Part shown: positions 1 to 64,000 of the stretch, one piece after another
Layout: each line of letters begins with the position of its first letter
Position numbering within the stretch: the first letter of the stretch is position 1
IMG/VR virus record: IMGVR_UViG_3300027749_000034
Length of the DNA stretch: 64,000 bases
Reading direction: 5' to 3' (one strand)
DNA from: a virus
Lineage: Duplodnaviria > Caudoviricetes
Notes under the pieces: generated by a model
The model's input: the letters and a program-made list of their open reading frames with translations, nothing else
What the model was told of the DNA's origin: nothing
The model's database searches: none
Translations under genes and position numbers: made by a program

Positions 1-1
1 A

Positions 2-1069
2 GCACTCAAAGACAACAACGGACAGTTGAGCACTGGTTGGAAAACTCTTGATGATAAACTGTATGGTGGATTCAATAAAGGCGAGTTGAATATCTTTGCC
101 GGAGCATCAGGTGCAGGTAAGAGTTTGTTTTTACAGAACCTTGGACTGAACTGGGCAATGAGTGGATTGAATACTGTTTACTTTAGTTTGGAGCTCAGCG
201 AGGGCTTATGTGCCATGCGTATGGATGCCATGCTGTCTGACACGCCAACCAGAGAAGTGTTTAAGAAACTAGAGGATGTGGATCTCAAAGTGCGTATGGC
301 AGGAAAGAAAGCCGGCATCCTACAAATTGTACAGTTGACAAATGGTGTAACTCCAAATGACTTGTTGGCGTGGGTAAGAGAATTTCAAACTCAGCGCAAG
401 ATTAAAGTGGATGCTATCTTGGTTGACTACTTGGACTTGATGATGCCAGCAGGACAGAAGATCAGCGTCAGCGACATGTTTGTCAAAGACAAGTTGGTAG
501 CAGAGGAACTGCGTAACCTAGTGGTCAATGAGCAGTTGTTATTGGCAACAGCGTCACAGTTGAATCGTAGTGCAGTTGAAAGTGTGGAGTTTGACCACAG
601 TATGATTGCAGGCGGCCTATCTAAGATTCAAACAGCTGACAATGTGTTTGGTATCTACAGTACTCCAACAATGCGTGAGCGTTGTATGGTACAAATACAA
701 TTTATGAAAACTCGTAGCTCTAGTGCAGTTGGACAGAAGATTGACTTGAGTTTTAATCCGGATACTTTGCGTATCACAGACATGGCAGGTGATAATAGTG
801 CCAGCACATCTAGAGCCAGTGATGTATATGAAAAGATCAAGTCTAGGACAAATTTAGGAACAACAGTAACACCAACGCTGTCTACCAAATGGGAAAAGCC
901 ACAGGCCAAAGAAGGATTTGATTTAGAAAAGCCGCAGGGAGGTACACATGCTTGGGATATTCCACCAAATAATTCTGGTGCAAATGGACAAGTGACACCT
1001 GCGTCTGTACCAGTTGCCAGTAATGCCAATAGAGATGCACTACGAGCGATTGTCAGTCGTGAAACTTGA
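2..1069 (+). CDS. DnaB/gp41-like replicative helicase (5' partial)
   Basis: Walker A GASGAGKS, Walker B ILVDYLD, TASQLNR motif; frame open back to window start. Confidence 0.93.
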   Translation, partial: ALKDNNGQLSTGWKTLDDKLYGGFNKGELNIFAGASGAGKSLFLQNLGLNWAMSGLNTVYFSLELSEGLCAMRMDAMLSDTPTREVFKKLEDVDLKVRMAGKKAGILQIVQLTNGVTPNDLLAWVREFQTQRKIKVDAILVDYLDLMMPAGQKISVSDMFVKDKLVAEELRNLVVNEQLLLATASQLNRSAVESVEFDHSMIAGGLSKIQTADNVFGIYSTPTMRERCMVQIQFMKTRSSSAVGQKIDLSFNPDTLRITDMAGDNSASTSRASDVYEKIKSRTNLGTTVTPTLSTKWEKPQAKEGFDLEKPQGGTHAWDIPPNNSGANGQVTPASVPVASNANRDALRAIVSRET

Positions 1070-1516
1070 TCACTTTAATTCAAATGGGTCTTTGGGGTCT
1101 TTTGGCTCTTCATCGTCGATGTCAAATCCAACATATCGATCGTCTGTTTCATCTGGATCGTTATCTAGTTCTTTCTCATTGTCGCGATTGAATTTTGCAA
1201 TGTCATTTTTTAAACGATTCATCAGCCCATTGTCACTTGCAATAATGTCAATCATGCTGGTAAATGCAGAGGTAATTGTTTTTGCTTCAGCAGTACTAAC
1301 TGGCTGTTGGTTTGACATTTTGTTCAAAATTTGCATGAATCTGCTGGCTGTTTTACCATCAACCAGCGGGCGAAGCGCAACTTTTAATCTCAACAGGTCA
1401 CCAGTGGATATGTCGTGGTCAGGTTCACCAGTATCACTGTGTGTATTATATTCGGAAATTTGCTCTAGCTTGTTGGCTAAGTTACGCAATTCCTGTGCGC
1501 CGGGTGACAGTTCCAC
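1070..1516 (-). CDS. hypothetical protein
   Basis: 148-aa ORF, AGGAG RBS and TAAATA motif upstream on minus strand. Confidence 0.7.
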   Translation of the reverse strand: MELSPGAQELRNLANKLEQISEYNTHSDTGEPDHDISTGDLLRLKVALRPLVDGKTASRFMQILNKMSNQQPVSTAEAKTITSAFTSMIDIIASDNGLMNRLKNDIAKFNRDNEKELDNDPDETDDRYVGFDIDDEEPKDPKDPFELK

Positions 1517-1563
1517 TTTTTAGATCTCCTATTTCAATTCTATTTACCATAAATAACTTAATC

Positions 1564-1815
1564 ATGCGTAAACACACTCGTAGTATATTAGATGAAATTA
1601 CCGGGCTAGTACCCAAGCAAGACAAGCACTTGCTAATTGAGGGTCTAGCTGTACAGGCCATTGCCCGTGTAATTAATCTAGTAGAAGTAATACAACAAAA
1701 CTATCCTCAACATCAGTCTGAGGAACTAATTCGACGATTGCAATTGGCCATCAAAAATGGTGATCCTGCTAAATTTACCCGCGGTGTACGCTCAATAAAG
1801 GAAAACGAACTGTGA
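1564..1815 (+). CDS. hypothetical protein
   Basis: ATG 1564 follows TAAATA (1550-1555); overlaps next start. Confidence 0.7.
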   Translation: MRKHTRSILDEITGLVPKQDKHLLIEGLAVQAIARVINLVEVIQQNYPQHQSEELIRRLQLAIKNGDPAKFTRGVRSIKENEL

Positions 1816-3023
1816 AAATTCGTGAATTGCAAAGACAAAAATTAAAAGAAGGCTTCTTAGACAATTTAATTTCTAAGGTCAAAGACATGGCTGGCGGAGA
1901 TGGCCCCACTGGAATTGTCCGAAGCTTGATGGGTCAAGCGCCTAATCTAAACAAATTAGCAGACGAAATTGCCAACAATGCCAGAAGTAAAATACTCACC
2001 AGATTGGGCAATCAAATCAATGCTATTAAAAATGGAACAGCACCAACACCAATTGGACTTATTTTCCAACAAGCTCTGGCTGTTGCCGGTAACATTGCCA
2101 ATGGTGAAGAGGGTGTCAAGTTCAATCCAGCGCAAATTAAAGCAACTATTTCAAGCAAAGGAAATGAGCTTTTAAAAATTGTGCTGAATGGTGATGCCGC
2201 CAGCGATGACACAGTGACACAAGTGTACAACGCAATTCAATCAGGCACTCCAGAAATAACACTTGCAAATGATATCAATGTAACAATCAAAACTGTTGGA
2301 ATGATAGTGGCGGCCGCACTGGTTTATATTTCAACTCAGGCCGAGGATAATCCTGGTGCTGGATTCAAAATAGATCCAACGCTGTTGAGTAAGTTCAACA
2401 ACAGTGGAGAGCAAATTATTACCACATTGGTAAACCCAACATCGCCTGTGCTACGGTCATTGAAACCAACGCCACAGTACAAAGATAACTTGGAAAACTT
2501 GATTGCAAACCTGGTCAACGAGTTGATGGAATTCACTGACAAGTCAGTGGAGGAAATACAGGCCGCTGGAGTCAGTCCAAAATTGGTCAGCCTGGCACAA
2601 ATTGAAACTGCATTGGGTGGGCATGATATCAATGTAGATGTTGCAGTAGTAAAGGATGCGGCCAGGAAATTGAACTTGCAAATTACAAATTTAACAAAAG
2701 CATTTTTAAGTTCTGCCGCACTAGAAGCACAAGCAACTGGATCCGCTGATCGTTCTTGGCAACAGTTGGTCAAGCCTTGGGGTCAAAAAATTATGACTTC
2801 ATTGGATAATTTAAATCTTGCTGGCGGAAAACCCGGAGACGCACCAACAACTACACCACCTGAAGTTGAGGATACCTTTAAAAAGGCAGACGAAGCAGGA
2901 GATGCGGCCCGTAGTGCTCTTAGAAAAAACGCAGGCGAATCTAACGAGGACTTTATTGCCCGGGGCTATGCAGAATCTGACAGAGCAAGAACAGAGTACT
3001 TGAAGGCAAACCCAACACCATGA
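1812..3023 (+). CDS. hypothetical (putative virion) protein
   Basis: 403-aa ORF; N-terminal MKIxE...LxE pattern typical of jumbo-phage late proteins. Confidence 0.7.
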   Translation: MKIRELQRQKLKEGFLDNLISKVKDMAGGDGPTGIVRSLMGQAPNLNKLADEIANNARSKILTRLGNQINAIKNGTAPTPIGLIFQQALAVAGNIANGEEGVKFNPAQIKATISSKGNELLKIVLNGDAASDDTVTQVYNAIQSGTPEITLANDINVTIKTVGMIVAAALVYISTQAEDNPGAGFKIDPTLLSKFNNSGEQIITTLVNPTSPVLRSLKPTPQYKDNLENLIANLVNELMEFTDKSVEEIQAAGVSPKLVSLAQIETALGGHDINVDVAVVKDAARKLNLQITNLTKAFLSSAALEAQATGSADRSWQQLVKPWGQKIMTSLDNLNLAGGKPGDAPTTTPPEVEDTFKKADEAGDAARSALRKNAGESNEDFIARGYAESDRARTEYLKANPTP

Positions 3024-4174
3024 AAATATTTGAAATAGCAATCAATGGCAAGCGTATGCTGTCTGAAGCCAAGGCTCGTATTGACCATCCTGAAGATATT
3101 ATCTTTGACGAAGGACTTGCTGGAGCACAGCGAGCACTTGATGCAATCACACATGCCGCAGGCAATCCAACCAGCACATCAGTAAAATGGGATGGCACGC
3201 CAGCAATTATATTTGGCCGAGACGAAGGTGGATTTGTATTCACCGACAAGGCCGGATTTGGTGCAAAGAAATATGATGGCATGGCTCGTAGCCAAACAAT
3301 GTTTAGAGACATGATTTATAATCGCAAGCCAGATGAGCCGGGTCGTTTAGACTATGCTGGACATCTTGCCAAGTTGTATCCTATGCTTGAAAAGGCAGTT
3401 CCTAAAAAGTTTCAAGGTTACATCCAAGGCGATGTAATGTGGATGAATCGCCCGCCACTGGACGATGAAGGTAATTTTGTATTCAAACCCAACAAGGTCA
3501 GATATCGTATTCCCAAAGACAGCAACCTTGGCGACACTATTAAACTCAGCACCGCAGGCGTTGTTGTGCATAGCATATTTGAAAGCCGCACAGACGAAGA
3601 ACCTAGAGCAATTGAATCGGTAAAATCTCTTGGATTAACACCCACAGCCAAGTTGTTGATTTTAAACCCAGAAATGAAAATTGAACAGGGCACCACACAT
3701 GCATTAGATGACAGTTATGTGCAGGCCGTGGCTGGATTGATTGCCAAAGGCAAGTCAATTGAAAAGTTTCTCGACCCGTATACCATTGGATCATTGAAGA
3801 TTAGTAATCTTGGTGACTTATGCAAGAGCTACTTGAATTACAAAGCAAGAAAAGGCGACATGGACCTGACCGGAGCCGCCCAGGAGTTTATCAATTGGGT
3901 AAATGATCCAGCACTAAGTAAGTTGACAGAAAACAAAAGACAAAATGTCATTGCACACATTGAAGGCAATCAACCTGCTTACAAAACAATGTGGAAATTG
4001 GTAAATGCACTGGTAGCATTGAAGATGCATATGAAGAGTCAATTAGATTCTCATCCTGGCAGTGATGTTATGGCAGATATAAACGGCGAAACTGGACACG
4101 AAGGATTTGTGTCAGATACTCCACATGGTAAAATTAAATTTGTAAACAGACCGCTGTTTATGAAAGAGGAATAA
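3020..4174 (+). CDS. ligase-like nucleotidyltransferase-fold protein (DUF6267-like)
   Basis: VKWDG (KxDG motif I), QGD and HEGFV motifs resembling RNA/DNA ligase motifs. Confidence 0.65.
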   Translation: MKIFEIAINGKRMLSEAKARIDHPEDIIFDEGLAGAQRALDAITHAAGNPTSTSVKWDGTPAIIFGRDEGGFVFTDKAGFGAKKYDGMARSQTMFRDMIYNRKPDEPGRLDYAGHLAKLYPMLEKAVPKKFQGYIQGDVMWMNRPPLDDEGNFVFKPNKVRYRIPKDSNLGDTIKLSTAGVVVHSIFESRTDEEPRAIESVKSLGLTPTAKLLILNPEMKIEQGTTHALDDSYVQAVAGLIAKGKSIEKFLDPYTIGSLKISNLGDLCKSYLNYKARKGDMDLTGAAQEFINWVNDPALSKLTENKRQNVIAHIEGNQPAYKTMWKLVNALVALKMHMKSQLDSHPGSDVMADINGETGHEGFVSDTPHGKIKFVNRPLFMKEE

Positions 4175-4175
4175 T

Positions 4176-4949
4176 ATGGAAGACAACAGCTTTAGTTTCA
4201 TTAGAGAAAATTGTAACGAAAGTAAAATGTTTCGTAACGCATACTTGGAGCAAATGACTCTAAGAGATACTGCTGACAGCGTATTTTTAAACATGATTAC
4301 TTTGTACCTTTTGAGTAAGGAATTTGAAACTGCTGGCTTTGCTCAAGACTATGCTCATAGAACATCAATGTATGGAAATTTTCAAGTAGCAAGAGTAAGT
4401 GGAACAGACTTATACCAAGGTATTCATATTGTATTATACCCACACAGTGAAACGGCATTAAAATTAAATGCTGAAGAACAAAATGCAATACTTGCATCTA
4501 AGATGCATCCACAGCAAAAGATGTTCAAAGACTTTTTGCGCGGCATCCAATCAGGTATGACTTCTATTACAGCTATTCGACTAATGTATAGAATTGAAAG
4601 CCAGCTTGGTATCAATATCAGCAACTACAAGAGTTTACGCAGATTAGTCACTGACTGGGATAATATCAGCACATATCAACGACAGTTATGTGTAACTAGA
4701 CTATTACAATATTATCGAGTTCGCGGCCGTAGAAGCGAACTGTTTCCAGTACTGACCACATTGTCACAAAACAAAGGTTTGGAACTCACAGACGCAGGCA
4801 ATGCCGAGTTGCGTGATGTTGGAGCAGGTGCAATTGTCGGATCCAGTTCAGGCCACGGATTTTTAAGTAGTTTGGCCGCTGTGGCCGCAGGAGCCTTGGC
4901 CGGCCATGTTGCACAACGAGCACTCAGCGGTCCAGTGCATAACAAGTAA
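4176..4949 (+). CDS. hypothetical protein
   Basis: 257-aa ORF with RBS, C-terminal Ala/Gly-rich segment. Confidence 0.75.
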   Translation: MEDNSFSFIRENCNESKMFRNAYLEQMTLRDTADSVFLNMITLYLLSKEFETAGFAQDYAHRTSMYGNFQVARVSGTDLYQGIHIVLYPHSETALKLNAEEQNAILASKMHPQQKMFKDFLRGIQSGMTSITAIRLMYRIESQLGINISNYKSLRRLVTDWDNISTYQRQLCVTRLLQYYRVRGRRSELFPVLTTLSQNKGLELTDAGNAELRDVGAGAIVGSSSGHGFLSSLAAVAAGALAGHVAQRALSGPVHNK

Positions 4950-4957
4950 GGAATCAT

Positions 4958-5374
4958 ATGTCAAGAAATTCGTGGATGATTCCCGGATCTTCAATTGGTG
5001 CAGACCCTGACTTTTTTACAGCTTGGACATTGTTTGACATAAGTCCAAATGATGCAGGTGGCACCAGAAATTTAAACAAATTCTTTTCATTGATTAGTGG
5101 ACATGGTCAACCGTTAATTGCTGGTGTCGAACAACTGTTGGATCAACCACTTGCCGGCGGCATGTTTGGCGAGAATCACACAGGTAATCATAATGTTTGG
5201 TGCTTGAAGTGGATTGCAGATCGTCAGGGTTTGATGAGCGAAGATTCCTTATCTAAGGAATTCAACAATGTTGCTTTGGAACTTGGTTTAGAAGAAACAG
5301 CCAACATAAATGGCCAAGTTTTAACCCAAGGTCCCGACACAAACACCTTTTTTATTCGGCACGATTCTTTCTAA
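4958..5374 (+). CDS. hypothetical protein
   Basis: 138-aa ORF, AAGGA RBS. Confidence 0.75.
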   Translation: MSRNSWMIPGSSIGADPDFFTAWTLFDISPNDAGGTRNLNKFFSLISGHGQPLIAGVEQLLDQPLAGGMFGENHTGNHNVWCLKWIADRQGLMSEDSLSKEFNNVALELGLEETANINGQVLTQGPDTNTFFIRHDSF

Positions 5375-5495
5375 GATCGGCTAAATATCACTAATATAAA
5401 CAACCCGTATTAACACAACTCACCCTGGCTCATTGTATTCTGATTCACCTCAAGTATGAACTTGGGTGTGGTTTAATATTGGGTAATATAAGTTT

Positions 5496-5789
5496 ATGGG
5501 TGACAGTAAAATTACTGAGTCAACAAGCCTGGAAATGCATGTGGAATTATGTGCAGAACGCTACAAGCGTTTAGAAGAAAAGTTTGATTTGGTTGAAGAA
5601 CGATTGGGTCATTTGCACGGCGACTTTACTAGTTTTAAGGGTGAAAATTCTAAGAATCTAAATGAAATTAAAACCATGCTGAGTAATGCAAAAGACGAAA
5701 AATTTAAAACAATGGTGACTGCAACTGCCACTGTTATTGTTGCGTTGGTTGGAATGTTAGGATATGTTGTTTTACACTTGCCAAAATAA
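5496..5789 (+). CDS. coiled-coil protein with C-terminal TM helix (holin/XhlA-like)
   Basis: Heptad-rich N-terminus; hydrophobic ATATVIVALVGMLGYVVL. Confidence 0.55.
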   Translation: MGDSKITESTSLEMHVELCAERYKRLEEKFDLVEERLGHLHGDFTSFKGENSKNLNEIKTMLSNAKDEKFKTMVTATATVIVALVGMLGYVVLHLPK

Positions 5790-5839
5790 GTGGTTACGAT
5801 TAAAACTAAAAGACACTAAATAGCACATCGGAGAACCAT

Positions 5840-6457
5840 ATGAAATTTAATGACATTACATTAACAAAAACGCCAGCTAACGCGGCCCGTGAGGCATTGC
5901 TTAAAGAAAGCATTGTTGTCAACGAGAATCTTTCGGGTTACAGATTACACGAAGAACTACAGCGTGTGCGTGAAGAAATTGACATTCTTTCAAGTAAAGG
6001 TGGTGCTGAGTATGCTCGCGCTATTTTACACAAAGAAGTCTATGAAAGTGCATTGCTTGAAGCTGATTTAGATGAAGAAGGCATTGAACAAGCCGAAGTT
6101 ATTATCGCCGCCAAAGCAATGAACAAGAAATTCCAAGACATGATTGAAGATGTAGCTGACATGCTTGGCAGTGATATGATTACCTTGGTTGACCAAATGA
6201 AACAACGATTTGGTGATGGCGCAGGTGAGCAATATTCACAAAATGTTAAAGGTGCGTTGGAAACAGCAATTGATACTTTGACAACTACAAAAGATTCGTT
6301 AGACAGCGCAATTACAGGTTTAACCAATCCAGGACAAATTCAACCAGCGGATGCCTTGGGCGCCGAGCCTGGTGCAGAAGAAGCTCCAATCTACCCAAGC
6401 AGTACCGGCCCAGAAGATGAAACTACTGGCAGGGAGATGAAGAGTGATATTGCTTGA
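5840..6457 (+). CDS. hypothetical acidic (putative head scaffold-like) protein
   Basis: 205-aa acidic helical ORF, GGAG RBS, TAAATA at 5817. Confidence 0.65.
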   Translation: MKFNDITLTKTPANAAREALLKESIVVNENLSGYRLHEELQRVREEIDILSSKGGAEYARAILHKEVYESALLEADLDEEGIEQAEVIIAAKAMNKKFQDMIEDVADMLGSDMITLVDQMKQRFGDGAGEQYSQNVKGALETAIDTLTTTKDSLDSAITGLTNPGQIQPADALGAEPGAEEAPIYPSSTGPEDETTGREMKSDIA

Positions 6458-6785
6458 ACTAACTAGTTTCGATAACGAATTTTCCAACGCCGTCAAGATG
6501 TTGATCATCAAAGGTCAAAACGACGGCTTGACGACTATTCCCATGAAACAGTTGACCAGTGATTTAAGTCGTATGGGCTATAACGCATCCAACAATGTGG
6601 ATGCTGTCCGACAACTCATTTCCACTTTCAAAGCAAAAAACAAAAATCTAGTAGCCGATGTCAATAACGATCAAGTTATGTTAACAACTGTACCAACTGC
6701 TGATAATCAAGACAAGGTAGAACAAGACAAAGAAAAAGTCAGCAAAGATGCAGTCGGTCAAGCAAGAAAGGCACTGGGACTATGA
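6444..6785 (+). CDS. hypothetical protein
   Basis: 113-aa ORF in operon. Confidence 0.7.
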   Translation: MILLELTSFDNEFSNAVKMLIIKGQNDGLTTIPMKQLTSDLSRMGYNASNNVDAVRQLISTFKAKNKNLVADVNNDQVMLTTVPTADNQDKVEQDKEKVSKDAVGQARKALGL

Positions 6786-7132
6786 GTAGAATAATGTTAA
6801 CTGCCGGTGAGGCCAGAGTTAAATCTTTACAAGATATTATTGTTATTCGAGAAATCCGAGATATCGAAGAAGCAATTATTGAAGCAAGTTCAGACGGTGC
6901 CATGTCAGTAATACTTGGCATTACTACCACAATGGCCAAGCCAACTGCAAGTGCTCCTGGTTATGCAGTGGCCGCAGAATATTTTAATACATGGCAAGGT
7001 GATAGAGACGATCGTCAAAAGACTTTGCAAATGAACAAGGTGGTTCAATACTTCAGCGACCTTGGATACACAATTGATCGACAAACCAATTTGGTATCAA
7101 ATGCCACATTCCAGTGGTACATCAGCTGGTAA
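6782..7132 (+). CDS. hypothetical protein
   Basis: 116-aa ORF, ATGA overlap. Confidence 0.75.
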   Translation: MSRIMLTAGEARVKSLQDIIVIREIRDIEEAIIEASSDGAMSVILGITTTMAKPTASAPGYAVAAEYFNTWQGDRDDRQKTLQMNKVVQYFSDLGYTIDRQTNLVSNATFQWYISW

Positions 7133-7140
7133 AATAGTCA

Positions 7141-7169
7141 TTGACATCTGTCGTTGTTTCGTTTATACT
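7141..7169 (+). promoter_or_regulatory. sigma70-type promoter
   Basis: TTGACA-17-TATACT, 8 nt before ATG 7178. Confidence 0.8.
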
Positions 7170-7177
7170 AAACGACA

Positions 7178-7846
7178 ATGATAACTTTTAATCCCAAATA
7201 CAAATACGAAAAATTAACTAGGATTGATGGTCCTAGCCGTCTTTATGCTACTCCCGATGGTTCTCGGGTTCCTAGTGTAACAACAATCCTGAGTGGCACC
7301 GCAGACAAAACATTCTTAATTGAATGGCGCAAGCGTGTAGGTGATGCAGAGGCAACTCGCATCAGTACAGAAAGTGCCGGACTTGGGACACTGGTTCACA
7401 AGCATGTTGAAAACTTTATAGAAGGCATAGAACGACCACCGGGTAGTACTCCTATTCATGTGCTGGCCCGTAGCATGTCTGATATGATCATCAATCAAGG
7501 ACTTCCAGGTGTTGATGAAGTATGGGGCATGGAAGCAAGTCTTTACTACCCTGGCTTGTATGCTGGCACCACAGACTTGTGCGGTGTGTACAAGGGCAAG
7601 CCCAGTATTATGGACCATAAGACTGCTAAGAAAATGAAGAAGCCCGAGTGGATGCAGGATTATTTTATCCAAACTACAGCATACGCATTGGCACACAATG
7701 AAGTACATGGCACTGACATCCAACAAGGTGTGCTGTTTATGGCTGATAGAGAAGGTGCATACGAAACATTCATCATCGAAGGTGCAGAATTTAAACACTA
7801 CAGCGACCTCTGGTTGCAACGAGTTGAACAGTACTACAAACTGTAA
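7178..7846 (+). CDS. PD-(D/E)XK exonuclease
   Basis: VPSVTTIL, GTLVH, E-x-LY, AGTTD and DHKT motifs. Confidence 0.88.
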   Translation: MITFNPKYKYEKLTRIDGPSRLYATPDGSRVPSVTTILSGTADKTFLIEWRKRVGDAEATRISTESAGLGTLVHKHVENFIEGIERPPGSTPIHVLARSMSDMIINQGLPGVDEVWGMEASLYYPGLYAGTTDLCGVYKGKPSIMDHKTAKKMKKPEWMQDYFIQTTAYALAHNEVHGTDIQQGVLFMADREGAYETFIIEGAEFKHYSDLWLQRVEQYYKL

Positions 7847-7857
7847 TAAGTAGTACC

Positions 7858-8304
7858 GTGGAACATAGAACCCTAGAACATTGGTTCCTTGACAAGCAAG
7901 GAAAGTTATCAGCCTGGCGCGAGTGGAGACAACAGTTATCTGCAATGGATACTGAATCTGCTTACAACGAAGCCGCTACCTGGTGGAAATTTGTTCCTTT
8001 AGTAAACAAAACCTTTGATCCTTGGAGAGAAGAAACTTGGCCTGATCCTTGGTCATTGGTGGGCAATGGAAGTTTTTGTCCCAATGCACAAGGCCTTGGA
8101 ATTTTTTATAGCCTAGTATTAACCAGCATAGATTGCGAGTTAATGCTGGTTATTTTGGAAGACAAACCTCGGCTTATGGTATTACTACCAAACAAAACTT
8201 TGTTAAATTATTATGACGGAGAAACAGTTGACATGAAAAATGCAGACTTCCAAATTTTAAAAACATGGACGTCTAGCGACCTGGCTAGGCTGGTTAAAGT
8301 GTAA
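7858..8304 (+). CDS. hypothetical protein
   Basis: 148-aa Trp-rich ORF; TAAGTA at 7847. Confidence 0.7.
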   Translation: MEHRTLEHWFLDKQGKLSAWREWRQQLSAMDTESAYNEAATWWKFVPLVNKTFDPWREETWPDPWSLVGNGSFCPNAQGLGIFYSLVLTSIDCELMLVILEDKPRLMVLLPNKTLLNYYDGETVDMKNADFQILKTWTSSDLARLVKV

Positions 8305-8368
8305 AGATATTACGTCAGTGGTCCTGGTTAAGTATTTGACCGTTTTATGACTAGGAGCACTACAAACA

Positions 8369-10702
8369 ATGGATAATCAAATAAGAGATATGAGCAAAAG
8401 TATAATAAATGTTGTAAAGAGAGATGGACACCGAGAGCCATTAGATATAAACAAAATCCATTTGATGGTAGAAGAGGCATGCGAAGGGTTAACTGGAGTC
8501 AGCGTAAGTCAAATTGAAATGAATGCAGATTTGCAGTTCAATGATGGCATTACCACTGCTGACATCCAAGAAATTCTTGTGCGTAGTGCTAGCGATTTAA
8601 TTAGTCTAGACAAGCCAAAATATCAGTATGCCGCGGCCCGTTTATTGCTATACGGTTTACGCAAAGATGTATTTGGACAATTTGATTATATCCCATTGTA
8701 TGATCTAGTTAAGAAGAATGTTGAGCGTGGTGTATATGATGCTGAATTGTTGACTCAATATACCGAAGCAGAATGGCGTCAGCTAGATGTCTATATCAAT
8801 CACGAACGCGACTTAGAATTCACCTACGCTGGCATGCGCCAAGTTGTGGACAAGTATCTGGTTCAAGATCGTAGCAATGGTTGTGTGTTTGAAACTCCAC
8901 AGTACATGTACATGATGATTGCGGCAACATTGTTTGCCACCTATCCAGCTGACAAGCGCCTGAGTTATATTCGTCGTTACTATGATGCAATTTCTACATT
9001 TAAAATTAATATTCCTACTCCTGTAATGAGCGGAGTGCGTACTCCTATTCGACAATTTGCCAGTTGTGTGCTGGTTGATGTTGATGACACATTACCTAGT
9101 ATCTTCAATAGTTCTACCGCCGTTGGTTATTACATTGCACAACGAGCTGGCATTGGTCTAAATCTTGGTCGCATTCGTGCCATCAATTCAAAGATTCGCG
9201 GCGGCGAAGTGGCACACACTGGTGTTGTCCCCTTCTTAAAAGTATTTGAGTCAGTGGTGCGTAGCTGTACACAAAATGGTGTGCGTGGCGGAAGTGCCAC
9301 TGTGCATTTCCCAATTTGGCACAAAGAAATTGAAGACATACTGGTGTTGAAGAACAACAAAGGAACAGAAGATAATCGTGTTCGCAAGTTGGACTATTCA
9401 ATCCAGTTAAGCAAACTTTTCTATGAGCGACTAATTACCGATGGTGATATCACATTGTTCTCACCACATGATGTTCCTGGCCTGTACGAAGCATTTGGCA
9501 ACAACGATGTATTTGATGCGCTGTATGTAAAATACGAAAACAATTCTAAGATTCCAAAGAAGACTGTGAAGGCCATGACATTGTTTGGACAGATGCTGAA
9601 AGAAAGAGCAGAAACCGGCCGCATCTATATCATGAACATTGACCACTGTAACAGTCACAGTAGCTTTCAAGATATGATTCGCATGAGTAACCTGTGTCAA
9701 GAAATTACATTGCCAACAGATCCAATTCAATCCATGGATGATGTTGAAGGAGAAATTGCCCTTTGTATTCTGAGTGCAATCAATGTTGGCAATCTAAGAG
9801 AGTTGGATGATCTTAAAAACCTAACAGAACTTGCTGTTCGTGCGCTGGATCAGATCATTGACTATCAGCGTTATCCAGTTGTGGCCGCAGAACGCAGTAC
9901 CAAGGCTCGTCGCAGTCTTGGAATTGGTTACATTGGCATGGCACATTACCTGGCCAAGAAAGGTTTGAAGTACAGCGACCCAGAAGCCGCCCGGTCAGTC
10001 AATCGTTTAACGGAAGCATTCCAGTATTACTTGATCAAGGCCAGTGTGCAGTTGGCCAAGGAAAAAGGCCCATGTGAATTCTTTGACCGTACAAAATACA
10101 GCCAGGGCATTTTACCAGTTGACACATACAAGCGTGAAGTTGATGAGTTTCTTGGAACTGAGTTACATTACGATTGGGAAGCCCTACGCAGAGAAGTTGC
10201 AGAGCATGGCATGCGTCACAGCACACTGAGCGCACAAATGCCCAGTGAATCAAGTAGTGTGGCCAGCAATGAAACAAACGGTATTGAGCCACCGCGTGCC
10301 GCAATGAGTACAAAGAAGAGCAAGAAAGGCCCGTTGAAACAAATTGTTCCTCAATATAATTCATTGAAAAATGATTATTCATATCTGTATGAAGAAGGTG
10401 TCAATGATGGTTACATTCGTATTGTAGCCGCAATGCAAAAATACTTTGATCAAGCAATTTCAGGAAATTGGTCATACAATCCAAAACACTACCCAGACAA
10501 CGAAGTACCAATGAGTGTGATGTTCACTGATCTACTGACCACATATAAATTGGGTTGGAAAACCAGTTACTACCAGAATACATACGACATGAAAGGTGAA
10601 GATGAAGATAACATACAATCTGTGTCAGACACTCATCATAATTTACAACCAACACTATTGATACCCGATAGTGATGAAGCTTGCGAAGCTTGCACAATTT
10701 AA
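8369..10702 (+). CDS. nrdA: ribonucleotide reductase class Ia alpha subunit
   Basis: N-terminal ATP cone (VVKRDG), FASCVL, SNLCQEI, C-terminal CEAC; no intein or intron seen. Confidence 0.97.
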   Translation: MDNQIRDMSKSIINVVKRDGHREPLDINKIHLMVEEACEGLTGVSVSQIEMNADLQFNDGITTADIQEILVRSASDLISLDKPKYQYAAARLLLYGLRKDVFGQFDYIPLYDLVKKNVERGVYDAELLTQYTEAEWRQLDVYINHERDLEFTYAGMRQVVDKYLVQDRSNGCVFETPQYMYMMIAATLFATYPADKRLSYIRRYYDAISTFKINIPTPVMSGVRTPIRQFASCVLVDVDDTLPSIFNSSTAVGYYIAQRAGIGLNLGRIRAINSKIRGGEVAHTGVVPFLKVFESVVRSCTQNGVRGGSATVHFPIWHKEIEDILVLKNNKGTEDNRVRKLDYSIQLSKLFYERLITDGDITLFSPHDVPGLYEAFGNNDVFDALYVKYENNSKIPKKTVKAMTLFGQMLKERAETGRIYIMNIDHCNSHSSFQDMIRMSNLCQEITLPTDPIQSMDDVEGEIALCILSAINVGNLRELDDLKNLTELAVRALDQIIDYQRYPVVAAERSTKARRSLGIGYIGMAHYLAKKGLKYSDPEAARSVNRLTEAFQYYLIKASVQLAKEKGPCEFFDRTKYSQGILPVDTYKREVDEFLGTELHYDWEALRREVAEHGMRHSTLSAQMPSESSSVASNETNGIEPPRAAMSTKKSKKGPLKQIVPQYNSLKNDYSYLYEEGVNDGYIRIVAAMQKYFDQAISGNWSYNPKHYPDNEVPMSVMFTDLLTTYKLGWKTSYYQNTYDMKGEDEDNIQSVSDTHHNLQPTLLIPDSDEACEACTI

Positions 10703-10710
10703 GGATGCAG

Positions 10711-11811
10711 ATGTCAGCGACCGTTTTTAATCAGAATAAAGTAGACTTTACCAAACAACCTATGTTTTTTGGCGAGGCCCTAAATGCCCAGCGGTTTGAT
10801 GTATTCAAGTATCCGGTGTTTGATAAACTCACACAAACACAGCTTGGATACTTTTGGAGACCCGAAGAAGTGAGTTTGCAAAAAGATCGTAGTGACTACA
10901 TGGACTTCCGTGATGAACAGAAGTTTATTTTCACTGCCAATCTAAAGTATCAAATACTGCTTGACAGCGTACAAGGTCGTGCGCCAGCAATGGCATTCAT
11001 GCCATATTGTTCGTTGCCTGAACTTGAAGGATGCATGAACGCATGGCAATTCTTTGAAAACATTCACAGCAGATCATACACACACATCATTAAAAATGTT
11101 TACAGTGATCCAAGCGAAGTATTTGATACCATGCTGGATGATGAGAAAATTATTGCCAGAGCCAAATCAGTGACCAAATCATACGATGAGTTCATTGCCG
11201 CGGCACAGCAATTTACAGTGACAGGCAAAGGTTCCATGCGAGATGTCAAGAAGAAGCTGTTCTTGGCCATGGTAAATGTAAACGCACTTGAAGCACTTAG
11301 ATTTTTTGTCAGCTTTGCATGTAGCTTTGCATTTGGCGAACTGAAGAAAATGGAAGGCTCTGCTAAAATTATTAGTTTGATTGCCCGAGACGAAAGTCAA
11401 CATTTAAGCATTACTAGCCATATCATTAAAAATTGGCAAAGAGGCGATGACCCAGAAATGCAAGAAATTGCACAAGAAAATTATTCGGCCATTGGTGAAA
11501 TCTATGACCAAGTTGTTGCTGAAGAAAAAGATTGGGCAGACCATTTGTTTAGCCGCGGAGCCATTGTTGGTTTAAATGAACGCCTATTACACCAGTATGT
11601 TGAATATATTGGTAATCGCCGCCTTAAAGGGCTAGGAGTTGAACAACGATATGACCGAAGTGCTAACGATAATCCGTTACCTTGGACAGAGCATTGGACA
11701 AGTAGCAAGGGACTTCAAGTGGCCCCACAAGAAACCGAAATTGAAAGTTATGTCATTGGAGGAATTAAGCAAGATGTTAGCAAAAGTACCTTCGCCGGCT
11801 TCAAGCTCTGA
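10711..11811 (+). CDS. nrdB: ribonucleotide reductase class Ia beta subunit
   Basis: FWRPEEV, ENIHSRSY, EALRFFVSF, RDESQH di-iron motifs; QETEIESY tail. Confidence 0.97.
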   Translation: MSATVFNQNKVDFTKQPMFFGEALNAQRFDVFKYPVFDKLTQTQLGYFWRPEEVSLQKDRSDYMDFRDEQKFIFTANLKYQILLDSVQGRAPAMAFMPYCSLPELEGCMNAWQFFENIHSRSYTHIIKNVYSDPSEVFDTMLDDEKIIARAKSVTKSYDEFIAAAQQFTVTGKGSMRDVKKKLFLAMVNVNALEALRFFVSFACSFAFGELKKMEGSAKIISLIARDESQHLSITSHIIKNWQRGDDPEMQEIAQENYSAIGEIYDQVVAEEKDWADHLFSRGAIVGLNERLLHQYVEYIGNRRLKGLGVEQRYDRSANDNPLPWTEHWTSSKGLQVAPQETEIESYVIGGIKQDVSKSTFAGFKL

Positions 11812-12058
11812 GTTTTCTGAACTATATACAATGGAAGGTTGTGCGGCTTGCAAAAGCTCTATAACCAAACTTATTGATGCAGGGTATGAATTTGATATTA
11901 TTCACTACACTGATGAAAGTTCAACCCGATGTAATCGGGTGTGGGAACATAGACTAGGAAAGAATCCAAATAGTGTTCCACAGTTTTGGTACAAAGGCCA
12001 ATACATTGGCGGTAGTGTTGAAATTGCAAAATTTATAAAGGATAATGATGTTACTTGA
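11774..12058 (+). CDS. glutaredoxin
   Basis: CAAC active site, SVPQ, YIGG; start uncertain (GGAGG-linked ATG 11774 inside nrdB, or 11831). Confidence 0.8.
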   Translation: MLAKVPSPASSSEFSELYTMEGCAACKSSITKLIDAGYEFDIIHYTDESSTRCNRVWEHRLGKNPNSVPQFWYKGQYIGGSVEIAKFIKDNDVT

Positions 12059-12365
12059 TATTAAGAAAAATGGCGATGTAATAAGTTTAAAAATGAGTTC
12101 AGGTGAAGAACTCATTGGAATGTATGTTGAAGAAGACAATGCCAACTACACAATTGATCGTCCAGTTACATTGACTGTTGGCCCCAAAGGTGGTCCAGCA
12201 CTGACTCCTTACCTTATGACTGTTAGTCCAGATAGGACTAGAAATTTAAAAATCAACAAGAATCTTGTTGTCACAGTAGCATCAACTGACACGCAATTGG
12301 CTGATCAGTATACTTCTGCTTTGAGCGGAATACAAGTGGCACCAAAAGGCATGGTCTTCAACTAA
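12045..12365 (+). CDS. conserved phage hypothetical protein (Sm-like fold)
   Basis: VISLKMSSGEELIG beta-strand pattern. Confidence 0.65.
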   Translation: MMLLDIKKNGDVISLKMSSGEELIGMYVEEDNANYTIDRPVTLTVGPKGGPALTPYLMTVSPDRTRNLKINKNLVVTVASTDTQLADQYTSALSGIQVAPKGMVFN

Positions 12366-12366
12366 A

Positions 12367-12621
12367 ATGACAGCCGTACACAGATTAGGAGATCCCAATG
12401 AGGATAACGGTAAAATTACAAGTATTCCTCAGGGAACTGTCTTTGCAAACGAACTCTTAATCAGTATTGATGGCAGTGATGTTGAAAATGAACCAAATAC
12501 AGCCAACGGTAGCCCTACTGTTTTTATTGGTGGCATCCCAGTAAACCGACAGGGTGACGAAGATGAAAGCGGTAGCAGGCGAGCTGAGGGCAGTGGAAAT
12601 GTGTTTGTAGGACCCGACTAA
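12367..12621 (+). CDS. PAAR-domain baseplate spike tip
   Basis: AVHRLGD, GSPTVFIGGIPVNRQGD, GSGNVFVG repeats. Confidence 0.88.
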   Translation: MTAVHRLGDPNEDNGKITSIPQGTVFANELLISIDGSDVENEPNTANGSPTVFIGGIPVNRQGDEDESGSRRAEGSGNVFVGPD

Positions 12622-12672
12622 TATTTTGTAAAACTTCTATAAATATAGGTTTAGAAATGGGAGTTTTATTCA

Positions 12673-13341
12673 ATGTGTTCAGTAAAGCCAACAGATACCG
12701 GAGCCAGACAAACTACAGAATCGGGTCAGATTTTTTACCCTGATACTCCTTCTGGCCATGCCGCAGCCACTGAAGATATGAAAGCAGCCGGAGGTGGTGG
12801 AGACAAAGGACACCCACCTGATAATACACCTCCACCAACCGATTTTACTGATTGTTCAACATATTCAGATGATAAATGGGATACAGGCTGTAGTAAAAAT
12901 TTCCGTTTTTCCCAAATGAAATATAAGCCAGTTGATGGACAAGGAAGTGCGCCAAAAGCAGACTTGGCATGCAATTGGCAAAAATTATGTCAACAATGTT
13001 TAGACCCAATCAAAGCACAGTTTCCTGGTATGGCCATTAATTCTGGATATCGCACACTGGCATATGACGCCACATTAGGTGGCACAGGAAAGGGCGATCA
13101 CACATATGGTAAAGCCGCTGATATTTCTCTAGGCGGTCCAGAAGGTGCCAAACAAATGTTCAAATGGATTAGAGCAAACAACATACCATATAGCCAATTG
13201 ATATTTGAAAATAATTGGGTACATATATCTCTGGGCGGTGGCTCTAATGCGGCGTCAGCGGTCGGAGTCACTAGAACAGGTACTGCACCATATCAATGGT
13301 ATGCTAAAAATGCAACAAACTTGCCACCTGACCTAGCATAA
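12673..13341 (+). CDS. peptidase M15A-like Zn endopeptidase
   Basis: INSGYR, H-x6-D (HTYGKAAD), WVHIS zinc ligands. Confidence 0.85.
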   Translation: MCSVKPTDTGARQTTESGQIFYPDTPSGHAAATEDMKAAGGGGDKGHPPDNTPPPTDFTDCSTYSDDKWDTGCSKNFRFSQMKYKPVDGQGSAPKADLACNWQKLCQQCLDPIKAQFPGMAINSGYRTLAYDATLGGTGKGDHTYGKAADISLGGPEGAKQMFKWIRANNIPYSQLIFENNWVHISLGGGSNAASAVGVTRTGTAPYQWYAKNATNLPPDLA

Positions 13342-13351
13342 GTATCATACC

Positions 13352-15178
13352 ATGGCAGACATTCCAGTTATACCCGGCGTTTCAGTTACCCCAATGGGGA
13401 TACTCAATAGACCAATCAAAGACATCATTTGTGCTATCCTTTTTGGTGGCATCAATAACATGCTCAAAGGAAATTTACTTTGTGTAAATTTAGACTTGGA
13501 AAAATTGTTAGATGAACCAATTGTTGCAGACATAAAAGCCGAGTTGACAGATCTAAAGAATGAACTCAAGGCCATGGAAGAAGCGTCTGGTATCAAAGAT
13601 GTGCTTGGCCGAGTCAATCAGGGCATCGCTGAAGTTCAAAATCTACTGGCACTGGATGGCTTATGTAAAATTCCACTGAAGTGTCCTCCGATACCCGACA
13701 TCCTGAACATGACCATTGACGCAGAGTTTGCCACTGCCAATGCAATTTTGGATGATATTGGTAGATTAGAAAAACCAAAATTATGTATCAATGGTGCTGG
13801 TGGTCTCAATACTGGTTCATACAATCCCAGTAGCATCTTGGGTAGAATACAAAGCAACATTACCAGACTGGGAACTATTCCTGGTCATGAATTAGACATA
13901 TTAAAAAGACAATTGACACGAGTGACTGCTGGACTAAAGGCCAGTCTCAATAGACAGTTGTTTCCAGATTTCAGACACAAGACAGATTTGACAACAGGCA
14001 GGCCATATGCTAAAGGTGGTGCTGGTGTAATACTGGCCAGTGCCGCTGAACAGACCAAACTGAAGGCCAAGATTGCCGCTGACTCAGCATCGCCTGCAGG
14101 CCTACTGGCATGGCAACAGGTAGCAAACATGCCTGGAGCATCTGCCGCGGATATTCAAGCATCATATCCGCCAGGTGACGCCAGTCTAAAAGATGCAGTC
14201 AACATAGCACAGACTCTGGTAGGTGGAATGAAAAAGACTGCCAGTTATCCTTCCACAGCCAATGGAATTATAAATGCAAACATGTGGCCCGGTGTGTTGG
14301 GTCCAGACATATATGCTATGGCAGTACAGGCAATGAGTCCACAGGACCCGCTATTTGTACAACAAGATCCACTGTATGATTATTGCGGTAAGTTCATTGG
14401 ATACAATGAAACAGTTATAACCGGCGACTCTGCATACAAAGGTGGCGACCCAAAGAAAGATGCTGTATTGAATCCACACAAAACAAACTTTGAATTCAAT
14501 TGGATCGCAGATAGACAATGTTGGGCAGTCACTGGCGTACAAAGCGAGCAAGTGGTAAATGGAAGAAAGGACACTTATCTAGATGCAAATCCAGAAATTG
14601 AATTGCATCGAGGGTATAGTCATATTCTAAGTGTGCCAAGTGCTGACATCAGTGGATTCGTTATGAGTGGCGACTATCCAACAGCAACTAGTACGGCTCC
14701 AGAATTTTTTATATGTCGAGTTGGAAACGATCTAAGGCCACTGATTGCCAATGGCGAAATTGTCAAGTTCAACATGGGACTAAGCAGACTTGAGACATCA
14801 GAAGTATTGGACAATGCCAATGGTTGGCTACCAAGTGAAACAGAACATGCGGGTATTGATGGTCCAGAAGGATACAATCGTAGATTAGAAAACCCAATGG
14901 GTACCACATTGTATTTTTCAGTCGAACAACGACAATACTCGGGTACTGTTCCTCCGCTGTACCCAAGCAAGGACATTTGGTGGTATAATCCAACCACTCT
15001 TATAACACAACAGTGGATACCAGATGGCGAGGCCAGTGGTCAATGGGTTGTAGTATCTGATCAGGATAGAAACAATCATTGGTATGGATCAAGTCCTTTG
15101 CAGAGCGATATAAGTGCAAACTATCTGGCCTACAGTAATCGAAATGGTTCAGTTTTTGGCCTATTAAAATTAATTTGA
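13352..15178 (+). CDS. hypothetical (putative virion/baseplate) protein
   Basis: 608-aa ORF next to PAAR/M15; TAAGTA at 13339. Confidence 0.7.
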   Translation: MADIPVIPGVSVTPMGILNRPIKDIICAILFGGINNMLKGNLLCVNLDLEKLLDEPIVADIKAELTDLKNELKAMEEASGIKDVLGRVNQGIAEVQNLLALDGLCKIPLKCPPIPDILNMTIDAEFATANAILDDIGRLEKPKLCINGAGGLNTGSYNPSSILGRIQSNITRLGTIPGHELDILKRQLTRVTAGLKASLNRQLFPDFRHKTDLTTGRPYAKGGAGVILASAAEQTKLKAKIAADSASPAGLLAWQQVANMPGASAADIQASYPPGDASLKDAVNIAQTLVGGMKKTASYPSTANGIINANMWPGVLGPDIYAMAVQAMSPQDPLFVQQDPLYDYCGKFIGYNETVITGDSAYKGGDPKKDAVLNPHKTNFEFNWIADRQCWAVTGVQSEQVVNGRKDTYLDANPEIELHRGYSHILSVPSADISGFVMSGDYPTATSTAPEFFICRVGNDLRPLIANGEIVKFNMGLSRLETSEVLDNANGWLPSETEHAGIDGPEGYNRRLENPMGTTLYFSVEQRQYSGTVPPLYPSKDIWWYNPTTLITQQWIPDGEASGQWVVVSDQDRNNHWYGSSPLQSDISANYLAYSNRNGSVFGLLKLI

Positions 15179-15203
15179 CAAGCCGATCAAATAAGTATAT
15201 ACT
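15175..15203 (+). promoter_or_regulatory. sigma70-type promoter of tmRNA
   Basis: TTGACA-17-TATACT. Confidence 0.85.
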
Positions 15204-15209
15204 GTAAGT

Positions 15210-15500
15210 TATTGCTGTATGAAGCAAAGAGAAAAGTGTTCTGGACGGGGGTGCGAATCCCCCCAGGTCCACCATAAGCACATAGTTGTCCTAGATGAAA
15301 GAAACCTCTTAGGGCTCTAGTGGGGATTGTGTGCTTTTGATGGGCCTGACCTAGATTCGACAGGGCAACAAGTAACAGAGTGGACAGCACGACAGCGATA
15401 GTCGTAAAAACTAAACAAAAGTAACCGCAAACGACTCACAGTTCGCATTAGCGGCCTAACAGCCACTTAGGGTAAGACATACCTCGTAACAGAAACTCAG
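15210..15500 (+). ncRNA. ssrA: tmRNA, circularly permuted two-piece form
   Basis: T-arm plus CAGGTCC-ACCA (ends 15274) precedes the 5' end GGGCCTG (15342) with G3.U; tag ORF ANDSQFALAA*; ends are approximate. Confidence 0.93.
15427..15459 (+). other. tmRNA proteolysis tag reading frame (ANDSQFALAA*)
   Basis: gca aac gac tca cag ttc gca tta gcg gcc taa. Confidence 0.9.
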
Positions 15501-15528
15501 AAAAGGTTGCTTCGGCAACCTTTTTCTT
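15501..15528 (+). terminator. intrinsic terminator
   Basis: AAAAGGTTGC-TTCG-GCAACCTTTTT. Confidence 0.9.
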
Positions 15529-15576
15529 TATAAGTATTTTTATAATACGAACATTATCACACTAAAGAATATATCA

Positions 15577-16032
15577 ATGGCTGAAATATTAATTGCAACA
15601 GAACAAGATAAAAGCGGCACAGATGTGACAATTTATATGGCGCAAACAATTGCCGGAAGTCCGGTGTATCCATTTTATTTAAAAAATTATGCAGAATTAA
15701 TGGATGCAGGTTTGGCTCAATCTCTGCTGTATTCATCAAATCGAACCAAAGCAGTATATGCAACGATTGACAATAAGGTTGTTGGAAACATAGTTTATGA
15801 AATACAAGAAGATGTTTTCAAGTCCTGCTACTTGTTGTTTAGTGCAGTTGACGAAAATTTTAGACAGCGTGGAATTTTGAAATTGATGCACAACCACTTT
15901 GAAGTTATTATTAAAAAACAAGGTGCAAAAAAATTGTACAGCTTTGTCCATGTAGATAATGCGCCCCGAATCGCCAGTTGTGTGGGCCTAGGTTTAGAAA
16001 AGCAATTTTATAAAATGTATAAAGTGTTGTAA
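15577..16032 (+). CDS. GNAT acetyltransferase
   Basis: VDENFRQRGI acetyl-CoA motif, HVDN motif. Confidence 0.8.
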   Translation: MAEILIATEQDKSGTDVTIYMAQTIAGSPVYPFYLKNYAELMDAGLAQSLLYSSNRTKAVYATIDNKVVGNIVYEIQEDVFKSCYLLFSAVDENFRQRGILKLMHNHFEVIIKKQGAKKLYSFVHVDNAPRIASCVGLGLEKQFYKMYKVL

Positions 16033-16072
16033 AAATACAACACTTGACCATTGTTTCCCTTTGTGCTATAAT
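16025..16072 (+). promoter_or_regulatory. palindromic operator plus sigma70 promoter
   Basis: TGTTGTAAAAATACAACA (16025-42) then TTGACC-17-TATAAT. Confidence 0.8.
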
Positions 16073-16095
16073 ACTGTATGAAACAGGAGAATCAT

Positions 16096-16599
16096 ATGGA
16101 ATTAGTAGAAAGAGCCAGAATTTTTGCAACAGCGGCCCATACCGCTGTGGCACAATTACGGAAGTACACTAATGAGCCGTACATTGTGCATCCTGCCGAA
16201 GTGGCCGGCATTGTTGCCACAGTTCCCCACACTCCCGAAATGTTAGCGGCCGCTTGGTTGCATGATGTGGTTGAAGACACTGGTGTTACCAACGAAGTGA
16301 TCCGTGCTGAATTTGGCGCCACAGTTGCAGAGTTGGTTGGCTGGTTAACTGATGTCAGCAGGCCCGAACAAGGCAATCGTGCTGTCCGCAAGGCAATAGA
16401 CCGGGCACATACTGCTGGTGCACCTGCTGAAGCACAGACTGTAAAGTTGGCCGACTTGATCTCAAACACCAGAAGCATTGTGGCACAAGATGTTGCCTTT
16501 GCCAAAGTGTACTTGGAAGAAAAGCGGTTGTTGTTGGAAGTGTTGACTCGTGGTGATGCCACATTGATGGCAGAAGCCAGGACCAGTGTGTCTAAATGA
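16096..16599 (+). CDS. HD-domain small alarmone hydrolase-like protein (SpoT/Mesh1 family)
   Basis: AH...RKY..EPYIVHP, WLHDVVEDT, VKLADLISN. Confidence 0.85.
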   Translation: MELVERARIFATAAHTAVAQLRKYTNEPYIVHPAEVAGIVATVPHTPEMLAAAWLHDVVEDTGVTNEVIRAEFGATVAELVGWLTDVSRPEQGNRAVRKAIDRAHTAGAPAEAQTVKLADLISNTRSIVAQDVAFAKVYLEEKRLLLEVLTRGDATLMAEARTSVSK

Positions 16600-16763
16600 T
16601 CAGCGAACAAGACCTTGTGTTTCGTTTGAGAAAAAGAGCAGAGATCCGGCGGCAAATTTCGACTCGAAAGAGTGTACAAGAAGGAGCCCCGGATCGAATT
16701 GCCGACCTGTTGGAAGAAGCCGCAGATGAAATCGAAAGACTTAGAAAAAATGAACCAGCCTAG
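16596..16763 (+). CDS. small hypothetical protein (not in ORF track)
   Basis: MISEQDLVFRLRKRAEIRRQ...DLLEEAADEIERLRK, fills the gap with overlaps at both ends. Confidence 0.7.
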   Translation: MISEQDLVFRLRKRAEIRRQISTRKSVQEGAPDRIADLLEEAADEIERLRKNEPA

Positions 16764-17220
16764 ATTGTACATGTTGATTGGAATCCCCGGTGCAGGTAAA
16801 AGTACCTGGATTAAAAATCAGCCTTGGGCCTTGGGGCTGACTGTGGTCAGTACAGATGCGTTTGTAGAAGATTATGCCAGAGCCCAAGGCAAGACCTATT
16901 CCGAAGTGTTTGAGGAATACATGCCCACTGCTGTTGACCTAATGAGTCAACAGATTGTATTTGCTCGAGATCACGGTCATACTGTAATTTGGGATCAGAC
17001 CAGTACCACAGTTAAAAGTCGTGCTAGAAAGTTTCGCATGTTGCCCAACTACTATCACATTGCTGTGGTGTTTAAAATACCAGACCATGTAGAATTAGCT
17101 CGCCGCTTGGCCGCAAGACCTGGCAAAGTAATTCCAGATCGAGTGCTGGATGATATGATTATTAATTGGGATGAGCCAGAAGAAGAAGAAGGCTTTGACG
17201 AGATCTGGTATATATCGTAA
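16750..17220 (+). CDS. P-loop kinase (polynucleotide kinase/AAA_33-like)
   Basis: LIGIPGAGKST, VSTD, WDQTS. Confidence 0.82.
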   Translation: MNQPRLYMLIGIPGAGKSTWIKNQPWALGLTVVSTDAFVEDYARAQGKTYSEVFEEYMPTAVDLMSQQIVFARDHGHTVIWDQTSTTVKSRARKFRMLPNYYHIAVVFKIPDHVELARRLAARPGKVIPDRVLDDMIINWDEPEEEEGFDEIWYIS

Positions 17221-17756
17221 TGAAAACATGGGTTACTTCTGACATACATTTTAGTCACACCAACATTTTAAAATTCTGTGCTGACAGTAGGCCGTTTCAC
17301 GACATCACTGAAATGAATACTGCAATTATCAACAATCACAATAGTGTGGTTGGTTATGATGATTTGGTTTACATACTGGGTGACATTGCATTTACCGATG
17401 CAATTTCAGCATCCAGGCTGTTGAATCGAATGAATGGAAAAAAGATTCTGATCAAGGGCAATCACGATGTCAAGCTGTTGAGAGATCAAACTTTTAGAAA
17501 CTGTTTTGCAGAGATACACGAATACTTGGAACTTGGTTACAAAGAATTCCGGATTGTATTGTTTCATTATCCAATTTGGGAATGGGATATGATGCATAGA
17601 GGTGCGCTACACTTCCATGGTCACTGCCATGCTAGGCCCACCGGTGTTCCTGGCAGGATCTTGGATGTCAGCATGGATGGAAACAATTGCTTTCCTTACA
17701 GTATGGATGAAGCAGTTCAATTGGCCATGAAAAAAATTGTCAGAAGTCACCATTGA
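17220..17756 (+). CDS. calcineurin-like metallophosphoesterase
   Basis: SDIHF, LGD, GNHD, FHYP, HGHCH. Confidence 0.88.
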   Translation: MKTWVTSDIHFSHTNILKFCADSRPFHDITEMNTAIINNHNSVVGYDDLVYILGDIAFTDAISASRLLNRMNGKKILIKGNHDVKLLRDQTFRNCFAEIHEYLELGYKEFRIVLFHYPIWEWDMMHRGALHFHGHCHARPTGVPGRILDVSMDGNNCFPYSMDEAVQLAMKKIVRSHH

Positions 17757-17812
17757 CAACTGCGATAACTTCAGCTATAATAACTTTGCAACAATCATTT
17801 TAGGAGATTTAT

Positions 17813-18346
17813 ATGATCACAATGAAAGAGTGGATGGAATTGGTTGACTATAAAATTACCGAAGGTAGTGAATATGGTTGGTCGTGTTATGGCCCAAATG
17901 CTTACTGTTTAGACTCATGGAATGGAGTACATGGTGCAGGTGGATATAGTTTTAGCATTGTATTCAGTACTAAAACACAAAAGGTCTACGAAGTCAGTGT
18001 ATGTGACTATACCAATGACCGTGCCTATCGTATGATTGTAGAGAACAAGCAGGACAAGCACCGCAAGGAAGCAGAATCCAAAAGCGAACTGGCCAATCAA
18101 GCATGGGACGATGTCAACTATATTGATTTGGATGTTGATGATGATTTTTTCCAAAAATCACTGGCCATCAAAGAAGGAGATGAGTATGACACTCGTATAC
18201 TGGTTCCGGTTGACTTCAGTGATGACGATTTGTTGCACTACATGAAAATAGCACATGATATGGACATCACATTCAACGAATTTGTTGAAATGGCACTAGA
18301 AGAAGCCATAGCAAAGCATCAAATATTGCCAAAATCCGACGATTAA
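17813..18346 (+). CDS. hypothetical protein
   Basis: 177-aa ORF, AGGAG RBS, upstream TTGACA/TATAAT. Confidence 0.75.
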   Translation: MITMKEWMELVDYKITEGSEYGWSCYGPNAYCLDSWNGVHGAGGYSFSIVFSTKTQKVYEVSVCDYTNDRAYRMIVENKQDKHRKEAESKSELANQAWDDVNYIDLDVDDDFFQKSLAIKEGDEYDTRILVPVDFSDDDLLHYMKIAHDMDITFNEFVEMALEEAIAKHQILPKSDD

Positions 18347-18350
18347 GGTT

Positions 18351-18368
18351 ATTACAGATTGTTTACAA
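18351..18368 (-). promoter_or_regulatory. possible Pho-box-like tandem repeat
   Basis: TTGTAAA-CAAT-CTGTAAT (11-bp period) on minus strand, upstream of porin-like gene. Confidence 0.3.
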
Positions 18369-18436
18369 TCTATAAATAGTGTTCACAGTTAAGTATTTTC
18401 GAATACTTGGGTGTATATAAAAAGGAAATATAATTT

Positions 18437-18997
18437 ATGAAAAAAGTCTTAGCAATTTTAGCACTAACTATTAGTGGCTCAGTATTTGCAGGTTCTATCA
18501 CAGTTGAAGGTCAGAACATTGACGGTCAAAGTGGCGGCGCCGATCAGAAAAACTTCAACATGACAGCAAAGGAAAGTATCAACAATACTTTTGCAGGCCA
18601 TATTCAAGTTTCAACAACTCAGACAGATAATACCAATGCATTGTCAACTCGTCTTGAGGCTGGTTTGACCGGTTCTGTTGCAGTATTTGGTCCAGTGACT
18701 GGTTATACCACAGTTGCAGTAGGTGAGAAATACAGTTCCACTGGTAGTTTTGCTTACTACTCAGTTGAGCCAGGTCTCTCTGCACCAATTGGTAGCACTG
18801 GTCTAACTGCAAAGGTTGGATACCGTTATCGTACTTCGTTTGATAATTCCAGCGTTAACTTGGATACAACTCAAACAGTTCGTGCTGGCGTATCATATGC
18901 TCTTAGCAAACAAGATGCAGTTGGTGTCCGTTACGACAAGGTAACAGGCGATTCCAAGCAAAATATTATGGCAGTCAACTACACTCGCAGTTTCTAA
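18437..18997 (+). CDS. outer-membrane beta-barrel (porin-like) protein
   Basis: Sec signal ending VFA, alternating amphipathic strands, C-terminal YTRSF. Confidence 0.8.
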   Translation: MKKVLAILALTISGSVFAGSITVEGQNIDGQSGGADQKNFNMTAKESINNTFAGHIQVSTTQTDNTNALSTRLEAGLTGSVAVFGPVTGYTTVAVGEKYSSTGSFAYYSVEPGLSAPIGSTGLTAKVGYRYRTSFDNSSVNLDTTQTVRAGVSYALSKQDAVGVRYDKVTGDSKQNIMAVNYTRSF

Positions 18998-19017
18998 TTT
19001 TTTAAATTAGTTTCACC

Positions 19018-19043
19018 AAAAGCCACCACTACGGTGGCTTTTG
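19018..19043 (+). terminator. intrinsic terminator
   Basis: AAAAGCCACC-ACTAC-GGTGGCTTTT. Confidence 0.8.
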
Positions 19044-19112
19044 TGTTTTTGCAGTACATAACTATAATGTAAGACAACAGTTTTACGACACACTCAAACA
19101 CAGGAGATTATT

Positions 19113-19379
19113 ATGAGTACAATTGCCCCTAACGGCTACCAACTTCGTCTTGAACTACTCAAGATGTCAAAAGAAATGCTAGAGCAAGACTGGCATGCAC
19201 ATCGCGAATCGCTTCGGTCTCAATGGGAACAAGAAGTTAACTTGGTCCAAATTCGAGCCCATTCAATTGATCAACCAGTTGAAGCAGTTCCAGCACAACC
19301 CGCCTTCCGACCTTTTCCTACTGAGGAAGAGATCATCAAGAAGGCCAAGGTCCTAAACGAGTTCATTGCACAGAAGTAA
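19113..19379 (+). CDS. hypothetical protein
   Basis: 88-aa ORF, AGGAG RBS. Confidence 0.75.
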   Translation: MSTIAPNGYQLRLELLKMSKEMLEQDWHAHRESLRSQWEQEVNLVQIRAHSIDQPVEAVPAQPAFRPFPTEEEIIKKAKVLNEFIAQK

Positions 19380-19498
19380 TAAACGGTAGTTTCGCCAAAA
19401 GAAGTCTATGTGGCTAACACCTCATAGACTTTCTGTTTAAGTAATGTTACAATGTTAAAAGCATCACAATTAGTGATGTAATAATTTAAGGAAACACA

Positions 19499-19777
19499 AT
19501 GTTAAAGAAATTTGATGAAACCACTAAACAGTATAAACTGTTCAAAGCCCTTGTTATCAATGGCGAGTCATTGACAGAAGCCGCAATTGAAAAGCGTTTT
19601 GGTATCAAGAACCCAACTGCAACAATCAGCGTTATTCGTCAACGCGGTTATGCAGTTTATGCAAATCCCCGTAAAGCAGGTAATGGCGTTCAGGTCACTG
19701 AATATCGCCATGGTGAAGCCAGCCGTCGTATGGTAGCTTTGGCATACAAAGCACAGGCCATGGGCATCACAATCTAA
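19499..19777 (+). CDS. putative winged-helix DNA-binding protein
   Basis: LTEAAIEKRFGIKNPTATISVIRQRGY HTH-like segment. Confidence 0.6.
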   Translation: MLKKFDETTKQYKLFKALVINGESLTEAAIEKRFGIKNPTATISVIRQRGYAVYANPRKAGNGVQVTEYRHGEASRRMVALAYKAQAMGITI

Positions 19778-19800
19778 TTTGCTTAAAAATTAGACAAATT

Positions 19801-19823
19801 AGCCCCTTAATTGGGGCTTTTTT
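19801..19823 (+). terminator. intrinsic terminator
   Basis: AGCCCC-TTAATT-GGGGCTTTTTT. Confidence 0.85.
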
Positions 19824-19828
19824 GCGGC

Positions 19829-19884
19829 TGTAGCATAAAAACAACAGAAAAACGGTTGACAGCAAAACAGTTTAATAGTATAAT
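19829..19884 (+). promoter_or_regulatory. degenerate operator plus sigma70 promoter
   Basis: TGTAGCATAAAAACAACA then TTGACA-17-TATAAT. Confidence 0.75.
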
Positions 19885-19914
19885 ATACAAATACAAATAC
19901 ATGAAAGTTCAACT

Positions 19915-21984
19915 ATGAAACTCAAAGCACTAACCTTAGCAATTTTATTGGCCCTGGGCAGTACAGCCTACGCTCAGACCAAAGCACTAAATTATGAAGC
20001 GCAGGAAATTTCAACAGCACTTGTAAAAACAGGTGTACCAGTTGCATGGTCCAGGGGGTTCACTGGCAAAGGTATAACAATTGCCATTGTTGATCAGGGC
20101 TTTGATTTAACTCATGCAGACTTTGCCAATAAAATTGTTGGCAGTAAAAATTTCTATGATCCAGCATCAGCGGTAACTTGGGGCCATCATGGAACACTGA
20201 TGGCCGGCATCGCGGCCGCAAATAAAAACGGTTCAGGTACAGTTGGTGTTGCACCTGATGCTAACTTATTGTTGGCTCAAGTGGGAGCTGGTGGCAGTTC
20301 AGTTGGCATTAATTTTACCGCAGTAAAGCAAGCAGTGGATTGGGCCAGTGCCAACGGCGCATCAGTTATCAATCTGAGCCTTGGATCCGTGTTTGATCCA
20401 AATTTTACCAATGGTATCTCTCAAATGTCTGCAGGAATTTATAAAGCACCTGCCGCATATGGATCATTGTATGGTTATAGTACAACCGATGTGCAAGCAT
20501 TTGCTGTAGGTACCAACAGAGGAAGTATCATTGTTGCGGCCGCAGGCAATCAGGGACTGGCATACTCACAGGTACCTGGCATGTTTGCCACGCAGGTTGA
20601 TAGCACAGGTAAACTAGTACTTGGCGGCAAAATGCTGATTGTTGGATTTGCTGATACCAACGGCAATATTGCCACAGCATCAAACAAGGCCGGCTCCATT
20701 TGTAATAACATATCTGGCTCTACCTGTAACGATCCTTATCTTGTCAAAGACTTTTATGTTGTTGCGCCAGGCATGCAGTTGTATGGCTCAGTGGCCAATC
20801 AATATGGATTGAAAGATGACAAAGGCAATTTGAACACCAGCGGCTCAATTGCAGTTACTGGATCCAGTGGCGCCACGGCCTATGTGTCAGGTGGCGTGGC
20901 GTTGATGAAACAGGCGTGGCCACAGTTAAGGTCAGAACAAATTGTTTCATTGATTCTAAATACAGCCACGCCAATGGGCGATTCAAATGTTACCGGTCGC
21001 GGCATGGTTAACTTTGACAAGGCAACCCAGCCAATGGGCACAGTTACACTGGCCAACATGACCAAATTGAATGGCTCTGGACCACAAGGTAAAACAGTTG
21101 GCCTCACTGGCACCGGAGTAGCTACATCTGGTGCAATTAGTTTGGCCACCAGCTCAGTGCTACAAAATACTCAAGTGGTTGACAGCATTGGTCGTAACTA
21201 TACTGTAAACTTAACACAGGCAGTTGGATTTACCAACTCAATGAGTTACCAATATGCCAGTCCTTGGATGGCTATGGCTTCGTCAAACTACAGACACATG
21301 GCAGTACCATTTGGTAAAGATGGTGTAATAACATTCATGACCAGTGACACAGGTACCGCAAGTCAATATGAGTGGCAACATAGTGAGCGCACTCGACTTA
21401 ACTTTGAAGTGGGTGCATTAAAGGAATTGAATAGTGTACTTGGTTCACAAGGTGGTGGCGCATTGGCATTTGGCGGTAGCAATACCACATGGTTTGGTGG
21501 CGGCGGCAGTTACAAGATTGCCGAGAATACTGCACTGATTGGAAAATATACTGTGGGCTTTACCAAAACCTCCAATGTACAAGATAGTATGGTACAATTA
21601 GACTCTACAATTATAAGCGACTCATGGAAGCTTGGAGCATCACAAGAACGAGTGTTTATCAATCAAGGCAAATTACATGATGAAATTACTCTAGCCGTGG
21701 CACAACCAGTACAAGTACGAAGTGGTAGTGCAACAGTAACTGGAGTCACATCTTACACATACACAGACAATGGTGATGGCACAAGTACTGCAAATCCGCA
21801 GTCACAAACAATGCGTTCAAGCTTGGCTCCGCAAGTTCGTGAAATGGATCTGGTACTTGGTTATACTGTCAAACATACCAATGCAACCAGTGTTGGATTT
21901 AATGTGGTACGCCAGTTCAATGCAGGTGGTGCCGCAGGTGTACAAGCAACAGGATTTTCAATAATGGCCCGTAGCGTATTTTAA
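19915..21984 (+). CDS. S8 subtilisin-like protease with C-terminal autotransporter-like beta domain
   Basis: Signal peptide; triad IAIVD / HGTLMAG / GSSGA; AAAGN oxyanion Asn; terminal Phe. Confidence 0.85.
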   Translation: MKLKALTLAILLALGSTAYAQTKALNYEAQEISTALVKTGVPVAWSRGFTGKGITIAIVDQGFDLTHADFANKIVGSKNFYDPASAVTWGHHGTLMAGIAAANKNGSGTVGVAPDANLLLAQVGAGGSSVGINFTAVKQAVDWASANGASVINLSLGSVFDPNFTNGISQMSAGIYKAPAAYGSLYGYSTTDVQAFAVGTNRGSIIVAAAGNQGLAYSQVPGMFATQVDSTGKLVLGGKMLIVGFADTNGNIATASNKAGSICNNISGSTCNDPYLVKDFYVVAPGMQLYGSVANQYGLKDDKGNLNTSGSIAVTGSSGATAYVSGGVALMKQAWPQLRSEQIVSLILNTATPMGDSNVTGRGMVNFDKATQPMGTVTLANMTKLNGSGPQGKTVGLTGTGVATSGAISLATSSVLQNTQVVDSIGRNYTVNLTQAVGFTNSMSYQYASPWMAMASSNYRHMAVPFGKDGVITFMTSDTGTASQYEWQHSERTRLNFEVGALKELNSVLGSQGGGALAFGGSNTTWFGGGGSYKIAENTALIGKYTVGFTKTSNVQDSMVQLDSTIISDSWKLGASQERVFINQGKLHDEITLAVAQPVQVRSGSATVTGVTSYTYTDNGDGTSTANPQSQTMRSSLAPQVREMDLVLGYTVKHTNATSVGFNVVRQFNAGGAAGVQATGFSIMARSVF

Positions 21985-21994
21985 GGAAAAACAG

Positions 21995-22192
21995 ATGCAG
22001 GATCGTGACCATGTACGGCAACGAATGACTGAAATTATGGAGCTCATAGACAGCTCTATTCAGTTGACAGACGATAGAGAAGAGCTTATAATGTTAGCAT
22101 GTGCCATGTTACAACGCACAGTAGAATTACTCGATGACACTATTGGTGAACAAGGTCGAGATACCATATTAAAAGGATCACTAAGTGAGTAA
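21995..22192 (+). CDS. hypothetical protein
   Basis: 65-aa ORF with RBS. Confidence 0.65.
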   Translation: MQDRDHVRQRMTEIMELIDSSIQLTDDREELIMLACAMLQRTVELLDDTIGEQGRDTILKGSLSE

Positions 22193-22439
22193 AGCCAAAC
22201 ACAAACCTTATCAATGGATTGACGGTGAAACAGCGGATCGTATTACCAGCATGAATCTCAAAGACTATCGTGCGTATCTAAAGAAAGAAATCAAGCTGTG
22301 GAAGAAGAATCCCAAGACTGACACCAACCCAAGTGGCCATTGGATGCACCCAGAGGATGTGGGCATTAACATGCAGACCATTGAGGCATTGGATTTGATC
22401 ATCAGTCACTTTCCAGAAACACCGGATGAGATAAAATGA
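22185..22439 (+). CDS. hypothetical protein
   Basis: 84-aa ORF, GTG start in operon. Confidence 0.65.
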   Translation: MSKAKHKPYQWIDGETADRITSMNLKDYRAYLKKEIKLWKKNPKTDTNPSGHWMHPEDVGINMQTIEALDLIISHFPETPDEIK

Positions 22440-22633
22440 AAAAATGGATATATGTAATTTTAATGGGACTATTATGGTCCATGGTTGTAGTAAGTATTTT
22501 TAGTGCAGTTGCTACCAAGCCTCCACAAGTCATGTGCCTTGGGGGTATTGTAATGACACCAGACAAAGGTGGAGACATGTGGGTCCAGAAGGGCCTATTC
22601 CCAACGCATTGTATGTCTGTAGACAAGGATTAA
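22436..22633 (+). CDS. small membrane-anchored protein
   Basis: N-terminal hydrophobic helix. Confidence 0.6.
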   Translation: MKKWIYVILMGLLWSMVVVSIFSAVATKPPQVMCLGGIVMTPDKGGDMWVQKGLFPTHCMSVDKD

Positions 22634-22634
22634 T

Positions 22635-23222
22635 ATGAAAAAAGAACTAGACGAATTGTTGTGCAAGAAGTATCCAAAGATGATGGTGAACCGTGAAAAG
22701 TCCATGCGAGAAACTTGCATGTGTTGGGGATTTGAATGCGGCGATGGTTGGTTCCAAATTCTAAATCAACTCATGGGCAATATACAACATCACATTGACT
22801 GGCGTCTTCGTCAGCGTGAAGTTGCTATCAAAATGAGAGAAATTGCTGTGCAACTGAAAGCTGGCAACAGTGAGTTATTTGATCATGACATGATGGACAT
22901 GATCAATCTAGAGTACAAAGAAAAGCGCCGGCAAGAACTTATTGAAGATCCATTGCGTGAAGTACCAGAGGCCATTCATCAAGTTACCTTAGACCAAGTT
23001 AAAGAGAAGTTTGGCACATTGCGATTTTACTACACTGGCGGTGACGAATACATCAGTGGACTTGTTAGCATGGCAGAAAGCATGAGTGGTGTCACTTGCG
23101 AGGAATGTGGCAATCCTGGTAAACAAGTTGGTGGTGGTTGGATTACAACCTTGTGCCAAACTCATGCAGAAGCTCGGGGAATCTTTTTTGACAATGAAGA
23201 AGATGAAACTGTCGACAATTAA
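22635..23222 (+). CDS. conserved phage hypothetical protein
   Basis: FECGDGW, QVKEKFGTLRFY, C-terminal CEECG...TLC zinc motif. Confidence 0.8.
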   Translation: MKKELDELLCKKYPKMMVNREKSMRETCMCWGFECGDGWFQILNQLMGNIQHHIDWRLRQREVAIKMREIAVQLKAGNSELFDHDMMDMINLEYKEKRRQELIEDPLREVPEAIHQVTLDQVKEKFGTLRFYYTGGDEYISGLVSMAESMSGVTCEECGNPGKQVGGGWITTLCQTHAEARGIFFDNEEDETVDN

Positions 23223-23388
23223 TTGGGAGTTGTGTGGCGCAATAACTGCCATGTGTGTTTGTGTGTATCTTTTGTTTACTATTCCTTGGCCAAGGCAACA
23301 GGTATACAACTGTAGCATTTCAGAAATTAGTCCCGACTATCCTATAGAAGTCAAAGAAGGTTGCCGTAAATTACGGATAGAGAAATAA
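23203..23388 (+). CDS. small membrane protein
   Basis: TM helix followed by YNCSISEISPDYP motif. Confidence 0.55.
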   Translation: MKLSTINWELCGAITAMCVCVYLLFTIPWPRQQVYNCSISEISPDYPIEVKEGCRKLRIEK

Positions 23389-23389
23389 A

Positions 23390-23851
23390 ATGACAAAAGA
23401 AACAATCTTTTACATCAAGCAAGGCCGCAAGTATATCCCTCACAGCACATACAATAGTGAGTTCTGTGATGCATTTCCCAAAGGCACGCACCTGGTACAA
23501 AGCTATGCAGGCGGGAGTCTGCGTAGGTTCAATATTGATCCAAAGTATGCACCAATGATTGCCGCTGGCCGGGTCGCCGAGGAAAAGATTAGTGAAGTGT
23601 TAATGAAGGCCAACGAACTACGGCCAATGACTGCACCAATTACCCCAGCGGCTCACCGAGCATGGATGAAGCTGAAGAAAGAGCTCGGCAACGATGCTAT
23701 GTTGACTAGAGGTAGTGCAAGAGAAGCGGCCGAGTCAGCAGTCAATGCAATGGTTCAAGAAGCTGGCACTCTCATGGAACATCCAATGGTACAAGCCGCC
23801 TACCAGGAGTTTGAAGTAATCTGTAAATTGGTCAACGAGCAAAATAAGTAA
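23390..23851 (+). CDS. hypothetical protein
   Basis: 153-aa ORF in operon. Confidence 0.75.
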   Translation: MTKETIFYIKQGRKYIPHSTYNSEFCDAFPKGTHLVQSYAGGSLRRFNIDPKYAPMIAAGRVAEEKISEVLMKANELRPMTAPITPAAHRAWMKLKKELGNDAMLTRGSAREAAESAVNAMVQEAGTLMEHPMVQAAYQEFEVICKLVNEQNK

Positions 23852-23854
23852 AGG

Positions 23855-24532
23855 ATGAAAGTACAAGCGCATCCGGACTATTTTTGCCCTTTATCGTTGA
23901 AGTTACCGCAGACCGCAAAAACCTTCCTACAAGAATTCTTTGTAGATGATTTAAAGGAACAACAATCAAAGAAAAGGCAGTTGGGTTTATATCCACTGCC
24001 TGATTCTACAGCCTTGATTGAATTAAAGGAATTGGTAGATAACTTTTTGGCGCCACTGCAATTGGCGGCCGGTTCGTATGGTGCATTTGCATTGAAAGAG
24101 TCCACGCAAGATGTCAACATACATGTTGACGCCATGCGTCTCAATACCAGACTGAGTTTTTATGAACTTGCAGAAACACCGGGTGTTATCAATTGGTGGC
24201 AAGATGATGGAACAGGATATGAAGCATGGCGACCCAGTTACCTGGGTGGTAGCCCAATCCTTGATTATCGCTTTCCTTGGGTTGATGATTTACAAGCAGG
24301 AAAAAGAACTTGGGATGAAGTCCCCAAGCCTGTATTTGGTACAAGTACAGCAGTACCTAGTGCTTTATTAATGACAGCACTACCACACAATGTATTTCAA
24401 GGGCCAGGCTTTAGAATCACAATCACCTGCCAGATTGTTAACCGTCAAACTCGTTCAGTTGAACACACTTGGCAACAAGTACAACAGCATTTTAACTCCA
24501 TTGCATTGCCTGCCAGTGCATACGAATCGTAG
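23855..24532 (+). CDS. 2OG-Fe(II) dioxygenase-like protein
   Basis: IHVD ... PHNV ... R-I-T (HxD...H plus Arg). Confidence 0.55.
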   Translation: MKVQAHPDYFCPLSLKLPQTAKTFLQEFFVDDLKEQQSKKRQLGLYPLPDSTALIELKELVDNFLAPLQLAAGSYGAFALKESTQDVNIHVDAMRLNTRLSFYELAETPGVINWWQDDGTGYEAWRPSYLGGSPILDYRFPWVDDLQAGKRTWDEVPKPVFGTSTAVPSALLMTALPHNVFQGPGFRITITCQIVNRQTRSVEHTWQQVQQHFNSIALPASAYES

Positions 24533-25295
24533 CATAGCCAGATCCAAAGTAGTCGGAGCCAGACATGAATTTAAACAGCTGGCCATTGTAATTGGGATTG
24601 GCAGTGATTAGTTTTATAGTTGTTTGTGCTACCTCTGCTGATTTTGCAAAGAACACTTTGTTTTTGCCCCACATGATTGGATACAGCAATTTTTCTTGAT
24701 GGGCAATCACAGTGGCCCAAGTGCGTAGCGGTGCACCTGTGCACCAGTCGTCTACAATGTAGATACCACGATCTTTTAGCTTGGGTAACGACTTTCTAAT
24801 GGTGTTGAGATTTTCAGCAACACCGTCCCCGTAGTCATGATGTATAATATCATACTGTTCATCAGCTTCTGCTTCGCTCAGGTAGCAAGTCAAGGACATT
24901 GTCCTGCCAGTCAATTGTTCAGATCTTGTGGCAATCCAGGATTGCATATCTTTGGCAGTAGATAATGTTGCTAACACTTCTATTTCTTCTTGGCTTAAAC
25001 AACGATTAAAGTGATCTGTATACCAAGCACCACTAGAGTTTGTTTCCTTTGCCCCGATAAAGTTCAAATGATCAACACCGGTAAATTTTACACTATTATG
25101 ACCGGTTTCGCACAATGCTTCATTAAATATTGCAAGTCCACCGCCGATGTAAGATCCAAGTTCTAGGAACTTATCAATTTTGGGTAAACTACCAAATAAC
25201 AGCCAACATGCTATGACATCCTCCGGTGGACTTAACATTCCAAGCTTTAGGACATGTTGATAGATGTTGTTTAGATTTTTCCAGGAATAGTCCAC
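24492..25295 (-). CDS. class I SAM-dependent methyltransferase
   Basis: FLELGSYIGG, YDIIHHD, GIYIVDDW; GGAG RBS with GTG start. Confidence 0.8.
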   Translation of the reverse strand: MDYSWKNLNNIYQHVLKLGMLSPPEDVIACWLLFGSLPKIDKFLELGSYIGGGLAIFNEALCETGHNSVKFTGVDHLNFIGAKETNSSGAWYTDHFNRCLSQEEIEVLATLSTAKDMQSWIATRSEQLTGRTMSLTCYLSEAEADEQYDIIHHDYGDGVAENLNTIRKSLPKLKDRGIYIVDDWCTGAPLRTWATVIAHQEKLLYPIMWGKNKVFFAKSAEVAQTTIKLITANPNYNGQLFKFMSGSDYFGSGYATIRMHWQAMQWS

Positions 25296-25317
25296 TTTTT
25301 CTCCAATAAGTATGTGT

Positions 25318-25854
25318 ATGATTGACGACTTCTATGTATACGAAACACCTGACTTTTTAGATCTTCCTTACATTAAAAAACTAGTTATGGACAAGCTTGA
25401 GGCAGAGTTTGTCCTTAAAGGGTATGTGAGAATTGACGTCAGTACCGACGACTATCTAAAATCACTGCAAGAAAGGTTTGTATTCTTGGGTGGTTGGTTG
25501 AACATATATCATACCCCTCCAACAGGGTATATCCCCTTGCACATCGACGGACATCGACTGGCGGCATTCAACATACCAATCAGTGGATGTGATGATACAT
25601 CTGCTACAATTTACTATGAGCCAGTTGACGGCGAGATTGAAAAAGTCTACAAGCCTGACGAACGGCACTACCGAATCACGGGAGAGATGAAAGAGGTTTA
25701 TAGATTTTCATTGAAGCGTCCTGCACTGATTCGCAATGATGTGGCTCACGATGTAAAACGATTTGACTCCACTGATATTAGGATCATTGCCAGTTGGGGA
25801 GTAGCAGGCACCTTTGAAGAGTGCAGAAAAAAATTCAAAGAAATTTTGCCATAA
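25318..25854 (+). CDS. 2OG-Fe(II) dioxygenase-like protein
   Basis: LHIDG..AFNIPI ... AHDV ... RIIAS; TAAGTA at 25307. Confidence 0.6.
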   Translation: MIDDFYVYETPDFLDLPYIKKLVMDKLEAEFVLKGYVRIDVSTDDYLKSLQERFVFLGGWLNIYHTPPTGYIPLHIDGHRLAAFNIPISGCDDTSATIYYEPVDGEIEKVYKPDERHYRITGEMKEVYRFSLKRPALIRNDVAHDVKRFDSTDIRIIASWGVAGTFEECRKKFKEILP

Positions 25855-25858
25855 GAGG

Positions 25859-25887
25859 TAGACTTCTAAGTTAAAAGGATATATAAT
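25859..25887 (+). promoter_or_regulatory. sigma70 promoter of leader/attenuator 1
   Basis: TAGACT-17-TATAAT, ATG 6 nt downstream. Confidence 0.7.
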
Positions 25888-25893
25888 AATACT

Positions 25894-25959
25894 ATGTTAA
25901 ATGTAAAATTGTTACCAGGTAATACAGGACCAGCCACAGAGGATACTCCGAGGCCGTAA
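25894..25959 (+). CDS. putative leaderless leader peptide MLNVKLLPGNTGPATEDTPRP
   Basis: Starts at predicted TSS; ends 23 nt before terminator. Confidence 0.55.
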   Translation: MLNVKLLPGNTGPATEDTPRP

Positions 25960-25982
25960 CTCTACGCATAGTGAGATTACAG

Positions 25983-26013
25983 GCCCTGGAAATAAAAACT
26001 CCGGGGCTTTTTT
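25983..26013 (+). terminator. attenuator-type intrinsic terminator 1
   Basis: GCCCTGGA-9nt-TCCGGGGC-TTTTTT. Confidence 0.85.
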
Positions 26014-26018
26014 ATTGT

Positions 26019-26094
26019 GCGGGCGTAGCTCAGTTGGTAGAGCATTACCTTGCCAAGGTAAATGTCGTCGGTTCGAACCCGATCGCCCGCTCCA
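26019..26094 (+). tRNA. tRNA-Gly(GCC)
   Basis: Cloverleaf, TTACC-TT GCC AA-GGTAA, CCA encoded. Confidence 0.97.
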
Positions 26095-26098
26095 GGCT

Positions 26099-26272
26099 TG
26101 TTGTAGAAATACAACAAAAATAAAGGCAGATAGTTGTTGACAGGAATGAGTAGATAGCATATACTAGTTGAATACTGTAGCAATACAGCAGAAACAGTTT
26201 GAAAAGTGTTGTAGAAATACAACAAAAGAAAGTTAGAAAACGGTTGACATTACGGCATTGTCCGTATATAAT
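26099..26272 (+). promoter_or_regulatory. tandem operator plus sigma70 promoters (rrn P1/P2-like)
   Basis: Operators 26099-116 and 26207-224; TTGACA-17-TATACT (26137-65) and TTGACA-17-TATAAT (26244-72). Confidence 0.85.
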
Positions 26273-26280
26273 AACCAAAC

Positions 26281-26315
26281 ACTACAGCGAAAGTTGTAGT
26301 GATTGTTCTTTAAAA
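26281..26315 (+). promoter_or_regulatory. boxB-like hairpin plus boxA antitermination site
   Basis: ACTACAGC-GAAA-GTTGTAGT then TGTTCTTTAAAA. Confidence 0.7.
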
Positions 26316-26331
26316 ATTTGGTGGCATTTGT

Positions 26332-26406
26332 GCTCGATTCGTCTATCGGTTAGGACATCTGGTTTTCATCCAGGCAAGAGCGGTTCGATTCCGCTATCGA
26401 GTACCA
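26332..26406 (+). tRNA. tRNA-Glu(TTC)
   Basis: Cloverleaf, loop TT TTC AT, CCA. Confidence 0.95.
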
Positions 26407-26615
26407 TATGCAAGAATACTAAGGTTACCTAGACCACTAGGCGACTGGGATGATGGCAGTGCCGACGGGTGCTGGTCAAGTCCAGGAGCATGAAACAGGC
26501 GCAAGCTGGATTTGCGGTGGACAATCTAGGAGTAATGACCGTGCAGGCCTATACGAGACGTTCGTATATGGTAGACATAGATGCACAATGGTTCCTTTAG
26601 TATTCTTACATATGG
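26404..26615 (+). ncRNA. unknown structured RNA enclosed by 21-bp stem
   Basis: 26404-24 pairs 26595-615 with one C/A mismatch; internal hairpins. Confidence 0.6.
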
Positions 26616-26619
26616 TATT

Positions 26620-26705
26620 GCGAGTATGGTGAAATCTGGTAGACACAAGAGACTTAAAATCTCTCGCCGCAAGGTGTCCCGGTTCGACTCCGGGTACTCG
26701 CACCA
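26620..26705 (+). tRNA. tRNA-Leu(TAA)
   Basis: Type II cloverleaf, loop CT TAA AA, CCA. Confidence 0.96.
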
Positions 26706-26779
26706 AAATTAAGGCAATTGGGTTGTCAACCTAATTGGAGGCTAAGGCGTTATTAGTATATGCACTCCAGGAGAACAGC

Positions 26780-26920
26780 ATGTCAAATGATATATTAGCC
26801 CAAGTAAGAGAGATGTTGGATCGTACAAGAGATCCTTTTGAGATCGCGCACAAGTTGCATATTGATCTTGAATTTGTACAACAAGCAATGTCAATTTTAC
26901 TGAACAAAGTGTTAGCCTAA
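26780..26920 (+). CDS. small hypothetical (HTH-like) protein
   Basis: AGGAG RBS; PFEIAHKLHIDLEFVQQAM. Confidence 0.65.
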   Translation: MSNDILAQVREMLDRTRDPFEIAHKLHIDLEFVQQAMSILLNKVLA

Positions 26921-26928
26921 ACAAATTT

Positions 26929-27003
26929 GGTCTGTTCGTATAGAGGTTATTACTGTGGATTGTCTATCCACTTACGGGGGTTCGATTCCCCCACAGACCG
27001 CCA
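26929..27003 (+). tRNA. tRNA-Asp(GTC)
   Basis: Cloverleaf, loop TT GTC TA (U37), CCA. Confidence 0.93.
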
Positions 27004-27009
27004 ATTTTT

Positions 27010-27085
27010 TCCGCCTTAGCTCAGTTGGTAGAGTAGATGACTGTTAATCATTTGGTCCCTGGTTCGAGCCCAGGAGGTGGAGCCA
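27010..27085 (+). tRNA. tRNA-Asn(GTT)
   Basis: Cloverleaf, loop CT GTT AA, CCA. Confidence 0.96.
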
Positions 27086-27122
27086 AGAAAACATCAGTTT
27101 CTTTCATTTTACAAAGGCAATT

Positions 27123-27347
27123 ATGACATACATCAGTCGAGGAGTTGACATTGATACAGATCAATGTGTACAAAATGTTGGAGGCAATCGATTCAACTTG
27201 GTTTTAATTGCCGCGGCAAGAGCCAGGGAAATTAGTCAAAACAATAGAGAAAGTGTTCGCACAGAACATCTCCATACACCAGTAACTGCATTACTTGAAG
27301 TCCAAGATGGTAAGTTGGGGTATGAAGGAATACGAAAAGTTCGTTAA
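27123..27347 (+). CDS. rpoZ: RNA polymerase omega subunit homologue
   Basis: VGGNRFNLVLIAAARAREI ... PVTALLEVQDGK matches omega signature NRFDLVLVAARRARQ...VIALREIEEG. Confidence 0.85.
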   Translation: MTYISRGVDIDTDQCVQNVGGNRFNLVLIAAARAREISQNNRESVRTEHLHTPVTALLEVQDGKLGYEGIRKVR

Positions 27348-27353
27348 GTATAT

Positions 27354-27429
27354 CGCGGGGTACGTCAGTGGTCAGACTGCTAGGCTCATAACCTAGAAGA
27401 CGGAGGTTCGAATCCTTCCCCCGCAACCA
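27354..27429 (+). tRNA. tRNA-fMet(CAT), initiator-like
   Basis: CGCGGGG 5' end with C1xA72 mismatch, loop CT CAT AA. Confidence 0.9.
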
Positions 27430-27430
27430 G

Positions 27431-27624
27431 ACGTTCCGAGTGTCTTCGGATAGTGTGACCCACACGATGAGAAGTAGTGTGACAACTACGGGTGGTAGTC
27501 TTTGAACCGAAAGGCCGCTGGCAATGCGATAACGGAACCTGTCGGGAAGTGGGTGGAAGCCGTGTGTGATGGTGTTGGGGGTTCCTGGCGCTTGATACGG
27601 TACAATTACCACCGGGGTTCGCAG
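27431..27624 (+). ncRNA. unknown pseudoknotted structured RNA
   Basis: GTTCCG/CGGAAC (27433/27533) crosses GGTGGTA/TACCACC (27491/27607); GNRA hairpins. Confidence 0.5.
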
Positions 27625-27696
27625 AGCATATTAAAACACACTCTAACCGCAAGGTGACAAGTGAGCTCATGTTCATGAAGTGTGTTTCAATATGTT
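27625..27696 (+). ncRNA. long-stem hairpin cassette
   Basis: 18-bp stem AGCATATTAAAACACACT/AGTGTGTTTCAATATGTT with one A/C mismatch. Confidence 0.55.
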
Positions 27697-27700
27697 TTTC

Positions 27701-27776
27701 GGGGGTGTAGCTCATTTGGGAGAGCGCCTGCTTTGCAAGCAGGATGTAGCAAGTTCGATCCTTGTCACCTCCACCA
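27701..27776 (+). tRNA. tRNA-Ala(TGC)
   Basis: GGGGGTG acceptor with G3.U70, loop TT TGC AA. Confidence 0.96.
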
Positions 27777-27796
27777 TTATTATAAAGGAAAGTCGT

Positions 27797-27964
27797 ATGC
27801 ACGAAGCTGGTAAGGGCGATAGCCCAAGACCCTACAGCGTTGATTCAAAAACTTACTCAGACAATTGGGACACAATTTTTGGTAAGAAAGACAACAACGA
27901 TAAAAAAGAAATTGTTGATTCTTTGGACAAAAAACCAACAGACAACAATCCTGCGGCTAAGTAA
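27797..27964 (+). CDS. small hypothetical protein
   Basis: AAGGA RBS; GKGDSPRP...NWDTIFGK motif. Confidence 0.7.
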   Translation: MHEAGKGDSPRPYSVDSKTYSDNWDTIFGKKDNNDKKEIVDSLDKKPTDNNPAAK

Positions 27965-27968
27965 GATT

Positions 27969-28409
27969 ATGTTGCACTTGATTCAAACACTGGGGGAAAA
28001 TATACTGGACTTGATCAGTCAAGACCCAGTACGCCCACATATTCCTGCAAATGATAGGATTGGCAACAACAAAGAAATTTTTGTACTCAAAAATGAAGAC
28101 GACTCAGTTCGTGCAATCACCTGCGTAAGTTATCAAAACAGTATTCCCAAGTCTGAACTGGATTTGTTTATTTCAGATGTAGAACCAGACACAGCAGTTT
28201 TTTATACAATTTGGAGTTACAAGCCCGGAGCAGGCCGTCAGTTGATTTTTGATGCAGTTGACTACATCAAAAAAAATAAACCAAGTATAACAAAGTTTGT
28301 TACACTAAGTCCTAAAACAGAAATGGCCAAGCGTTTTCATACCAAGAACGGTGCTATTATTTTTAGAGAAAACGAAGAGTCAACAAACTACGAATATTTG
28401 CATCCTTAA
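27969..28409 (+). CDS. hypothetical protein (possible GNAT-like fold)
   Basis: QDPVRPHIP, FYTIWSYKPGAGRQLI, TLSP..EMAKRFH; stop codon lies inside tRNA-Val. Confidence 0.7.
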   Translation: MLHLIQTLGENILDLISQDPVRPHIPANDRIGNNKEIFVLKNEDDSVRAITCVSYQNSIPKSELDLFISDVEPDTAVFYTIWSYKPGAGRQLIFDAVDYIKKNKPSITKFVTLSPKTEMAKRFHTKNGAIIFRENEESTNYEYLHP

Positions 28410-28475
28410 CTCAGTTGGTAGAGTTCCTCGCTTACACCGAGGCTGTCGGCGGTTCGAGCCCGTCAGGATGTACCA
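28400..28475 (+). tRNA. tRNA-Val(TAC)
   Basis: Cloverleaf, loop CT TAC AC, CCA. Confidence 0.95.
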
Positions 28476-28497
28476 AACAACATAAGTAAATTTCAAC

Positions 28498-28573
28498 GCC
28501 CTTGTAGCTCAGCTGGTAGAGCACCGCACTTGTAATGCGGGGGTCCCGTGTTCGATTCATGGCGGGGGCACCA
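28498..28573 (+). tRNA. tRNA-Thr(TGT)
   Basis: Cloverleaf, loop CT TGT AA, CCA. Confidence 0.95.
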
Positions 28574-28586
28574 TTTTTAATCACCC

Positions 28587-28835
28587 ATGTGGGAATACCT
28601 AGTAACCTTTTTTGCGATCTTTTTACTTGACATTGTTTACACCTACTACTTGCGGTGTGTGGCCAATGACAATGTGTTAGGTGCAAGTTTTTGGTCAATA
28701 GCCTGTTATATTCTAGGAAGTGTGGCAGTTATAAATTACACAACCAATCATTGGTTAATGATTCCAGCCGTGGCAGGTGCGTTTTGCGGCACCTGGGTTG
28801 GAATGAAAATTAAGAAGAAACAATTCGGAGTGTAG
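28587..28835 (+). CDS. small multi-pass membrane protein
   Basis: Three hydrophobic helices; stop codon lies inside tRNA-Pro. Confidence 0.7.
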   Translation: MWEYLVTFFAIFLLDIVYTYYLRCVANDNVLGASFWSIACYILGSVAVINYTTNHWLMIPAVAGAFCGTWVGMKIKKKQFGV

Positions 28836-28902
28836 CGCAGTCTGGTAGCGCACCTGGTTTGGGACCAGGGGGTCCAAGGTTCGAATCCTTGTACTCCGAC
28901 CA
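28826..28902 (+). tRNA. tRNA-Pro(TGG)
   Basis: CGGAGTG acceptor, loop TT TGG GA, CCA. Confidence 0.96.
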
Positions 28903-29103
28903 AGTACCCCGGGCACCTCTGCCCGTTATACAAGAGGGGGATATTAGCAAACCCATAGACGCTACGGTGCATTGGATCTACCGCAAGGCCCATTTACGGC
29001 GACTTGAGAAATCACAAAGGCAGGAACTGTACTGTCTAAATAGAAAAATAGTTGGACGGGGTAACCACCCAGTCTGGGGCTCTTGTGGTGAGAGTAGCCA
29101 GAC
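28903..29103 (+). ncRNA. unknown structured RNA
   Basis: Nested hairpins GTCTGG/CCAGAC, GTCTAA/TTGGAC, GGGT/ACCC, CC-GCAA-GG. Confidence 0.45.
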
Positions 29104-29233
29104 ACTTTATAAAAGCCGTTTGAGTAGCTACAATGGAACACCGAAATACTTCTCAATACTAGTCAGTAGAAGGACCGGCCATGAAGAGTAGGGCTACCGC
29201 GAATTCAAGCGTCACAGACGGCCTCTATAAAGT
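29104..29233 (+). ncRNA. long-stem-enclosed structured RNA
   Basis: 18-bp closing stem 29104-21/29216-33 with A/C mismatches, abutting tRNA-Gly. Confidence 0.5.
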
Positions 29234-29307
29234 GCGGGATTAGTTTAATGGTAAAACTACAGATTTCCAATCTGTTGTCGTCAGTTCGATTCTGACATTC
29301 CGCTCCA
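29234..29307 (+). tRNA. tRNA-Gly(TCC)
   Basis: Cloverleaf, loop TT TCC AA, U73-CCA. Confidence 0.95.
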
Positions 29308-29329
29308 GACTTTTAGCATAAATATTGGT

Positions 29330-30202
29330 ATGAACCCAGACTTTACTAATCTAGCCTATGCCAAAGTCAATTTGAACTTTGATGCTGAATTATTTGCCAC
29401 CGAATACGATCGGCACATATTGCCACATGGAATTTCCATTTGCAATAGTCTTGAAACTTTAAACACATCTGTTGCACTCAATGAGTATTGGGGCATGGTT
29501 CCTCCAGATGAATATACCAAAGCAGATGTGTGGCGACAACCAGGACCTGCTACTACATTAGAATATATAAAACAACAACGCCCACAGTGGAAAATGGTGC
29601 AGTTAATGGGATTAGATATCACAGAAATAACTGACCCATTACTGTTGCGATTTTCCAAGCAAGGGGGACCTAGTGTTCGAAACGAAACACTGGATCCAAA
29701 GTATAAATTTTCAATCAAACCTTATTTTGCTGATTTGCAAATATACAAATGGATCATTGAAAATATTCCGTTACAGGAAATTAGAAGTTTACATTGTGTT
29801 AGCATTGAAGCAGGCGGGCTGGCAACAATACATCGAGATGTAAAAGGTCTATATGCTGGTATCAACAACAGCAGTGGATCGGACAATCGCATCTATAAAA
29901 ATGGTTATGTAATTATCAATTTAAATATCAGTAGCGGAGGTGGTCCACTATGGTGGTGCCTGGACGGGCCAGGTGTATTAGATCCGCAAAAATCAGATGA
30001 TCAAGTTTATTTGACAAACGATTATTTTTTACATGCAGTTCCATTAATGACTAGTCGACGCCGCCAAATTAGAATCATGGGCAAGCCAAAACCAGAGTTA
30101 TGGAACATGTTTGAATCAACGGGCATGATTACACTTCCAGACGACTACCAGTACAACGGCGGATTTGGCATTGAGTTCTTACCAAAAAATGACAGCAAAT
30201 AA
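29330..30202 (+). CDS. 2OG-Fe(II) dioxygenase-like protein (paralogue A)
   Basis: IHRD ... LHAV ... RRQIRI; TAAATA at 29319. Confidence 0.6.
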   Translation: MNPDFTNLAYAKVNLNFDAELFATEYDRHILPHGISICNSLETLNTSVALNEYWGMVPPDEYTKADVWRQPGPATTLEYIKQQRPQWKMVQLMGLDITEITDPLLLRFSKQGGPSVRNETLDPKYKFSIKPYFADLQIYKWIIENIPLQEIRSLHCVSIEAGGLATIHRDVKGLYAGINNSSGSDNRIYKNGYVIINLNISSGGGPLWWCLDGPGVLDPQKSDDQVYLTNDYFLHAVPLMTSRRRQIRIMGKPKPELWNMFESTGMITLPDDYQYNGGFGIEFLPKNDSK

Positions 30203-31073
30203 ATTTTCAAACATTGCCTATGCAAAGGTAAACCTGGCGTATGATCGTGAACTTTTTATCAAAGAATATGATGAGATTATATTACCACACGGTCACCCAA
30301 TTTCAAACAATTTGAATGCGGTTGGTTCTACTGCACCATTGAATAAGGTATGGGGAATGATACCACCAGAATTATACAATAAAGGTGATATCTACATGCA
30401 AGAAGGAAATGCCAACGCAATGAAATACATTGTGCGAGAACATCCAGGTTGGTTAATGGTGCAATTAATGCAAGCTGATCTGACTCAGGTTCCTGAGTCT
30501 AAGAAAGAAATTCTTAAGAAATTTTCTTTTAGAGGTGGACCCAGTTTTAGAAATGAAACATTGGATCTTGATTTTTCAATTAAACAACCTTTTGAACACA
30601 TGCAAATATGGAAATGGATACAAAATAATTTACCATTTAAAAAAATTAACAGCATTCATTGTGTGAGTTTAGAGCCTGGCGGGTTTTCAATCATACATAG
30701 AGATATGAAAGGCTTGTATAATCCATTGTCTAGTGCAACAACCAACAGACTTTACAAAGAAGGGTTCGTAGTACTTGCGTTGAATTTGTCAGATGGTGGA
30801 TCTCCTTTATATTGGTCGCTGGACGGCGCAGATGCAGTCAATTGTTTTAAAGCCAATGATCCACTGTATCTTTCAAGTGATTACTTCATGCACGGAGTAG
30901 GAATAGTAACCAGTCGCCGACGACAAGTCCGTGTTGCTGGTATTCCAGGTCCTGAATTATGGGATCTATTAGACAAAGATTCTATCATTGACCTGGGTGA
31001 ACATTACAAATATGATTCTTCCTGGGCCAGAGATTATGCAGAAAAAGAATTACTAAATCGAGAATCTAAATGA
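30189..31073 (+). CDS. 2OG-Fe(II) dioxygenase-like protein (paralogue B, tandem duplicate)
   Basis: Aligns end to end with A (AYAKVNL, GGPSxRNETLD, IHRD, H, SRRRQ). Confidence 0.6.
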   Translation: MTANKFSNIAYAKVNLAYDRELFIKEYDEIILPHGHPISNNLNAVGSTAPLNKVWGMIPPELYNKGDIYMQEGNANAMKYIVREHPGWLMVQLMQADLTQVPESKKEILKKFSFRGGPSFRNETLDLDFSIKQPFEHMQIWKWIQNNLPFKKINSIHCVSLEPGGFSIIHRDMKGLYNPLSSATTNRLYKEGFVVLALNLSDGGSPLYWSLDGADAVNCFKANDPLYLSSDYFMHGVGIVTSRRRQVRVAGIPGPELWDLLDKDSIIDLGEHYKYDSSWARDYAEKELLNRESK

Positions 31074-32584
31074 ATGTTGTACTATTAAATTCTGGTCCAA
31101 GAATTAATGAATTTACAGTTTACAGAACACTGGGTCCTTACAAGCTGGCACATGCACTGAGAAAAATTGGCATTTCTACAGTGGTAATTGATCACGTCAG
31201 ATGGTTAGATGATAACACTTTAACACAACTGCTGGATAAGTTTGTAACAGATGATACACTTTGCATTGGTATCAGCACCACATTTATATACCAACAGTTT
31301 GATACACCAGTTTTTCCGCCGGGCCTGCAAACTGCAATTGAAAAACTTGCTCAAAAATTTCCCAGGGCAAAAATTGTGTTGGGAGGACCTTACACGCAAA
31401 GATTTAAAGTAGAAGTACACCCTTCGTTTACTAAAGAGATTGATGCAATATTTGAAGAGTACTCTGAAGATACATTTGTAGATTACATACGCTCAATAAA
31501 AGAATCTAATATCACACTAATGCCACCATTTACTCATGAATTATGGAATGGCAAAGGAGTATTGTGTTTTAAAAAGCCCAAGATAGAACGATTTAACATT
31601 GAAACAAGTGCATTCAGATTTGTCGACGATGATGTAATTATGCCCAATGAGACATTGCCATTGGAAGTCAGCCGCGGTTGTATTTTTAAATGCAAATTCT
31701 GCAATCATTTGTTGTTGGGCAGAGGCAAGCTGGATTATCTAAGAGATTTTGAATTACTAAAAGATGAGCTAATGCACAATTATGAAAAGTGGGGAATAAC
31801 AAACTATTATATCATTTGCGATACATTCAATGACACTGAATATAAAATGAAAGCCTGGTATGATATGGTAGCAAGCTTACCTTTTAAAATCAAGTATACT
31901 TCATATTTGCGAGCAGACTTGTTGGATAAATTTCCAGATGTACCTTACATGCTACAAGAATCTGGGTTGCTGGCTGGTTTTCATGGAATAGAAAGCCTGG
32001 GCGAACAGGCTTCAGGCATCATTGGCAAAGGTTGGAGTGGCAAAAGTGCAAGAGAATATATACCAAAATTGTACCATGATATCTGGAATAAAAAAGTAGC
32101 GCAGACGCTCAGTTTCATTGTTGGATTAACCGGCGACACAAGAGAATCTTTGCTGGACACAGCACACTGGTTTGTTGACAACGATCTTTATAACATAACC
32201 TGGTCGTCATTGGGTCTTAGTAATCTAGGGGCTGTGCCCGGTCGACACGCCAGCGAATTTGAAAAAAATGCAACCAAATATGGATATGAATTTGTTGAAT
32301 TTATAGCTGATAATCGAAGAAAGACCAAGGGGTATTATTGGAAGACTGATTATTGGACTCTGCGAGATGCTGACAAATATGTGCAAGAAGTATTACGACC
32401 GGTGACCAACAAATCAAATGCGCCACATGGCAGTTGGACACTTTTGCAGTTTATGCAATATCCTGGTGTGACCGAAGAAAATTTGACCAAAGAAAATTCT
32501 AAAAAAATTGTAGCTGACCTTGATCTACGCCTGCAACAAAAATTATGGATCAATGCGTATGTAGGAAAAATGCTTGCTCTTTAA
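31070..32584 (+). CDS. cobalamin-binding radical SAM protein
   Basis: N-terminal B12-binding-like domain (LGPYKLA...IGISTTF...VLGG), SRGCIFKCKFC. Confidence 0.85.
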   Translation: MNVVLLNSGPRINEFTVYRTLGPYKLAHALRKIGISTVVIDHVRWLDDNTLTQLLDKFVTDDTLCIGISTTFIYQQFDTPVFPPGLQTAIEKLAQKFPRAKIVLGGPYTQRFKVEVHPSFTKEIDAIFEEYSEDTFVDYIRSIKESNITLMPPFTHELWNGKGVLCFKKPKIERFNIETSAFRFVDDDVIMPNETLPLEVSRGCIFKCKFCNHLLLGRGKLDYLRDFELLKDELMHNYEKWGITNYYIICDTFNDTEYKMKAWYDMVASLPFKIKYTSYLRADLLDKFPDVPYMLQESGLLAGFHGIESLGEQASGIIGKGWSGKSAREYIPKLYHDIWNKKVAQTLSFIVGLTGDTRESLLDTAHWFVDNDLYNITWSSLGLSNLGAVPGRHASEFEKNATKYGYEFVEFIADNRRKTKGYYWKTDYWTLRDADKYVQEVLRPVTNKSNAPHGSWTLLQFMQYPGVTEENLTKENSKKIVADLDLRLQQKLWINAYVGKMLAL

Positions 32585-32608
32585 GCGCAAATCACATATA
32601 ATATACAC

Positions 32609-33127
32609 ATGCCTTGGATTGAAAACATACCTTTAGAAAATGTAGCCACCGGACGTCATCATGATTGCGGTGACAACAGTATGCTGATCCAAATTTCGGA
32701 TCATGACATGGCGTTTCCTACTCCCAAACATCACTTCAAAGAAGTACACAAATTTACATTTTTGGACATTGAAGAAGATGGCATGACCAACACAGGTGAT
32801 GGTAGAACCATTGACATGAGCGAGTTTGCCATTACAGATGCACAGGCCGCAGAGCTTGTGCGCTTGTTGCAACATGCCTTTGAAAATCGCATGAATGTTG
32901 TGGTTCACTGTCATGCCGGTGTTTGCCGTTCAGGTGCTGTGGCAGAAGTTGGTGTTATGATGGGCTTTGCAGATTGCGAGCGTTTTCGTATTCCAAACCT
33001 GTTGGTCAAGCATAAAATGATGCGGGTGCTTGGATGGACCTACGATGAGCAGGAAAAGTCCTACGATGTAAACGGTACTGTTAACGAATGGGGCTTTATA
33101 CTGCCCAATCATGACGGAGATATTTAA
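32609..33127 (+). CDS. protein-tyrosine-phosphatase-like (Cys phosphatase)
   Basis: VHCHAGVCRSG CX5R loop. Confidence 0.85.
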   Translation: MPWIENIPLENVATGRHHDCGDNSMLIQISDHDMAFPTPKHHFKEVHKFTFLDIEEDGMTNTGDGRTIDMSEFAITDAQAAELVRLLQHAFENRMNVVVHCHAGVCRSGAVAEVGVMMGFADCERFRIPNLLVKHKMMRVLGWTYDEQEKSYDVNGTVNEWGFILPNHDGDI

Positions 33128-33306
33128 TGGATTGGTTACGCTATAGCGGCCTATGGATAACTGTAATTTTCAACCCATTCCATTGGCGCATTTCTTACTG
33201 CATTGATTCAACCCAGGCCGAATGGCCAAGCCCCAGTCGCCGAGAAATTGTAATACAGGTCATCATGCTGTCATTCAGGCTAGTTGTCGACAATGGTGAC
33301 TGGTAA
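33127..33306 (+). CDS. small hypothetical protein (not in ORF track)
   Basis: MDWLRYSGLWITVIFNPFHW..., TAATG overlap. Confidence 0.55.
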   Translation: MDWLRYSGLWITVIFNPFHWRISYCIDSTQAEWPSPSRREIVIQVIMLSFRLVVDNGDW

Positions 33307-33314
33307 GTATCGTT

Positions 33315-34277
33315 ATGAAATACGGCCTAGACGAAAACGACAAATATTGGATTGAATATACCAGCCTGCCCAGACCCATTGGAAACATGCGGCAAGAATT
33401 GGATTTGGCCTGTCAGCGCATTGCCAACGAAAGGAAAACAATAATCAGTCTAAGCAGTGGTTTAGACAGCCAAGTTGTACTGCATAGCTTTATACAACAA
33501 GGCTTGCCACATGAATGTGCGTTTATGTATCATCCTGGCTTTAATGATTCTGAATTTCAAAATATTAAAATCTTAGAGAAAAAATACAACTTTAAATGCA
33601 ATATCATTGACATTGATCCAATGGCTATAAAAGATGAAATAGAAGCGTTGTCGACTGCAACAAGGATACCACCACAACATCATATCAAAGCAAAATTTCT
33701 AGACCAACTTGATCAAGCTTGTCATGTGCTAGAAGGTCCAGAAAACCCAGACCTATTTGTAAACAACAACAATTTAAAATTGTCAGCCGCCGATGAGGGT
33801 ACTTGGCGCATGATGGAAAGTTACAATGCCATTGACACAACATCAGCTTGGTTCCATGCAAATCGACAAAACCCCACTGTGTATTTAGATAGACGAAGTT
33901 TGCATCAGGAATTTGCCATCAGCATGCTGATTGACGACATTGCAGTGGCCTATAGGCATGCATTTCCATATATTAAAGAAAACGGCATGGTAGATCCAAA
34001 AACTGGAAAAGCACCATTGTGGATCATCTGGGGCTGGGGCCTGTATATCAAGCCTATTCAATTTGGCAAGTATTGGGGCAATGAGCTAGAATATTTTCCA
34101 AAATTTGCTGTGCAAAAAGAAATAGATTATGTAGCAACTCCCAAAGTAATACACGACTATCTGGCACGAGTAATTTTCATCGACCTAGACCGGCACTTGG
34201 AGTTGATGTGCGATTATGGATCAAATCGCACAATAAAGCATACGCAAACATATATACAAAATGCAAAAAACATTTAA
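33315..34277 (+). CDS. PP-loop (adenine nucleotide alpha-hydrolase) protein
   Basis: ISLSSGLDS motif. Confidence 0.65.
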   Translation: MKYGLDENDKYWIEYTSLPRPIGNMRQELDLACQRIANERKTIISLSSGLDSQVVLHSFIQQGLPHECAFMYHPGFNDSEFQNIKILEKKYNFKCNIIDIDPMAIKDEIEALSTATRIPPQHHIKAKFLDQLDQACHVLEGPENPDLFVNNNNLKLSAADEGTWRMMESYNAIDTTSAWFHANRQNPTVYLDRRSLHQEFAISMLIDDIAVAYRHAFPYIKENGMVDPKTGKAPLWIIWGWGLYIKPIQFGKYWGNELEYFPKFAVQKEIDYVATPKVIHDYLARVIFIDLDRHLELMCDYGSNRTIKHTQTYIQNAKNI

Positions 34278-35469
34278 TAAAAATCTAGGTTATTATGTAT
34301 GTAATGATATTGATTTTCATTCTAAAATTGAAGCATGTATATATGGAACAAAAGTCAACCAGCCAGTACGCTGGATGTTCAACAACGCAGTTTTTAACTC
34401 ACACAATTGGGCAGTGGAACCTAGTGAAACATTAGATCAGTTGTATGATTCCCGTGCAAGACAGCTTCGTGAAAAGTATGACTATGTTATATTAAGCTAC
34501 TCGGGCGGCGCAGACAGCAACAACATCTACGAAAGCTTTCGTAGACAAGGCCTGCACATTGATGAAATTGTAGTTAATACAATGACAAAGGCCAGCGAAA
34601 AGTTTATTACAGTAGATGCAAACAGTAAAAATTCTTACAATGGTCCAGAAAGCGAACATCAATTGCATTTGTTGCCGCGCTTACGCACAATCGAAAATGA
34701 AATGCCTCGAACCAAGATTCGTATCTTTGATCTAAGTGACACATTATTTGAAAGCCTGGCCAACACAGATGAAAGTTGGGTATTGAATCAAAAGGAAGGT
34801 CTTAATCCAATTGGTATTACACGATTTAACTATCTGAGTTTTGATGAAGTCAAGCGTGATTTTGACCGCGGCAAGAGTACTTGTTTAATTACAGGAGTTG
34901 AAAAGCCCAGAGTTATAATTCGAGAAAACAATTTATTAATGCGGTTCAACGATCGTAGTGCCAATATCAACACAGTGGCAGAGCATATCAAAGAATATGA
35001 AAACTGCACAGTGGAATATTTTTATTGGGCTCCAGAAAGTGTGCGTATGTTGATCAAGCAAGGACATGTTATCAAGAAATATCTAGAGGCGTTCCCTGCT
35101 CAACAAGAATTTTGGCTAGAACACAGAGTTACTCCAGCGTTGACACGCCTGATGCACGAGCGTGTGTTAAGAAATCTGCTGTACACAACCTGGCAAGAAG
35201 AGTGGTTTCAGGCAGACAAAGCAGTGAGTGATTGGTACAGTGAGTTTGATCGTTGGTTCATTGATCATTACAAAGACACGTCAGCTTGGCGAAATTGGCA
35301 TGCTGGTATTGACTATGTTAAGAACAATTTAAAACCATTTTTAAAATCAAATGGACGCGGAATTCCAGACGGTTTAAAGCCAGTGGCACACATTTATAAT
35401 CTTGGACCAATCAAATTAGCAACCAACACATGGCTAATTGGAGAAAGCGGACAAAACAGACCACCATGA
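34261..35469 (+). CDS. PP-loop (adenine nucleotide alpha-hydrolase) protein
   Basis: LSYSGGADS motif, GVEKP. Confidence 0.72.
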   Translation: MQKTFNKNLGYYVCNDIDFHSKIEACIYGTKVNQPVRWMFNNAVFNSHNWAVEPSETLDQLYDSRARQLREKYDYVILSYSGGADSNNIYESFRRQGLHIDEIVVNTMTKASEKFITVDANSKNSYNGPESEHQLHLLPRLRTIENEMPRTKIRIFDLSDTLFESLANTDESWVLNQKEGLNPIGITRFNYLSFDEVKRDFDRGKSTCLITGVEKPRVIIRENNLLMRFNDRSANINTVAEHIKEYENCTVEYFYWAPESVRMLIKQGHVIKKYLEAFPAQQEFWLEHRVTPALTRLMHERVLRNLLYTTWQEEWFQADKAVSDWYSEFDRWFIDHYKDTSAWRNWHAGIDYVKNNLKPFLKSNGRGIPDGLKPVAHIYNLGPIKLATNTWLIGESGQNRPP

Positions 35470-36107
35470 CATATAAAAACTACCATATTCCAATGCCCAA
35501 GTTCAATCCAACAGAGGCCGAACAGAAATGGGCATTGGAGAATATTGCACCCGAGTTGGAGCCAGCATTGAAATTGATCAAAGGTGCATTTGACAGAGTT
35601 GACGTGCCGCAAGAGTTATTTAGACCATGGCCTCAGCGTGATGCAGTACTGGCGCACTTTGATGAATTAAAATTGGAATTTAAAAGATTTGCCGGTTTTA
35701 TTTCACATCCTGGTCAATGCCCCAAGAGTGCTCATATAGATGCACTTGAACGCGGTGTAGCAATGGTAGCCCGTTTTAATATTCCCATACAAGGATTAAG
35801 TCCAGTCACACTGGATTGGTGGAATGACGGAATTGACAGCGATCGAATTGGCGAGCGTGTGTTCACTGAACTTAGAAATGGCGTAGAAAAACCAGCCTAC
35901 AGCTTTAAATCTCTAATAGATGACTGGGGTACCACCCCAGCGTTTACGGTGCTAGATCCAGGAGCATGTTGGAACAGGACTGAAATTGCACACAGAGCAC
36001 AAAGCCCCAACTGTGCTGTCAGCAGGATTCAAATCACAGCAGAAGTTAAACAACAAATTGCCTGGACTGAATTGGTTGCCAGACTAGAACGCCTGGGCTA
36101 CTGTTGA
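35466..36107 (+). CDS. 2OG-Fe(II) dioxygenase-like protein
   Basis: AHID..RFNIPI ... AHRA ... RIQIT. Confidence 0.58.
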   Translation: MTYKNYHIPMPKFNPTEAEQKWALENIAPELEPALKLIKGAFDRVDVPQELFRPWPQRDAVLAHFDELKLEFKRFAGFISHPGQCPKSAHIDALERGVAMVARFNIPIQGLSPVTLDWWNDGIDSDRIGERVFTELRNGVEKPAYSFKSLIDDWGTTPAFTVLDPGACWNRTEIAHRAQSPNCAVSRIQITAEVKQQIAWTELVARLERLGYC

Positions 36108-36170
36108 CCCATTGACAATCTGTGGCGATTGCTGTATAATAGCAGTAATCGCTTTTCTTTTGGAGAAATT

Positions 36171-36581
36171 ATGTTAGAATGTTTGATCTTAGGTGACAGT
36201 ATTGCAGTAGGCACACAGCAATTCCGACAGGAATGTGCGCTGATAGGCAAAGGTGGAATCAACACAGCACAATGGAATCGTATGTATCGGAGTCGAGATC
36301 TAACTGCCCGCAATGTTATTATTAGCTTGGGTACAAACGATCACGCCGGTGTCAATACCTTTCGGGAATTGATGGACATGCGTATGCGTGTGGATGCTGA
36401 TCATGTGTTTTGGATCTTGCCGCCTTGCAATGACAAATTCTGCAAACCCGCAGTGAATGAAGTAGTTGAACTTATTGCTCGAAACTTTAATGACACTGTT
36501 ATTGGCACTAAAAAACTACAAACAGATGCCATACACCCCAGCTGGTCAGGGTACCAAGAACTGGGCCAAAAGACAAAATAA
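36171..36581 (+). CDS. SGNH/GDSL hydrolase
   Basis: GDSIA, SLGTND, DAIHP blocks. Confidence 0.85.
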   Translation: MLECLILGDSIAVGTQQFRQECALIGKGGINTAQWNRMYRSRDLTARNVIISLGTNDHAGVNTFRELMDMRMRVDADHVFWILPPCNDKFCKPAVNEVVELIARNFNDTVIGTKKLQTDAIHPSWSGYQELGQKTK

Positions 36582-36646
36582 CTGCGGTCCAAAATAAATA
36601 GTCCATACAACTTAGAGTTGAATTTAAGTTAACATGGGTTATTTCA

Positions 36647-37696
36647 ATGACAATCAGATCGTCAGGCGCACTGCCTGCCAGTGAAATCAATGCCGAACTC
36701 GGGCTCGCTTCAACCGCACAAATTGGCATTGGTGGAGCAGTACCTAGAGGCCTAGCTGGCGTTGCGTCAGGTGCTATTGCATTCAGCAACTTTTATGGCA
36801 AGGCCAATCTGACACCGGGCAATGGCGGTCTATTCACAACATCAACCACATTTACAGTACCCAGCTCATCTGGCGGAACACTCAAAATATTAAGCATTGG
36901 TGGTGGTGGTGGCGGTGGCGGTGGAACAAATCGTTGTGCTGTTTATCTGTATGTGGGTGGCGGAGGAGGTGGCTCCGGAGAAATCACATTAAAAACAGTG
37001 ACCGTGACACCTGGTACAGTTTTGACAATCACAGTTGGTGCCGCAGGTTCAGCTGGCGGACAGCGTGATGGACAATATGGCGGCGGTGCCGCAGGTGGCA
37101 CAGGCGGTACTACCACTGTCAAAAACGGTGCCACTATTTTGACCGGTGCAGGTGGCGGAGGAGGTGGCGCACTTTCTCAACAGCCGTCGTCGTCACCTAT
37201 TCTTGACAACTATAGTGCTCACTTTAACCAAAGCGTTATCAATACAGCGGCCAGCACAATTTTAGCGGCCGGAGGCGCAGGTGGTTCAGGTGGCGGAGGT
37301 GGTTCAGGCTACACAAATCCGTTTGCCAGCGTGGCCGGCAATGGCACTTCTTATGCAGGTACCACCTACATGGGCGGCGGCGATGGCGGCCGTGGCTACA
37401 CCATCGATACCACCAGTGGCGTGGCTACACCATACGGCACAGGTTCTGCAGGTCGTGGCGGACGAGGAAATGTTGGCCCACAAATCCAGCTGGACAAGGG
37501 TTACTATTATTTCACGCCACAAAATAGCTGTAAAGGCGGTTCGCCTGCCGCAGGAAACTACATTGCTCAAGCAGGAAGCACCTATGGAGGTGGTGGTGGT
37601 GGTGGTGGTATGGACAACGAATATTGCGGTACCACTGGTAAAGCCACTGGTGTTGCTGGATCGGGCGGCGCTGTATTCATCTGGTGGGGTTATTGA
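36647..37696 (+). CDS. glycine-rich tail-fibre/adhesin-like protein
   Basis: SSG..xS.INAELG...FSNFYGK N-terminal module, polyglycine tracts, C-terminal G.GAVFIWW. Confidence 0.7.
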   Translation: MTIRSSGALPASEINAELGLASTAQIGIGGAVPRGLAGVASGAIAFSNFYGKANLTPGNGGLFTTSTTFTVPSSSGGTLKILSIGGGGGGGGGTNRCAVYLYVGGGGGGSGEITLKTVTVTPGTVLTITVGAAGSAGGQRDGQYGGGAAGGTGGTTTVKNGATILTGAGGGGGGALSQQPSSSPILDNYSAHFNQSVINTAASTILAAGGAGGSGGGGGSGYTNPFASVAGNGTSYAGTTYMGGGDGGRGYTIDTTSGVATPYGTGSAGRGGRGNVGPQIQLDKGYYYFTPQNSCKGGSPAAGNYIAQAGSTYGGGGGGGGMDNEYCGTTGKATGVAGSGGAVFIWWGY

Positions 37697-37697
37697 C

Positions 37698-38090
37698 ATG
37701 AGCGCACCAGCTATCACAATTGGATGTGTGTCCAATCTCTACAGCAGACAAATGCACTTTGTCAATGCAGGCGATGTTGAACTGGGTCATACTCACTTGT
37801 ATGATCATTTCACATTGTTGGCCGCTGGTAGTCTTAGAGTCACTGTAGATGGTGCTGATAATGTGTTTACTGCACCACATATGATTTTCATTAAAAAAGA
37901 CAAAAATCATAGATTAGAAGCACTGGAGAACAACACAGTGGCCTACTGTATACATGCTCTTAGAAACAATGACGGATCAGGTGATATAATGGATCCCAAC
38001 ATGATACCCATGATACCACCTGATGGTGGTACCTATCAACCAGGCTCCGAAGGCCTAGTGACTCCGAGTTTACCCGATTGGATGAAATAA
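37698..38090 (+). CDS. cupin-fold protein
   Basis: GHTHLYDH...F.APHMIFI...H cupin metal motifs. Confidence 0.7.
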   Translation: MSAPAITIGCVSNLYSRQMHFVNAGDVELGHTHLYDHFTLLAAGSLRVTVDGADNVFTAPHMIFIKKDKNHRLEALENNTVAYCIHALRNNDGSGDIMDPNMIPMIPPDGGTYQPGSEGLVTPSLPDWMK

Positions 38091-38093
38091 CAA

Positions 38094-38153
38094 ATGGCAC
38101 TACAATCATCCGGAGCCATGAATGCCAGTGATATCAATGCCGAACTCACATAA
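38094..38153 (+). pseudogene. truncated copy of the Gly-rich adhesin N-terminus
   Basis: MALQSSGAMNASDINAELT* aligns with MTIRSSGALPASEINAELG. Confidence 0.65.
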
Positions 38154-38203
38154 TGTTGTAAAAATACAACACCGGTTGACAAACTGATTTTTTGTGCTAT
38201 AAT
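38154..38203 (+). promoter_or_regulatory. operator plus sigma70 promoter
   Basis: TGTTGTAAAAATACAACA then TTGACA-16-TATAAT. Confidence 0.8.
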
Positions 38204-38223
38204 AGTCTTTTAGAAGGATTTAT

Positions 38224-38445
38224 ATGACCAACAAACAACGAGCTGTATTTGAAACTGTCAAGATGGTTGTAATTTTTATTGTAATGGGTCTGACATTCAG
38301 TACCATCATACAAACTGGCTATGGCGTATACTTGGGTATTGCCATGGTTGCACTTGGCGTGGTGTATGCATTGATCATGATGTATGAAATGAAGCTGGGC
38401 CAAATTGAATCAAAACAAAGACTAGACGAACTATCAAAAAATTAA
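38224..38445 (+). CDS. small two-TM membrane protein
   Basis: Two hydrophobic helices, AAGGA RBS. Confidence 0.7.
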   Translation: MTNKQRAVFETVKMVVIFIVMGLTFSTIIQTGYGVYLGIAMVALGVVYALIMMYEMKLGQIESKQRLDELSKN

Positions 38446-38472
38446 TAATTTTAGCCTTAACGCAACAAGAGG

Positions 38473-38501
38473 TTGACAACAAGGCTAAGTAAGTGTACAA
38501 T
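38473..38501 (+). promoter_or_regulatory. sigma70 promoter of leader/attenuator 2
   Basis: TTGACA-17-TACAAT. Confidence 0.8.
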
Positions 38502-38508
38502 GATTACT

Positions 38509-38628
38509 ATGACGAACACATTCATATCAAGACTATCGCAGTGGTGCTCAAAACAGAGCATGAGCTTCTGTGACTCCTTTAGTATGAGCTATCATGTTCG
38601 CCATATTCTAGGAGCTCATCCAGGATAA
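38509..38628 (+). CDS. putative leaderless Ser-rich leader peptide (39 aa)
   Basis: MTNTFISRLSQWCSKQSMSFCDSFSMSYHVRHILGAHPG*; starts at predicted TSS. Confidence 0.55.
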   Translation: MTNTFISRLSQWCSKQSMSFCDSFSMSYHVRHILGAHPG

Positions 38629-38649
38629 AGTAATCAGACCGTTTACTTG

Positions 38650-38678
38650 AACCCTGGACTAACACTCCGGGGTTTTTT
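38650..38678 (+). terminator. attenuator-type intrinsic terminator 2
   Basis: AACCCTGGA-7nt-TCCGGGGTT-TTTT; stem identical to terminator 1. Confidence 0.85.
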
Positions 38679-38697
38679 CTTTTTGTGATAAGGAACA

Positions 38698-38853
38698 ATG
38701 ACATTAGATAAAAAGATCAAAGAAGCAGAGTGGACACGCACTCATACATTGAGCAAAGAGCAGTTACAAAAATTGCTCCGTGACAAGATGAAGAGAGCGC
38801 AACACATGCATCAGTTAAACAAGCGAGAGATGTTGACTCAGAGACATCGTTGA
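38698..38853 (+). CDS. small basic hypothetical protein (not in ORF track)
   Basis: TAAGGA RBS; MTLDKKIKEAEWTRTH... Confidence 0.6.
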   Translation: MTLDKKIKEAEWTRTHTLSKEQLQKLLRDKMKRAQHMHQLNKREMLTQRHR

Positions 38854-38864
38854 TCGCCAAGTGG

Positions 38865-38894
38865 TTGACAGGAAACGAGGTCCTGTGCTACACT
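38865..38894 (+). promoter_or_regulatory. sigma70 promoter
   Basis: TTGACA-18-(TG)TACACT. Confidence 0.6.
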
Positions 38895-38955
38895 ATAAAC
38901 AAGCACAAACGGGCGGTACTAGGGATGAAGCACCTTGTGTGGTGTGAAAAATCTA

Positions 38956-39051
38956 GTATATTAAAGCATATACTTGCCTGACTGCAAACGTCGTGGTAAA
39001 CTACTAGAGAAAGGGGTTCAAATCCCCGGGACTGGTATGTGCTTTAATATA
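38956..39051 (+). ncRNA. tRNA-like RNA in an 18-bp closing stem
   Basis: GTATATTAAAGCATATAC/GTATGTGCTTTAATATAC; inner T-arm GGGG-TTCAAAT-CCCC; TGGTAA D-loop-like segment. Confidence 0.6.
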
Positions 39052-39098
39052 CACATTGAGCTGGCCAGGACTGTAATGTCGCAGACAGTGTGTTTAAC

Positions 39099-39183
39099 GG
39101 AGAAGAAGCATCAATGGTGATGCAGTGGACTGTAAATCCGCCGCCTTCGGGCACGACTGGTTCGATCCCAGTATTCTCCACCA
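39099..39183 (+). tRNA. tRNA-Tyr(GTA)
   Basis: Type II cloverleaf, loop CT GTA AA. Confidence 0.95.
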
Positions 39184-39188
39184 ATTTA

Positions 39189-39280
39189 GGAAGTGTGGCC
39201 GAGTCCGGTTTATGGCACTAGTCTTGAAAACTAGCGGAGGGTTAAACCTCCCGTGAGTTCGAATCTCACCGCTTCCGCCA
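39189..39280 (+). tRNA. tRNA-Ser(TGA)
   Basis: Type II cloverleaf, loop CT TGA AA, G73. Confidence 0.96.
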
Positions 39281-39287
39281 TGTCAAT

Positions 39288-39362
39288 GGGCCAGTAGCTT
39301 AATGGTAAAGCAACCGACTCATAATCGGTCGAGTCTTGGTTCAATTCCAAGCTGGCCCACCA
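39288..39362 (+). tRNA. tRNA-Ile2(CAT) (lysidine type) or Met
   Basis: GGGCCAG acceptor resembling Ile2, loop CT CAT AA. Confidence 0.85.
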
Positions 39363-39368
39363 GTTTAT

Positions 39369-39443
39369 GCCCTGTTAGTTCAACGGATAGAATTAGAGTC
39401 TTCGAAACTCAGGATGGTGGTTCGATTCCATCACAGGGCGCCA
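39369..39443 (+). tRNA. tRNA-Arg(TCG)
   Basis: Cloverleaf, loop CT TCG AA. Confidence 0.9.
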
Positions 39444-39446
39444 AGT

Positions 39447-39646
39447 TTTGTTAGAGTGTCAGCAAGAGAAAGACTCGCTAGAAGGCTTCTTCGAAGGGCC
39501 GACTAATGTTAAAGAAGGACGGGTTCAAGTCCCGTAAACGCAGTGGAGCACCTTTGTCCTGTATCCCAAGTGACTTACCGAATCCCGCTCGAGCTTGTTA
39601 ATTCGGGTGAATGGTGCTTATAATGTGGTAGCACTACTTTAACAAA
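39447..39646 (+). ncRNA. long-stem-enclosed structured RNA with T-arm
   Basis: TTTGTTAGAGT/ACTTTAACAAA closing stem; ACGGG-TTCAAGT-CCCGT at 39519-35. Confidence 0.55.
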
Positions 39647-39654
39647 TTCAACAT

Positions 39655-39732
39655 GTACAGATGCCCGAGAGGCCCAAGGGAACTGATTGCAAACCAGTAA
39701 AGCCGTCGGTTCAAATCCGACTCTGTACTCCA
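39655..39732 (+). tRNA. tRNA-Cys(GCA)
   Basis: GTACAGA/TCTGTAC, loop TT GCA AA, U73. Confidence 0.92.
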
Positions 39733-39733
39733 A

Positions 39734-39808
39734 GGTAATGTAGCATAATGGTAGTGCGCCTGCTTCATACGCAGTCCAGTGCTAGTTCGACTCTAGCCAT
39801 TACCACCA
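39734..39808 (+). tRNA. tRNA-Met(CAT), elongator-like
   Basis: GGTAATG acceptor, loop TT CAT AC. Confidence 0.88.
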
Positions 39809-39828
39809 ATTTTATAGGAGAGCCTGTT

Positions 39829-39966
39829 ATGGCCAGTGTCAAGAAAGGAACGATGACTCGTTCACCACAGTGGTGGAAACACCTTAAAGAATGGAAGCGT
39901 GTGTTCTGGAAAGCAGAACGACAAGCTCACAAAAAAGCGGGTATAGCTCAGTTGGTAGAGCAGTAG
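39829..39966 (+). CDS. small Trp/Lys-rich protein
   Basis: AGGAG RBS; PQWWKHLKEWKRVFWK; last 10 codons overlap tRNA-Lys. Confidence 0.6.
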   Translation: MASVKKGTMTRSPQWWKHLKEWKRVFWKAERQAHKKAGIAQLVEQ

Positions 39967-40012
39967 ACTTTTAATCTATTGGTCGTGGGTTCGAATCCCT
40001 CTGCCCGCACCA
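39937..40012 (+). tRNA. tRNA-Lys(TTT)
   Basis: Cloverleaf, loop CT TTT AA, CCA. Confidence 0.96.
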
Positions 40013-40025
40013 ATAAATAGTTGTA

Positions 40026-40370
40026 ATGAAAATTCAGCAAGACAGCACCGGACTTTATATTGAAACAGATGAAGTAGTCTGTCGTCCAGTTGAATCAAGT
40101 CAATTCAAATCAGATGAAGAGGTTCGGCTGGCACTTGATGCTGAAATAGCCACGGTCAGTGATGCCAATGATCGCGGTGCAAATGCCTTTGAAGAACAGT
40201 GGCAAGCAGTATACAAATCTCAGCCGGCTAGAGTTACGTCAGCGCCGGTAACTCATCCACCCATGTATTATGTAGAACACACAGGTTGGTATACTGCAAT
40301 CATAATCCTACTGGGCGTCACTGGGTTTGACCTTGGTCTTCTTGTTGGCACCATCTGGGCCAGGCTTTAA
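40026..40370 (+). CDS. hypothetical protein with C-terminal TM helix
   Basis: 114-aa ORF; TAAATA at 40014. Confidence 0.65.
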   Translation: MKIQQDSTGLYIETDEVVCRPVESSQFKSDEEVRLALDAEIATVSDANDRGANAFEEQWQAVYKSQPARVTSAPVTHPPMYYVEHTGWYTAIIILLGVTGFDLGLLVGTIWARL

Positions 40371-40478
40371 TTCCAACGGTTGAAACTGCAACTTGGCTTT
40401 GGCCAGAAGAGCATCTGGTTTAAAGTCTGCAGGTAAACACCAGGTGGCGCTGGGCAACAATTTAGATTTAACACTCAT
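40308..40478 (-). CDS. possible small protein (56 aa)
   Basis: MSVKSKLLPSATWCLP...; TAAATA 4 nt upstream; overlaps the + strand ORF end. Confidence 0.3.
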   Translation of the reverse strand: MSVKSKLLPSATWCLPADFKPDALLAKAKLQFQPLELKPGPDGANKKTKVKPSDAQ

Positions 40479-40501
40479 ACAGTATTTAAGATCATTTAGG
40501 T

Positions 40502-40574
40502 GTGACCTTAGTGTTAGCGGTCAGCACCTCGGATTGTGATTCCGATAGGATGGGTTCAAATCCCATAGGTCACC
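40502..40574 (+). tRNA. tRNA-His(GTG) lacking encoded G-1 and CCA
   Basis: GTGACCT/AGGTCAC, loop TT GTG AT, C73; T at -1; flanks extend the stem. Confidence 0.9.
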
Positions 40575-40591
40575 CCTAAACGATCTTTATT

Positions 40592-40667
40592 GCCAAGATA
40601 GCTCATCTGGTAGAGCACCTGTTTGAAGCACAGGGTGTGGTTGGTTCGAGTCCAACTCTTGGTACCA
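40592..40667 (+). tRNA. tRNA-Phe(GAA)
   Basis: Cloverleaf, loop TT GAA GC (G37). Confidence 0.93.
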
Positions 40668-40676
40668 AGTTTCTGT

Positions 40677-40750
40677 TCGGGAATGGTGTAATGGTAACAC
40701 AACACACTTTGACTGTGTCGTTCTAGGTTCGAGTCCTAGTTCCCGTGCCA
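40677..40750 (+). tRNA. tRNA-Gln(TTG)
   Basis: Cloverleaf, loop CT TTG AC, G73. Confidence 0.93.
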
Positions 40751-40769
40751 AATTTATAAGTAAGTTTAT

Positions 40770-40846
40770 AGCCTCATAGCTCAGTTGGTTAGAGCATTGT
40801 CTTGATAAGGCAAGGGTCCCCTGTTCGAGTCAGGGTGAGGCTACCA
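40770..40846 (+). tRNA. tRNA-Ile(GAT)
   Basis: Cloverleaf, loop TT GAT AA. Confidence 0.95.
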
Positions 40847-40853
40847 GGATATT

Positions 40854-40994
40854 ATGAAAAAATTATTGTCAATCTGCGTACTTGCAACAGTTGCCGCATG
40901 CGGTTCAATGCCCAAGACTTGCTCTGTGCCTGGTGAGCAAGGTTGTACAAAGATACCGGCAATAATGATTCCAATTTTCAGCAAACAGTTTTAA
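40854..40994 (+). CDS. small lipoprotein (not in ORF track)
   Basis: MKKLLSICVLATVAA-C lipobox. Confidence 0.65.
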   Translation: MKKLLSICVLATVAACGSMPKTCSVPGEQGCTKIPAIMIPIFSKQF

Positions 40995-41068
40995 GGGTCA
41001 TTAGTATAATGGCAGTACTGCGGTCTCCAAAACCGTTAGTGGGAGTTCGAGTCTCTCATGGCCCGCCA
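40995..41068 (+). tRNA. tRNA-Trp(CCA)
   Basis: Cloverleaf, loop CT CCA AA, G73. Confidence 0.94.
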
Positions 41069-41089
41069 ATTACACCTAATAGGTAAATC

Positions 41090-42061
41090 ATGTCAGTTAT
41101 TTTATTTTCGCATCCACGCAGTGGAAGCAGTCACTATACCGCAATGTTGCATTGGCATAATCAGCACAAGTATAAAAACCAAAGCATATACCTTTTTGAA
41201 TTTTTTACAATACATTGCACAGATACATTTGGGCAAGCCGGCGATATACTTTACAACCTTGAGTTATATGGTAAACCTATTCAAGTCTGTGAGTTAGTTG
41301 ATGCAGTATGGAATCGTCAGTGGTTGTATTGGCAAATTGAATCCAATCAGGACCCTGCTGACTTGTTGCCAATGATGCTAAAAAACAAAACTGTAATTTT
41401 TAAAAATTTTCAAGAAGTCCAGCAGTGGTATACAGCAGAATGTTTAAAGAGGTTGAGCTGGCTTAAATTTTTAACCAACAGCAAAATTCATTATGTTGTG
41501 AAACATTTTTTTCTCAGCCAAGAACTCAACATTGATGCTGAGCTGATAGAGTTTGCCAAGTCAGCTCAGCAGGCCAAACTGTATTATAGGCAGGACTTTT
41601 ATCAAACTTTATTGAGTCATCTTATTAAGACTTGTTATTATGATATACCTGGTGCACAACAGAGTCTAACAAATCGTGGACAGGATGCACACAATATACA
41701 AAATAAAATGTCTCCACTACAACCAATGTCATTGTCATTGGAAAAAGATCAACTGTTGAAGTGGATTGATCCTTTTGTATTATTTTTAAATTTTGTCAAA
41801 AACAACAAATTTGATGCGGTAGACATATTGTTGTATGAAGACTTTTTAGCAAAAAAATCAATTCAAATTGACGGGCAAGAAATAAAGTTAGAAATAATTG
41901 ATGCTAAATTCATGCGGACCAAAGAGTTTCCAATGAATTATGCTGTGAGTAAAGATCAATATTTTATCAACAGTGAATTGATTAAGAGCGTGGTCTATGA
42001 AAAAATTGTTGACCAGCACCTGCTAGAAACAATGCAAATGCTAGGTATTCGATTGTTGTAA
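41090..42061 (+). CDS. sulfotransferase-like P-loop protein
   Basis: N-terminal HPRSGSS (5'-PSB loop), LFEFF, LLYEDF. Confidence 0.55.
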   Translation: MSVILFSHPRSGSSHYTAMLHWHNQHKYKNQSIYLFEFFTIHCTDTFGQAGDILYNLELYGKPIQVCELVDAVWNRQWLYWQIESNQDPADLLPMMLKNKTVIFKNFQEVQQWYTAECLKRLSWLKFLTNSKIHYVVKHFFLSQELNIDAELIEFAKSAQQAKLYYRQDFYQTLLSHLIKTCYYDIPGAQQSLTNRGQDAHNIQNKMSPLQPMSLSLEKDQLLKWIDPFVLFLNFVKNNKFDAVDILLYEDFLAKKSIQIDGQEIKLEIIDAKFMRTKEFPMNYAVSKDQYFINSELIKSVVYEKIVDQHLLETMQMLGIRLL

Positions 42062-42075
42062 TTGATCAAACACAT

Positions 42076-42150
42076 ACCACTATAGTTCAATGGATAGAAT
42101 CGGGTCCTCCTAAGACTTGGATACAGGTTCGATTCCTGTTGGTGGGACCA
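42076..42150 (+). tRNA. tRNA-Arg(CCT)
   Basis: Cloverleaf, loop CT CCT AA. Confidence 0.92.
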
Positions 42151-42158
42151 AAGTCAAT

Positions 42159-42235
42159 ACCCCGGTGGCGCAATTGGTAGACGCACCTCTCTCAAAAGGA
42201 GGGTGTTGAGAGTTCGAATCTCTCCCGGGGTACCA
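42159..42235 (+). tRNA. tRNA-Leu(CAA) with short variable loop
   Basis: Loop CT CAA AA; only 5-nt variable region GTGTT; 77 nt. Confidence 0.9.
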
Positions 42236-42245
42236 TTATAGTTTG

Positions 42246-42839
42246 TTATATAAAAATCTTAGATGCCAATAATTCATACGGCATCAGTTTATTTGTTGCG
42301 TCAGTCACTGTGAAAGAGACTGTGTATCGAGTTTCTTCCGTGGTTGTTACATTGTGTGGAATTCCAGTTTGTACAATGTTGTATCCAACAAGATGTTTGC
42401 TGTACAGCAAATTTACCTGATCTGCCGTAAAGCTTGCATAATTGTTTGAATAGTTATTTTTACGAGATATCTTTGTTACTTTTGGTGTGTACCAATTAAG
42501 CACTCCGCCACTGGAGTTGGAAATGTAATTGATCTTGGCCATATTTCCTGGCATCATGTAATCTGCATCAGCGCCATCGGTATGAATCATTGAGGTAAAA
42601 TTAGTTGGGTAGTAAAAAAGCTCGCAACCACGAACCAGCAAGCCCCTTCCTGCCAAGAAGCTGATCACATTGTGGTCAATGTACTTGGAAACTGTAGAAT
42701 CTTTTGAATTAAAAATAGTAGACCTATTGTAAACACCTTTGGCACTAATTAATTTCAACAGGCGTAATCCAGATACAGATAACGGACCATAAGATAAGCT
42801 GAAGTTTTTATACAATTCCATGCGATATTTATTCAACAA
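42246..42839 (-). CDS. 2OG-Fe(II) dioxygenase-like protein
   Basis: IHTDG ... IPHNV ... RYTVSF; start may be the internal ATG (MELY). Confidence 0.58.
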   Translation of the reverse strand: MLNKYRMELYKNFSLSYGPLSVSGLRLLKLISAKGVYNRSTIFNSKDSTVSKYIDHNVISFLAGRGLLVRGCELFYYPTNFTSMIHTDGADADYMMPGNMAKINYISNSSGGVLNWYTPKVTKISRKNNYSNNYASFTADQVNLLYSKHLVGYNIVQTGIPHNVTTTEETRYTVSFTVTDATNKLMPYELLASKIFI

Positions 42840-42892
42840 GTCATTGACAACAGTAGGTTAAATAGTTTATAATAAATTTTACAGAGTAAATT

Positions 42893-42982
42893 GGAGCGGT
42901 CCTATAATGGTATTAGAGCAGATTGCTAATCTGTCGCTCGGCGTAATCCGGGTTCTGAGTTCGAGTCTCAGTCGCTCCGCCA
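42893..42982 (+). tRNA. tRNA-Ser(GCT)
   Basis: Type II cloverleaf, loop TT GCT AA; promoter TTGACA-18-TATAAT at 42844-73. Confidence 0.93.
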
Positions 42983-43001
42983 AACACAACGAAAGCACAG
43001 T

Positions 43002-43166
43002 ATGAAGCCAGGTAAAACATTTCGATTAAGCAAAACAACCAAGCGAATGCTATGTAGCATTGTTGATACAACCAAGCGTAATGCTTGGAAGGCCGCAATG
43101 ATTCAAGCAGAGTTGGCCGCAGGTGTAGTTGTCAAGAGAGAGCCAAAAGAAGGACAGCGTAAGTAA
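43002..43166 (+). CDS. small basic protein (not in ORF track)
   Basis: MKPGKTFRLSKTTKRML...KAAMIQAEL. Confidence 0.65.
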   Translation: MKPGKTFRLSKTTKRMLCSIVDTTKRNAWKAAMIQAELAAGVVVKREPKEGQRK

Positions 43167-43175
43167 AGTTTTTTT

Positions 43176-43259
43176 GCCCCGGTGGTGTAATGGTAGCCAC
43201 GCTGGTCTTAGAAGCCAGTGCCGAAAGGCGTGTCGGTTCGAGTCCGACCTGGGGCACCA
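43176..43259 (+). tRNA. tRNA-Leu(TAG)
   Basis: Type II cloverleaf, loop CT TAG AA. Confidence 0.95.
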
Positions 43260-43276
43260 TAATTTAAAGGTCAAAT

Positions 43277-43498
43277 ATGCCAACAGTCTATACTGAAGTC
43301 GAAGTCGATGTAAGTCTAAGTGATTTTGATACCGAAGATCTAATTGAAGAATTAGAATCTCGAGGTAACTTGCCAATTGAGGGCAATACCGACGCTAAAG
43401 AGCTAGTCGAGTCAATGTATCTAAAGCGTAGAAATGGCAAAGACTACCAGCAAGAGTTGGACCAACTGATTTATCGAGTCCTTGGTAAGATCGTTTAA
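43277..43498 (+). CDS. hypothetical protein
   Basis: 73-aa acidic ORF. Confidence 0.7.
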   Translation: MPTVYTEVEVDVSLSDFDTEDLIEELESRGNLPIEGNTDAKELVESMYLKRRNGKDYQQELDQLIYRVLGKIV

Positions 43499-43508
43499 AT
43501 TGCATCAT

Positions 43509-43583
43509 CTGGCCATAGTACAATGGATAGTACATAGAGCTTCTACCTCTAGAATGTGGGTTCGATTCCTGCTGGCCGGGCCA
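43509..43583 (+). tRNA. tRNA-Arg(TCT)
   Basis: Cloverleaf, loop CT TCT AC. Confidence 0.93.
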
Positions 43584-44432
43584 CTTATTGTTGTAATGTT
43601 TGCAATGCCTGCACAGGCAAAAAAGAAAACAACTGCACCACCTAGCGAACCAGCTCGTGCAGTTTTAGTTTTTAATGCAACAACAGATACACTGGTGCAT
43701 GGTCTAAACATACACGACATCATGCCAATTGCCAGTGTGACAAAATTAATGACTGCATTTGTAGTCTTAGAAAGTCGAGCAGACTTGGATGAAAGATTGC
43801 CAGTTGTACCACAATCAGTGGAAAGTAGCCGTGTTCTCAAGCTTGGTATGATAATTACTCGACGAGAACTACTACACCTTGCACTTGTCTCCAGTGATAA
43901 CCTAGCGGCAAAATTGCTTGCTGTATACCATCCATACGGTTATGATTCATTTGTTCGAGAAATGAATGCCACGGCACAACGCCTGGGAATGAAGAATACA
44001 TCCTATATTGAACCAACTGGACTCCTGTTAAACACCAGTACCGCATGGGATTTACACCTGCTGAATCGTCATCTATCTAAATATACAATTTTCAAAGAAG
44101 CCGCAATGAGCGCAACAGCCAGTGCAGAAGCCCGGACTCGCCGGGGCATATGGCAAAAGTTAGTGATTCGTAACACCAATGCATTTGCAGGAAAATATGA
44201 TATCAAGATTGCCAAAACTGGATTTACTAATCCAGCTGGCTGGTGCATTGACATGCAAGTGCATCATAAGGACCAGGATGTAGATTTTATAGTACTAGGC
44301 TCACCAAGCAAAAAAATACGCAACGAGCTGGTCAGTAAACGATTAAACAATTACATGACTTTCATGACATCTCGATCTATTGTTATTAAAATTGAAGACA
44401 TTGATGATGCAAGTGGATTTATTAATTGGTAA
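43554..44432 (+). CDS. peptidase S11 D-Ala-D-Ala carboxy/endopeptidase (PBP7-like)
   Basis: SVTK, SDN and KTG motifs; start uncertain (43554 in tRNA gives a full signal peptide, 43596 does not). Confidence 0.88.
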   Translation: MWVRFLLAGPLIVVMFAMPAQAKKKTTAPPSEPARAVLVFNATTDTLVHGLNIHDIMPIASVTKLMTAFVVLESRADLDERLPVVPQSVESSRVLKLGMIITRRELLHLALVSSDNLAAKLLAVYHPYGYDSFVREMNATAQRLGMKNTSYIEPTGLLLNTSTAWDLHLLNRHLSKYTIFKEAAMSATASAEARTRRGIWQKLVIRNTNAFAGKYDIKIAKTGFTNPAGWCIDMQVHHKDQDVDFIVLGSPSKKIRNELVSKRLNNYMTFMTSRSIVIKIEDIDDASGFINW

Positions 44433-44463
44433 CAACCCTAGAACTACTGCAAATAAGTATCTC

Positions 44464-44988
44464 ATGTCATTGTTCAGTATAAACGGAATTGGTCCAACAG
44501 TTGATTCATCTGCCTATGTACATGAGTCAGCAACCATAATTGGTCACTGCCAAATTGGCAATAATTCCTCAGTCTGGCCCGGCGCAGTGATACGAGCAGA
44601 CAATGACAAGGTATTCATTGGCAACTGTGTCAATGTTCAAGACGGCACAGTAATTCATGTTGATGACAATCATCCGGTGGTGTTAGAAGATGGAGTCAGC
44701 ATTGGACATATGGCCATGATTCATGGTGCAACAGTAAAGGAAAATACATTGATTGGTATGCAAGCAATAATATTAAACAATGCAATCATTGGAAAGAACT
44801 GTATCATTGGCGCCAATACTGTTATTGCCTCCGGAAAAATAATTCCTGACAATTCGTTGGTTGTTGGTACCCCAGGAAAAGTAATAAGACAAGTGACAGA
44901 CGCTGAAGTAGAAAACAACCGTCGCAATGCGGATGTGTATGCATCAAAGGCTGTGCATTACAAAACAAATTTGATTAAGGTAGGATAA
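44464..44988 (+). CDS. gamma-carbonic-anhydrase family (left-handed beta-helix) protein
   Basis: IRAD, NVQDG..IH, IGH.AMIHG hexapeptide repeats. Confidence 0.88.
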   Translation: MSLFSINGIGPTVDSSAYVHESATIIGHCQIGNNSSVWPGAVIRADNDKVFIGNCVNVQDGTVIHVDDNHPVVLEDGVSIGHMAMIHGATVKENTLIGMQAIILNNAIIGKNCIIGANTVIASGKIIPDNSLVVGTPGKVIRQVTDAEVENNRRNADVYASKAVHYKTNLIKVG

Positions 44989-44989
44989 C

Positions 44990-45766
44990 ATGTGGAATAA
45001 AACATTTGATTCAGGCACAGCATGGATTCATATGAACGGATTTAAAAAAAGAACCAATGCCAATGCATATTATAGTCCAGGGGTTGATAGATTCTTTGCA
45101 GTTGACTCATTTGATCCTTATACTGCATTTGAAGTAGCACAGATTCTAAGCGGGAAGATGCCAGGCATTTCTATTTGTGTACTAAGTGGTGATGATGCTT
45201 GGTTTGAAAATAACAACTGTCACGAATATACATTGCGAGACAAATCTATATTGTCTCCAGGAAACTCTGTGTTGTTCAATAGGCAAATTCCAATGATTAG
45301 AAAATTGCCACCTAAGAGTGTTATACAATCCCTAGCAATGCCAACTGACTACATTGATCCATCTGTAAACTTTGATAATTTTATGAAGTTTAAAGAATAT
45401 GCACAGTTTGTAATTCAAGCATGGCATACTGCAAAAATAGCAGAAATATATTTTAATACTCAACCAATGGATTTGTATCTGCAGGATTACTTTGGTGAAT
45501 CAACCCCGGAAGGATTTATCACAACAGCTGACAGCATCAATGGTAAACTTAAAACAGGTATCACAAAAGAAATCAAGAAAGTGTTATATAATAGCAATTC
45601 ATCTGAAGAGGCATTGGATGCAATTGCAGATATATGGGTTGAGAATTCAACTCATATGGGTTCTTATTGGAGAGATTTCTTTTACAAAATTTTAGAAATT
45701 GAGATTCCAGCCAAGGTGCTGGCCGCCGGTACTAACATTGATGGATATTCAGGATACATTTTATGA
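44990..45766 (+). CDS. hypothetical protein
   Basis: 258-aa ORF coupled to next gene. Confidence 0.75.
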   Translation: MWNKTFDSGTAWIHMNGFKKRTNANAYYSPGVDRFFAVDSFDPYTAFEVAQILSGKMPGISICVLSGDDAWFENNNCHEYTLRDKSILSPGNSVLFNRQIPMIRKLPPKSVIQSLAMPTDYIDPSVNFDNFMKFKEYAQFVIQAWHTAKIAEIYFNTQPMDLYLQDYFGESTPEGFITTADSINGKLKTGITKEIKKVLYNSNSSEEALDAIADIWVENSTHMGSYWRDFFYKILEIEIPAKVLAAGTNIDGYSGYIL

Positions 45767-47058
45767 TACAATTGACAGATAAGCTATACTTCAGTTCAAT
45801 CAATTTCAATGGTTATGCCACTGACTTTTGGAACAACATGTATGCGGAAACAAGTGAAGGCGGTCGATTTGCAATTGATATGGGCAGGAGACTAAACCCA
45901 TATCGACATGTGACTAGGAATGACAGCATCTGGACCAACCCCTGGCCTCAACCAATCATTCCAAAATACGCAATGGTTGATTACGATCCAACTTTTAAAT
46001 TAAACTTTGCAGAAGTGAGTGATCTAAAAGCACAACAGTTTGCAAAACGAATTAGAGAAACAAACGAAAAGTTTGCAATCATGTATTCAGGTGGCATTGA
46101 CAGTTCCACAATCATGATTGCATTAATAAAGAACTTGACCTCTGAAGAATTAAAAAATATTAGTGTTTGTACCAGTGCAGTGGCGCTGGTTGAAAATCCA
46201 ACACTTTGGAAAAACCACATTTACGGAAAATTTGAAATTATTGATTCTGCATCGGTCAAGTACAGCGATCTAATAGCCACTGGTTATACACCAGTAACTG
46301 CTGATGATGGTGATTGCTTGTTTGGTACAGTTTTTGGTTTGAGTATCTATTACAATTGGCAATGCCTCATTGAGAAGTACAATCTAAGTCCACGGGCAAA
46401 AACCTTTATTGCCAACAACATACACAGGTTTAGTGACCCGGATTTACATTACTCATACTTCAAAGATTTGTTAATTGGATACCTTAATCTTCAAGAAGGC
46501 GGCCGATACCCAAACATTATTGTCAACCCCGATCCAAACTTTGGTCGTAGGCTGTACGACAAGTTTGACTTAAACTGTAAAACTGCCGGCCTCCCAATTA
46601 GTAGTTTACATGATTTCTTTTGGTGGCTAATTTTCAATGTCAAGATGTTGAACTGTAGCGTTCGCGGTGCATTGTATTACAATGATGTTGTGGATCCCAA
46701 CACCGCAATTCATGCAATTGAAAATTGGTACAATGATAGCTTATACCAACATTGGTCAATGAACAATAATAATAATGGACAAAAGATATTAGGTGGACCC
46801 GCTACATACAAAAAAGCGGCCAGAGATTACATTTATAGTTTTGATAAAAACGAATGGTATCGTAGTTTTAAATTAAAACTTGAAAGTATGGCAAATCTTG
46901 CATTACCACAAGCGTGGGATTTAAATTTGCCAAATGGTCGACCAACTGCAAGGTTTGGCATTACGACAGATTACAAACTATTGTCAATTGATGATATCAG
47001 TGTGCAAGAGTATATTCGACATCATTTGAACAATTATCAACTGGATTGGACAGAATAA
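45763..47058 (+). CDS. asparagine-synthetase-like PP-loop protein
   Basis: IMYSGGIDS, VTADDGDCLFG. Confidence 0.75.
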   Translation: MIQLTDKLYFSSINFNGYATDFWNNMYAETSEGGRFAIDMGRRLNPYRHVTRNDSIWTNPWPQPIIPKYAMVDYDPTFKLNFAEVSDLKAQQFAKRIRETNEKFAIMYSGGIDSSTIMIALIKNLTSEELKNISVCTSAVALVENPTLWKNHIYGKFEIIDSASVKYSDLIATGYTPVTADDGDCLFGTVFGLSIYYNWQCLIEKYNLSPRAKTFIANNIHRFSDPDLHYSYFKDLLIGYLNLQEGGRYPNIIVNPDPNFGRRLYDKFDLNCKTAGLPISSLHDFFWWLIFNVKMLNCSVRGALYYNDVVDPNTAIHAIENWYNDSLYQHWSMNNNNNGQKILGGPATYKKAARDYIYSFDKNEWYRSFKLKLESMANLALPQAWDLNLPNGRPTARFGITTDYKLLSIDDISVQEYIRHHLNNYQLDWTE

Positions 47059-47636
47059 TGAAATATAAAATAAGTGACACAATTGATGCCAAGGGCGATG
47101 CTGTAATCCTTTGGCACGGAGATTACATTTCACAATTTAAACACATTGGTGCTCTATACTATGAAGCAATTGCATTTTTATTAAAAAAGGGTTGGGCACG
47201 ACTACCTTACCATACAACTATGGCCAACCATAAAATTATTTGGGCAGAAAATGCAGATGGTGTTGCAATGGGCGGGGTCATATATGAATATCATCAAACA
47301 ATCAAACAAGGTTATATTGTAATTATTTTTACATCCGATGAGTTCAGAGGCCGCCACATATATACCCTATTGCAAACTGCACTTGAAAACGAAATTATTC
47401 GATTAGGTGGAACCAGCATTGCCAGTGAAGCACACAAAGATAATGAGCCAAGACTGATAGCAGGTCGTCGAGAAGGCATGCTTCCAGAATATTTACGGTT
47501 ATATAAAGATTTGACTCCTGTACTAGAAGAACGCAAGCAGGAAATGTCAATTCGCTTCAATTGCAAGCCAGAAGAAGTGGTAATTGAACGATGGAATGGT
47601 AATGTAAATCCGTTGTACGACAGACTTACAAAATAA
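47058..47636 (+). CDS. GNAT acetyltransferase
   Basis: FTSDEFRGRHIY motif, HKDN. Confidence 0.75.
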   Translation: MKYKISDTIDAKGDAVILWHGDYISQFKHIGALYYEAIAFLLKKGWARLPYHTTMANHKIIWAENADGVAMGGVIYEYHQTIKQGYIVIIFTSDEFRGRHIYTLLQTALENEIIRLGGTSIASEAHKDNEPRLIAGRREGMLPEYLRLYKDLTPVLEERKQEMSIRFNCKPEEVVIERWNGNVNPLYDRLTK

Positions 47637-48279
47637 TTGAATTCCAAGGCTGGCACGACCTGACACTTAAAATTACCCTAGGTTGTCGGCCAGTCCAGTT
47701 TAACGCATGGAGTCTATCAGTTCTAACAAAGCTGGCATGTTGTTGTATCTTGGTTAAATTATTTGCCTTTGCCACTGGATCGCCAACCGTGCTCCATCTA
47801 TCTTCCAAACTTTTGCCGCGAGCTTGTAATCTTCCAACCAATTCATTGCGTTGGTTTGGAAACTGTATAGTTTCAACTCGATGATCACGCCAGTCTATAT
47901 CCCACCAAACCATTTCAGTGTTATCTTCGCCAGTGATCAGTATATTGAATCGAATTGGTACCTCTATATCAACTCCAGTTTTTCCAGTGGTGTCAATATG
48001 TGGATTTCCTAAAATTACGTCTCTTGGCTTTGGTAACCTTTTGTAAACAAACAATTGCGGCGATGGATCAACAATTCCATAACTACTCATTGCGTTGACA
48101 ATTTCTTTCCATGCTTCGCTTGCTATCAATCTATCTGATTGCACACTATTAAAATGCAATAATCCGTTATTCAGCGGCGCTGTGATTTGATAGTCCAATA
48201 CAATTGGTGCAACAAATTCTCTCAGCCAGGCAAAATTTATAGGACTTAGGGCAAACGGAACAGTTACAAACGGAGTCAT
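47626..48279 (-). CDS. 2OG-Fe(II) dioxygenase-like protein
   Basis: PHID..RFNILI ... LHAL ... RVILSVR; TAAATA 6 nt upstream. Confidence 0.6.
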   Translation of the reverse strand: MTPFVTVPFALSPINFAWLREFVAPIVLDYQITAPLNNGLLHFNSVQSDRLIASEAWKEIVNAMSSYGIVDPSPQLFVYKRLPKPRDVILGNPHIDTTGKTGVDIEVPIRFNILITGEDNTEMVWWDIDWRDHRVETIQFPNQRNELVGRLQARGKSLEDRWSTVGDPVAKANNLTKIQQHASFVRTDRLHALNWTGRQPRVILSVRSCQPWNSIIL

Positions 48280-48354
48280 ACTGATATTTAGTCTATAAAT
48301 AGGTTGACATACAAGGCAAAGATAGTTATACTTTGTTATTCACTTGGGAGTTTT

Positions 48355-48588
48355 ATGATAGTTCACATTAATGTTGGTGTTGCCAAAGAAAATGGCAAAT
48401 GGATTGGTCGATGGAAAACTCAGCGATGTGCTGATGTTAGTTTTACATGTGAAGAATGTACTGATTCTCAGCACGAAATTTTAGCCAATCGCAGAGAAGA
48501 ATTAGAACGAAAACTAGATAAAGCTTTACGCCTAGCATTTCCCAAGGCCAGTTATATTGTGCAGTACCGAGACCGAGAAAATGCGTAA
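48355..48588 (+). CDS. hypothetical protein
   Basis: GGGAG RBS; upstream TTGACA/TATACT. Confidence 0.65.
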   Translation: MIVHINVGVAKENGKWIGRWKTQRCADVSFTCEECTDSQHEILANRREELERKLDKALRLAFPKASYIVQYRDRENA

Positions 48589-48805
48589 TCTAGAAGCAGA
48601 ACGAAAAATAATCGAGCGGGTCTTTATGTTGGCTGGCGCCACCCTGGTCGCAGGTTTAGTAGCACTGGCAATTGGAACAGAAATGTTAGTACTATCCTAT
48701 TACAATATTGACCCAATCATGTTTTGGATCTGGCAAGGCACTTGGGCCGTGGTTGTTTCATTTATAATCAGCGGGCTGGCCCGCATGGTCAAAGGAAACA
48801 GTTGA
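48581..48805 (+). CDS. small membrane protein
   Basis: Two hydrophobic helices. Confidence 0.6.
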   Translation: MRNLEAERKIIERVFMLAGATLVAGLVALAIGTEMLVLSYYNIDPIMFWIWQGTWAVVVSFIISGLARMVKGNS

Positions 48806-48862
48806 CCAATCAACTTTAGTGTGTTACACTAACCCTGTTAGTAACTAATTAATAGGTGGATT

Positions 48863-50020
48863 ATGTTTAAAAAATCAGCAATATGCCTGGTTCTTTGCTG
48901 TTCAGCAGTTGCAGTTTATTCAGCACCCAGTGAGATCACCCCCAGTCAAGCCACAGGTGGCATGGCATTCCGGTATCCAAACATTCGTTTGCCGGCGGCA
49001 GATCAACCTAATCTATTACCTAATAAAGTATTGACCGAGTCGGACCGCAATATTATTAATCAAGCAGAATCCATGTTTGATCGTAATGCATCATTGTCTA
49101 TTGTAATGATAGAAAAGGGACAGCTGGTGTTTGAAAAGTATCGACAACCAGCAAGTCCACGCTCGTTGAACTTTTCATGGTCCATGAGTAAGAGTTTAAC
49201 TGCATACACCGTTGGCGCCATGTCATGCGAAGGTAAAATACCAGATCTCAATAAACCAGCGCAGACATATTCTCCGGACCTCAAAGACACAGTATATGGC
49301 GAAGCAACAGTAAAGAATTTGCTAACAATGAGTAGTGGTGTTCGTAGAGCTATATATGCAGGAAATTTAATTAAGAAACAACCAGGTACATGTGATCCTG
49401 CTAGAGATTGTGACGGCTGGCTGATGCAACGAGCCGGTATTATGACTGGTTTAGAAATGATCAAGCACGATGCAGATCGTGACACCTCTTGGGGCAGACC
49501 AGTGGCCAGTGGATCCAGGTTTGCTTACAATGGAACTGATACATTAAGCTTGGCAAATGTTGCAGATCATACAGGTGGATTTGTTGATAATTTTAACAAG
49601 CACATATGGTCGCAGATTGGCAGTCAAGGACCAGGACATTGGCTGGTTGACAAAGACAATAAAGCAGTGGCACAGGCAGGGTTTAGTGCAACCAGCAAAG
49701 ACTGGGGACGTCTGGCCATGTGGTCTATCAAACAGCTAAAGTCTGAAGATAAATGCATCAGTAGTTTTATGAAAGAAGCTACCACAGAACAATTGCCAAA
49801 CTCAACTGGCGAAGCAGGCCGAGCGTTTTCTGGATATGGATATCAGACCTGGATCATGCCCGAACGCTGGGGACAAAAAGCCAGTTATTGGTGGGTGGGT
49901 TTTGGCGGACAACGAGTTGGTGTTGATCCAGTGAGCGAAAAGATTATTGTGGTGACCAGTAGTCGAGAAGATTACATGGATGAAATCTACGGGTTGTTTC
50001 AAAAATGGCAAAGGCAATAA
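48863..50020 (+). CDS. serine hydrolase, class C beta-lactamase/esterase fold
   Basis: Signal peptide, SMSK, FAYNG, G.GGQ motifs. Confidence 0.85.
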   Translation: MFKKSAICLVLCCSAVAVYSAPSEITPSQATGGMAFRYPNIRLPAADQPNLLPNKVLTESDRNIINQAESMFDRNASLSIVMIEKGQLVFEKYRQPASPRSLNFSWSMSKSLTAYTVGAMSCEGKIPDLNKPAQTYSPDLKDTVYGEATVKNLLTMSSGVRRAIYAGNLIKKQPGTCDPARDCDGWLMQRAGIMTGLEMIKHDADRDTSWGRPVASGSRFAYNGTDTLSLANVADHTGGFVDNFNKHIWSQIGSQGPGHWLVDKDNKAVAQAGFSATSKDWGRLAMWSIKQLKSEDKCISSFMKEATTEQLPNSTGEAGRAFSGYGYQTWIMPERWGQKASYWWVGFGGQRVGVDPVSEKIIVVTSSREDYMDEIYGLFQKWQRQ

Positions 50021-50328
50021 ACAATTACAATCAGTATTGGTCTGATGAACGATCAAACTATTGGATGGTGTACAAGAAGTTTCACTTCTATGAGGATGTA
50101 ACAGGCAATGAATACATAACCATTCAGAAGGATATCCGAGAGGCTGTCGCCGAGGTTCGACAGCAGTTAGAAGAACATCAAATTGACATTGTCAATGTGG
50201 CACAGCAACAATTTCTAGATCCGATGCGTGGCGGCAATACCATTGGCGTTGCAGTGGCCTTTAAGAATCGAGAAGACTTGGCCATGGCCAAGATGTTGAT
50301 TGAATGCGATAGTGTTTATGGATTGTGA
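50005..50328 (+). CDS. hypothetical protein
   Basis: 107-aa ORF. Confidence 0.6.
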   Translation: MAKAINNYNQYWSDERSNYWMVYKKFHFYEDVTGNEYITIQKDIREAVAEVRQQLEEHQIDIVNVAQQQFLDPMRGGNTIGVAVAFKNREDLAMAKMLIECDSVYGL

Positions 50329-50522
50329 TCGGGCAGGCCTGTAATTGGATCAACCTTTGAACCCCATTTGCCCAAAGGACAGTAACTGAATTTGAGACCA
50401 GTTTTCCATGGCAGGTAGCACCAGCACTTTTTGCACACATCTGTCACAGGATGACGATGCTCGCAGGTGTTACAAATGCTCAGTCTTCTTTGCTTTTCAG
50501 TTTCTTCTGATTTGATTGACAT
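50316..50522 (-). CDS. small Cys-rich protein
   Basis: CNTCEH...CKKCWC...CPLGKW. Confidence 0.7.
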   Translation of the reverse strand: MSIKSEETEKQRRLSICNTCEHRHPVTDVCKKCWCYLPWKTGLKFSYCPLGKWGSKVDPITGLPDHNP

Positions 50523-50534
50523 GGATTATTTATT

Positions 50535-50786
50535 TTGAAACGAGTGTTATTAAAAAATTTAGCATTAGGTGATCCAAGTGATGTAGAGATTTATGCGGCC
50601 GCCGCTGTATATGAGTGGACACAGAAACCTGACGGTCGGCAAGTGGTTGAACAGTTTGGAATTACCACAGACCAAATGTATTGGACCAATGGACCTATGC
50701 TACCACACAGTATTACCGTGGATATCTGGGCCGATGTTGATAGCGAAACAGAAATATTGTTAAAATTATCTGGATTGTGTCGTTAA
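50535..50786 (+). CDS. hypothetical protein
   Basis: 83-aa ORF, TTG start. Confidence 0.55.
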   Translation: MKRVLLKNLALGDPSDVEIYAAAAVYEWTQKPDGRQVVEQFGITTDQMYWTNGPMLPHSITVDIWADVDSETEILLKLSGLCR

Positions 50787-51052
50787 AAATCAGTCTGGCT
50801 TACTGTTATCACCGATTGTGTGCTACCTCCAGGTCCTGTAGCAGTGAATAAAAAAGTGGCACCTCTACCATATGTTAGACGACTAACAAAGAAGCCGCTG
50901 GTATTAGTTAATGCAAGTGAGCCTGAAATTGAGCTACATGTTAATCTAGTTGCATTCATAGTGCTCCACAGAAGGAAAATTCTTCTTTGGCCAGGAATGT
51001 ATCCTTGAATTATAGCCCGTACAGAAAGTAAAGGTTTTGGTGTAAGCGGCAT
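50783..51052 (-). CDS. beta-rich hypothetical protein
   Basis: ATG 51052 preceded by TAAATA; TFLFTATGPGGS resembles an Ig-like strand. Confidence 0.5.
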   Translation of the reverse strand: MPLTPKPLLSVRAIIQGYIPGQRRIFLLWSTMNATRLTCSSISGSLALTNTSGFFVSRLTYGRGATFLFTATGPGGSTQSVITVSQTDF

Positions 51053-51159
51053 AACAATATTTACCGAAATTGTCCGGATTGTGTCAACGGTAGTGTTGAT
51101 CAAGGCGTTATATATGTATACAGACAATAATGTGTGTATAAACAACTTAAGGAAATATC

Positions 51160-51426
51160 ATGAAATTAGTATCCGCACTTATCGCAACCCTGTTTGCCGC
51201 TACTGCATTTGCCGCTGAGCCAGCCAAGGCACCAGCAACTACTGCGCCTGCCGCGACTGCGCCTGCCGCGACTGCTCCTGCCGCGCCAGCCAAGAAAGAC
51301 GAAAAGAAAGCTGAAAAGAAAGCTGAAAAGAAAGCTACCAAGGAGGTAGCCAAGTCTGACGCTACTAAAAGTGCACCAGTTGCACCCAGCGCCAAGGATC
51401 CGAAAGCCGAAGCTACTAAGAAGTAA
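51160..51426 (+). CDS. secreted Ala/Pro/Lys-rich low-complexity protein
   Basis: Signal peptide; tandem TAPAA and EKKA repeats. Confidence 0.75.
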   Translation: MKLVSALIATLFAATAFAAEPAKAPATTAPAATAPAATAPAAPAKKDEKKAEKKAEKKATKEVAKSDATKSAPVAPSAKDPKAEATKK

Positions 51427-51634
51427 CCCACTAAGACTAGGACTAATTAGTCAAGGAACTCGACCTAGTGACATTGAGTTTGATGATGAAGACATTATCG
51501 TTAACACTAGGCGTTCCACAAAGGTTGAGCCTGCAACGCTGGGGCCAGACGATGAACTTAGCGACTATGTCTTAGCCAGACTACAATTGGCCAGAGAAAT
51601 GGCCATGTTGAAGTATCGAGAAAAATGGGGCTGA
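51371..51634 (+). CDS. hypothetical protein, start unclear
   Basis: Acidic/helical C-terminal part looks coding; only early start is a GTG inside the previous gene. Confidence 0.5.
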   Translation: MHQLHPAPRIRKPKLLRSNPLRLGLISQGTRPSDIEFDDEDIIVNTRRSTKVEPATLGPDDELSDYVLARLQLAREMAMLKYREKWG

Positions 51635-51647
51635 AAGGCCCCATTTT
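51622..51647 (+). terminator. intrinsic terminator
   Basis: AAAATGGGGC-TGAAA-GGCCCCATTTT. Confidence 0.7.
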
Positions 51648-51697
51648 CCTTGAAAAAGTAGGTAAATATATGCCTACACCTTTAAGGAGGATATGTT

Positions 51698-51811
51698 ATG
51701 TTAGAAACTTTATTTTGGTTTGCACTAGGTGCGTTCGTTGGTTGGAATTTTCCACAACCTGATTTTGCCAAATCAATTCAGGCAAAAGTACTAGGAATGT
51801 TTAAAAAATGA
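51698..51811 (+). CDS. small membrane protein (not in ORF track)
   Basis: AAGGAGG RBS; MLETLFWFALGAFVGWNFPQP. Confidence 0.7.
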   Translation: MLETLFWFALGAFVGWNFPQPDFAKSIQAKVLGMFKK

Positions 51812-51999
51812 TTGTAGCATTCGCAAATAAAATTGGCCAGGCGCATGGTAAGTTTTTTACATGGCTTGGTCGTAAAGCAGAGTCCAATCCTTGGTGGGCA
51901 GTAGCCCTAACCTTCTGGGCATTGTATGAGATCGTTGAACATATTGCTGGACCAATTCTAGCCGTGTTAGCCGCAACAGGACATGTGAGTATACACTAA
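51808..51999 (+). CDS. small membrane protein
   Basis: Hydrophobic ORF, ATGA overlap. Confidence 0.6.
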   Translation: MIVAFANKIGQAHGKFFTWLGRKAESNPWWAVALTFWALYEIVEHIAGPILAVLAATGHVSIH

Positions 52000-52379
52000 T
52001 GGCATATTCAGAAAAAGTAATTGACCATTACGAGAATCCCAGGAATGTTGGCTCATTTGCAAAAGATGATACTGATGTTGGCACTGGCATGGTAGGTGCA
52101 CCAGCCTGCGGTGATGTGATGAAATTACAGATCAAAGTAGAAGATGGAATAATCACTGATGCAAAATTCAAAACATACGGCTGTGGTTCAGCTATTGCAT
52201 CAAGTAGTCTTATAACTGAAATGGTCAAGGGCATGACATTGGATGATGCCTCCAAGATTAAAAATAGTGAGATTGCCGAAGAGCTGGCGCTACCACCAGT
52301 GAAAATTCATTGCAGTATCTTGGCTGAAGATGCCATCAAGGCCGCTGTTGCCGACTATAAGGCCAAACATGCCAACTAG
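51999..52379 (+). CDS. iscU: Fe-S cluster scaffold IscU
   Basis: YSEKVIDHYENPRN, APACGDVM, GCGSAIAS, LPPVKIHCS. Confidence 0.96.
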   Translation: MAYSEKVIDHYENPRNVGSFAKDDTDVGTGMVGAPACGDVMKLQIKVEDGIITDAKFKTYGCGSAIASSSLITEMVKGMTLDDASKIKNSEIAEELALPPVKIHCSILAEDAIKAAVADYKAKHAN

Positions 52380-53160
52380 AATTTTAATCATGGGCCTTCC
52401 GGGCTCGGGCAAAACCACATTGGCACAGCATGTATTAGATCACTTGCAAGCTGAAAAGAAAACAGTAATGTGGCTCAATGCCGACGATGTTCGTAAAAAA
52501 TACAACGATTGGGATTTCAGTCATGAAGGCCGTATTCGTCAAAGTCTGCGTATGCGAGAACTTGCAGACAGTTATGATACCGATTTTGTAATTTGTGACT
52601 TTGTTGCACCCTTGGTTGAAATGCGTAACAACTTCAAAGCAGACTGGACCATTTGGGTAGATACCATTCGCGAAGGTCGTTATGCAGATACCAATGCCAT
52701 GTTTGTAGAACCCGAAGTTTATGACTTCCGAGTGACTGTGCAAAAAGCAGAAACATGGGGCGAGTTTATTGCAGGACACATACTGGACAATCGTCGTAGG
52801 CCTGTGTTTGATTGGAAGAAAGAAACAGTACAAATGCTGGGCCGTTGGCAACCATGGCATGATGGTCATCGTGCGTTGTTTGAACGCCTGCTGGCTCGTA
52901 CTGGTCAAGTGATCATTCAAGTGCGTGATGTGCAAGGCTGGCAAGGCAGTAACCCATTTGAAGTGGCCAAAGTCAAAAGCTTTATCAAGCGTGATTTAGA
53001 TCCATTATATCAGGGTCAATATGAAATACAAGTTGTTCCTAACATTGTACACATTGGTTGGGGTCGTGGAGTAGGCTATACTGCCGGTGAAGAAACATTT
53101 GATAACGCAGTAACAGATATCAGTGCCACAAAAATTCGTAAGGAATTAGGCCTTGAGTAG
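52369..53160 (+). CDS. cysC: adenylylsulfate-kinase-like domain fused to cytidylyltransferase-like (HIGH) domain
   Basis: [20 protein letters not shown]; then [10 protein letters not shown]. Confidence 0.75.
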
Positions 53161-53171
53161 CATGGGGAAAA

Positions 53172-53492
53172 ATGATAACATTGACTGAGCCAGCAAAGCA
53201 CAAGGTCCAAAGCATGTTGAGCCGTAGAGGCCACGGACTGGGCATTAGACTTGGAGTGAAAACTACCGGTTGCTCTGGGCTTGCTTATGTGTTAGAATAT
53301 GTAGACAGTCAGGCCACAGGGGATCAATGTTTTGACTGTGAAGGATGTATGATTTTTATGGATCCAAAGAGTAGCGTATATCTAAGCGGGTTGACTGTGG
53401 ACTATGTACGCAAAGGGCTAAATGAAGGATTTGAATTCATTAACCCCAACGAGAAAGACCGCTGTGGATGCGGTGAAAGTTTTAGAGTCTAA
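53172..53492 (+). CDS. iscA: Fe-S cluster carrier IscA
   Basis: [23 protein letters not shown]. Confidence 0.95.
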
Positions 53493-53503
53493 AGGAGACT
53501 ATT

Positions 53504-53821
53504 ATGAAAAAGCTAATTGCAATTTTATTGTTGACATTGACAGCTACTACTGCCATGGCACAACATCATGGTGGCGGCTACTATCGAGGTGGTGGTTATC
53601 GTGGCGGCTGGGTTGCACCTGCCTTGATTGGTGGTGTCATTGGATATGGTCTAAGCCGTCCCTACTACGAACCCTACTACGCACCGCCTCCGGTGTACTA
53701 CGCACCTCAGCCACCGGTGTACTACACACAACCTGCGCCAATGGTACAGTCCAACTGTGTTCGTTACATCATTCAAAATGAACAAGGCCAGACAGTACGG
53801 GAAGAAACTCGTTGCAATTAA
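53504..53821 (+). CDS. secreted Gly/Tyr/Pro-rich small protein
   Basis: Signal peptide; YY.PPPVYY repeats. Confidence 0.7.
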   Translation: MKKLIAILLLTLTATTAMAQHHGGGYYRGGGYRGGWVAPALIGGVIGYGLSRPYYEPYYAPPPVYYAPQPPVYYTQPAPMVQSNCVRYIIQNEQGQTVREETRCN

Positions 53822-53846
53822 CTGACAATTCAGCTATACTAGTTGA

Positions 53847-54104
53847 ATGCAAAAGTTAAATGAAATTACCGACCGTGAAACCCTTTTAAGTTATCTCGAT
53901 CCTGCGGATTGGGATAACTTTTCTACAGCATGGTACAATGGACTAGATCCATTCAAAGAATATCCCGACTCCTTGATTTTAATGGCCAATGCAGTACTAA
54001 CACATTGGGAAGTTCCATTGTATGCAGTTGATGTCAGCTGGGACGAAGAGCTAGGTTGCTTCATTTGGCACTTTGGCAAAAACACCAGTCCTGACTATCC
54101 ATAA
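53847..54104 (+). CDS. hypothetical protein
   Basis: 85-aa ORF. Confidence 0.6.
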   Translation: MQKLNEITDRETLLSYLDPADWDNFSTAWYNGLDPFKEYPDSLILMANAVLTHWEVPLYAVDVSWDEELGCFIWHFGKNTSPDYP

Positions 54105-54126
54105 TTAATAGAACAGGAGATCATGC

Positions 54127-54840
54127 ATGTACTTTAATGATGGAAGCTTACTAGTTCCAGCAGAGCCACAGTGGACCAGATATGACGGTGTTAAAATGGC
54201 ACCGTTGATTGTACCCGATGGCGCAGGACCATGGGCCTTACGATATATTTGGTGCAGGCATACCGAAAATAACAAAGACTTTGTTGGCAATTACTTTGCC
54301 GCAAAATCTGATCAAGAAAAAGGAAAGGCCGGATTAAATTTGCGTAAGCGTACAGCCTACATGCAAGAACATTGGGATCCTCACAATGAGTTGATCAACA
54401 CAAGCCGAGACAATGGAAATATGATCTGGCGTGTAAAAGTACATAACCCAATTGCAGACAGCATTGACTATGTTGAATGTTGGCGCAGTCCTGAAGTGCT
54501 ATCGCAGGCATTCAGTGATTTAATGCCTGGCGCAGAATTAAAAATCAAAGACAATGTTGTTCGTACATCAACCAATCAGCAAACACTAAGAAACAATCTG
54601 TACAAGGAAGGTTTTGAAATTAGACGCTGGGTTGATCCTGTAACAAATTGGCCCACTATTAATCCAGGACTGGCCATGTACTTCTACTGGAACTTTGTGC
54701 AGAAGCATTGGCTAAAAGCAAATTGTAGGGTGAATACAATGTGGCGTGTGCATTTGAATCCATGGAGAGGCTTGTACCCAGAGCTTTATCCAATTGACGA
54801 CATGCTCGTTAAGTTAAAAGAAAATACAAGTTATCTATAA
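54127..54840 (+). CDS. hypothetical protein
   Basis: 237-aa ORF, AGGAG RBS. Confidence 0.75.
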   Translation: MYFNDGSLLVPAEPQWTRYDGVKMAPLIVPDGAGPWALRYIWCRHTENNKDFVGNYFAAKSDQEKGKAGLNLRKRTAYMQEHWDPHNELINTSRDNGNMIWRVKVHNPIADSIDYVECWRSPEVLSQAFSDLMPGAELKIKDNVVRTSTNQQTLRNNLYKEGFEIRRWVDPVTNWPTINPGLAMYFYWNFVQKHWLKANCRVNTMWRVHLNPWRGLYPELYPIDDMLVKLKENTSYL

Positions 54841-54849
54841 AGGAAAATT

Positions 54850-55440
54850 ATGAGTTTAGTGCCAATCGTAGTAGAGAAGACCGGAGCAGGTGAGCGCAGT
54901 TACGACATTTACAGTCGTTTACTCAAAGAGCGAATTGTATTGCTTGAAGGCGAAGTACATGACCAAATGGCCAATCTGATTGTTGCCCAGTTGCTGTTCT
55001 TAGAAGCAGACAACCCAGAAAAAGAAATCAATCTTTTTATTAACAGCCCTGGTGGAAGCATTACAGCAGGCATGGCAATCTACGACACAATGCAATATAT
55101 CAAAAGCCCTGTAAGCACCATTGTCATGGGTCAAGCATGTAGCATGGGCAGTTTCTTAGCGCAGTCTGGTCAAGCAGGTCGACGGTTTGTATTGCCCAAT
55201 GCAAGACACATGATCCACCAACCTTCAGGTGGCACTCGTGGCATGGTAAGTGATATTGAAATCAGTTACAATGAAATTGTATTTTGGAAAAAACGACTAA
55301 CAGAGTTATATGTCAAGCATAACTCAGCTGGTAAAACATATCCACAGTTTGAAAAAGACATGGATCGAGATACATTCATGAGCGCCGAAGAAGCTGTTGC
55401 ATACGGCTTGGCCGACGGTATCATGACAAAACGCCCATGA
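54850..55440 (+). CDS. clpP: ATP-dependent Clp protease proteolytic subunit
   Basis: [23 protein letters not shown] (Ser), MIHQP (His), DRD. Confidence 0.96.
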
Positions 55441-55592
55441 TACTTGAAGTTATAGTATACGGATTCTTCACTGCATTTGGCTGGTGGGGCGCAAATCACT
55501 ATGTGATCGAACCCTATTTTCCTGAACCTGTTGCCAAGGTAAAGAAAGCAGAAGAAAAGAAAGAAACTACTGTTTCAAAAGAGAATCAGTAA
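55437..55592 (+). CDS. small membrane protein (not in ORF track)
   Basis: [23 protein letters not shown] overlap. Confidence 0.6.
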
Positions 55593-56208
55593 ATTCCAGC
55601 AAGAGTTGATGGTGAGTACCCCCGTGGTACTTGCCCGTCATCCAACTGTATCCATCATACCAGAACTGTTCGCTTTCTGGATGACAACCAATTAGACCAA
55701 TACGGTTTTGTATTATCGCCATAGCATCATTATTAGCATATTTGGCAATGGTGTCGTGATATCCTGCACCAACTAAAGCACAGCCATCATACCAGAACAT
55801 GTTCATAGGTTTTCCTAACCAGTCAATTGAAATGTTTTTTGCATGTGGCCTGCGTGTATCAGTTCCAGGACGAGTTATGTATTGTACTGCATCAATGTCT
55901 TTTAAGATATTAAAATAGTGTGAGCCTGCCCAGTAGGCACCCATACAAATTCCCAAATACCGCCCGCCATCCTTAACAAATTGCCGAACTCGTTCACCGT
56001 TGTATTTGAACAAGTTCTCAAAGCTGTCGGCATCACCTATTCCACCAGGCACAGCAATTATATCAACATTGTTGAAAAATACATCTTCTACTGCATTTTT
56101 TCCAAACACTTTAAAATTGTAATATTGCCCAAGTGCATTCATTATACCATTTCCACTTTGCACTGAACATTTTGGATCAGCTAAAAATAGTGCTACAGTG
56201 GGCTTCAT
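55567..56208 (-). CDS. class I glutamine amidotransferase-like (BPL_N-like) protein
   Basis: VPGG, YLGICMGAY nucleophile elbow, HPE. Confidence 0.8.
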   Translation of the reverse strand: MKPTVALFLADPKCSVQSGNGIMNALGQYYNFKVFGKNAVEDVFFNNVDIIAVPGGIGDADSFENLFKYNGERVRQFVKDGGRYLGICMGAYWAGSHYFNILKDIDAVQYITRPGTDTRRPHAKNISIDWLGKPMNMFWYDGCALVGAGYHDTIAKYANNDAMAIIQNRIGLIGCHPESEQFWYDGYSWMTGKYHGGTHHQLLLEFTDSLLKQ

Positions 56209-56251
56209 GATCTATTTATATAGATAAATACTTGTCAAGGAGGACTCAACC

Positions 56252-56410
56252 ATGAAACAGAAAAAGCTACTGGCTAAACTGTACAGGGCTTGCGTCGACC
56301 ATGATACAGAAACCATTGCTGAACTCCGTCAAAAAGAGTTTGCAAAGATACTGAAACACAAGGCCGAAGGTAAGTCATTTACAACAAAATGGACTTTGGT
56401 TAGGATTTAG
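56252..56410 (+). CDS. small basic protein (not in ORF track)
   Basis: AAGGAGG RBS, TAAATA upstream. Confidence 0.65.
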
Positions 56411-56427
56411 TGTAACAAAACAGTAAC
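56410..56427 (+). promoter_or_regulatory. Pho-box-like tandem repeat
   Basis: GTGTAAC-AAAA-CAGTAAC, 11-bp period, about 35 nt before the plcP-like start. Confidence 0.45.
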
Positions 56428-56460
56428 ACAAAAATCCACAATTGGGCGATAAGTAATGGT

Positions 56461-57240
56461 ATGACAGCCAAAACTTATCGCTCAATTTTTGTTTCCGATG
56501 TACATTTAGGCACTAGAGATTGTAAAGCTGGACAGCTGAACAATTTCCTTAAACACAACAGTTGTGATACATTATATCTAGTAGGCGATATAATTGATGC
56601 ATGGAAGATTCAACAAAACAAATGGCGTTGGAAACAAAGCCACACCAATGTTGTTCGTAGAGTATTGGGACATGCCAAGCGTGGTACTCGAGTTGTATTC
56701 ATTGCCGGCAATCATGATGAGTTTTTGAGACCCATGATACCATATGGATTTAGTTTTGGCCTGGTGGAAATACACAATCAAATAGAACACATAGGTGCTG
56801 ATGGTCGACACTATCTTGTTACACATGGCGACCTGTTTGACGGTATCACAAGATTGGCACCGTGGATAGCATTTTTAGGAGACAAGGCATATGATATCAT
56901 TTTATCGCTTAATAGCAAATACAATTGGCTACGTCATCGTATGGGTTTTGGGTACTTTAGTCTTAGTCAGTATCTCAAAGCAAGAGTAAAGAAAGCAGTG
57001 GACTTTATATTCCACTTTGAAAAAAATCTAGCCACCTATTGTAAAAAGCGTGGATATGATGGAGTCATATGTGGACACATACACCACGCGGAAATAAAAG
57101 AAATAGATGGCATCATATATATGAACGACGGTGACTGGGTAGAATCGTGTACTGCACTTGTAGAACATCATGACGGTCGTTGGGAAATAATTACATGGAC
57201 CAAAAGCAATGACAAAGACAATACTGATAATAACAGATAA
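56461..57240 (+). CDS. plcP: PlcP-like / UDP-2,3-diacylglucosamine-diphosphatase-family metallophosphoesterase
   Basis: YRSIFVSDVHLG, LYLVGDIID.W, GNHDE, THGD, CGHIH, NDGDWVES. Confidence 0.75.
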   Translation: MTAKTYRSIFVSDVHLGTRDCKAGQLNNFLKHNSCDTLYLVGDIIDAWKIQQNKWRWKQSHTNVVRRVLGHAKRGTRVVFIAGNHDEFLRPMIPYGFSFGLVEIHNQIEHIGADGRHYLVTHGDLFDGITRLAPWIAFLGDKAYDIILSLNSKYNWLRHRMGFGYFSLSQYLKARVKKAVDFIFHFEKNLATYCKKRGYDGVICGHIHHAEIKEIDGIIYMNDGDWVESCTALVEHHDGRWEIITWTKSNDKDNTDNNR

Positions 57241-58216
57241 TTTACCGGAGCAAATAAATGGCGTGGTTACGACCTACACAAATATTGAGGCACATGCGAT
57301 TTTGGATGGTTATAACTTTGTGGTGCTTCATCCCGGGTGGTTCAGCTACATTGATTGCCCTGGCTACAACGAAGTCAAGATTGCCTATCCGCGCAATCTG
57401 GGCAAGAAGATTGAGGAGATCAATCCGGATTATATCCATATCGCCACAGAAGGTCCTCTTGGTCTGTGGGCTAGAGCATATCTTTCACTGGCTAATATTC
57501 GCCACAATACCGCTTATCACACTAAGTTTCCTGAAGGGCTCAGAAAGCTATTTGGAGTTCCTGAATGGATTACTTGGCGCTTTGTTAGATGGTTTCATAA
57601 ACATAGCGGCAAAGTTTTAACAACTACTGATTCAATGGTTGCTGAACTAAAAGCACACGGATTCGGTGGCGAAGTATTGCCCTGGACTCGCGGTGTTGAC
57701 CGTGCGATCTTTACTCCTGATCTGAGAGAAGACTTTCCTAGTAGATACTTGCTGTGCGTAAGTCGTGTCAGCAAGGAAAAGAATCTAGAAGCGTTTTTAG
57801 AATTAGACTATCCTGGTTATCAAAAAATCATGGTAGGAGATGGCCCCATGCTGGAAACATATCGCCGGCAATATCCAGAAGTTGTGTTCACAGGATTTAA
57901 GACAGGAGTTGATCTTGCTCGTTACTATGCCAATGCTGAAGTGTTTGTATTCCCCAGTAAATGGGAAACATTTGGACTGGTAATGATTGAAGCCATGGCC
58001 TGTGGCACTCCTGTAGCGGCGTATAACTGCCAAGGACCTGCTGATGTGATTGATCAAGGTGTTACCGGATTCATGGTTGAAGAAAGCGAAGGTCTGGCGG
58101 CGGCAGTTGACAAGTGTTTGAAAATTAACAGAGCCGATGTGCATAGAGTAAGTCAAAGATGGACATGGAAACGAGCCTGGGAAATATTCAGAGACAACCT
58201 GGTAGAGAAGGTTTAA
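57209..58216 (+). CDS. GT4 glycosyltransferase (Agt-like glycolipid synthase)
   Basis: QINGV, HIATEGPLG, W.RGVD, ETFGLVMIEAMACG. Confidence 0.88.
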   Translation: MTKTILIITDNLPEQINGVVTTYTNIEAHAILDGYNFVVLHPGWFSYIDCPGYNEVKIAYPRNLGKKIEEINPDYIHIATEGPLGLWARAYLSLANIRHNTAYHTKFPEGLRKLFGVPEWITWRFVRWFHKHSGKVLTTTDSMVAELKAHGFGGEVLPWTRGVDRAIFTPDLREDFPSRYLLCVSRVSKEKNLEAFLELDYPGYQKIMVGDGPMLETYRRQYPEVVFTGFKTGVDLARYYANAEVFVFPSKWETFGLVMIEAMACGTPVAAYNCQGPADVIDQGVTGFMVEESEGLAAAVDKCLKINRADVHRVSQRWTWKRAWEIFRDNLVEKV

Positions 58217-59295
58217 TGAATTGGTCAGCAGTTAAACATCTGCATTTGGAAATCAGTTCGCAATGCAATGCGGCCTGCCCGTTGTGTGCTAGATATCCAA
58301 CTTCCAGCTTGTACGAACATCCTAGTATTAGTATGGATCAAGTTTGGACCATTGAACAGGTTAGAGCTCGATTACCAACAGCAGACCTGGTCAATATTGA
58401 AAAGTTTCTCATCAACGGCACCGTGGGCGATTTCATTACAAATCGAGATGCACTGGAAATTATACAGCACTTCAGTTCAGCAAGTCCAACAGCACAGATT
58501 GAAATCAACACCAATGGTTCAGCCAGGACTCCAGAGTTTTGGAAAAGTCTGGCCCTGATAAAAAATGTTAGAATATCATTTGCACTGGATGGTCTGGAAG
58601 ATACACATCACTTGTATAGACGACAGACCAATTGGAAGTTTATCATTGACAATGCCAAGACATTTATCAATGCCGGCGGAACAGCTGATTGGATCATGAC
58701 CAGGTTCGCCCACAACGATCATCAAGTTGATGAGTGTGCAAGCCTAGCAAAGCAACTGGGTTTTGCAAAATTCTATGCCAGACACAGTGATAGATATTTT
58801 GCTCCAGCCAGGGACAAGAATGGAAATACCACACATGAGTTGCTACCAGCACCAACTGCTCCATATACTTCAAGCACTAGAACTTTGGCCGAATTGCAAT
58901 CAAAAGAAGTAAGATATCGCAATGGAACATTTCGAGCTGTACAAATGCACAACAGTACGCCATTGCCCAGCTTGGACAATTGTGAAAGCCTGCGAACCAG
59001 GAGCATTTATGTTGGTGCAGATTGGTCTGTTGCGCCATGTTGTTTTATTGGAGTCCTATCTTTTACTCGAGAAACAGATCATCGCTATGCCAGTTTTGCA
59101 ACTGCACTAGCCGAAGCCGGACTGACTCTACAGGATTTGATTGCAAGCACAACAGTGAGTGCCATTGTAGATCGAGGGTTTGATTGGATTTACAATCGTA
59201 TTACCACAGACCGAGCATTAATGAGCTGTTTTCATTCCTGCCATCCAGACAAATCAAATTATAGAATAAGTCAAGCTACCAAATTGGCAAAATAA
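58216..59295 (+). CDS. radical SAM protein with SPASM/twitch-like C-terminus
   Basis: CNAACPLC; C-terminal C...PCC...C..SC. Confidence 0.85.
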   Translation: MNWSAVKHLHLEISSQCNAACPLCARYPTSSLYEHPSISMDQVWTIEQVRARLPTADLVNIEKFLINGTVGDFITNRDALEIIQHFSSASPTAQIEINTNGSARTPEFWKSLALIKNVRISFALDGLEDTHHLYRRQTNWKFIIDNAKTFINAGGTADWIMTRFAHNDHQVDECASLAKQLGFAKFYARHSDRYFAPARDKNGNTTHELLPAPTAPYTSSTRTLAELQSKEVRYRNGTFRAVQMHNSTPLPSLDNCESLRTRSIYVGADWSVAPCCFIGVLSFTRETDHRYASFATALAEAGLTLQDLIASTTVSAIVDRGFDWIYNRITTDRALMSCFHSCHPDKSNYRISQATKLAK

Positions 59296-59323
59296 AATAA
59301 ATAAAGTACAGGAGGACACTAAC

Positions 59324-59377
59324 ATGTACCTAACACAAGAAGAATGCCCAATCTGCGGCGGCAACCATAAGAAATAA
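59324..59377 (+). CDS. 17-aa Cys/His micropeptide MYLTQEECPICGGNHKK
   Basis: AGGAGG RBS 8 nt upstream, TAAATA motif. Confidence 0.6.
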   Translation: MYLTQEECPICGGNHKK

Positions 59378-59386
59378 GGATTAAAA

Positions 59387-59971
59387 ATGGCACTTATTGA
59401 CAGCGTAATGAATTTAATCAATAAAACACCAAAGGACCCAGATGCACCAAAGCCTCCAGTTGGATCAAGATCAGAGCGCGAAGCAAAAATCAAAGACAAA
59501 GCTGGTATGGTTATCAATGTATTTGCATTGTTACTTGCAGTCAATGCATGGTACGGCGGCACCCTTGGTTCAACAGTACTAAACAATACAATTAAAGCAA
59601 ATGACACTTGGGCTTTTTATCAAGCCAAGTCCATGAAACAAACCATGGCTGAATATGCTCGTGATGATGCACTACGAGCAAAGGATGTTAAACGGGCAGA
59701 CGAGCTGAAGGCTAGAATTGATCGTTATGAAAACGAACCCAAAGATGGCAAGCGAGATTTAATGATCAAAGCAAAGGCACTTGAAGCAGAACGAGATGAG
59801 GCCAAAAAGCGTAGTCCGTGGATTGGCTATGCAAGTACTGCATACCAATTATCAATTGTTGTACTGTCAGCAAGTATATTGGCAGTCAGCATTCCGTTGT
59901 TCTGGAGCAGTTTTATTGTTGCAGGCATTGGCATGTTATTGAGTAGTCAGGGCGTTTTACTCTGGTTCTAA
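59387..59971 (+). CDS. DUF4337-like membrane protein
   Basis: TM helix, W.FYQAKS, coiled coil, two C-terminal TM helices. Confidence 0.75.
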   Translation: MALIDSVMNLINKTPKDPDAPKPPVGSRSEREAKIKDKAGMVINVFALLLAVNAWYGGTLGSTVLNNTIKANDTWAFYQAKSMKQTMAEYARDDALRAKDVKRADELKARIDRYENEPKDGKRDLMIKAKALEAERDEAKKRSPWIGYASTAYQLSIVVLSASILAVSIPLFWSSFIVAGIGMLLSSQGVLLWF

Positions 59972-59993
59972 ACCACTGTAGTAAAATTGCAAC

Positions 59994-60016
59994 AAAAGGA
60001 CCTTAGGGTCCTTTTT
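59994..60016 (+). terminator. intrinsic terminator
   Basis: AAAAGGACC-TTAG-GGTCCTTTTTT. Confidence 0.8.
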
Positions 60017-60079
60017 TCTTGACAAGATGATCAGACCTATGTTATACTAGGAACTTGTTAAACTTTACTCGAGGTAAAG

Positions 60080-60616
60080 ATGAATAAGTGGCTCACCGTA
60101 TTAGGAATTTCAGCTCTGTTACTCTTTATGGTTCGTATAGAATCACGATTGGACATTATTCAAAGTGAAGTTGAGGACCTAAATCGAATCGTAAAAACCT
60201 CAACCACAGTCAAGTACACCCCTAAAGATCTTGAATGCCTGGCCCGCAACATCTATTATGAGGCCGGAGTAGAGGACCAAGTTGGCAAGTATGCAGTGGG
60301 CCATGTCACACTGAACCGGCTCAGCACAGGCTACTGGGGCAAAGATATTTGTTCTGTTGTTTATGCCCGGGGGCAATTTTCTTGGACCTTAAAAAAGAAA
60401 CTACCCAAACCCAATCCAGCACTATATGCTGAAGCGGAAAGCGTTGCATGGGATGTCATACATGGCTATAAAGTTGCCAGTCTTGACAAGAGTTTATTTT
60501 ACCATGCTGACTATATTAAAGATCCGCATTGGGCAGTACAAGAGCACAAAGTGACACAAATTGGGCGTCATATTTTCTACACCAAAGCGCGAAACAGCTG
60601 GCTAGCTATGTTGTAA
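60080..60616 (+). CDS. cell wall hydrolase SleB (Hydrolase_2)
   Basis: CLARNIYYEA, VTLNR, ICSVVY...QFSW, IGRHIFY. Confidence 0.9.
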   Translation: MNKWLTVLGISALLLFMVRIESRLDIIQSEVEDLNRIVKTSTTVKYTPKDLECLARNIYYEAGVEDQVGKYAVGHVTLNRLSTGYWGKDICSVVYARGQFSWTLKKKLPKPNPALYAEAESVAWDVIHGYKVASLDKSLFYHADYIKDPHWAVQEHKVTQIGRHIFYTKARNSWLAML

Positions 60617-60698
60617 AAATGCAACAAAAGTACTAGTTTTTGTGTTGCAAAAATACAACAAAAAAACGGTTGACCACAGGCCCAATCCACAGTATAAT
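60609..60698 (+). promoter_or_regulatory. two operators plus sigma70 promoter
   Basis: Operators 60609-26 and 60643-60; TTGACC-17-TATAAT. Confidence 0.8.
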
Positions 60699-60727
60699 AA
60701 ACACTTAAACAGCAAAAAGGAACCGCA

Positions 60728-60985
60728 ATGAAAGCACTTCAAACTTACATCGACAAGAAGAATCAGTGGAACGCTATCTTCAAAGGTCGTCAATTTGAAA
60801 TCCAAACTGCCAAGGGTCGTCAAGAAGTTGCTGACTGTTTGGATGCAGATCTTAGCCCAGAGAATTTAACTTGCGATGGTGAATTGCCTCGTAGCCAAGT
60901 ACAGGCCAAGTATCGTGCATTGACTGCCGCGGCCCGTGACTTGCAGAAGCTGGACTCCTCAGTTAAATTTTACGAATTTGCCTAA
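60728..60985 (+). CDS. hypothetical protein
   Basis: LSPENLTCDGE motif; RBS. Confidence 0.75.
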   Translation: MKALQTYIDKKNQWNAIFKGRQFEIQTAKGRQEVADCLDADLSPENLTCDGELPRSQVQAKYRALTAAARDLQKLDSSVKFYEFA

Positions 60986-61215
60986 TGAAGTTTAACTTTG
61001 ACGAAGTGCTACAGTGGGCCGGAGCAGTATTAATTATTGCTGGCCACACATTGAATGCCATTGGCCCTTCCATGTATCCTTACAATATTGTGGTCTTTGC
61101 AGTAGGTACAGTGGCATTTTTAGCCTGGGCCATTCGTGCAGGAAATCGGCCGCAAATGGCAGTCAATTTAGTGTCAATAGCCATTGGGATTGTAGGGTTA
61201 CTAAAGTTGTTGTAA
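60985..61215 (+). CDS. small three-TM membrane protein
   Basis: Three hydrophobic helices. Confidence 0.7.
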   Translation: MKFNFDEVLQWAGAVLIIAGHTLNAIGPSMYPYNIVVFAVGTVAFLAWAIRAGNRPQMAVNLVSIAIGIVGLLKLL

Positions 61216-61274
61216 AAATACAACAAAAATAGACTCAGAAAACGGTTGACAGTTGGGCCTAGATCGCTTATACT
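61208..61274 (+). promoter_or_regulatory. operator plus sigma70 promoter
   Basis: TGTTGTAAAAATACAACA; TTGACA-17-TATACT. Confidence 0.8.
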
Positions 61275-61304
61275 ATGAACATAGTAAGGAACAAGGAGAG
61301 CAAG

Positions 61305-61685
61305 ATGGAAGACTTTAAAAGCTGGGAAGAGATGAGCGATTTGGAGCAAGCCCAATGCACATTTTGGGACATGTACAAGGATGCTTATGGTGTCCGCCCC
61401 CGTGGCATTGACACCAGCACTTGGACGCTGGAGCAGTTCCAGGAGGAGTTTGTGATTCTGGGTCAAGCAATTGACCGTGAAGAAATCGCCCGCAAGGCCT
61501 CCGAAGCCGAAGCTGTCATTAAGTTTGAACAGCATGTGACCAACACCATCTGTATGGGTGCAGGTACCCGCGAAGTTGCACTTCGTTGGATCATGGAAGC
61601 CAGCAATGCCAATGGCGACTGGGAATACTTGTGCTACGATTTGGGCTTGCCCTACCATTACTTTCGAGTCAAGGAGACTGTATGA
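61305..61685 (+). CDS. hypothetical protein
   Basis: WDMYKDAYGVRPRG motif; AGGAG RBS. Confidence 0.78.
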   Translation: MEDFKSWEEMSDLEQAQCTFWDMYKDAYGVRPRGIDTSTWTLEQFQEEFVILGQAIDREEIARKASEAEAVIKFEQHVTNTICMGAGTREVALRWIMEASNANGDWEYLCYDLGLPYHYFRVKETV

Positions 61686-61900
61686 TGAAGTTTGATACCA
61701 TTTATGATCGCAAGCATGGCAGTCTCTATGACAGAGGTGCCGCAGACAGTTACTATGGTCGCCCAAGAGATCCACATTGGTACCCTAATGGTACCTATAA
61801 TGAGCCTCGCGTTCAGGCCGTGGATCAGCTAGACATCCGTGAGTACAATGAAGGCTATGACTATAACGAAAAGTATGGCGACAAGAAAAACTGGAACTAA
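61682..61900 (+). CDS. hypothetical protein
   Basis: YDRG.ADSYYGRPR.PH motif. Confidence 0.75.
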   Translation: MMKFDTIYDRKHGSLYDRGAADSYYGRPRDPHWYPNGTYNEPRVQAVDQLDIREYNEGYDYNEKYGDKKNWN

Positions 61901-61910
61901 GGAAAAGAAT

Positions 61911-62021
61911 ATGTGGAATCAACTTGATCGTGAACAAAAGATTAATGAAATAATTACCTGCGTGGCCTTTGTGGCCTTTGTTGTGCTACTATGTTTCATG
62001 CCTGACTTGACAAGAGGTTAA
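61911..62021 (+). CDS. small membrane protein
   Basis: RBS, one TM helix. Confidence 0.55.
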   Translation: MWNQLDREQKINEIITCVAFVAFVVLLCFMPDLTRG

Positions 62022-62022
62022 T

Positions 62023-62355
62023 ATGAACACCAGAGAACTTGACACACAGGCCGCACCAAACAAATGGTGGGCCGCTCAAGATGCTCGTATGCGTAATTTT
62101 GCAATGAGCACAAAATACACCGACGCACAAAAGGTCCAGGCCGAGCGTATGCGACTGGGACTTGGTATGGTGTACTCCACTGCCAAAGAGATCCACATCA
62201 ATTTTCGCAAGCGGTTCATTGCTATCAAAATTGAACAGCCCACAGTTCGTGATCGCAAGAACTTGGCTCTGCTGGAAGCAGACTACACCCGTGCAGGCAT
62301 TGTGAAGAAAGTTACCGCGCAGGGCATCATTTACGAAATTCCAAACAAAGGTTGA
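62023..62355 (+). CDS. hypothetical protein
   Basis: 110-aa ORF, GAGG RBS. Confidence 0.7.
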   Translation: MNTRELDTQAAPNKWWAAQDARMRNFAMSTKYTDAQKVQAERMRLGLGMVYSTAKEIHINFRKRFIAIKIEQPTVRDRKNLALLEADYTRAGIVKKVTAQGIIYEIPNKG

Positions 62356-62356
62356 T

Positions 62357-62950
62357 ATGAAAAGCCATTATTTTCTATTACCATTGGCTTTTACATTTAA
62401 TGTCCAAGCGGCCAATTTAAAGCCGATTGAGGATTTTGTTAACAGTTTCTACGACTGCGGCAAGATTACAAATACAATGACAACACAATGGACTGAACAT
62501 CAGACTGGTACAATTGTTAAATGCTCTAATACAAAACGCTATTTAATTCTTAAAGCTGGGCCTAATAGGCATTCGGTTAGACCGATATTATCGGACCCAT
62601 TTGACCCCAATGAGCAAGCAGAATACAAAAGAAGAGAAGAGCAGATGCTGAGAATCACAGATTCTCAGGGTGCGTTACCCTCAGCGACTAATGTTAACAG
62701 TCGGGCTTCTACAGACTGTGAAAAACCCGAATATCCAGAAAAAGCCAGACGCTTAAACCAAGAAGGTACTGTTCAGCTTAAATTGCTAATAGATGCCAAT
62801 GGCAAGGTTAATAAGGCACTCATTGAAAATTCGTCTGGATTTCCATTATTAGACGAGGCATCATTGACTAATTTATCTAAATGTCAATTTAAAGCCGGTA
62901 GGTACGCTACCGGCTGGGCTAGCATTCAATATAACTGGAAACTTAATTAA
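62357..62950 (+). CDS. secreted protein with TonB C-terminal domain
   Basis: PEYPEKARRLNQEGTV.LKLLID.NGKV...SSG.PLLD.A. Confidence 0.82.
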   Translation: MKSHYFLLPLAFTFNVQAANLKPIEDFVNSFYDCGKITNTMTTQWTEHQTGTIVKCSNTKRYLILKAGPNRHSVRPILSDPFDPNEQAEYKRREEQMLRITDSQGALPSATNVNSRASTDCEKPEYPEKARRLNQEGTVQLKLLIDANGKVNKALIENSSGFPLLDEASLTNLSKCQFKAGRYATGWASIQYNWKLN

Positions 62951-62952
62951 TC

Positions 62953-63120
62953 ATGAAATCATTTTGGCTACTATTCCTAACAGGATTAATGCTGGTAGTA
63001 TTTGCAATATTCGGTATTGAACAACGAGTTGCAGGCAATTTGATTGATCAGATGTTGGTCATGCTGTTGGGGTTTGGTCTAATGTATTGCAGTTCATTAA
63101 TGTTGAAGGGTAGGAAATAA
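62953..63120 (+). CDS. small membrane protein (not in ORF track)
   Basis: Two hydrophobic helices. Confidence 0.55.
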   Translation: MKSFWLLFLTGLMLVVFAIFGIEQRVAGNLIDQMLVMLLGFGLMYCSSLMLKGRK

Positions 63121-63121
63121 A

Positions 63122-63607
63122 ATGAAATACATTAAATGGTCTCTAATTTGTGTAGTATCATTGGTTGTATTATGTTTAACAGTTTTTTATCTGACGACTT
63201 CTACAGAAGAAAAACTATATGTGTGTACAGGAACTGAAGTAAGATTCTACCCTTATTCAACTTCCATGTCAATGAAAGAAGATAAAGAGACTATTGCATT
63301 TACATATAAAATTACCAAGTCATTGATTGGCGAAAGTAGTGTAATTAATTTTGATGGTTGGGGTTTTTATGGATTCAGGAAAAATGATGGTAACCATGGG
63401 CCAGAGGCAAAAGACATAGTATGGGCCAATGATTCTATTATAGGTGCGTCTAAATTCATAGCATTCAGGGAAAATGTTTCGTTTAACTTTGACAGGATTA
63501 CAAAAAATATTAACTTCCAACACAATGTCCCAGCCCCAAATAACCCAGGCTATGAGACATTTGAAAGGACATTTAACGGTTCTTGTGTTTTAACAACCAA
63601 AGGATAA
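63122..63607 (+). CDS. membrane-anchored hypothetical protein
   Basis: N-terminal TM helix, paired Cys. Confidence 0.7.
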   Translation: MKYIKWSLICVVSLVVLCLTVFYLTTSTEEKLYVCTGTEVRFYPYSTSMSMKEDKETIAFTYKITKSLIGESSVINFDGWGFYGFRKNDGNHGPEAKDIVWANDSIIGASKFIAFRENVSFNFDRITKNINFQHNVPAPNNPGYETFERTFNGSCVLTTKG

Positions 63608-63611
63608 TAAA

Positions 63612-63980
63612 ATGAAAAACTTTTTAATTGTAGTTGCTATGGCGGCTGTATTGTACTCTTGTGGTAAATCTGAAAAAGTTGCAAGCGACGAATCTGGATG
63701 TAGTTATTATGCATCTAAATTTAGTTGCGAGTATGTTATTAACAAGGCAAGTTATGATGTATACTACTGGAGATATTTAAACAGTGACAATTCTGAAAGA
63801 TATGTTGATACTGTTACAGGGTTGATTAACTGTCATGATGCCGCAATAAGTGCCCATAACGAAGCTAATCATCGGATGAATCAAGACCTTGAATGGTCCG
63901 ATCGTATGTATATTTGTATGCTGAAGAAGGATGGCAGAAACTTGGAAAAGCATCGTTATATTGGATGGCCTAGCAAATAA
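63612..63980 (+). CDS. lipoprotein
   Basis: MKNFLIVVAMAAVLYS-C lipobox. Confidence 0.72.
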   Translation: MKNFLIVVAMAAVLYSCGKSEKVASDESGCSYYASKFSCEYVINKASYDVYYWRYLNSDNSERYVDTVTGLINCHDAAISAHNEANHRMNQDLEWSDRMYICMLKKDGRNLEKHRYIGWPSK

Positions 63981-63983
63981 AAC

Positions 63984-64000
63984 TGTTGTAAAAATACAAC
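63984..64000 (+). promoter_or_regulatory. palindromic operator (cut by window end)
   Basis: TGTTGTAAAAATACAAC. Confidence 0.75.

Follow-up and report, generated by a model that had tools for sequence, protein, structure and literature searches.

Stop codons supplied by downstream tRNA genes close three protein genes of a freshwater jumbo phage

Three protein genes in the stretch of phage DNA analysed here (64,000 nucleotides in all, called the window below) are closed by stop triplets that lie inside the tRNA gene that follows each of them. RNase P cleaves tRNA precursors at tRNA position 1, and such an arrangement raises the question whether tRNA maturation is used to shut these genes off, as a preliminary description of this DNA proposed, or whether the overlaps have a more ordinary origin. 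The overlaps are a real feature, of a kind already known from phages T5 and T4, and most probably they are a by-product of dense gene packing that the phage tolerates, not a purpose-built switch. The window belongs to the genome of an uncultured freshwater (lake) jumbo phage; related freshwater jumbo phages have genomes of 350–367 kb, and the type of tmRNA that it carries suggests a betaproteobacterial host. Nucleotide searches of the INPHARED phage set gave matches of tRNA length only and no close relative.

The three gene/tRNA pairs are all on the plus strand; ARAGORN and Rfam locate the tRNAs, and direct reading of the sequence puts the gene ends where the preliminary description had them. 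P0001 (27969–28409, 146 amino acids) stops with a TAA at 28407–28409 that is nucleotides 8–10 of tRNA-Val(UAC) (28400–28475; Rfam RF00005, 59.2 bits), so that its last two residues, H-P, and its stop come from tRNA positions 2–10. This tRNA has U8-A9-A10 with a compensating A10-U25 pair, as well as a G1-U72 pair. P0002 (28587–28835, 82 amino acids) ends with a TAG at 28833–28835, nucleotides 8–10 (U8-A9-G10) of tRNA-Pro(UGG) (28826–28902; RF00005, 66.0 bits), and its final residues (F)-G-V and stop are taken from tRNA positions 1–10. The deepest overlap is that of P0003 (39829–39966, 45 amino acids), whose TAG at 39964–39966 is nucleotides 28–30 of tRNA-Lys(UUU) (39937–40012; RF00005, 75.5 bits) and falls in the 5' strand of the anticodon stem. 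The tRNAs of the three pairs are all sound. A further open reading frame of 60 codons (26450–26632) ends at position 11 of tRNA-Leu(UAA); it has no homologue among the loci compared and was rejected as a gene.

The three overlapping genes are, judged by their conservation, real genes under purifying selection (dN/dS about 0.03–0.19). P0001 is predicted to be a small GNAT-fold protein that weakly resembles the malonyl-CoA decarboxylase catalytic domain; it has 370 relatives in IMG/VR and a dN/dS of 0.046/0.428 against the related locus L004, and its alignment has a conserved core that runs up to N-Y-E-Y-L (NYEY[LIV]) and then a variable tail, within which the tRNA-encoded residues sit. P0002 is a small hydrophobic protein, probably with two membrane spans (47 relatives in IMG/VR; dN/dS 0.07–0.19). 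P0003 is small and basic, and an AGGAG ribosome-binding site lies 8 nt ahead of its gene; it has six IMG/VR relatives (dN/dS 0.03–0.16), which were located by a back-translated pattern search; its conserved core is residues 1–36, and the native tail of the relatives (for example ...KQQARKDI) is replaced in the window by nine tRNA-encoded residues, AGIAQLVEQ. Start codons agree with the homologue alignments, which have an invariant M1-L2 in P0001 and MASVKKG in P0003. Pfam, PHROGs and NCBIfam gave no nuclease domain in any of the three proteins, and a 114-amino-acid gene that neighbours P0003 had no relatives. It is very improbable that the overlaps are an annotation artefact, with open reading frames that are not genes or a TAG that the phage reads differently. 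Some relatives do have a suppressor-type tRNA with a CUA anticodon, and TAG is the rarest stop of the window (5 of 64 long open reading frames). Yet the dN/dS values lie far below 1 and the homologues number in the hundreds, the three stops close dense, non-overlapping reading frames, and one of them is a TAA. TAG recoding in the window, a possibility prompted by the CUA-anticodon tRNAs, was rejected because there is no suppressor tRNA among its 28 tRNAs.

The window has about 28 tRNA genes (ARAGORN, Rfam RF00005), all on the plus strand like the three overlapping genes and grouped in two blocks. These would form two long same-strand operons driven by strong sigma-70-like promoters, with small protein genes wedged among the tRNAs at spacers of 0–12 nt. 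Two putative promoters near consensus (11 and 12 of 12 matches) stand at the head of the first block (26137–26272, plus strand), and one with 10 of 12 matches at the head of the second (38865–38894, plus strand). No terminator-like site was found on the plus strand of the first block between 26301 and 29500, and the sole plus-strand match in the second, down to 41200, lies at 39315–39331 and was read as the anticodon arm of a tRNA-Met. An overlapping pair leaves no room for a terminator, so each gene and its tRNA are probably co-transcribed. Assembled contigs from four metatranscriptome runs cover parts of the region, and two of them bridge the P0001/tRNA-Val junction, although DNA carry-over is possible and RNA and DNA are not separable in this material. 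The window also encodes a permuted tmRNA of the betaproteobacterial type (15161–15527, plus strand; ARAGORN, Rfam beta_tmRNA, 136.5 bits) with the tag ANDSQFALAA, and a ClpP protease subunit (54850–55440, plus strand; Pfam E 2.6e-77), both as the preliminary description had stated; they are given here as context only.

Comparable layouts are on record. Phage T5 (NC_005859) has same-strand reading frames interleaved with tRNAs as here, and four of its annotated genes (T5.057, hegD T5.061, hegC T5.064 and T5.069) stop in the 5' part of the next tRNA, at positions 4–6 of tRNA-Met, 21–23 of Gln2, 12–14 of Ser2 and 22–24 of Asn; none of these is at positions 8–10, where the window has two. What such T5/T4-type overlaps share with ours is a same-strand protein gene inside a phage tRNA cluster and a stop at or within the 5' portion of the tRNA that follows. 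Of the four T5 genes, two encode HNH homing endonucleases, whereas the window genes encode a GNAT-fold, a small membrane and a small basic protein, and T5 has no tmRNA, whereas the window phage has one. The acetyltransferase-like T5.056 has no sequence similarity to P0001; T5.066, a membrane protein with two spans whose gene directly precedes the T5 tRNA-Pro, was considered as a homologue of P0002, but the match (BLASTP E 0.17) was read as coincidence. For the segB gene of phage T4, which lies within a tRNA cluster, it has been proposed that processing of the primary transcript during tRNA maturation severs the stop from the last sense codon and so restrains expression, either because the mRNA decays or because the product is faulty, and the same restraint was proposed for the T5 endonucleases (PMC2330249; Brok-Volchanskaya et al. 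2008, Nucleic Acids Res 36:2094). This is the mechanism of the preliminary description without its tmRNA step, and no connection to tmRNA or ClpP was drawn there. The T4 record places the stop of segB 5 nt ahead of tRNA-Arg, whereas the window stops lie inside the tRNA, and segB is a homing endonuclease gene that needs low expression, whereas the window genes are not homing endonucleases (P0001 being GNAT-fold-like). Searches of the general literature on CDS/tRNA overlap, tmRNA and phage yielded nothing specific.

Stop codons in mitochondria are frequently incomplete or extend into the following tRNA, and tRNA punctuation in mitochondria was reportedly described by Ojala et al. in 1981. The tRNAs delimit the mRNAs in long polycistronic transcripts, from which RNase P and RNase Z release them (PMC4394434). 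A terminal U or UA is there completed to UAA by polyadenylation, a feature that the window lacks: the predicted cleaved ends read, in frame, ...TAT TT (28399), ...CAA TT (28825) and ...AAA AAA (39936), and therefore no stop would be rebuilt by poly(A).

That two of the three stops fall at positions 8–10 needs no special explanation, because TAG, TAA or TGA occupies these positions in 18 of 27 window tRNAs and in 339 of 575 tRNAs (about 59%) of a sample from the clade; for the same reason, a gene that loses its own stop is lengthened by only two residues. Gene ends are spread continuously across the starts of tRNAs: among 118 open reading frames of at least 80 amino acids that end near a tRNA, 80 stop 0–40 nt upstream of it (mostly 0–12 nt) and 38 inside, 28 of the latter at position 8. 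Genes that end within a tRNA belong to at least 12 unrelated families, and the tRNAs concerned are of many identities. Over five genomes (the window and four complete relatives) about one in five gene-to-tRNA junctions overlap, and the window, with three, has the highest number. Of the events that appear to be independent, about half are at position 8, where one third would be expected; this excess indicates that overlap depth is under some selection and that the layout is not fully neutral. TAA is the better terminator, and it occurs in 4 of 31 donor tRNAs against 18 of 308, but an enrichment was rejected since the difference is not significant and three of the four cases belong to a single tRNA-Val lineage.

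This layout is both labile and recurrent. Among related freshwater jumbo phages some orthologues end inside a tRNA and some 0–12 nt ahead of one, while others have no tRNA close by, as is true of most P0001 homologues and about half of those of P0002. A tree of P0001 has at least three changes of state on strongly supported branches (six on the maximum-likelihood tree), and close sisters differ: locus L009 has a TAA 1 nt ahead of tRNA-Val, whereas L017 and L018 stop at position 8 of a near-identical tRNA-Val (in L018 one base is different in the stretch compared), and L047 has no tRNA whereas L048 stops at position 8 of a tRNA-Ala. Across relatives P0001 pairs with Val, Pro, Ala, Met, Gln and Ser tRNAs. 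At L084 a fossil of the 5' end of a tRNA-Pro (cggagtgTAGcgc) serves as the stop of the P0002 homologue, and a new tRNA-Pro lies 24 nt further on; the protein has the same sequence as that of L083, where gene and tRNA do overlap. The stop was kept and the overlap lost, so it is termination that was retained and not the coupling. The P0002/tRNA-Pro overlap nevertheless persists over 77–91% protein identity and beside differing upstream tRNAs, and it could be kept by selection, beyond mere inertia; the P0002 tree has 74 columns, too few for gains to be counted reliably.

We favour a side effect of packing because relatives switch the layout on and off freely and T5 and T4 already have the same layout on record. 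In this account tRNA genes in the arrays would be shuffled, replaced and re-joined, and the last codons of neighbouring genes would acquire small indels. A ribosome on a gene without its own stop would read on into the tRNA and, in one frame of three, add only two residues before it met U8-A9-G10, which is almost universal (TAG, sometimes TAA or TGA); the tRNA would therefore be a fail-safe terminator and the change nearly neutral. Functional protein would come from the unprocessed ORF-tRNA co-transcript, as we infer from the purifying selection on the proteins. Where RNase P does cut at position 1, it very probably leaves an upstream piece with neither a stop nor a protective 3' structure, which would probably be degraded, the ribosomes on it being rescued by tmRNA or other rescue factors. 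Co-transcription, cleavage and rescue would thus lower expression incidentally, as was proposed for T4 segB. We consider this account as a whole, from array reshuffling to incidental restraint, to be likely.

The preliminary description went further: RNase P would strip the stop, the phage tmRNA would tag the products with ANDSQFALAA and ClpXP would destroy them, a selected off switch that would also be a reason to carry tmRNA and ClpP. Stop-less 3' ends are the substrate of bacterial tmRNA-SmpB rescue, whose products ClpXP degrades, and the phage tag ends in an ALAA degron of the same, ssrA-like type; the phage encodes ClpP too. By established RNase P biochemistry a cut at position 1 must remove the stop, which poly(A) could not restore to ends in ...TT or ...AAAAAA, and both the number of overlaps in the window, higher than in each of the four complete relatives, and the long life of the P0002/tRNA-Pro overlap would suit a selected device. 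Against simple destruction stands the strong purifying selection on all three genes, since a functional, properly terminated and untagged protein fraction must then be made. Overlap is not conserved as a switch would have it: orthologues freely terminate ahead of the tRNA on a stop of their own or lack an adjacent tRNA, close sisters differ in state, and L084 kept the stop without the overlap. Nor does tmRNA presence track the overlaps: two of the complete relatives (G002 and G004) have a tmRNA (84 and 87 bits) but lack any credible overlap, and T5 shows four overlaps although it encodes no tmRNA. The overlaps give phages no new reason to carry tmRNA, and a selected switch appears quite unlikely.

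Two other readings are doubtful as well. Gene and tRNA might persist as an interlocked unit, P0002/tRNA-Pro especially, in which a dispensable gene is tied to a useful tRNA, a deletion of the gene end also damages the tRNA, and the gene is protected or hitch-hikes, on the model of homing-endonuclease genes parked against tRNAs. The P0002/tRNA-Pro pair does recur behind Met, Asn, Val, Gly and Thr tRNAs with spacers of 4–13 nt, some genes of relatives that lie directly against tRNAs are GIY-YIG-like or otherwise of mobile type, and T4 SegB and the T5 endonucleases are located in tRNA clusters. However, none of the three window proteins resembles a nuclease or mobility protein, many homologues of P0001 and P0002 have no adjacent tRNA, the partners of P0001 vary, and gene and tRNA are uncoupled at L084, so we think such units improbable here. 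It is equally improbable that RNase P cleavage is the normal maker of 3' ends for interleaved mRNAs in phage tRNA operons and that phage tmRNA and ClpP relieve the resulting non-stop load; if it were, a sizeable share of translation would end stop-less for about one in five interleaved genes, and bacterial viruses would have a tRNA punctuation with trans-translation in place of polyadenylation.

The nearly universal U8-A9-G10 of tRNAs acts as a ready-made stop codon for tRNA-packed genes, and a tRNA-internal stop is used at about a fifth of the gene-to-tRNA junctions in this clade of lake jumbo phages. Genome annotation is affected, because pipelines that forbid overlap between coding sequences and tRNAs truncate or drop real genes. 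We note that such pairs are a clean natural system for the competition of translation termination with RNase P processing on a single transcript.

The genes for P0001, P0002 and P0003, three proteins of the window, end inside genes for tRNA-Val, tRNA-Pro and tRNA-Lys, respectively, and reading of the sequence confirms these overlaps exactly as the preliminary description had claimed them. The P0001 gene (27969–28409) finishes TAT TTG CAT CCT TAA and tRNA-Val begins at 28400 with the G of TTG, which places the TAA at tRNA positions 8–10 (counted from tRNA nucleotide 1); the P0002 gene (28587–28835) finishes CAA TTC GGA GTG TAG, with tRNA-Pro beginning at 28826 at the C of TTC and the TAG again at positions 8–10. 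The frame of the P0003 gene (39829–39966) enters tRNA-Lys (start at 39937) such that it misses U8-A9-G10, and it stops at a TAG at positions 28–30. The three tRNAs score 59–75 bits against the Rfam tRNA model. In tRNA-Val (28400–28475) the top pair is G1-U72, which is unusual, and A10-U25 replaces G10-C25, so that the embedded stop is TAA and not TAG. The sample contains four tRNAs that donate TAA, but three of them belong to this one tRNA-Val lineage, so no selection for TAA donors can be claimed.

All three ORFs are genuine genes. IMG/VR contains 370 relatives of P0001, a protein that has a strongly conserved GNAT-type core and weak similarity to the malonyl-CoA decarboxylase catalytic domain; the conserved core stops at N-Y-E-Y-[LIV], and what the tRNA encodes belongs to the tail, where homologues vary in any case. 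P0002 is a hydrophobic protein of 82 residues with 47 relatives, and P0003 is a basic protein of 45 residues whose gene has a good ribosome-binding site and whose residues 1–36 are found again in six other contigs. Pairwise dN/dS values are about 0.11 for P0001, 0.07–0.19 for P0002 and 0.03–0.16 for P0003. We note that P0002 homologues (the window gene at 28587 and its relatives) start only 4–13 nt after the preceding tRNA ends and lack an obvious Shine-Dalgarno sequence; their mRNAs would be nearly leaderless after tRNA processing.

U8, A9 and G10 rank among the best-conserved tRNA nucleotides and jointly spell TAG. Positions 8–10 are TAG or TAA in 18 of the 27 window tRNAs considered and form a stop triplet in 339 of 575 (59%) non-redundant tRNA contexts from the fetched relatives, so a stop-less gene that abuts a tRNA will, in one frame of three, terminate two residues later. 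TAG is the rarest natural stop in the window (5 of 64 long ORFs) and yet makes up two of the three borrowed stops, which fits stops that are set by the tRNA and not picked by the gene. About half of the apparently independent events fall at position 8, against one third expected, and this mild preference suggests selection favouring short overlaps, not non-stop products. A tRNA with a CUA anticodon (called "Pyl" by ARAGORN) is present in the related contigs L122, L123, L127 and L128, in the first three about 690–1470 nt downstream of the P0002 homologue. Part of the clade may thus use amber suppression or TAG recoding; if TAG is suppressed or recoded in these phages, a TAG at tRNA positions 8–10 would be an unreliable stop.

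Among orthologues the layout is labile. Homologues of P0001 fall into those that stop at position 8 of tRNA-Val, tRNA-Pro or tRNA-Ala, those that stop 0–12 nt before tRNA-Met, -Pro, -Val, -Gln, -Ser or -Ala, and those with no tRNA downstream. On the P0001 protein tree the state in which the stop lies inside the tRNA changes at least three times over strongly supported branches, and six times on the best tree. Among sister sequences, the gene in locus L009 stops on a TAA of its own, 1 nt short of tRNA-Val, and those in L017 and L018, set apart from it by a small indel, stop at position 8 of a near-identical tRNA-Val (one base different in L018 in the stretch compared); L047 is without a tRNA and its sister L048 stops in tRNA-Ala. 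P0003 has four relatives with their own tail and stop and no tRNA, and the gene of its closest relative continues into another tRNA-Lys, where the stop is at position 19. One minority reading, mainly for P0002 and tRNA-Pro, is that gene and tRNA interlock as a cassette. In the P0002 family 13 non-redundant homologues, 77–91% identical, stop at position 8 of several distinct tRNA-Pro sequences. About 23 other homologues carry a stop that is not borrowed, in some cases with translational coupling to a gene downstream. In L084 and L082 (near 3240–3290) the P0002 homologue ends on the 13 opening nucleotides of a tRNA-Pro (cggagtgTAGcgc), whose remainder has given way to another tRNA-Pro 24 nt downstream; the remnant is a fossil showing that the gene's stop came from a tRNA. 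In L084, whose protein is identical to that of L083, this 13-nt 5' fossil, TAG included, is all that is left of the old tRNA, so that the stop is retained and the coupling lost.

Near-consensus sigma-70-like promoters are predicted from sequence at 26137 and 26244 for the first tRNA/ORF block and at 38473 and 38865 for the second, and no terminator-like hairpin was found on the + strand within either block. As each ORF shares nucleotides with its tRNA, an mRNA can contain the stop only if it is an ORF-tRNA co-transcript, a point that the sequence alone establishes. RNase P cuts at tRNA position 1, and such a cut would leave upstream pieces ending in TT, TT and AAAAAA, respectively; in mitochondria poly(A) completes stops, but these cleaved ends would be beyond completion in that way. 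Contigs from four lake metatranscriptome libraries partly cover the region and two bridge P0001 and tRNA-Val, in material where RNA is not separable from DNA and ends are not readable. In the same kind of data, two ORF-poor gaps between tRNAs (27430–27700 and 28903–29233, + strand) have summed contig depths of hundreds to thousands with many sequence variants, up to about 3,500 at 27504 in the contig set X17, and probably encode stable, abundant non-coding RNAs that belong to a widespread family.

It is reasonable to infer that tRNA maturation removes the stop, and processing by RNase P probably limits how long these mRNAs stay functional and leaves some stop-less pieces in need of rescue. The preliminary description went further and suggested a possible off switch, in which the products are tagged by tmRNA and destroyed by ClpXP; this adaptive account is not supported, and we regard it as a minority reading. 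Purifying selection is strong on all three proteins, so a correctly finished protein matters and the borrowed stop must be in use, presumably on transcripts not yet processed. The overlaps are also labile among orthologues, as described for the three families, an outcome that the preliminary description itself had listed as refuting, and they do not track tmRNA: the Rfam beta_tmRNA model matches three of four complete relatives over its cut-off (the match in the fourth is cut by the contig end), the complete relatives G002 and G004 have a tmRNA without a credible overlap, and phage T5 has overlaps and no tmRNA by either model. Nor is the idea new. Brok-Volchanskaya et al. (2008; PMC2330249) proposed that processing in the course of tRNA-Arg maturation cuts T4 segB mRNA between the last sense codon and the stop and thereby restrains SegB through mRNA decay or a faulty product, and they noted that the same had been proposed for the T5 endonucleases encoded among the tRNAs. 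The segB gene as annotated in T4 stops 5 nt short of the tRNA. In T5 four annotated CDSs stop inside downstream tRNAs.

The overlaps are best read as a tolerated by-product of extreme packing and tRNA-gene turnover in the arrays, a by-product that is cheap because the tRNA carries a built-in TAG; the processing effect looks like a side effect common to genes that stop only 0–12 nt before a tRNA. In a sample biased to two query families, we counted where ORFs of 80 or more residues stop relative to tRNAs on the same strand: 80 stop within the 40 nt before a tRNA (mostly 0–12 nt away) and 38 stop inside one, 28 of the latter at position 8. At least 12 other families also end inside tRNAs, for example proteins of 345 residues (position 8 of tRNA-Gly(GCC)), 247 residues (position 8 of tRNA-Met) and 185 residues (position 13 of tRNA-Trp). 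An unbiased look across the full tRNA regions of the four complete relatives and the window gave 2, 0, 1, 0 and 3 credible inside-tRNA stops, or 6 of about 31 gene-to-tRNA junctions. The layout (in the T5 annotation) and the notion that processing limits expression (in the T4 segB paper) are on record already. What is added here is that the layout also affects ordinary genes, not endonucleases, in a clade of jumbo phages, that it recurs at U8-A9-G10 and toggles over short evolutionary distances, and that it is not linked to phage tmRNA. Its value is modest and lies mainly in how genomes are annotated and in offering a system where competition of RNase P with translation termination can be studied. 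Locus L014 has a 166-residue GIY-YIG-like gene that stops at position 6 of tRNA-Gly(UCC), which fits homing endonucleases driving the shuffling of tRNA arrays, as in T4 and T5.

The window (about 42% GC) has no close relative that we found among deposited phage genomes. IMG/VR holds hundreds of related contigs, and because these are from freshwater and the complete genomes among them are 350–367 kb (28–33 tRNAs each), the window belongs to an uncultured jumbo phage from a lake. ARAGORN finds 27 tRNA genes in it and Rfam alone a 28th, all on the + strand; the last (39099–39180, 35.3 bits) is probably a tRNA-Tyr with a long variable arm and is 89.5% identical to the annotated tRNA-Tyr of Limnohabitans phage DC31. 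ARAGORN and Rfam place a permuted tmRNA of betaproteobacterial type, with tag ANDSQFALAA, at 15161–15527 (+), and neighbours of the tRNA and tmRNA genes include ribonucleotide reductase, radical-SAM enzymes, ClpP (54850–55440) and many genes of unknown function. Shortly after the tmRNA (16078–17756, +) lie an HD-domain hydrolase (16078–16599), an AAA_33 kinase-like protein (16672–17220) and a metallophosphoesterase (17220–17756), a row of genes suggestive of RNA end-healing or of alarmone hydrolysis. A homologue of RpoZ, the RNA polymerase omega subunit (27123–27347, +; 31.4 bits against TIGR00690, cut-off 23.6), is found within the tRNA operon and stops 6 nt before tRNA-Met; the omega-like gene of the relative L086 extends into tRNA-Met, with its end at position 19.

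Follow-up and report, generated by a model that had tools for sequence, protein, structure and literature searches.

The leader unit and its surroundings

The window, that is, the whole 64,000-nt stretch of phage DNA that was analysed, carries at 38473-38684 a compact unit made of a promoter, a short open reading frame (ORF) and an intrinsic terminator, hereafter called attenuator 2. The first-pass annotation had described a promoter, a 39-codon ORF with 8 Ser codons, a terminator and several pairing segments, and direct reading of the sequence finds each of them in place. More specifically, the sigma-70-type promoter of the leader transcript, at 38473-38501 (+), consists of TTGACA (38473-38478), a 17-nt spacer and TACAAT (38496-38501), with 11 of 12 consensus matches. 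The leader ORF, at 38509-38628 (+), has 39 codons followed by TAA (38626-38628). Its ATG (38509) lies 7 nt 3' of the -10 hexamer and has no Shine-Dalgarno sequence, and we infer that the transcript apparently starts at the A of this ATG or within 1-2 nt of it, i.e., that it would be leaderless. A further promoter lies upstream at 38176 and no terminator separates it from attenuator 2, so that some transcripts may carry the leader ORF internally.

The end of the ORF is shared with RNA structures. A small hairpin formed by TCTAGGA and TCCAGGA, at 38607-38625 (+), lies within the final seven codons (-7.1 kcal/mol, z -2.75) and is a possible pause or anti-antiterminator hairpin. In the antiterminator, at 38619-38658 (+), TCCAGG (38619-38624), which makes up the last two sense codons, pairs with its exact complement CCTGGA (38653-38658), which is the 5' arm of the terminator; the helix encloses a second one, AAGTAA (38628-38633) with TTACTT (38643-38648), and takes in the stop codon. 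The segment 38617-38660 folds into one long imperfect hairpin of -13.3 kcal/mol (z -3.3), a value equalled by 1 of 200 shuffled sequences. The intrinsic terminator, at 38649-38684 (+), has a stem-loop of 10 pairs at 38649-38675 (-14.0 kcal/mol, z -4.1) and a T-run that reaches 38684. By folding, the whole leader transcript is structured (z -3.6). Sequence and comparison bear out the alternative-helix architecture originally proposed, the antiterminator and terminator hairpins being mutually exclusive. Rfam searches over 38480-39110 and 24000-44500 returned no family for the leader unit or for the RNA behind it, and Pfam, PHROGs and the protein atlas returned none for the leader peptide.

Both the small basic ORF and the second tRNA array reported downstream of the unit were found. 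An AAGGA ribosome-binding site and a 51-aa basic ORF occupy 38690-38853 (+), the ORF itself running from 38698 to 38853, and a polymerase can get to this ORF only by reading through the terminator. Of the 15 versions of the locus compared for it, 11 have a homologue (missing in L002, L015, L003 and L013). No family in Pfam, PHROG or the protein atlas matches the protein, which is predicted to fold as a two-helix hairpin (pLDDT 87.6); the label 'Xre family regulator' that JGI gives to two homologues does not fit this structure. Between attenuator 2 and the first tRNA gene lies a conserved structured RNA, at 38859-39098 (+), in whose 5' domain (38859-38970) 7 of 16 predicted pairs show compensatory changes among 13 versions. 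Where relatives lack the 51-aa ORF, the 5' end of this RNA adjoins the terminator T-run, and there the RNA is reachable only by read-through. In the window, too, the 5' end of the RNA depends on read-through. The proximal tRNA array 2, at 39099-41068 (+), encodes Tyr, Ser-TGA, Met, Arg-TCG, Cys, Met, Lys, His, Phe, Gln, Ile and Trp tRNAs, the tRNA-Tyr being detected by Rfam only (35.3 bits). The window as a whole is tRNA-rich: ARAGORN predicts 27 tRNA genes and a permuted tmRNA, to which Rfam adds the tRNA-Tyr.

Some transcription of array 2 may bypass the unit. A promoter-like site (38865-38894) sits inside the first hairpin of the structured RNA, its -35 hexamer being found only in the window, L001 and L017, and consensus promoters lie directly ahead of the first tRNA in L002, L003, L013, L004, L019 and L024. 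Because such sites precede the array, its tRNAs may be independent of attenuator 2. In addition, TGTTGTA-N4-TACAACA palindromes precede consensus promoters inside the arrays. Among metatranscriptome contigs from four studies (38100-39500), two span the terminator (X21, 38467-38859; X22, 38389-38863) and one, X16, ends at 38677 in the T-run; such contigs are blind to transcript starts, ends and strand, and may include DNA carry-over.

A second unit of the same kind, attenuator 1, is located at 25859-26015 (+) and comprises a promoter, a leaderless 21-codon ORF (25894-25959), an antiterminator (25947-25990; -18.5 kcal/mol, z -4.0) and a terminator (25981-26009) followed by a T-run. tRNA-Gly-GCC begins behind it at 26019. 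By sequence and folding, attenuator 1 has the same design and heads a tRNA array. The stem CCCTGGA..TCCGGGG said to be shared by the two units occurs at exactly two sites in the window (25984 and 38652; 0.00 expected). A leaderless-type short ORF precedes just two of the nine plus-strand terminators in the window; both of these head tRNA arrays, with 20 and 21 nt between stop codon and hairpin. The identical stem had also been taken as a functional link that joins the two elements into one circuit. This part was not upheld: in contig G004 one unit has the stem CCTTGGA and the other CCCTGGA, and attenuators 1 and 2 therefore look like parallel paralogous units rather than one circuit.

Conservation in relatives and sister units

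Relatives of attenuator 2 were collected by searching for homologues of the 51-aa ORF, which led to a syntenic contig, and then with two exact DNA patterns, yielding 16 distinct versions from IMG/VR and from lake or marine metagenome contigs. A tRNA array on the same strand lies downstream in every one of the 16 versions that has downstream sequence. A blastn search of 37700-39700 against 50,697 phage records gave matches to tRNAs only and no annotated relative, and a search for related loci with the neighbouring 73-aa ORF gave no match. Conserved across the 16 versions are both promoter hexamers, the greater part of the spacer (usually AGGCTAAGTAAGTG) and the GATTACT that precedes the ATG.

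The leader ORF is open in 16 of 16 versions, with 37-39 codons. At least five indel events fall inside it, all of them multiples of 3, whereas 1-nt indels appear just past the stop codon. Two stretches of the peptide are conserved, WCS[KQ]QS and RHI[LS]G..PG, and the changes under the first are purely synonymous (TCA/TCT/TCC, AAA/AAG, AGC/AGT). Since the ORF is always open, varies by in-frame indels and shows synonymous changes, it is apparently translated.

At its 3' end the ORF evolves differently, with stems conserved unchanged and loops variable. TCTAGGA (38607-38613) and TCCAGGA (38619-38625) are fixed, whereas the 5 bases that separate them differ between versions and bring Ala/Val and His/Cys/Asn replacements; the codon for His, Cys or Asn nevertheless always ends in the same T (38619, third position). 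In the small hairpin that these two words form, 100% of cells pair in 15 versions, a CTA to TCA change keeps both pairs and a CCA to CCG change keeps pairing. As read from this alignment, the pattern in the last seven leader codons is that of an RNA helix, not of a peptide motif. The conserved partner of 38619-38625 is thus TCTAGGA at 38607-38613 rather than the ATGAGCT/AGCTCAT pairing (38584/38613) of the first-pass annotation, which is present in the window and is not kept in relatives.

The antiterminator of attenuator 2 (38619-38624 with 38653-38658, plus the inner hairpin) pairs in all cells in 15 versions, with one A-U to G-U change, in L017. It shows no covariation, every pair being invariant, so that this test neither supports nor rejects the helix. 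In relatives the terminator stem reads CCCTGGA/TCCAGGG, a G-U pair of the window being A-U there; one compensatory pair occurs at the stem base and the loops vary. When RNAalifold was run on the whole leader, it returned extra long-range pairs that we consider doubtful.

Compensatory support for the antiterminator design comes only from the sister family of attenuator 1, attenuator 2 being invariant. Relatives of attenuator 1 were found by a search of related contigs and with a promoter pattern, and their antiterminators were judged by single-sequence folds. The terminator 5' arm occurs as CCCTGGA, CCTTGGA, CCTCGGA or CCCCGGA, and each variant is matched both by the 3' arm of the terminator and by the last codons of the ORF; the antiterminators of these variants fold at -18.5 to -24.7 kcal/mol (z -3.9 to -5.6). 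Direct comparison of the window type with the L053 type reveals several pairs that differ on both sides, including the pair opposite the stop codon (UAA/UUA to UGA/UCA). The C-terminal residues of the peptide vary in this family (RP, QA, GA, RA). In attenuator 1 and its relatives the first tRNA lies 4-33 nt past the T-run, too short a gap to hold a promoter.

Two further, unrelated leader families (L045/L048 and L050/L066) also stand before tRNA arrays and carry within the ORF a copy of the 3' arm of their own terminator. In the 285-kb contig G001, the pattern TATAAT-N2-4-ACTATG occurs only twice, at its two attenuators.

Leader codons and the tRNA genes behind them

The hypothesis that leader codons match the tRNAs encoded behind them is post hoc, i.e., it was formed after looking at the data. 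In the window, 16-17 of the 20 codons of leader 1 are read by tRNAs of its own array (8.9 expected), as are 26 of the 38 codons of leader 2 (16.5-17.7 expected). The cross table of leaders by arrays, [[15,2],[7,24]], departs from independence (Fisher's exact test, p = 1.4e-5). As a second null, real windows were cut from the phage's own long genes and scored by the share of residues in the array's amino acid set and by full coverage of that set. A fraction of 3e-4 of these gene windows equals each leader in share and coverage jointly, and the cross-assignment is equalled by 4 of 200,000 window pairs. Every amino acid of the array is present in the leader in the units of the window (win-A, 10/10; win-B, 12/12) and in two independent leaders, L052 (10/10, p = 0.004) and L066 (16/16, p = 0.008).

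Leader and array also differ together in some relatives. For example, L052, which has a different leader, has an array with Cys and Tyr tRNAs and without Pro, Leu-TAA and Gly-TCC tRNAs, and its leader codons mirror each of these differences. In G003, where the Leu-TAG tRNA belongs to array 1, two CTA codons stand in leader 1 and leader 2 is free of Leu codons, the opposite of what the window shows.

At a finer scale the match does not reach significance. Among seven close relatives, leader 2 does not significantly follow the gain and loss of the tRNAs that differ (odds ratio 1.4, p = 0.53), and a matrix of leaders against arrays shows no dominant diagonal. TCN codons persist in G003, which has no Ser-TGA tRNA. 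The leader of L014 has no Tyr codon and its Tyr tRNA lies in the upstream array, on a contig in which the downstream array is cut and attenuator 1 falls beyond the end. The match lies in a constant core of ten tRNA species, found in seven of seven arrays and each represented in seven of seven leaders; an eleventh, Arg-TCG, is in every one of the seven arrays and has no cognate codon in the leader of the window.

The composition of the leader, matching as it does the downstream tRNAs, fits sensing of tRNA supply as far as codons can tell. To this extent the translation-sensing role originally suggested for the unit stands, the part in which the two elements act as one circuit being dropped. The eight Ser codons are not supported as the sensor, since leader 2 samples all 12 amino acids of its array and Ser is only one of them.

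A candidate switch, its alternatives and its known counterparts

Nine versions were folded with a 28-nt ribosome mask shifted along the leader ORF. Before the 3' arm of the terminator exists, the antiterminator is dominant (P 0.8-0.97 across the nine versions, about 0.96 in the window), both with no ribosome and for every ribosome position until about six codons before the stop. Once the mask covers the last ~6 codons or the stop codon, the antiterminator probability falls to 0.00, and this folding model agrees with the earlier proposal that a ribosome at the stop codon blocks the antiterminator. Ribosome-mask folding of attenuator 1 has the same outcome. The antiterminator of attenuator 2, at -13.3 kcal/mol, is the weakest of the group, and in the full-length RNA at equilibrium the terminator is preferred in most versions; read-through therefore rests on assumed kinetics.

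The unit has the parts of a leader-peptide attenuator as found computationally, namely a promoter-proximal ORF, an intrinsic terminator ahead of downstream genes and an antiterminator built in part from one terminator strand. The regulatory codons take a variant of the classical form, with no tandem runs and with all 12 amino acids of the array present. Taken together, we consider it probable that the element is a codon-matched, ribosome-mediated attenuator of the leader-peptide type that heads a phage tRNA region.

From these parts we infer how the switch might work, including the race between ribosome and polymerase, the direction of the response and the genes that depend on it. Host RNA polymerase would start at or next to the ATG at 38509, and a 70S ribosome would load on the leaderless RNA. 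The nascent RNA would then form the antiterminator 38619-38658, with the last two sense codons and the stop codon as 5' strand and the 5' arm of the terminator as 3' strand. If a ribosome kept pace with the polymerase and stood on the last codons or the stop as 38653-38658 emerged, the antiterminator would be blocked, the terminator would form and a transcript of about 170 nt would be released. If instead the ribosome lagged, any one leader codon being decoded slowly, or had never loaded, the antiterminator would be free and the polymerase would read through into the 51-aa ORF, the structured RNA and the tRNA genes. Because most leader codons are ones that the downstream tRNAs decode, the unit could serve as a negative-feedback gauge of those tRNAs.

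A rather unlikely alternative is that the unit is a real leader-ORF attenuator that reports overall translation capacity (ribosome availability, leaderless initiation, global stalling), the codon match being secondary or coincidental. The folding model treats any delay or absence of a ribosome alike, the co-variation of leader and array among close relatives is not significant, and leaders ahead of nearly complete tRNA sets, such as that of L048, cannot discriminate. What speaks for a codon-specific role, on the other hand, is that the two leaders within one phage are complementary, each following its own array (p = 1.4e-5; 4 of 200,000 window pairs), and that leader and array differ in matching ways in L052 and G003.

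Distinctly unlikely, in our judgement, is a reading of the unit as a small-protein gene in its own right, complete with promoter and terminator, whose product would be the 39-aa peptide; the alternative pairing would then be a by-product of a near-palindromic terminator stem built of TCCNGGA-like words. The conserved positions WCS[KQ]QS and RHI[LS]G..PG, the strong terminator, the separate promoters downstream and the missing covariation in the antiterminator of attenuator 2 are in line with such a gene. Against it stand four unrelated leader sequences with a common design and a common position before tRNA arrays, and the attenuator 1 family, where the peptide end varies freely while RNA pairing is kept by compensatory changes and where the tRNA behind the window's unit has no promoter. 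In the last codons of leader 2, moreover, loop positions vary, residues included, but stem positions do not, and the peptide belongs to no Pfam or PHROG family. A non-coding small RNA of ~170 nt from promoter to terminator, with an accidental ORF, is hardly credible: the transcript is structured (z -3.6) and promoter and terminator are conserved, but the ORF is open in 16 of 16 versions with all its indels in multiples of three against 1-nt indels right past the stop, its codon composition matches the downstream tRNAs and no Rfam family is found.

Three other candidates were set aside. In an arrest peptide of the SecM/TnaC kind the peptide end should matter; the ..PG is kept within the versions of leader 2, but sister units end in RP, QA, GA, RA, SR or CV, and where the ends vary it is the RNA pairing that is kept instead. 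A RiPP precursor would explain neither the hairpins nor the codon match. For a T-box riboswitch, the Rfam model finds no stem I specifier or T-box sequence, with no match on 38480-39110 (E up to 10) or on 24000-44500 (E up to 1).

A wider scheme, which we regard as a long shot, would have each tRNA block gated by its own codon-panel leader, making up a multi-channel, default-on homeostat of the tRNA pool in which transcription would end only if ribosomes got through the panel quickly enough; read-through at attenuator 2 would also yield the 51-aa protein, which would act in trans on the TGTTGTA-N4-TACAACA palindromes and relay translation stress to all tRNA promoters.

The codon-matched attenuator that we prefer has its closest formal counterparts in the leader peptides of enterobacterial amino-acid operons, among which thrL and ilvL are multivalent (trpL, hisL, leuL and pheL being further members); the thr and ilv attenuators respond to more than one amino acid. 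Common to these and to attenuator 2 are a promoter-near short ORF (apparently translated in attenuator 2), an intrinsic terminator and an antiterminator that takes up one of the terminator strands; in the model for attenuator 2, as in these operons, the position of the ribosome would decide the outcome. Attenuator 2, in contrast, has no run of one codon and samples 12 amino acids (10-16 in sister units), each with one or a few codons; its RNA is apparently leaderless; and phage tRNA and other RNA genes, instead of genes for biosynthetic enzymes, lie behind. In the trp operon absent translation leads to super-attenuation, whereas the model for attenuator 2 predicts read-through without translation because the 5' strand of its antiterminator is the very end of the ORF and the stop codon. 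In pyrBI of E. coli, as in the model proposed here, the outcome depends on how closely the ribosome trails the polymerase, with the opposite sign: a close ribosome there prevents the terminator and would here prevent the antiterminator. T-box elements follow a physiological logic like the one proposed here, tRNA status controlling transcriptional read-through of genes for translation supply, but they bind uncharged tRNA directly and need no ORF, whereas attenuator 2 has a leader ORF.

Two further systems come near in other respects. The whiB7/wblC leader, a system listed in PMC7157823, is a uORF-dependent attenuator that senses general ribosome stalling. It resembles attenuator 2 in having a leader ORF and a terminator and, as far as the proposed model goes, in that slowed ribosomes lead to read-through and in an output that helps translation to cope; leaders of its type answer to antibiotics or general stress, and what they control is a transcription factor or a resistance protein, whereas the present unit is viral and its leader mirrors a specific tRNA set. 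According to the abstract that describes them, leaderless polycysteine short ORFs of mycobacteria act by operonic attenuation on genes of cysteine-metabolism operons (10.1101/834739). They share with the model for attenuator 2 the use of a leaderless short ORF as a cis-regulator that answers to the supply for its own codons, and they differ, as far as the abstract and the leader peptides go, in carrying a run of a single amino acid (Cys) where many are sampled here. A literature search found no publication on such control of tRNA genes, these mycobacterial Cys ORFs (10.1101/834739) being the nearest.

Judged from sequence, what is new with respect to known leader-peptide attenuators is the combination of an apparently leaderless ORF, many sampled amino acids and phage RNA genes behind, together with leader codons that match the tRNAs encoded there. 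Discussion of phage tRNA genes usually turns on codon usage or on escape from host defences that cut tRNAs. To our knowledge, how phages time the expression of these genes is almost unstudied. If the codon-matched attenuator is real, the leader ORF would be a direct feedback sensor of decoding capacity, in which the principle of the trp operon is reused for RNA genes and multivalent attenuation is extended from 2-3 to 10-16 amino acids. Such a leader would also be a compact reporter, supplied by nature, of how available individual tRNAs are. Finally, phages would answer depletion of host tRNAs at the level of transcription, which would bear on the arms race around anticodon nucleases.

A conserved structured RNA ahead of tRNA-Tyr

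A conserved structured RNA occupies window 38859-39098, between attenuator 2 (38473-38684; promoter, 39-codon leader ORF and terminator) or the 51-aa ORF that follows it (38698-38853) and the tRNA-Tyr gene of the second tRNA array. From 5' to 3', it consists of an AGTG..CACT helix enclosing a covarying hairpin, a covarying stem 5' of the sequence AAAYGGGCGG and a two-level stem, also covarying, 3' of it, followed by GTATTAAAGCA..TGCTTTAATAC flanking a variable insert and lastly by a variable loop enclosed by ACACACA..TGTGTGT. Compensatory changes were found in 7 of the 16 predicted pairs of the 5' domain (38859-38970), and a search of Rfam returned no match for the structured RNA. In the variable insert (38975-39050), a long stem closes a tRNA-like segment that includes a T-arm word (GGGGTTCAAATCCCC); this segment is common to the window and the related contig L015, and neither ARAGORN nor Rfam called it as a tRNA.

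The adjoining tRNA-Tyr (GTA; 39099-39180) was detected by Rfam (35.3 bits) and missed by ARAGORN, as it was in several relatives, where the gene was pinpointed by a word of its anticodon loop. Elsewhere in the window, a permuted (two-piece) tmRNA gene was annotated at 15182-15550, with the tag ANDSQFALAA.

Palindromes, promoters and a hairpin around the arrays

The palindrome TGTTGTA-N4-TACAACA occurs seven times in the window (16025, 26099, 26207, 38154, 60609, 60643 and 61208) versus 0.05 copies expected. Three of these copies are each followed, at a distance of 4-20 nt, by a consensus promoter (26137, 26244 and 38176), and array promoters of the relatives are likewise preceded by the palindrome, which may act as an operator or form a hairpin in RNA. 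Directly upstream of the copy at 38154, a 55-nt segment (38093-38147) duplicates with 76% identity the start of a glycine-rich protein gene (36646-36700).

Between this palindrome and attenuator 2, the region 38176-38472 carries a 73-aa membrane ORF (38224-38445) flanked by two TTGACA promoters. A single metatranscriptome contig fuses 38182 straight to 38468, and one relative therefore lacks this cassette. Within the first tRNA array, the promoter at 26244 is followed by a hairpin, CACTACAGC-GAAA-GTTGTAGTG, with a T-rich tail (26244-26331 in all), directly 5' of tRNA-Glu. A similar hairpin lies 3' of the equivalent promoter in two related contigs (L051 and L053), and the element may represent a second type of control or a processing signal within the array.

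Leaderless leaders and genes in related phages

In related contigs that reach 345 kb, large tRNA arrays are headed by two more types of leaderless leader ORF with a terminator, one of 34 aa (L045, L048, L049 and L055) and one of 33-37 aa (L050 and L066). Both types contain, within the ORF, a copy of the 3' arm of their own terminator, the arm pairings being GCGGGTC with GACCCGC and GGGTTTT with AAGACCC. In four contigs (L059, L064, L070 and L075), ordinary long genes, one of them encoding a J-domain-like protein, are likewise driven by this -10/ACT/ATG type of leaderless promoter. Because its use extends to such genes, leaderless expression is, judging from these promoter sequences, a general habit in the group formed by this phage and its relatives.

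Follow-up and report, generated by a model that had tools for sequence, protein, structure and literature searches.

A phage tRNA-Arg(UCU) gene that very probably also encodes the first part of the signal peptide of a PBP7-like endopeptidase

In a 64,000-nt stretch of DNA from a virus of the Caudoviricetes (IMG/VR record IMGVR_UViG_3300027749_000034; hereafter the window), the reading frame of a predicted cell-wall peptidase very probably has its start within a functional tRNA-Arg(UCU) gene or a few bases upstream of it, so that tRNA nucleotides 46–75 encode the n-region of a Sec signal peptide and the first half of its hydrophobic core. True dual coding, in which the same nucleotides serve both a tRNA and a signal peptide, had been proposed in a sequence-only reading of this DNA. 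The proposal is supported by covariation within the tRNA, by conservation of the overlap in two reading frames and by compensating lengths of the corresponding signal peptides. Further evidence was provided by relatives without the overlap, which possess signal peptides of their own, by loci lacking a start codon behind the tRNA, and by fossil tRNA codons in a decayed locus (L216). The features involved are the following.

42844–42873, plus strand: sigma-70-like promoter with 12 of 12 consensus matches (TTGACA, 18 nt, TATAAT), identified by promoter scan
43277–43498, plus strand: conserved 73-aa ORF (ORF73) with its own AAAGG ribosome-binding site, from the ORF list
43500–43502, plus strand: conserved in-frame TTG, a candidate alternative (coupled) start, separated from the upstream stop by 1 nt and located 9 nt ahead of the tRNA
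43509–43583, plus strand: tRNA-Arg(UCU), 75 nt with encoded CCA, identified by ARAGORN, Rfam and covariation
43554–44432, plus strand: predicted precursor of an S11 (PBP7-like) D,D-endopeptidase, 292 aa when read from the ATG inside the tRNA, identified by ORF list, Pfam, NCBIfam and PDB
43554–43583, plus strand: overlap, in which tRNA nucleotides 46–75 equal codons 1–10 (n-region MWVR and the first six residues of the h-region), from the sequence
43584–43619, plus strand: part of the signal peptide behind the tRNA, 12 hydrophobic codons ending with AQA, from the sequence
43734–43745, plus strand: SxxK active-site motif (SVTK), invariant in the homologue alignment
43893–43901, plus strand: SxN motif (SDN), invariant in the homologue alignment
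44214–44222, plus strand: KTG motif, invariant in the homologue alignment

The ATG at 43554–43556 corresponds to tRNA nucleotides 46–48: its A and T close the variable loop, and its G opens the T-stem. The ten tRNA-encoded codons stop exactly at the CCA, the tenth ending at position 43583, so that the first ten codons indeed represent the 3' part of the tRNA through CCA, as had been claimed. A protein initiated at this ATG has an arginine at residue 4 and an uncharged stretch of 18 residues, with AQA directly followed by KKK (at 43620), ahead of which cleavage is predicted; the highest Kyte-Doolittle mean of the signal over 10 residues is 2.69. The quality of signal peptides was judged by anatomy, that is, by a basic n-region, a hydrophobic core of about 10–15 residues and a small-x-small site, and the anatomy of a Sec (signal peptidase I) signal was obtained only if the tRNA-encoded residues were included. 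The earlier claim that ATG 43554, located at the border of variable loop and T-stem, opens a well-formed Sec signal is thus borne out by the anatomy around AQA/KKK. In-frame ATG codons further downstream occur at 43596 and 43605, and initiation at 43596 leaves only 8 residues ahead of the cleavage motif, the short stub that had been predicted. It had also been stated that no Shine-Dalgarno sequence precedes 43554, and the best duplex with the anti-Shine-Dalgarno sequence was found to reach only -2.1 kcal/mol.

The protein matches Pfam family Peptidase_S11 (PF00768) at an E value of 7.6e-39 over residues 25–251 (134 bits versus a cut-off of 27.6 bits), and PDB entries 6MUQ and 6AZI at E values of about 1e-37. 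The best NCBIfam match, NF008668 (D-Ala-D-Ala endopeptidase, PbpG), scored 173.5 bits, which is below the equivalog cut-off of 294 bits. By these matches, the peptidase is a relative of PbpG and not an equivalog, and endopeptidase activity is predicted. It resembles E. coli PBP7 (PbpG) and the solved relatives PDB 6MUQ and 6AZI in the S11 fold and the SxxK, SxN and KTG motifs, and PBP7-type enzymes in the lack of a PBP5-type C-terminal domain and in the cleavable N-terminal Sec signal of the family. In contrast to PBP7, the enzyme of the window is encoded by a phage, and its signal peptide appears to be written partly in a tRNA gene. Accordingly predicted to be an ordinary PBP7-like endopeptidase, the enzyme is less unusual than the architecture of its gene.

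A homologue search over 5.8 billion proteins yielded 724 homologues. The contigs encoding them reach sizes of 327 kb and 285 kb and originate from lake, marine and other metagenomes, indicating that the homologues stem from large uncultured phages. Relatives were also recovered from IMG/VR by an alignment-based scan, as opposed to a scan with the single protein, which gave none. The metagenome scan provided only 3 close loci, and a blastn search of INPHARED phages returned no close relative, only matches of tRNA size. Among the 120 closest homologues, at least 63 have tRNA-derived N-termini, 45 of them in the frame used in the window (frame A) and 18 in another one (frame C), in which the same T-arm and acceptor strand are read to give an N-terminus of the type GSIP...RR. 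Decayed versions of this frame-C N-terminus occur in 5 more of the 120, and no user of the third frame relative to the tRNA was found among them. At the DNA level, the overlap is present in 22 distinct loci (17 in frame A and 5 in frame C), and its conservation, which the sequence-only reading had left to be looked up in relatives, is thereby established for this set. The comparative data go well beyond a coincidental arrangement. Wherever an overlapped locus was examined at the DNA level, ARAGORN placed tRNA-Arg(tct) at the expected position; in one such scan the tRNA abutted or overlapped the peptidase gene in 11 of 11 overlapped relatives, and the IMG/VR loci that were scanned likewise carry tRNA-Arg(tct) at the peptidase gene.

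In both frames that are used, a start codon is present where variable loop and T-stem meet, and the n-region contains an arginine; in frame C, the start at the junction is GTG or ATG, as set by a base of the T-stem pair. The tRNA supplies only the charged n-region with two arginines in frame C, and adds six hydrophobic residues in frame A. The segment behind the tRNA varies in sequence across the relatives and is always uncharged, with a small-x-small motif followed by lysine. The uncharged stretch encoded after the tRNA has a median length of 12 residues (range 9–15) in frame A versus 15 residues (range 15–17) in frame C (Mann-Whitney p = 9e-10, a statistic that ignores shared ancestry). Inclusion of the tRNA-encoded residues brings the medians to 18 and 17, respectively, with no significant difference from independent signal peptides, whose median is 17. 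As the totals match only with the tRNA-encoded residues, the signal peptides are complete only if the tRNA nucleotides are translated, and by this comparison the part behind the tRNA is fitted to what each tRNA frame supplies. In five loci (L002, L003, L098, L101 and L105), no ATG, GTG or TTG occurs between the end of the tRNA and the mature protein.

Homologues without signal peptides had been raised in the sequence-only reading as grounds for doubt. However, every non-overlapping homologue, including the close relatives L091, L103 and L107–L111 and about 50 more distant phage copies, has an ordinary signal peptide of its own. In L091, an inserted gene separates the tRNA from the peptidase gene. 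In L110, the same tRNA is followed by a 13-nt purine-rich spacer and then by the peptidase's own ATG and signal peptide. The two frame types are intermingled in the tree built from the mature domain, and at least 10 changes are needed to account for their distribution. We rejected ten independent origins as an explanation, because L105 and L122 show replacement of a cassette: their tRNAs are 98% identical and their mature domains are 90–100% identical. The signal segment of about 40 nt (1585–1625 in L105, 1576–1625 in L122) is unalignable between the two loci and is read in a different frame. Signal-peptide cassettes thus appear to have been exchanged by recombination. Given such exchange, neither the two-frame pattern nor the association with an upstream TTG codon described below is phylogenetically independent, and the overlap may have originated independently as few as one or two times.

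The overlap is located in a unit with the order tRNA-Ser(GCU), 54-codon ORF, tRNA-Leu(UAG), 73-codon ORF and tRNA-Arg(UCU)/peptidase, and this order recurs in relatives. The perfect promoter is positioned directly before tRNA-Ser(GCU), which suggests that the host polymerase transcribes this part of the tRNA array together with the interspersed ORFs. No terminator-like site was found on the plus strand between the promoter at 42844 and position 44432. A candidate promoter internal to the tRNA, formed by TTGCAT at 43500 and TACAAT of the D-arm, was rejected on account of its 13-nt spacer, and the promoter scan gave none there. ORF73 had no match in Pfam. Its codon 52, the second arginine codon of a KRR motif, is AGA or AGG in 11 of 12 homologues; a general feedback of tRNA-Arg through upstream AGA codons was nevertheless rejected, since the different upstream ORF of other relatives contains only CGN codons.

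Some further observations concern the surroundings of this unit. ORF73 belongs to a conserved acidic ORF of 73–74 aa that is always located between tRNA-Leu(UAG) and tRNA-Arg(UCU), with homologues in L081 (2721–2945), L083 (2668–2892), L087 (2832–3053) and L002 (96–320). The conserved basic 54-aa ORF between tRNA-Ser and tRNA-Leu (43002–43166, plus strand, in the window) is found directly upstream of tRNA-Arg/peptidase in other relatives (L003, 66–230; L089, 2813–2977; L090, 2835–2999). A 201-aa ORF (L085, 2396–3001; L091, 1805–2410) remains open over the first 15 nt of tRNA-Arg and is terminated by the D-arm TAA, which in L085 overlaps the ATG of the D-loop as TAATG; this ORF may represent a second kind of overlap between an ORF and a tRNA, or an artefact of gene calling. 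In L088 (1–2715), four tandem DUF6492 paralogues precede the block of tRNA-Ser, tRNA-Leu and tRNA-Arg/peptidase.

With regard to the start codon in the window, ATG 43554 is the most likely one by a narrow margin over TTG 43500, and the two may both serve. The ATG provides the best-looking signal, with its arginine at residue 4 and a short n-region. A core Shine-Dalgarno sequence precedes about 29% of the long ORFs in the window compared to a background of 8%; at the peptidase gene, none favours any of the candidate start sites. The position of ATG 43554 in the T-stem of a stably folded tRNA also speaks against it. Folding of the region 43480–43630 did not reproduce the cloverleaf (z = 0.57) and therefore says nothing on the accessibility of the start codons. 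The equivalent of ATG 43554 is ATA in 14 of 66 frame-A sequences, and five more combine ATA with a GTG located two codons before it. Where tRNA positions 46–48 read ATA, initiation must take place elsewhere, at the TTG at -8, at a GTG at -11 or at a near-cognate codon.

It is quite possible, though not the reading that we prefer, that dual coding is maintained and translation begins at TTG 43500. Ribosomes ending the 73-codon ORF would then re-initiate at the TTG and read the whole tRNA, producing a presequence of 40 residues with a long n-region in which ATG 43554 is only an internal methionine codon. Such a TTG is located 9 nt before the tRNA in 15 of the 17 frame-A loci, across different upstream genes, and in none of the 5 frame-C loci (naive Fisher p = 8e-4), an association that could, however, reflect linkage, as tRNA and cassette are inherited together. 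The codon abuts the upstream stop or lies 1 nt from it (TAA at 43496–43498 in the window), the TTG site is unstructured, and the upstream ORF has the AAAGG ribosome-binding site. The TTG is the only canonical start in L002, and the loci without ATG at position 46 all have the TTG, or a GTG at -11 instead. Moreover, no stop interrupts frame A anywhere in the tRNA of any of its users, but the D-arm TAA closes it in every non-user; the frame-C users likewise all have frame C open from the ATG of the D-loop. In contrast, L087 and L088 have no TTG and carry only the ATG at position 46, and the TTG is unusable by the frame-C lineages. TTG is also a weak start, and an n-region of 22 residues with a hydrophobic patch would be atypical for Sec signals. 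Neither the ATG at position 46 nor the TTG alone explains all loci in this set. In the frame that it uses, every locus has at least one canonical start no further downstream than tRNA position 48, and from either start the 3' third of the tRNA would be translated.

We regard a start located behind the tRNA as improbable. If translation were initiated at ATG 43596, at ATG 43605 or at a near-cognate codon past the CCA, no working signal peptide would be formed; the product would act in the cytoplasm, in the virion or after lysis, and the in-frame reading of the tRNA would be a by-product. Initiation inside a folded tRNA would be avoided in this way, gene callers have placed such starts in P0033, P0039–41 and P0069, and there is no Shine-Dalgarno sequence to favour any other site. 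However, at most 8 residues would precede the conserved cleavage motif, the five loci listed above have no canonical start in this region, and the length compensation between the two frames would be left unexplained. In addition, the segment behind the tRNA has stayed hydrophobic, with the small-x-small motif and lysine, despite free drift of its sequence. Every non-overlapping relative is predicted to be secreted by its own signal peptide, and the substrate of PBP-type endopeptidases is periplasmic.

Dual coding also depends on the tRNA being functional. ARAGORN predicted 27 tRNAs in the window, the last of which is tRNA-Arg(tct), and also a tmRNA at 15182–15550. With Rfam model RF00005, tRNA-Arg scored 55.6 bits (gathering score 29), a mid-range value among the neighbouring tRNAs (47–76 bits). 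A weak Rfam tRNA match of 35.3 bits, not called by ARAGORN, was noticed elsewhere in the window at 39099–39180 (plus strand), just before tRNA-Ser(UGA). According to ARAGORN, tRNA-Arg is the only carrier of a UCU anticodon in the tRNA set of the window; AGA is the commonest arginine codon (27%) in the long ORFs, and the tRNA is therefore plausibly needed. An alignment of 21 copies of the tRNA from the window and related phage contigs, 13 of them distinct, was used for covariation analysis. In the 13 distinct sequences, 273 of 273 stem cells are standard pairs, and 11 of the 21 stem pairs exhibit compensatory changes on both sides. The covariation score was matched by none of 500 shuffles, and sliding of the pairing partners abolished the signal. 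T-stem pair 48–64 alternates between G-C and A-U, the latter turning the equivalent of ATG 43554 into ATA, and compensatory changes in the acceptor stem and T-stem convert leucine to histidine or tyrosine in the hydrophobic core of the signal. As these compensatory changes damage the protein reading, the structure of the tRNA appears to dictate and the signal peptide to tolerate. By this covariation, tRNA-Arg(UCU) is a functional gene under structural selection.

That the tRNA is a relic or pseudogene which now serves as coding sequence only, with no real dual function, is hardly tenable: decayed tRNAs with retained codons occur in L216 and probably also in P0104 and P0115, but the cloverleaf is perfect in the window and in 20 other loci through compensatory changes, some of them harmful to the protein reading, and in the window this tRNA is the sole one reading the most used arginine codon by a UCU anticodon. 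In L216, the T-arm of the tRNA is destroyed and ARAGORN calls nothing at this position. The last approximately 20 nt of the old tRNA stay in frame as codons of the n-region, and they follow a new ATG, which shares the sequence ATGA with the stop codon of the upstream gene. About 650 nt upstream of the decayed copy, a different tRNA-Arg(tct) of 78 nt is present (L216, 1172–1249 and 1890–1936). This locus looks like a case of tRNA replacement in which the old 3' end was retained as codons.

In bacteria, the 5' end of a tRNA is produced by RNase P, and the 3' end by an endonucleolytic cut after the CCA and trimming. In the mechanism that we propose for the window, the promoter at 42844 would probably give rise to a precursor of the whole unit in which tRNA and mRNA are joined. 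The signal peptide would start within the tRNA, and the 12 codons past the CCA would supply the remainder of the hydrophobic core and the AQA cleavage site; TTG 43500 would offer a second possible entry, reached by ribosomes that finish the upstream 73-codon ORF. If the 3' end of the tRNA were matured at 43583, the message would lose its start codon and n-region, and the processed transcript would at best yield a protein without an export signal. If, on the other hand, the transcript were translated first, a periplasmic D,D-endopeptidase would be produced and no tRNA. As a cut after the CCA removes start and n-region, mature tRNA and export-competent message would exclude each other on each RNA molecule. 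This mutual exclusivity is a logical deduction for a single RNA molecule, and the start codon used, the co-transcription and the competition between processing and translation are inferred likewise. A rather doubtful extension is that the overlap acts as a regulatory device beyond mere compaction, by which ribosomes on the upstream ORF, with its mostly conserved AGA or AGG at codon 52, would unfold the nascent tRNA-Arg(UCU) and go on to translate the peptidase, and slow decoding would allow the tRNA to fold and to be excised.

Several known systems share individual aspects with this arrangement. In animal mitochondria, tRNA and protein genes on the same strand overlap, usually by a few nucleotides at the gene ends, and the defect is often repaired by polyadenylation or editing. 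As in the window, nucleotides are shared on one transcript and the choice of processing decides which product is complete; unlike in mitochondria, a canonical bacterial-type tRNA would here be read as functional protein codons over 30 nt or over its full 75 nt. The tmRNA similarly combines tRNA-like and messenger roles within one RNA sequence family. There, however, separate segments of one mature molecule act together, whereas here the same nucleotides would give mutually exclusive products. T4-like phages possess mixed clusters of tRNAs and ORFs that are processed by RNase P and RNase E, and small phages overprint their genes. Reuse of sequence and the cutting of tRNAs out of ORF-bearing transcripts are common to these cases and the present one; overprinting in small phages, however, sets protein on protein and not a tRNA gene together with a protein, and we know of no ORF in a T4 cluster with its start inside a tRNA. 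Finally, viral attP sites carry a fragment of a tRNA gene inside an integrase ORF, as in SSV1. In this case too, a translated stretch is identical to part of a tRNA gene, but the fragment is not a functional viral tRNA gene and serves recombination, whereas in the window the tRNA is complete and evidently functional, and the shared part is predicted to encode an export signal. In none of the systems compared does a complete tRNA gene under selection encode a functional segment of a protein with its 3' third or with more of its length. We found no description of an overlap between a tRNA and a signal peptide in the full-text literature, the collection being limited and the result no proof of novelty.

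The overlap provides a well-supported natural case of a canonical, selected tRNA gene that is also read as protein. That two frames of the same tRNA 3' end both work indicates how little information suffices for a signal peptide. There are consequences for annotation as well: at least 14 of the 120 closest database entries were called with a truncated start and lose the signal peptide, as pipelines that forbid overlaps of CDS and tRNA truncate such genes, and the proteins would be mislocalised in silico. In the large freshwater phages of this widespread group, the arrangement would tie the maturation of a tRNA to how much of an exported cell-wall enzyme is made. If the regulatory reading is true, the phage would trade off, one molecule at a time, its supply of tRNA-Arg and the dose of a wall-loosening enzyme in the periplasm.
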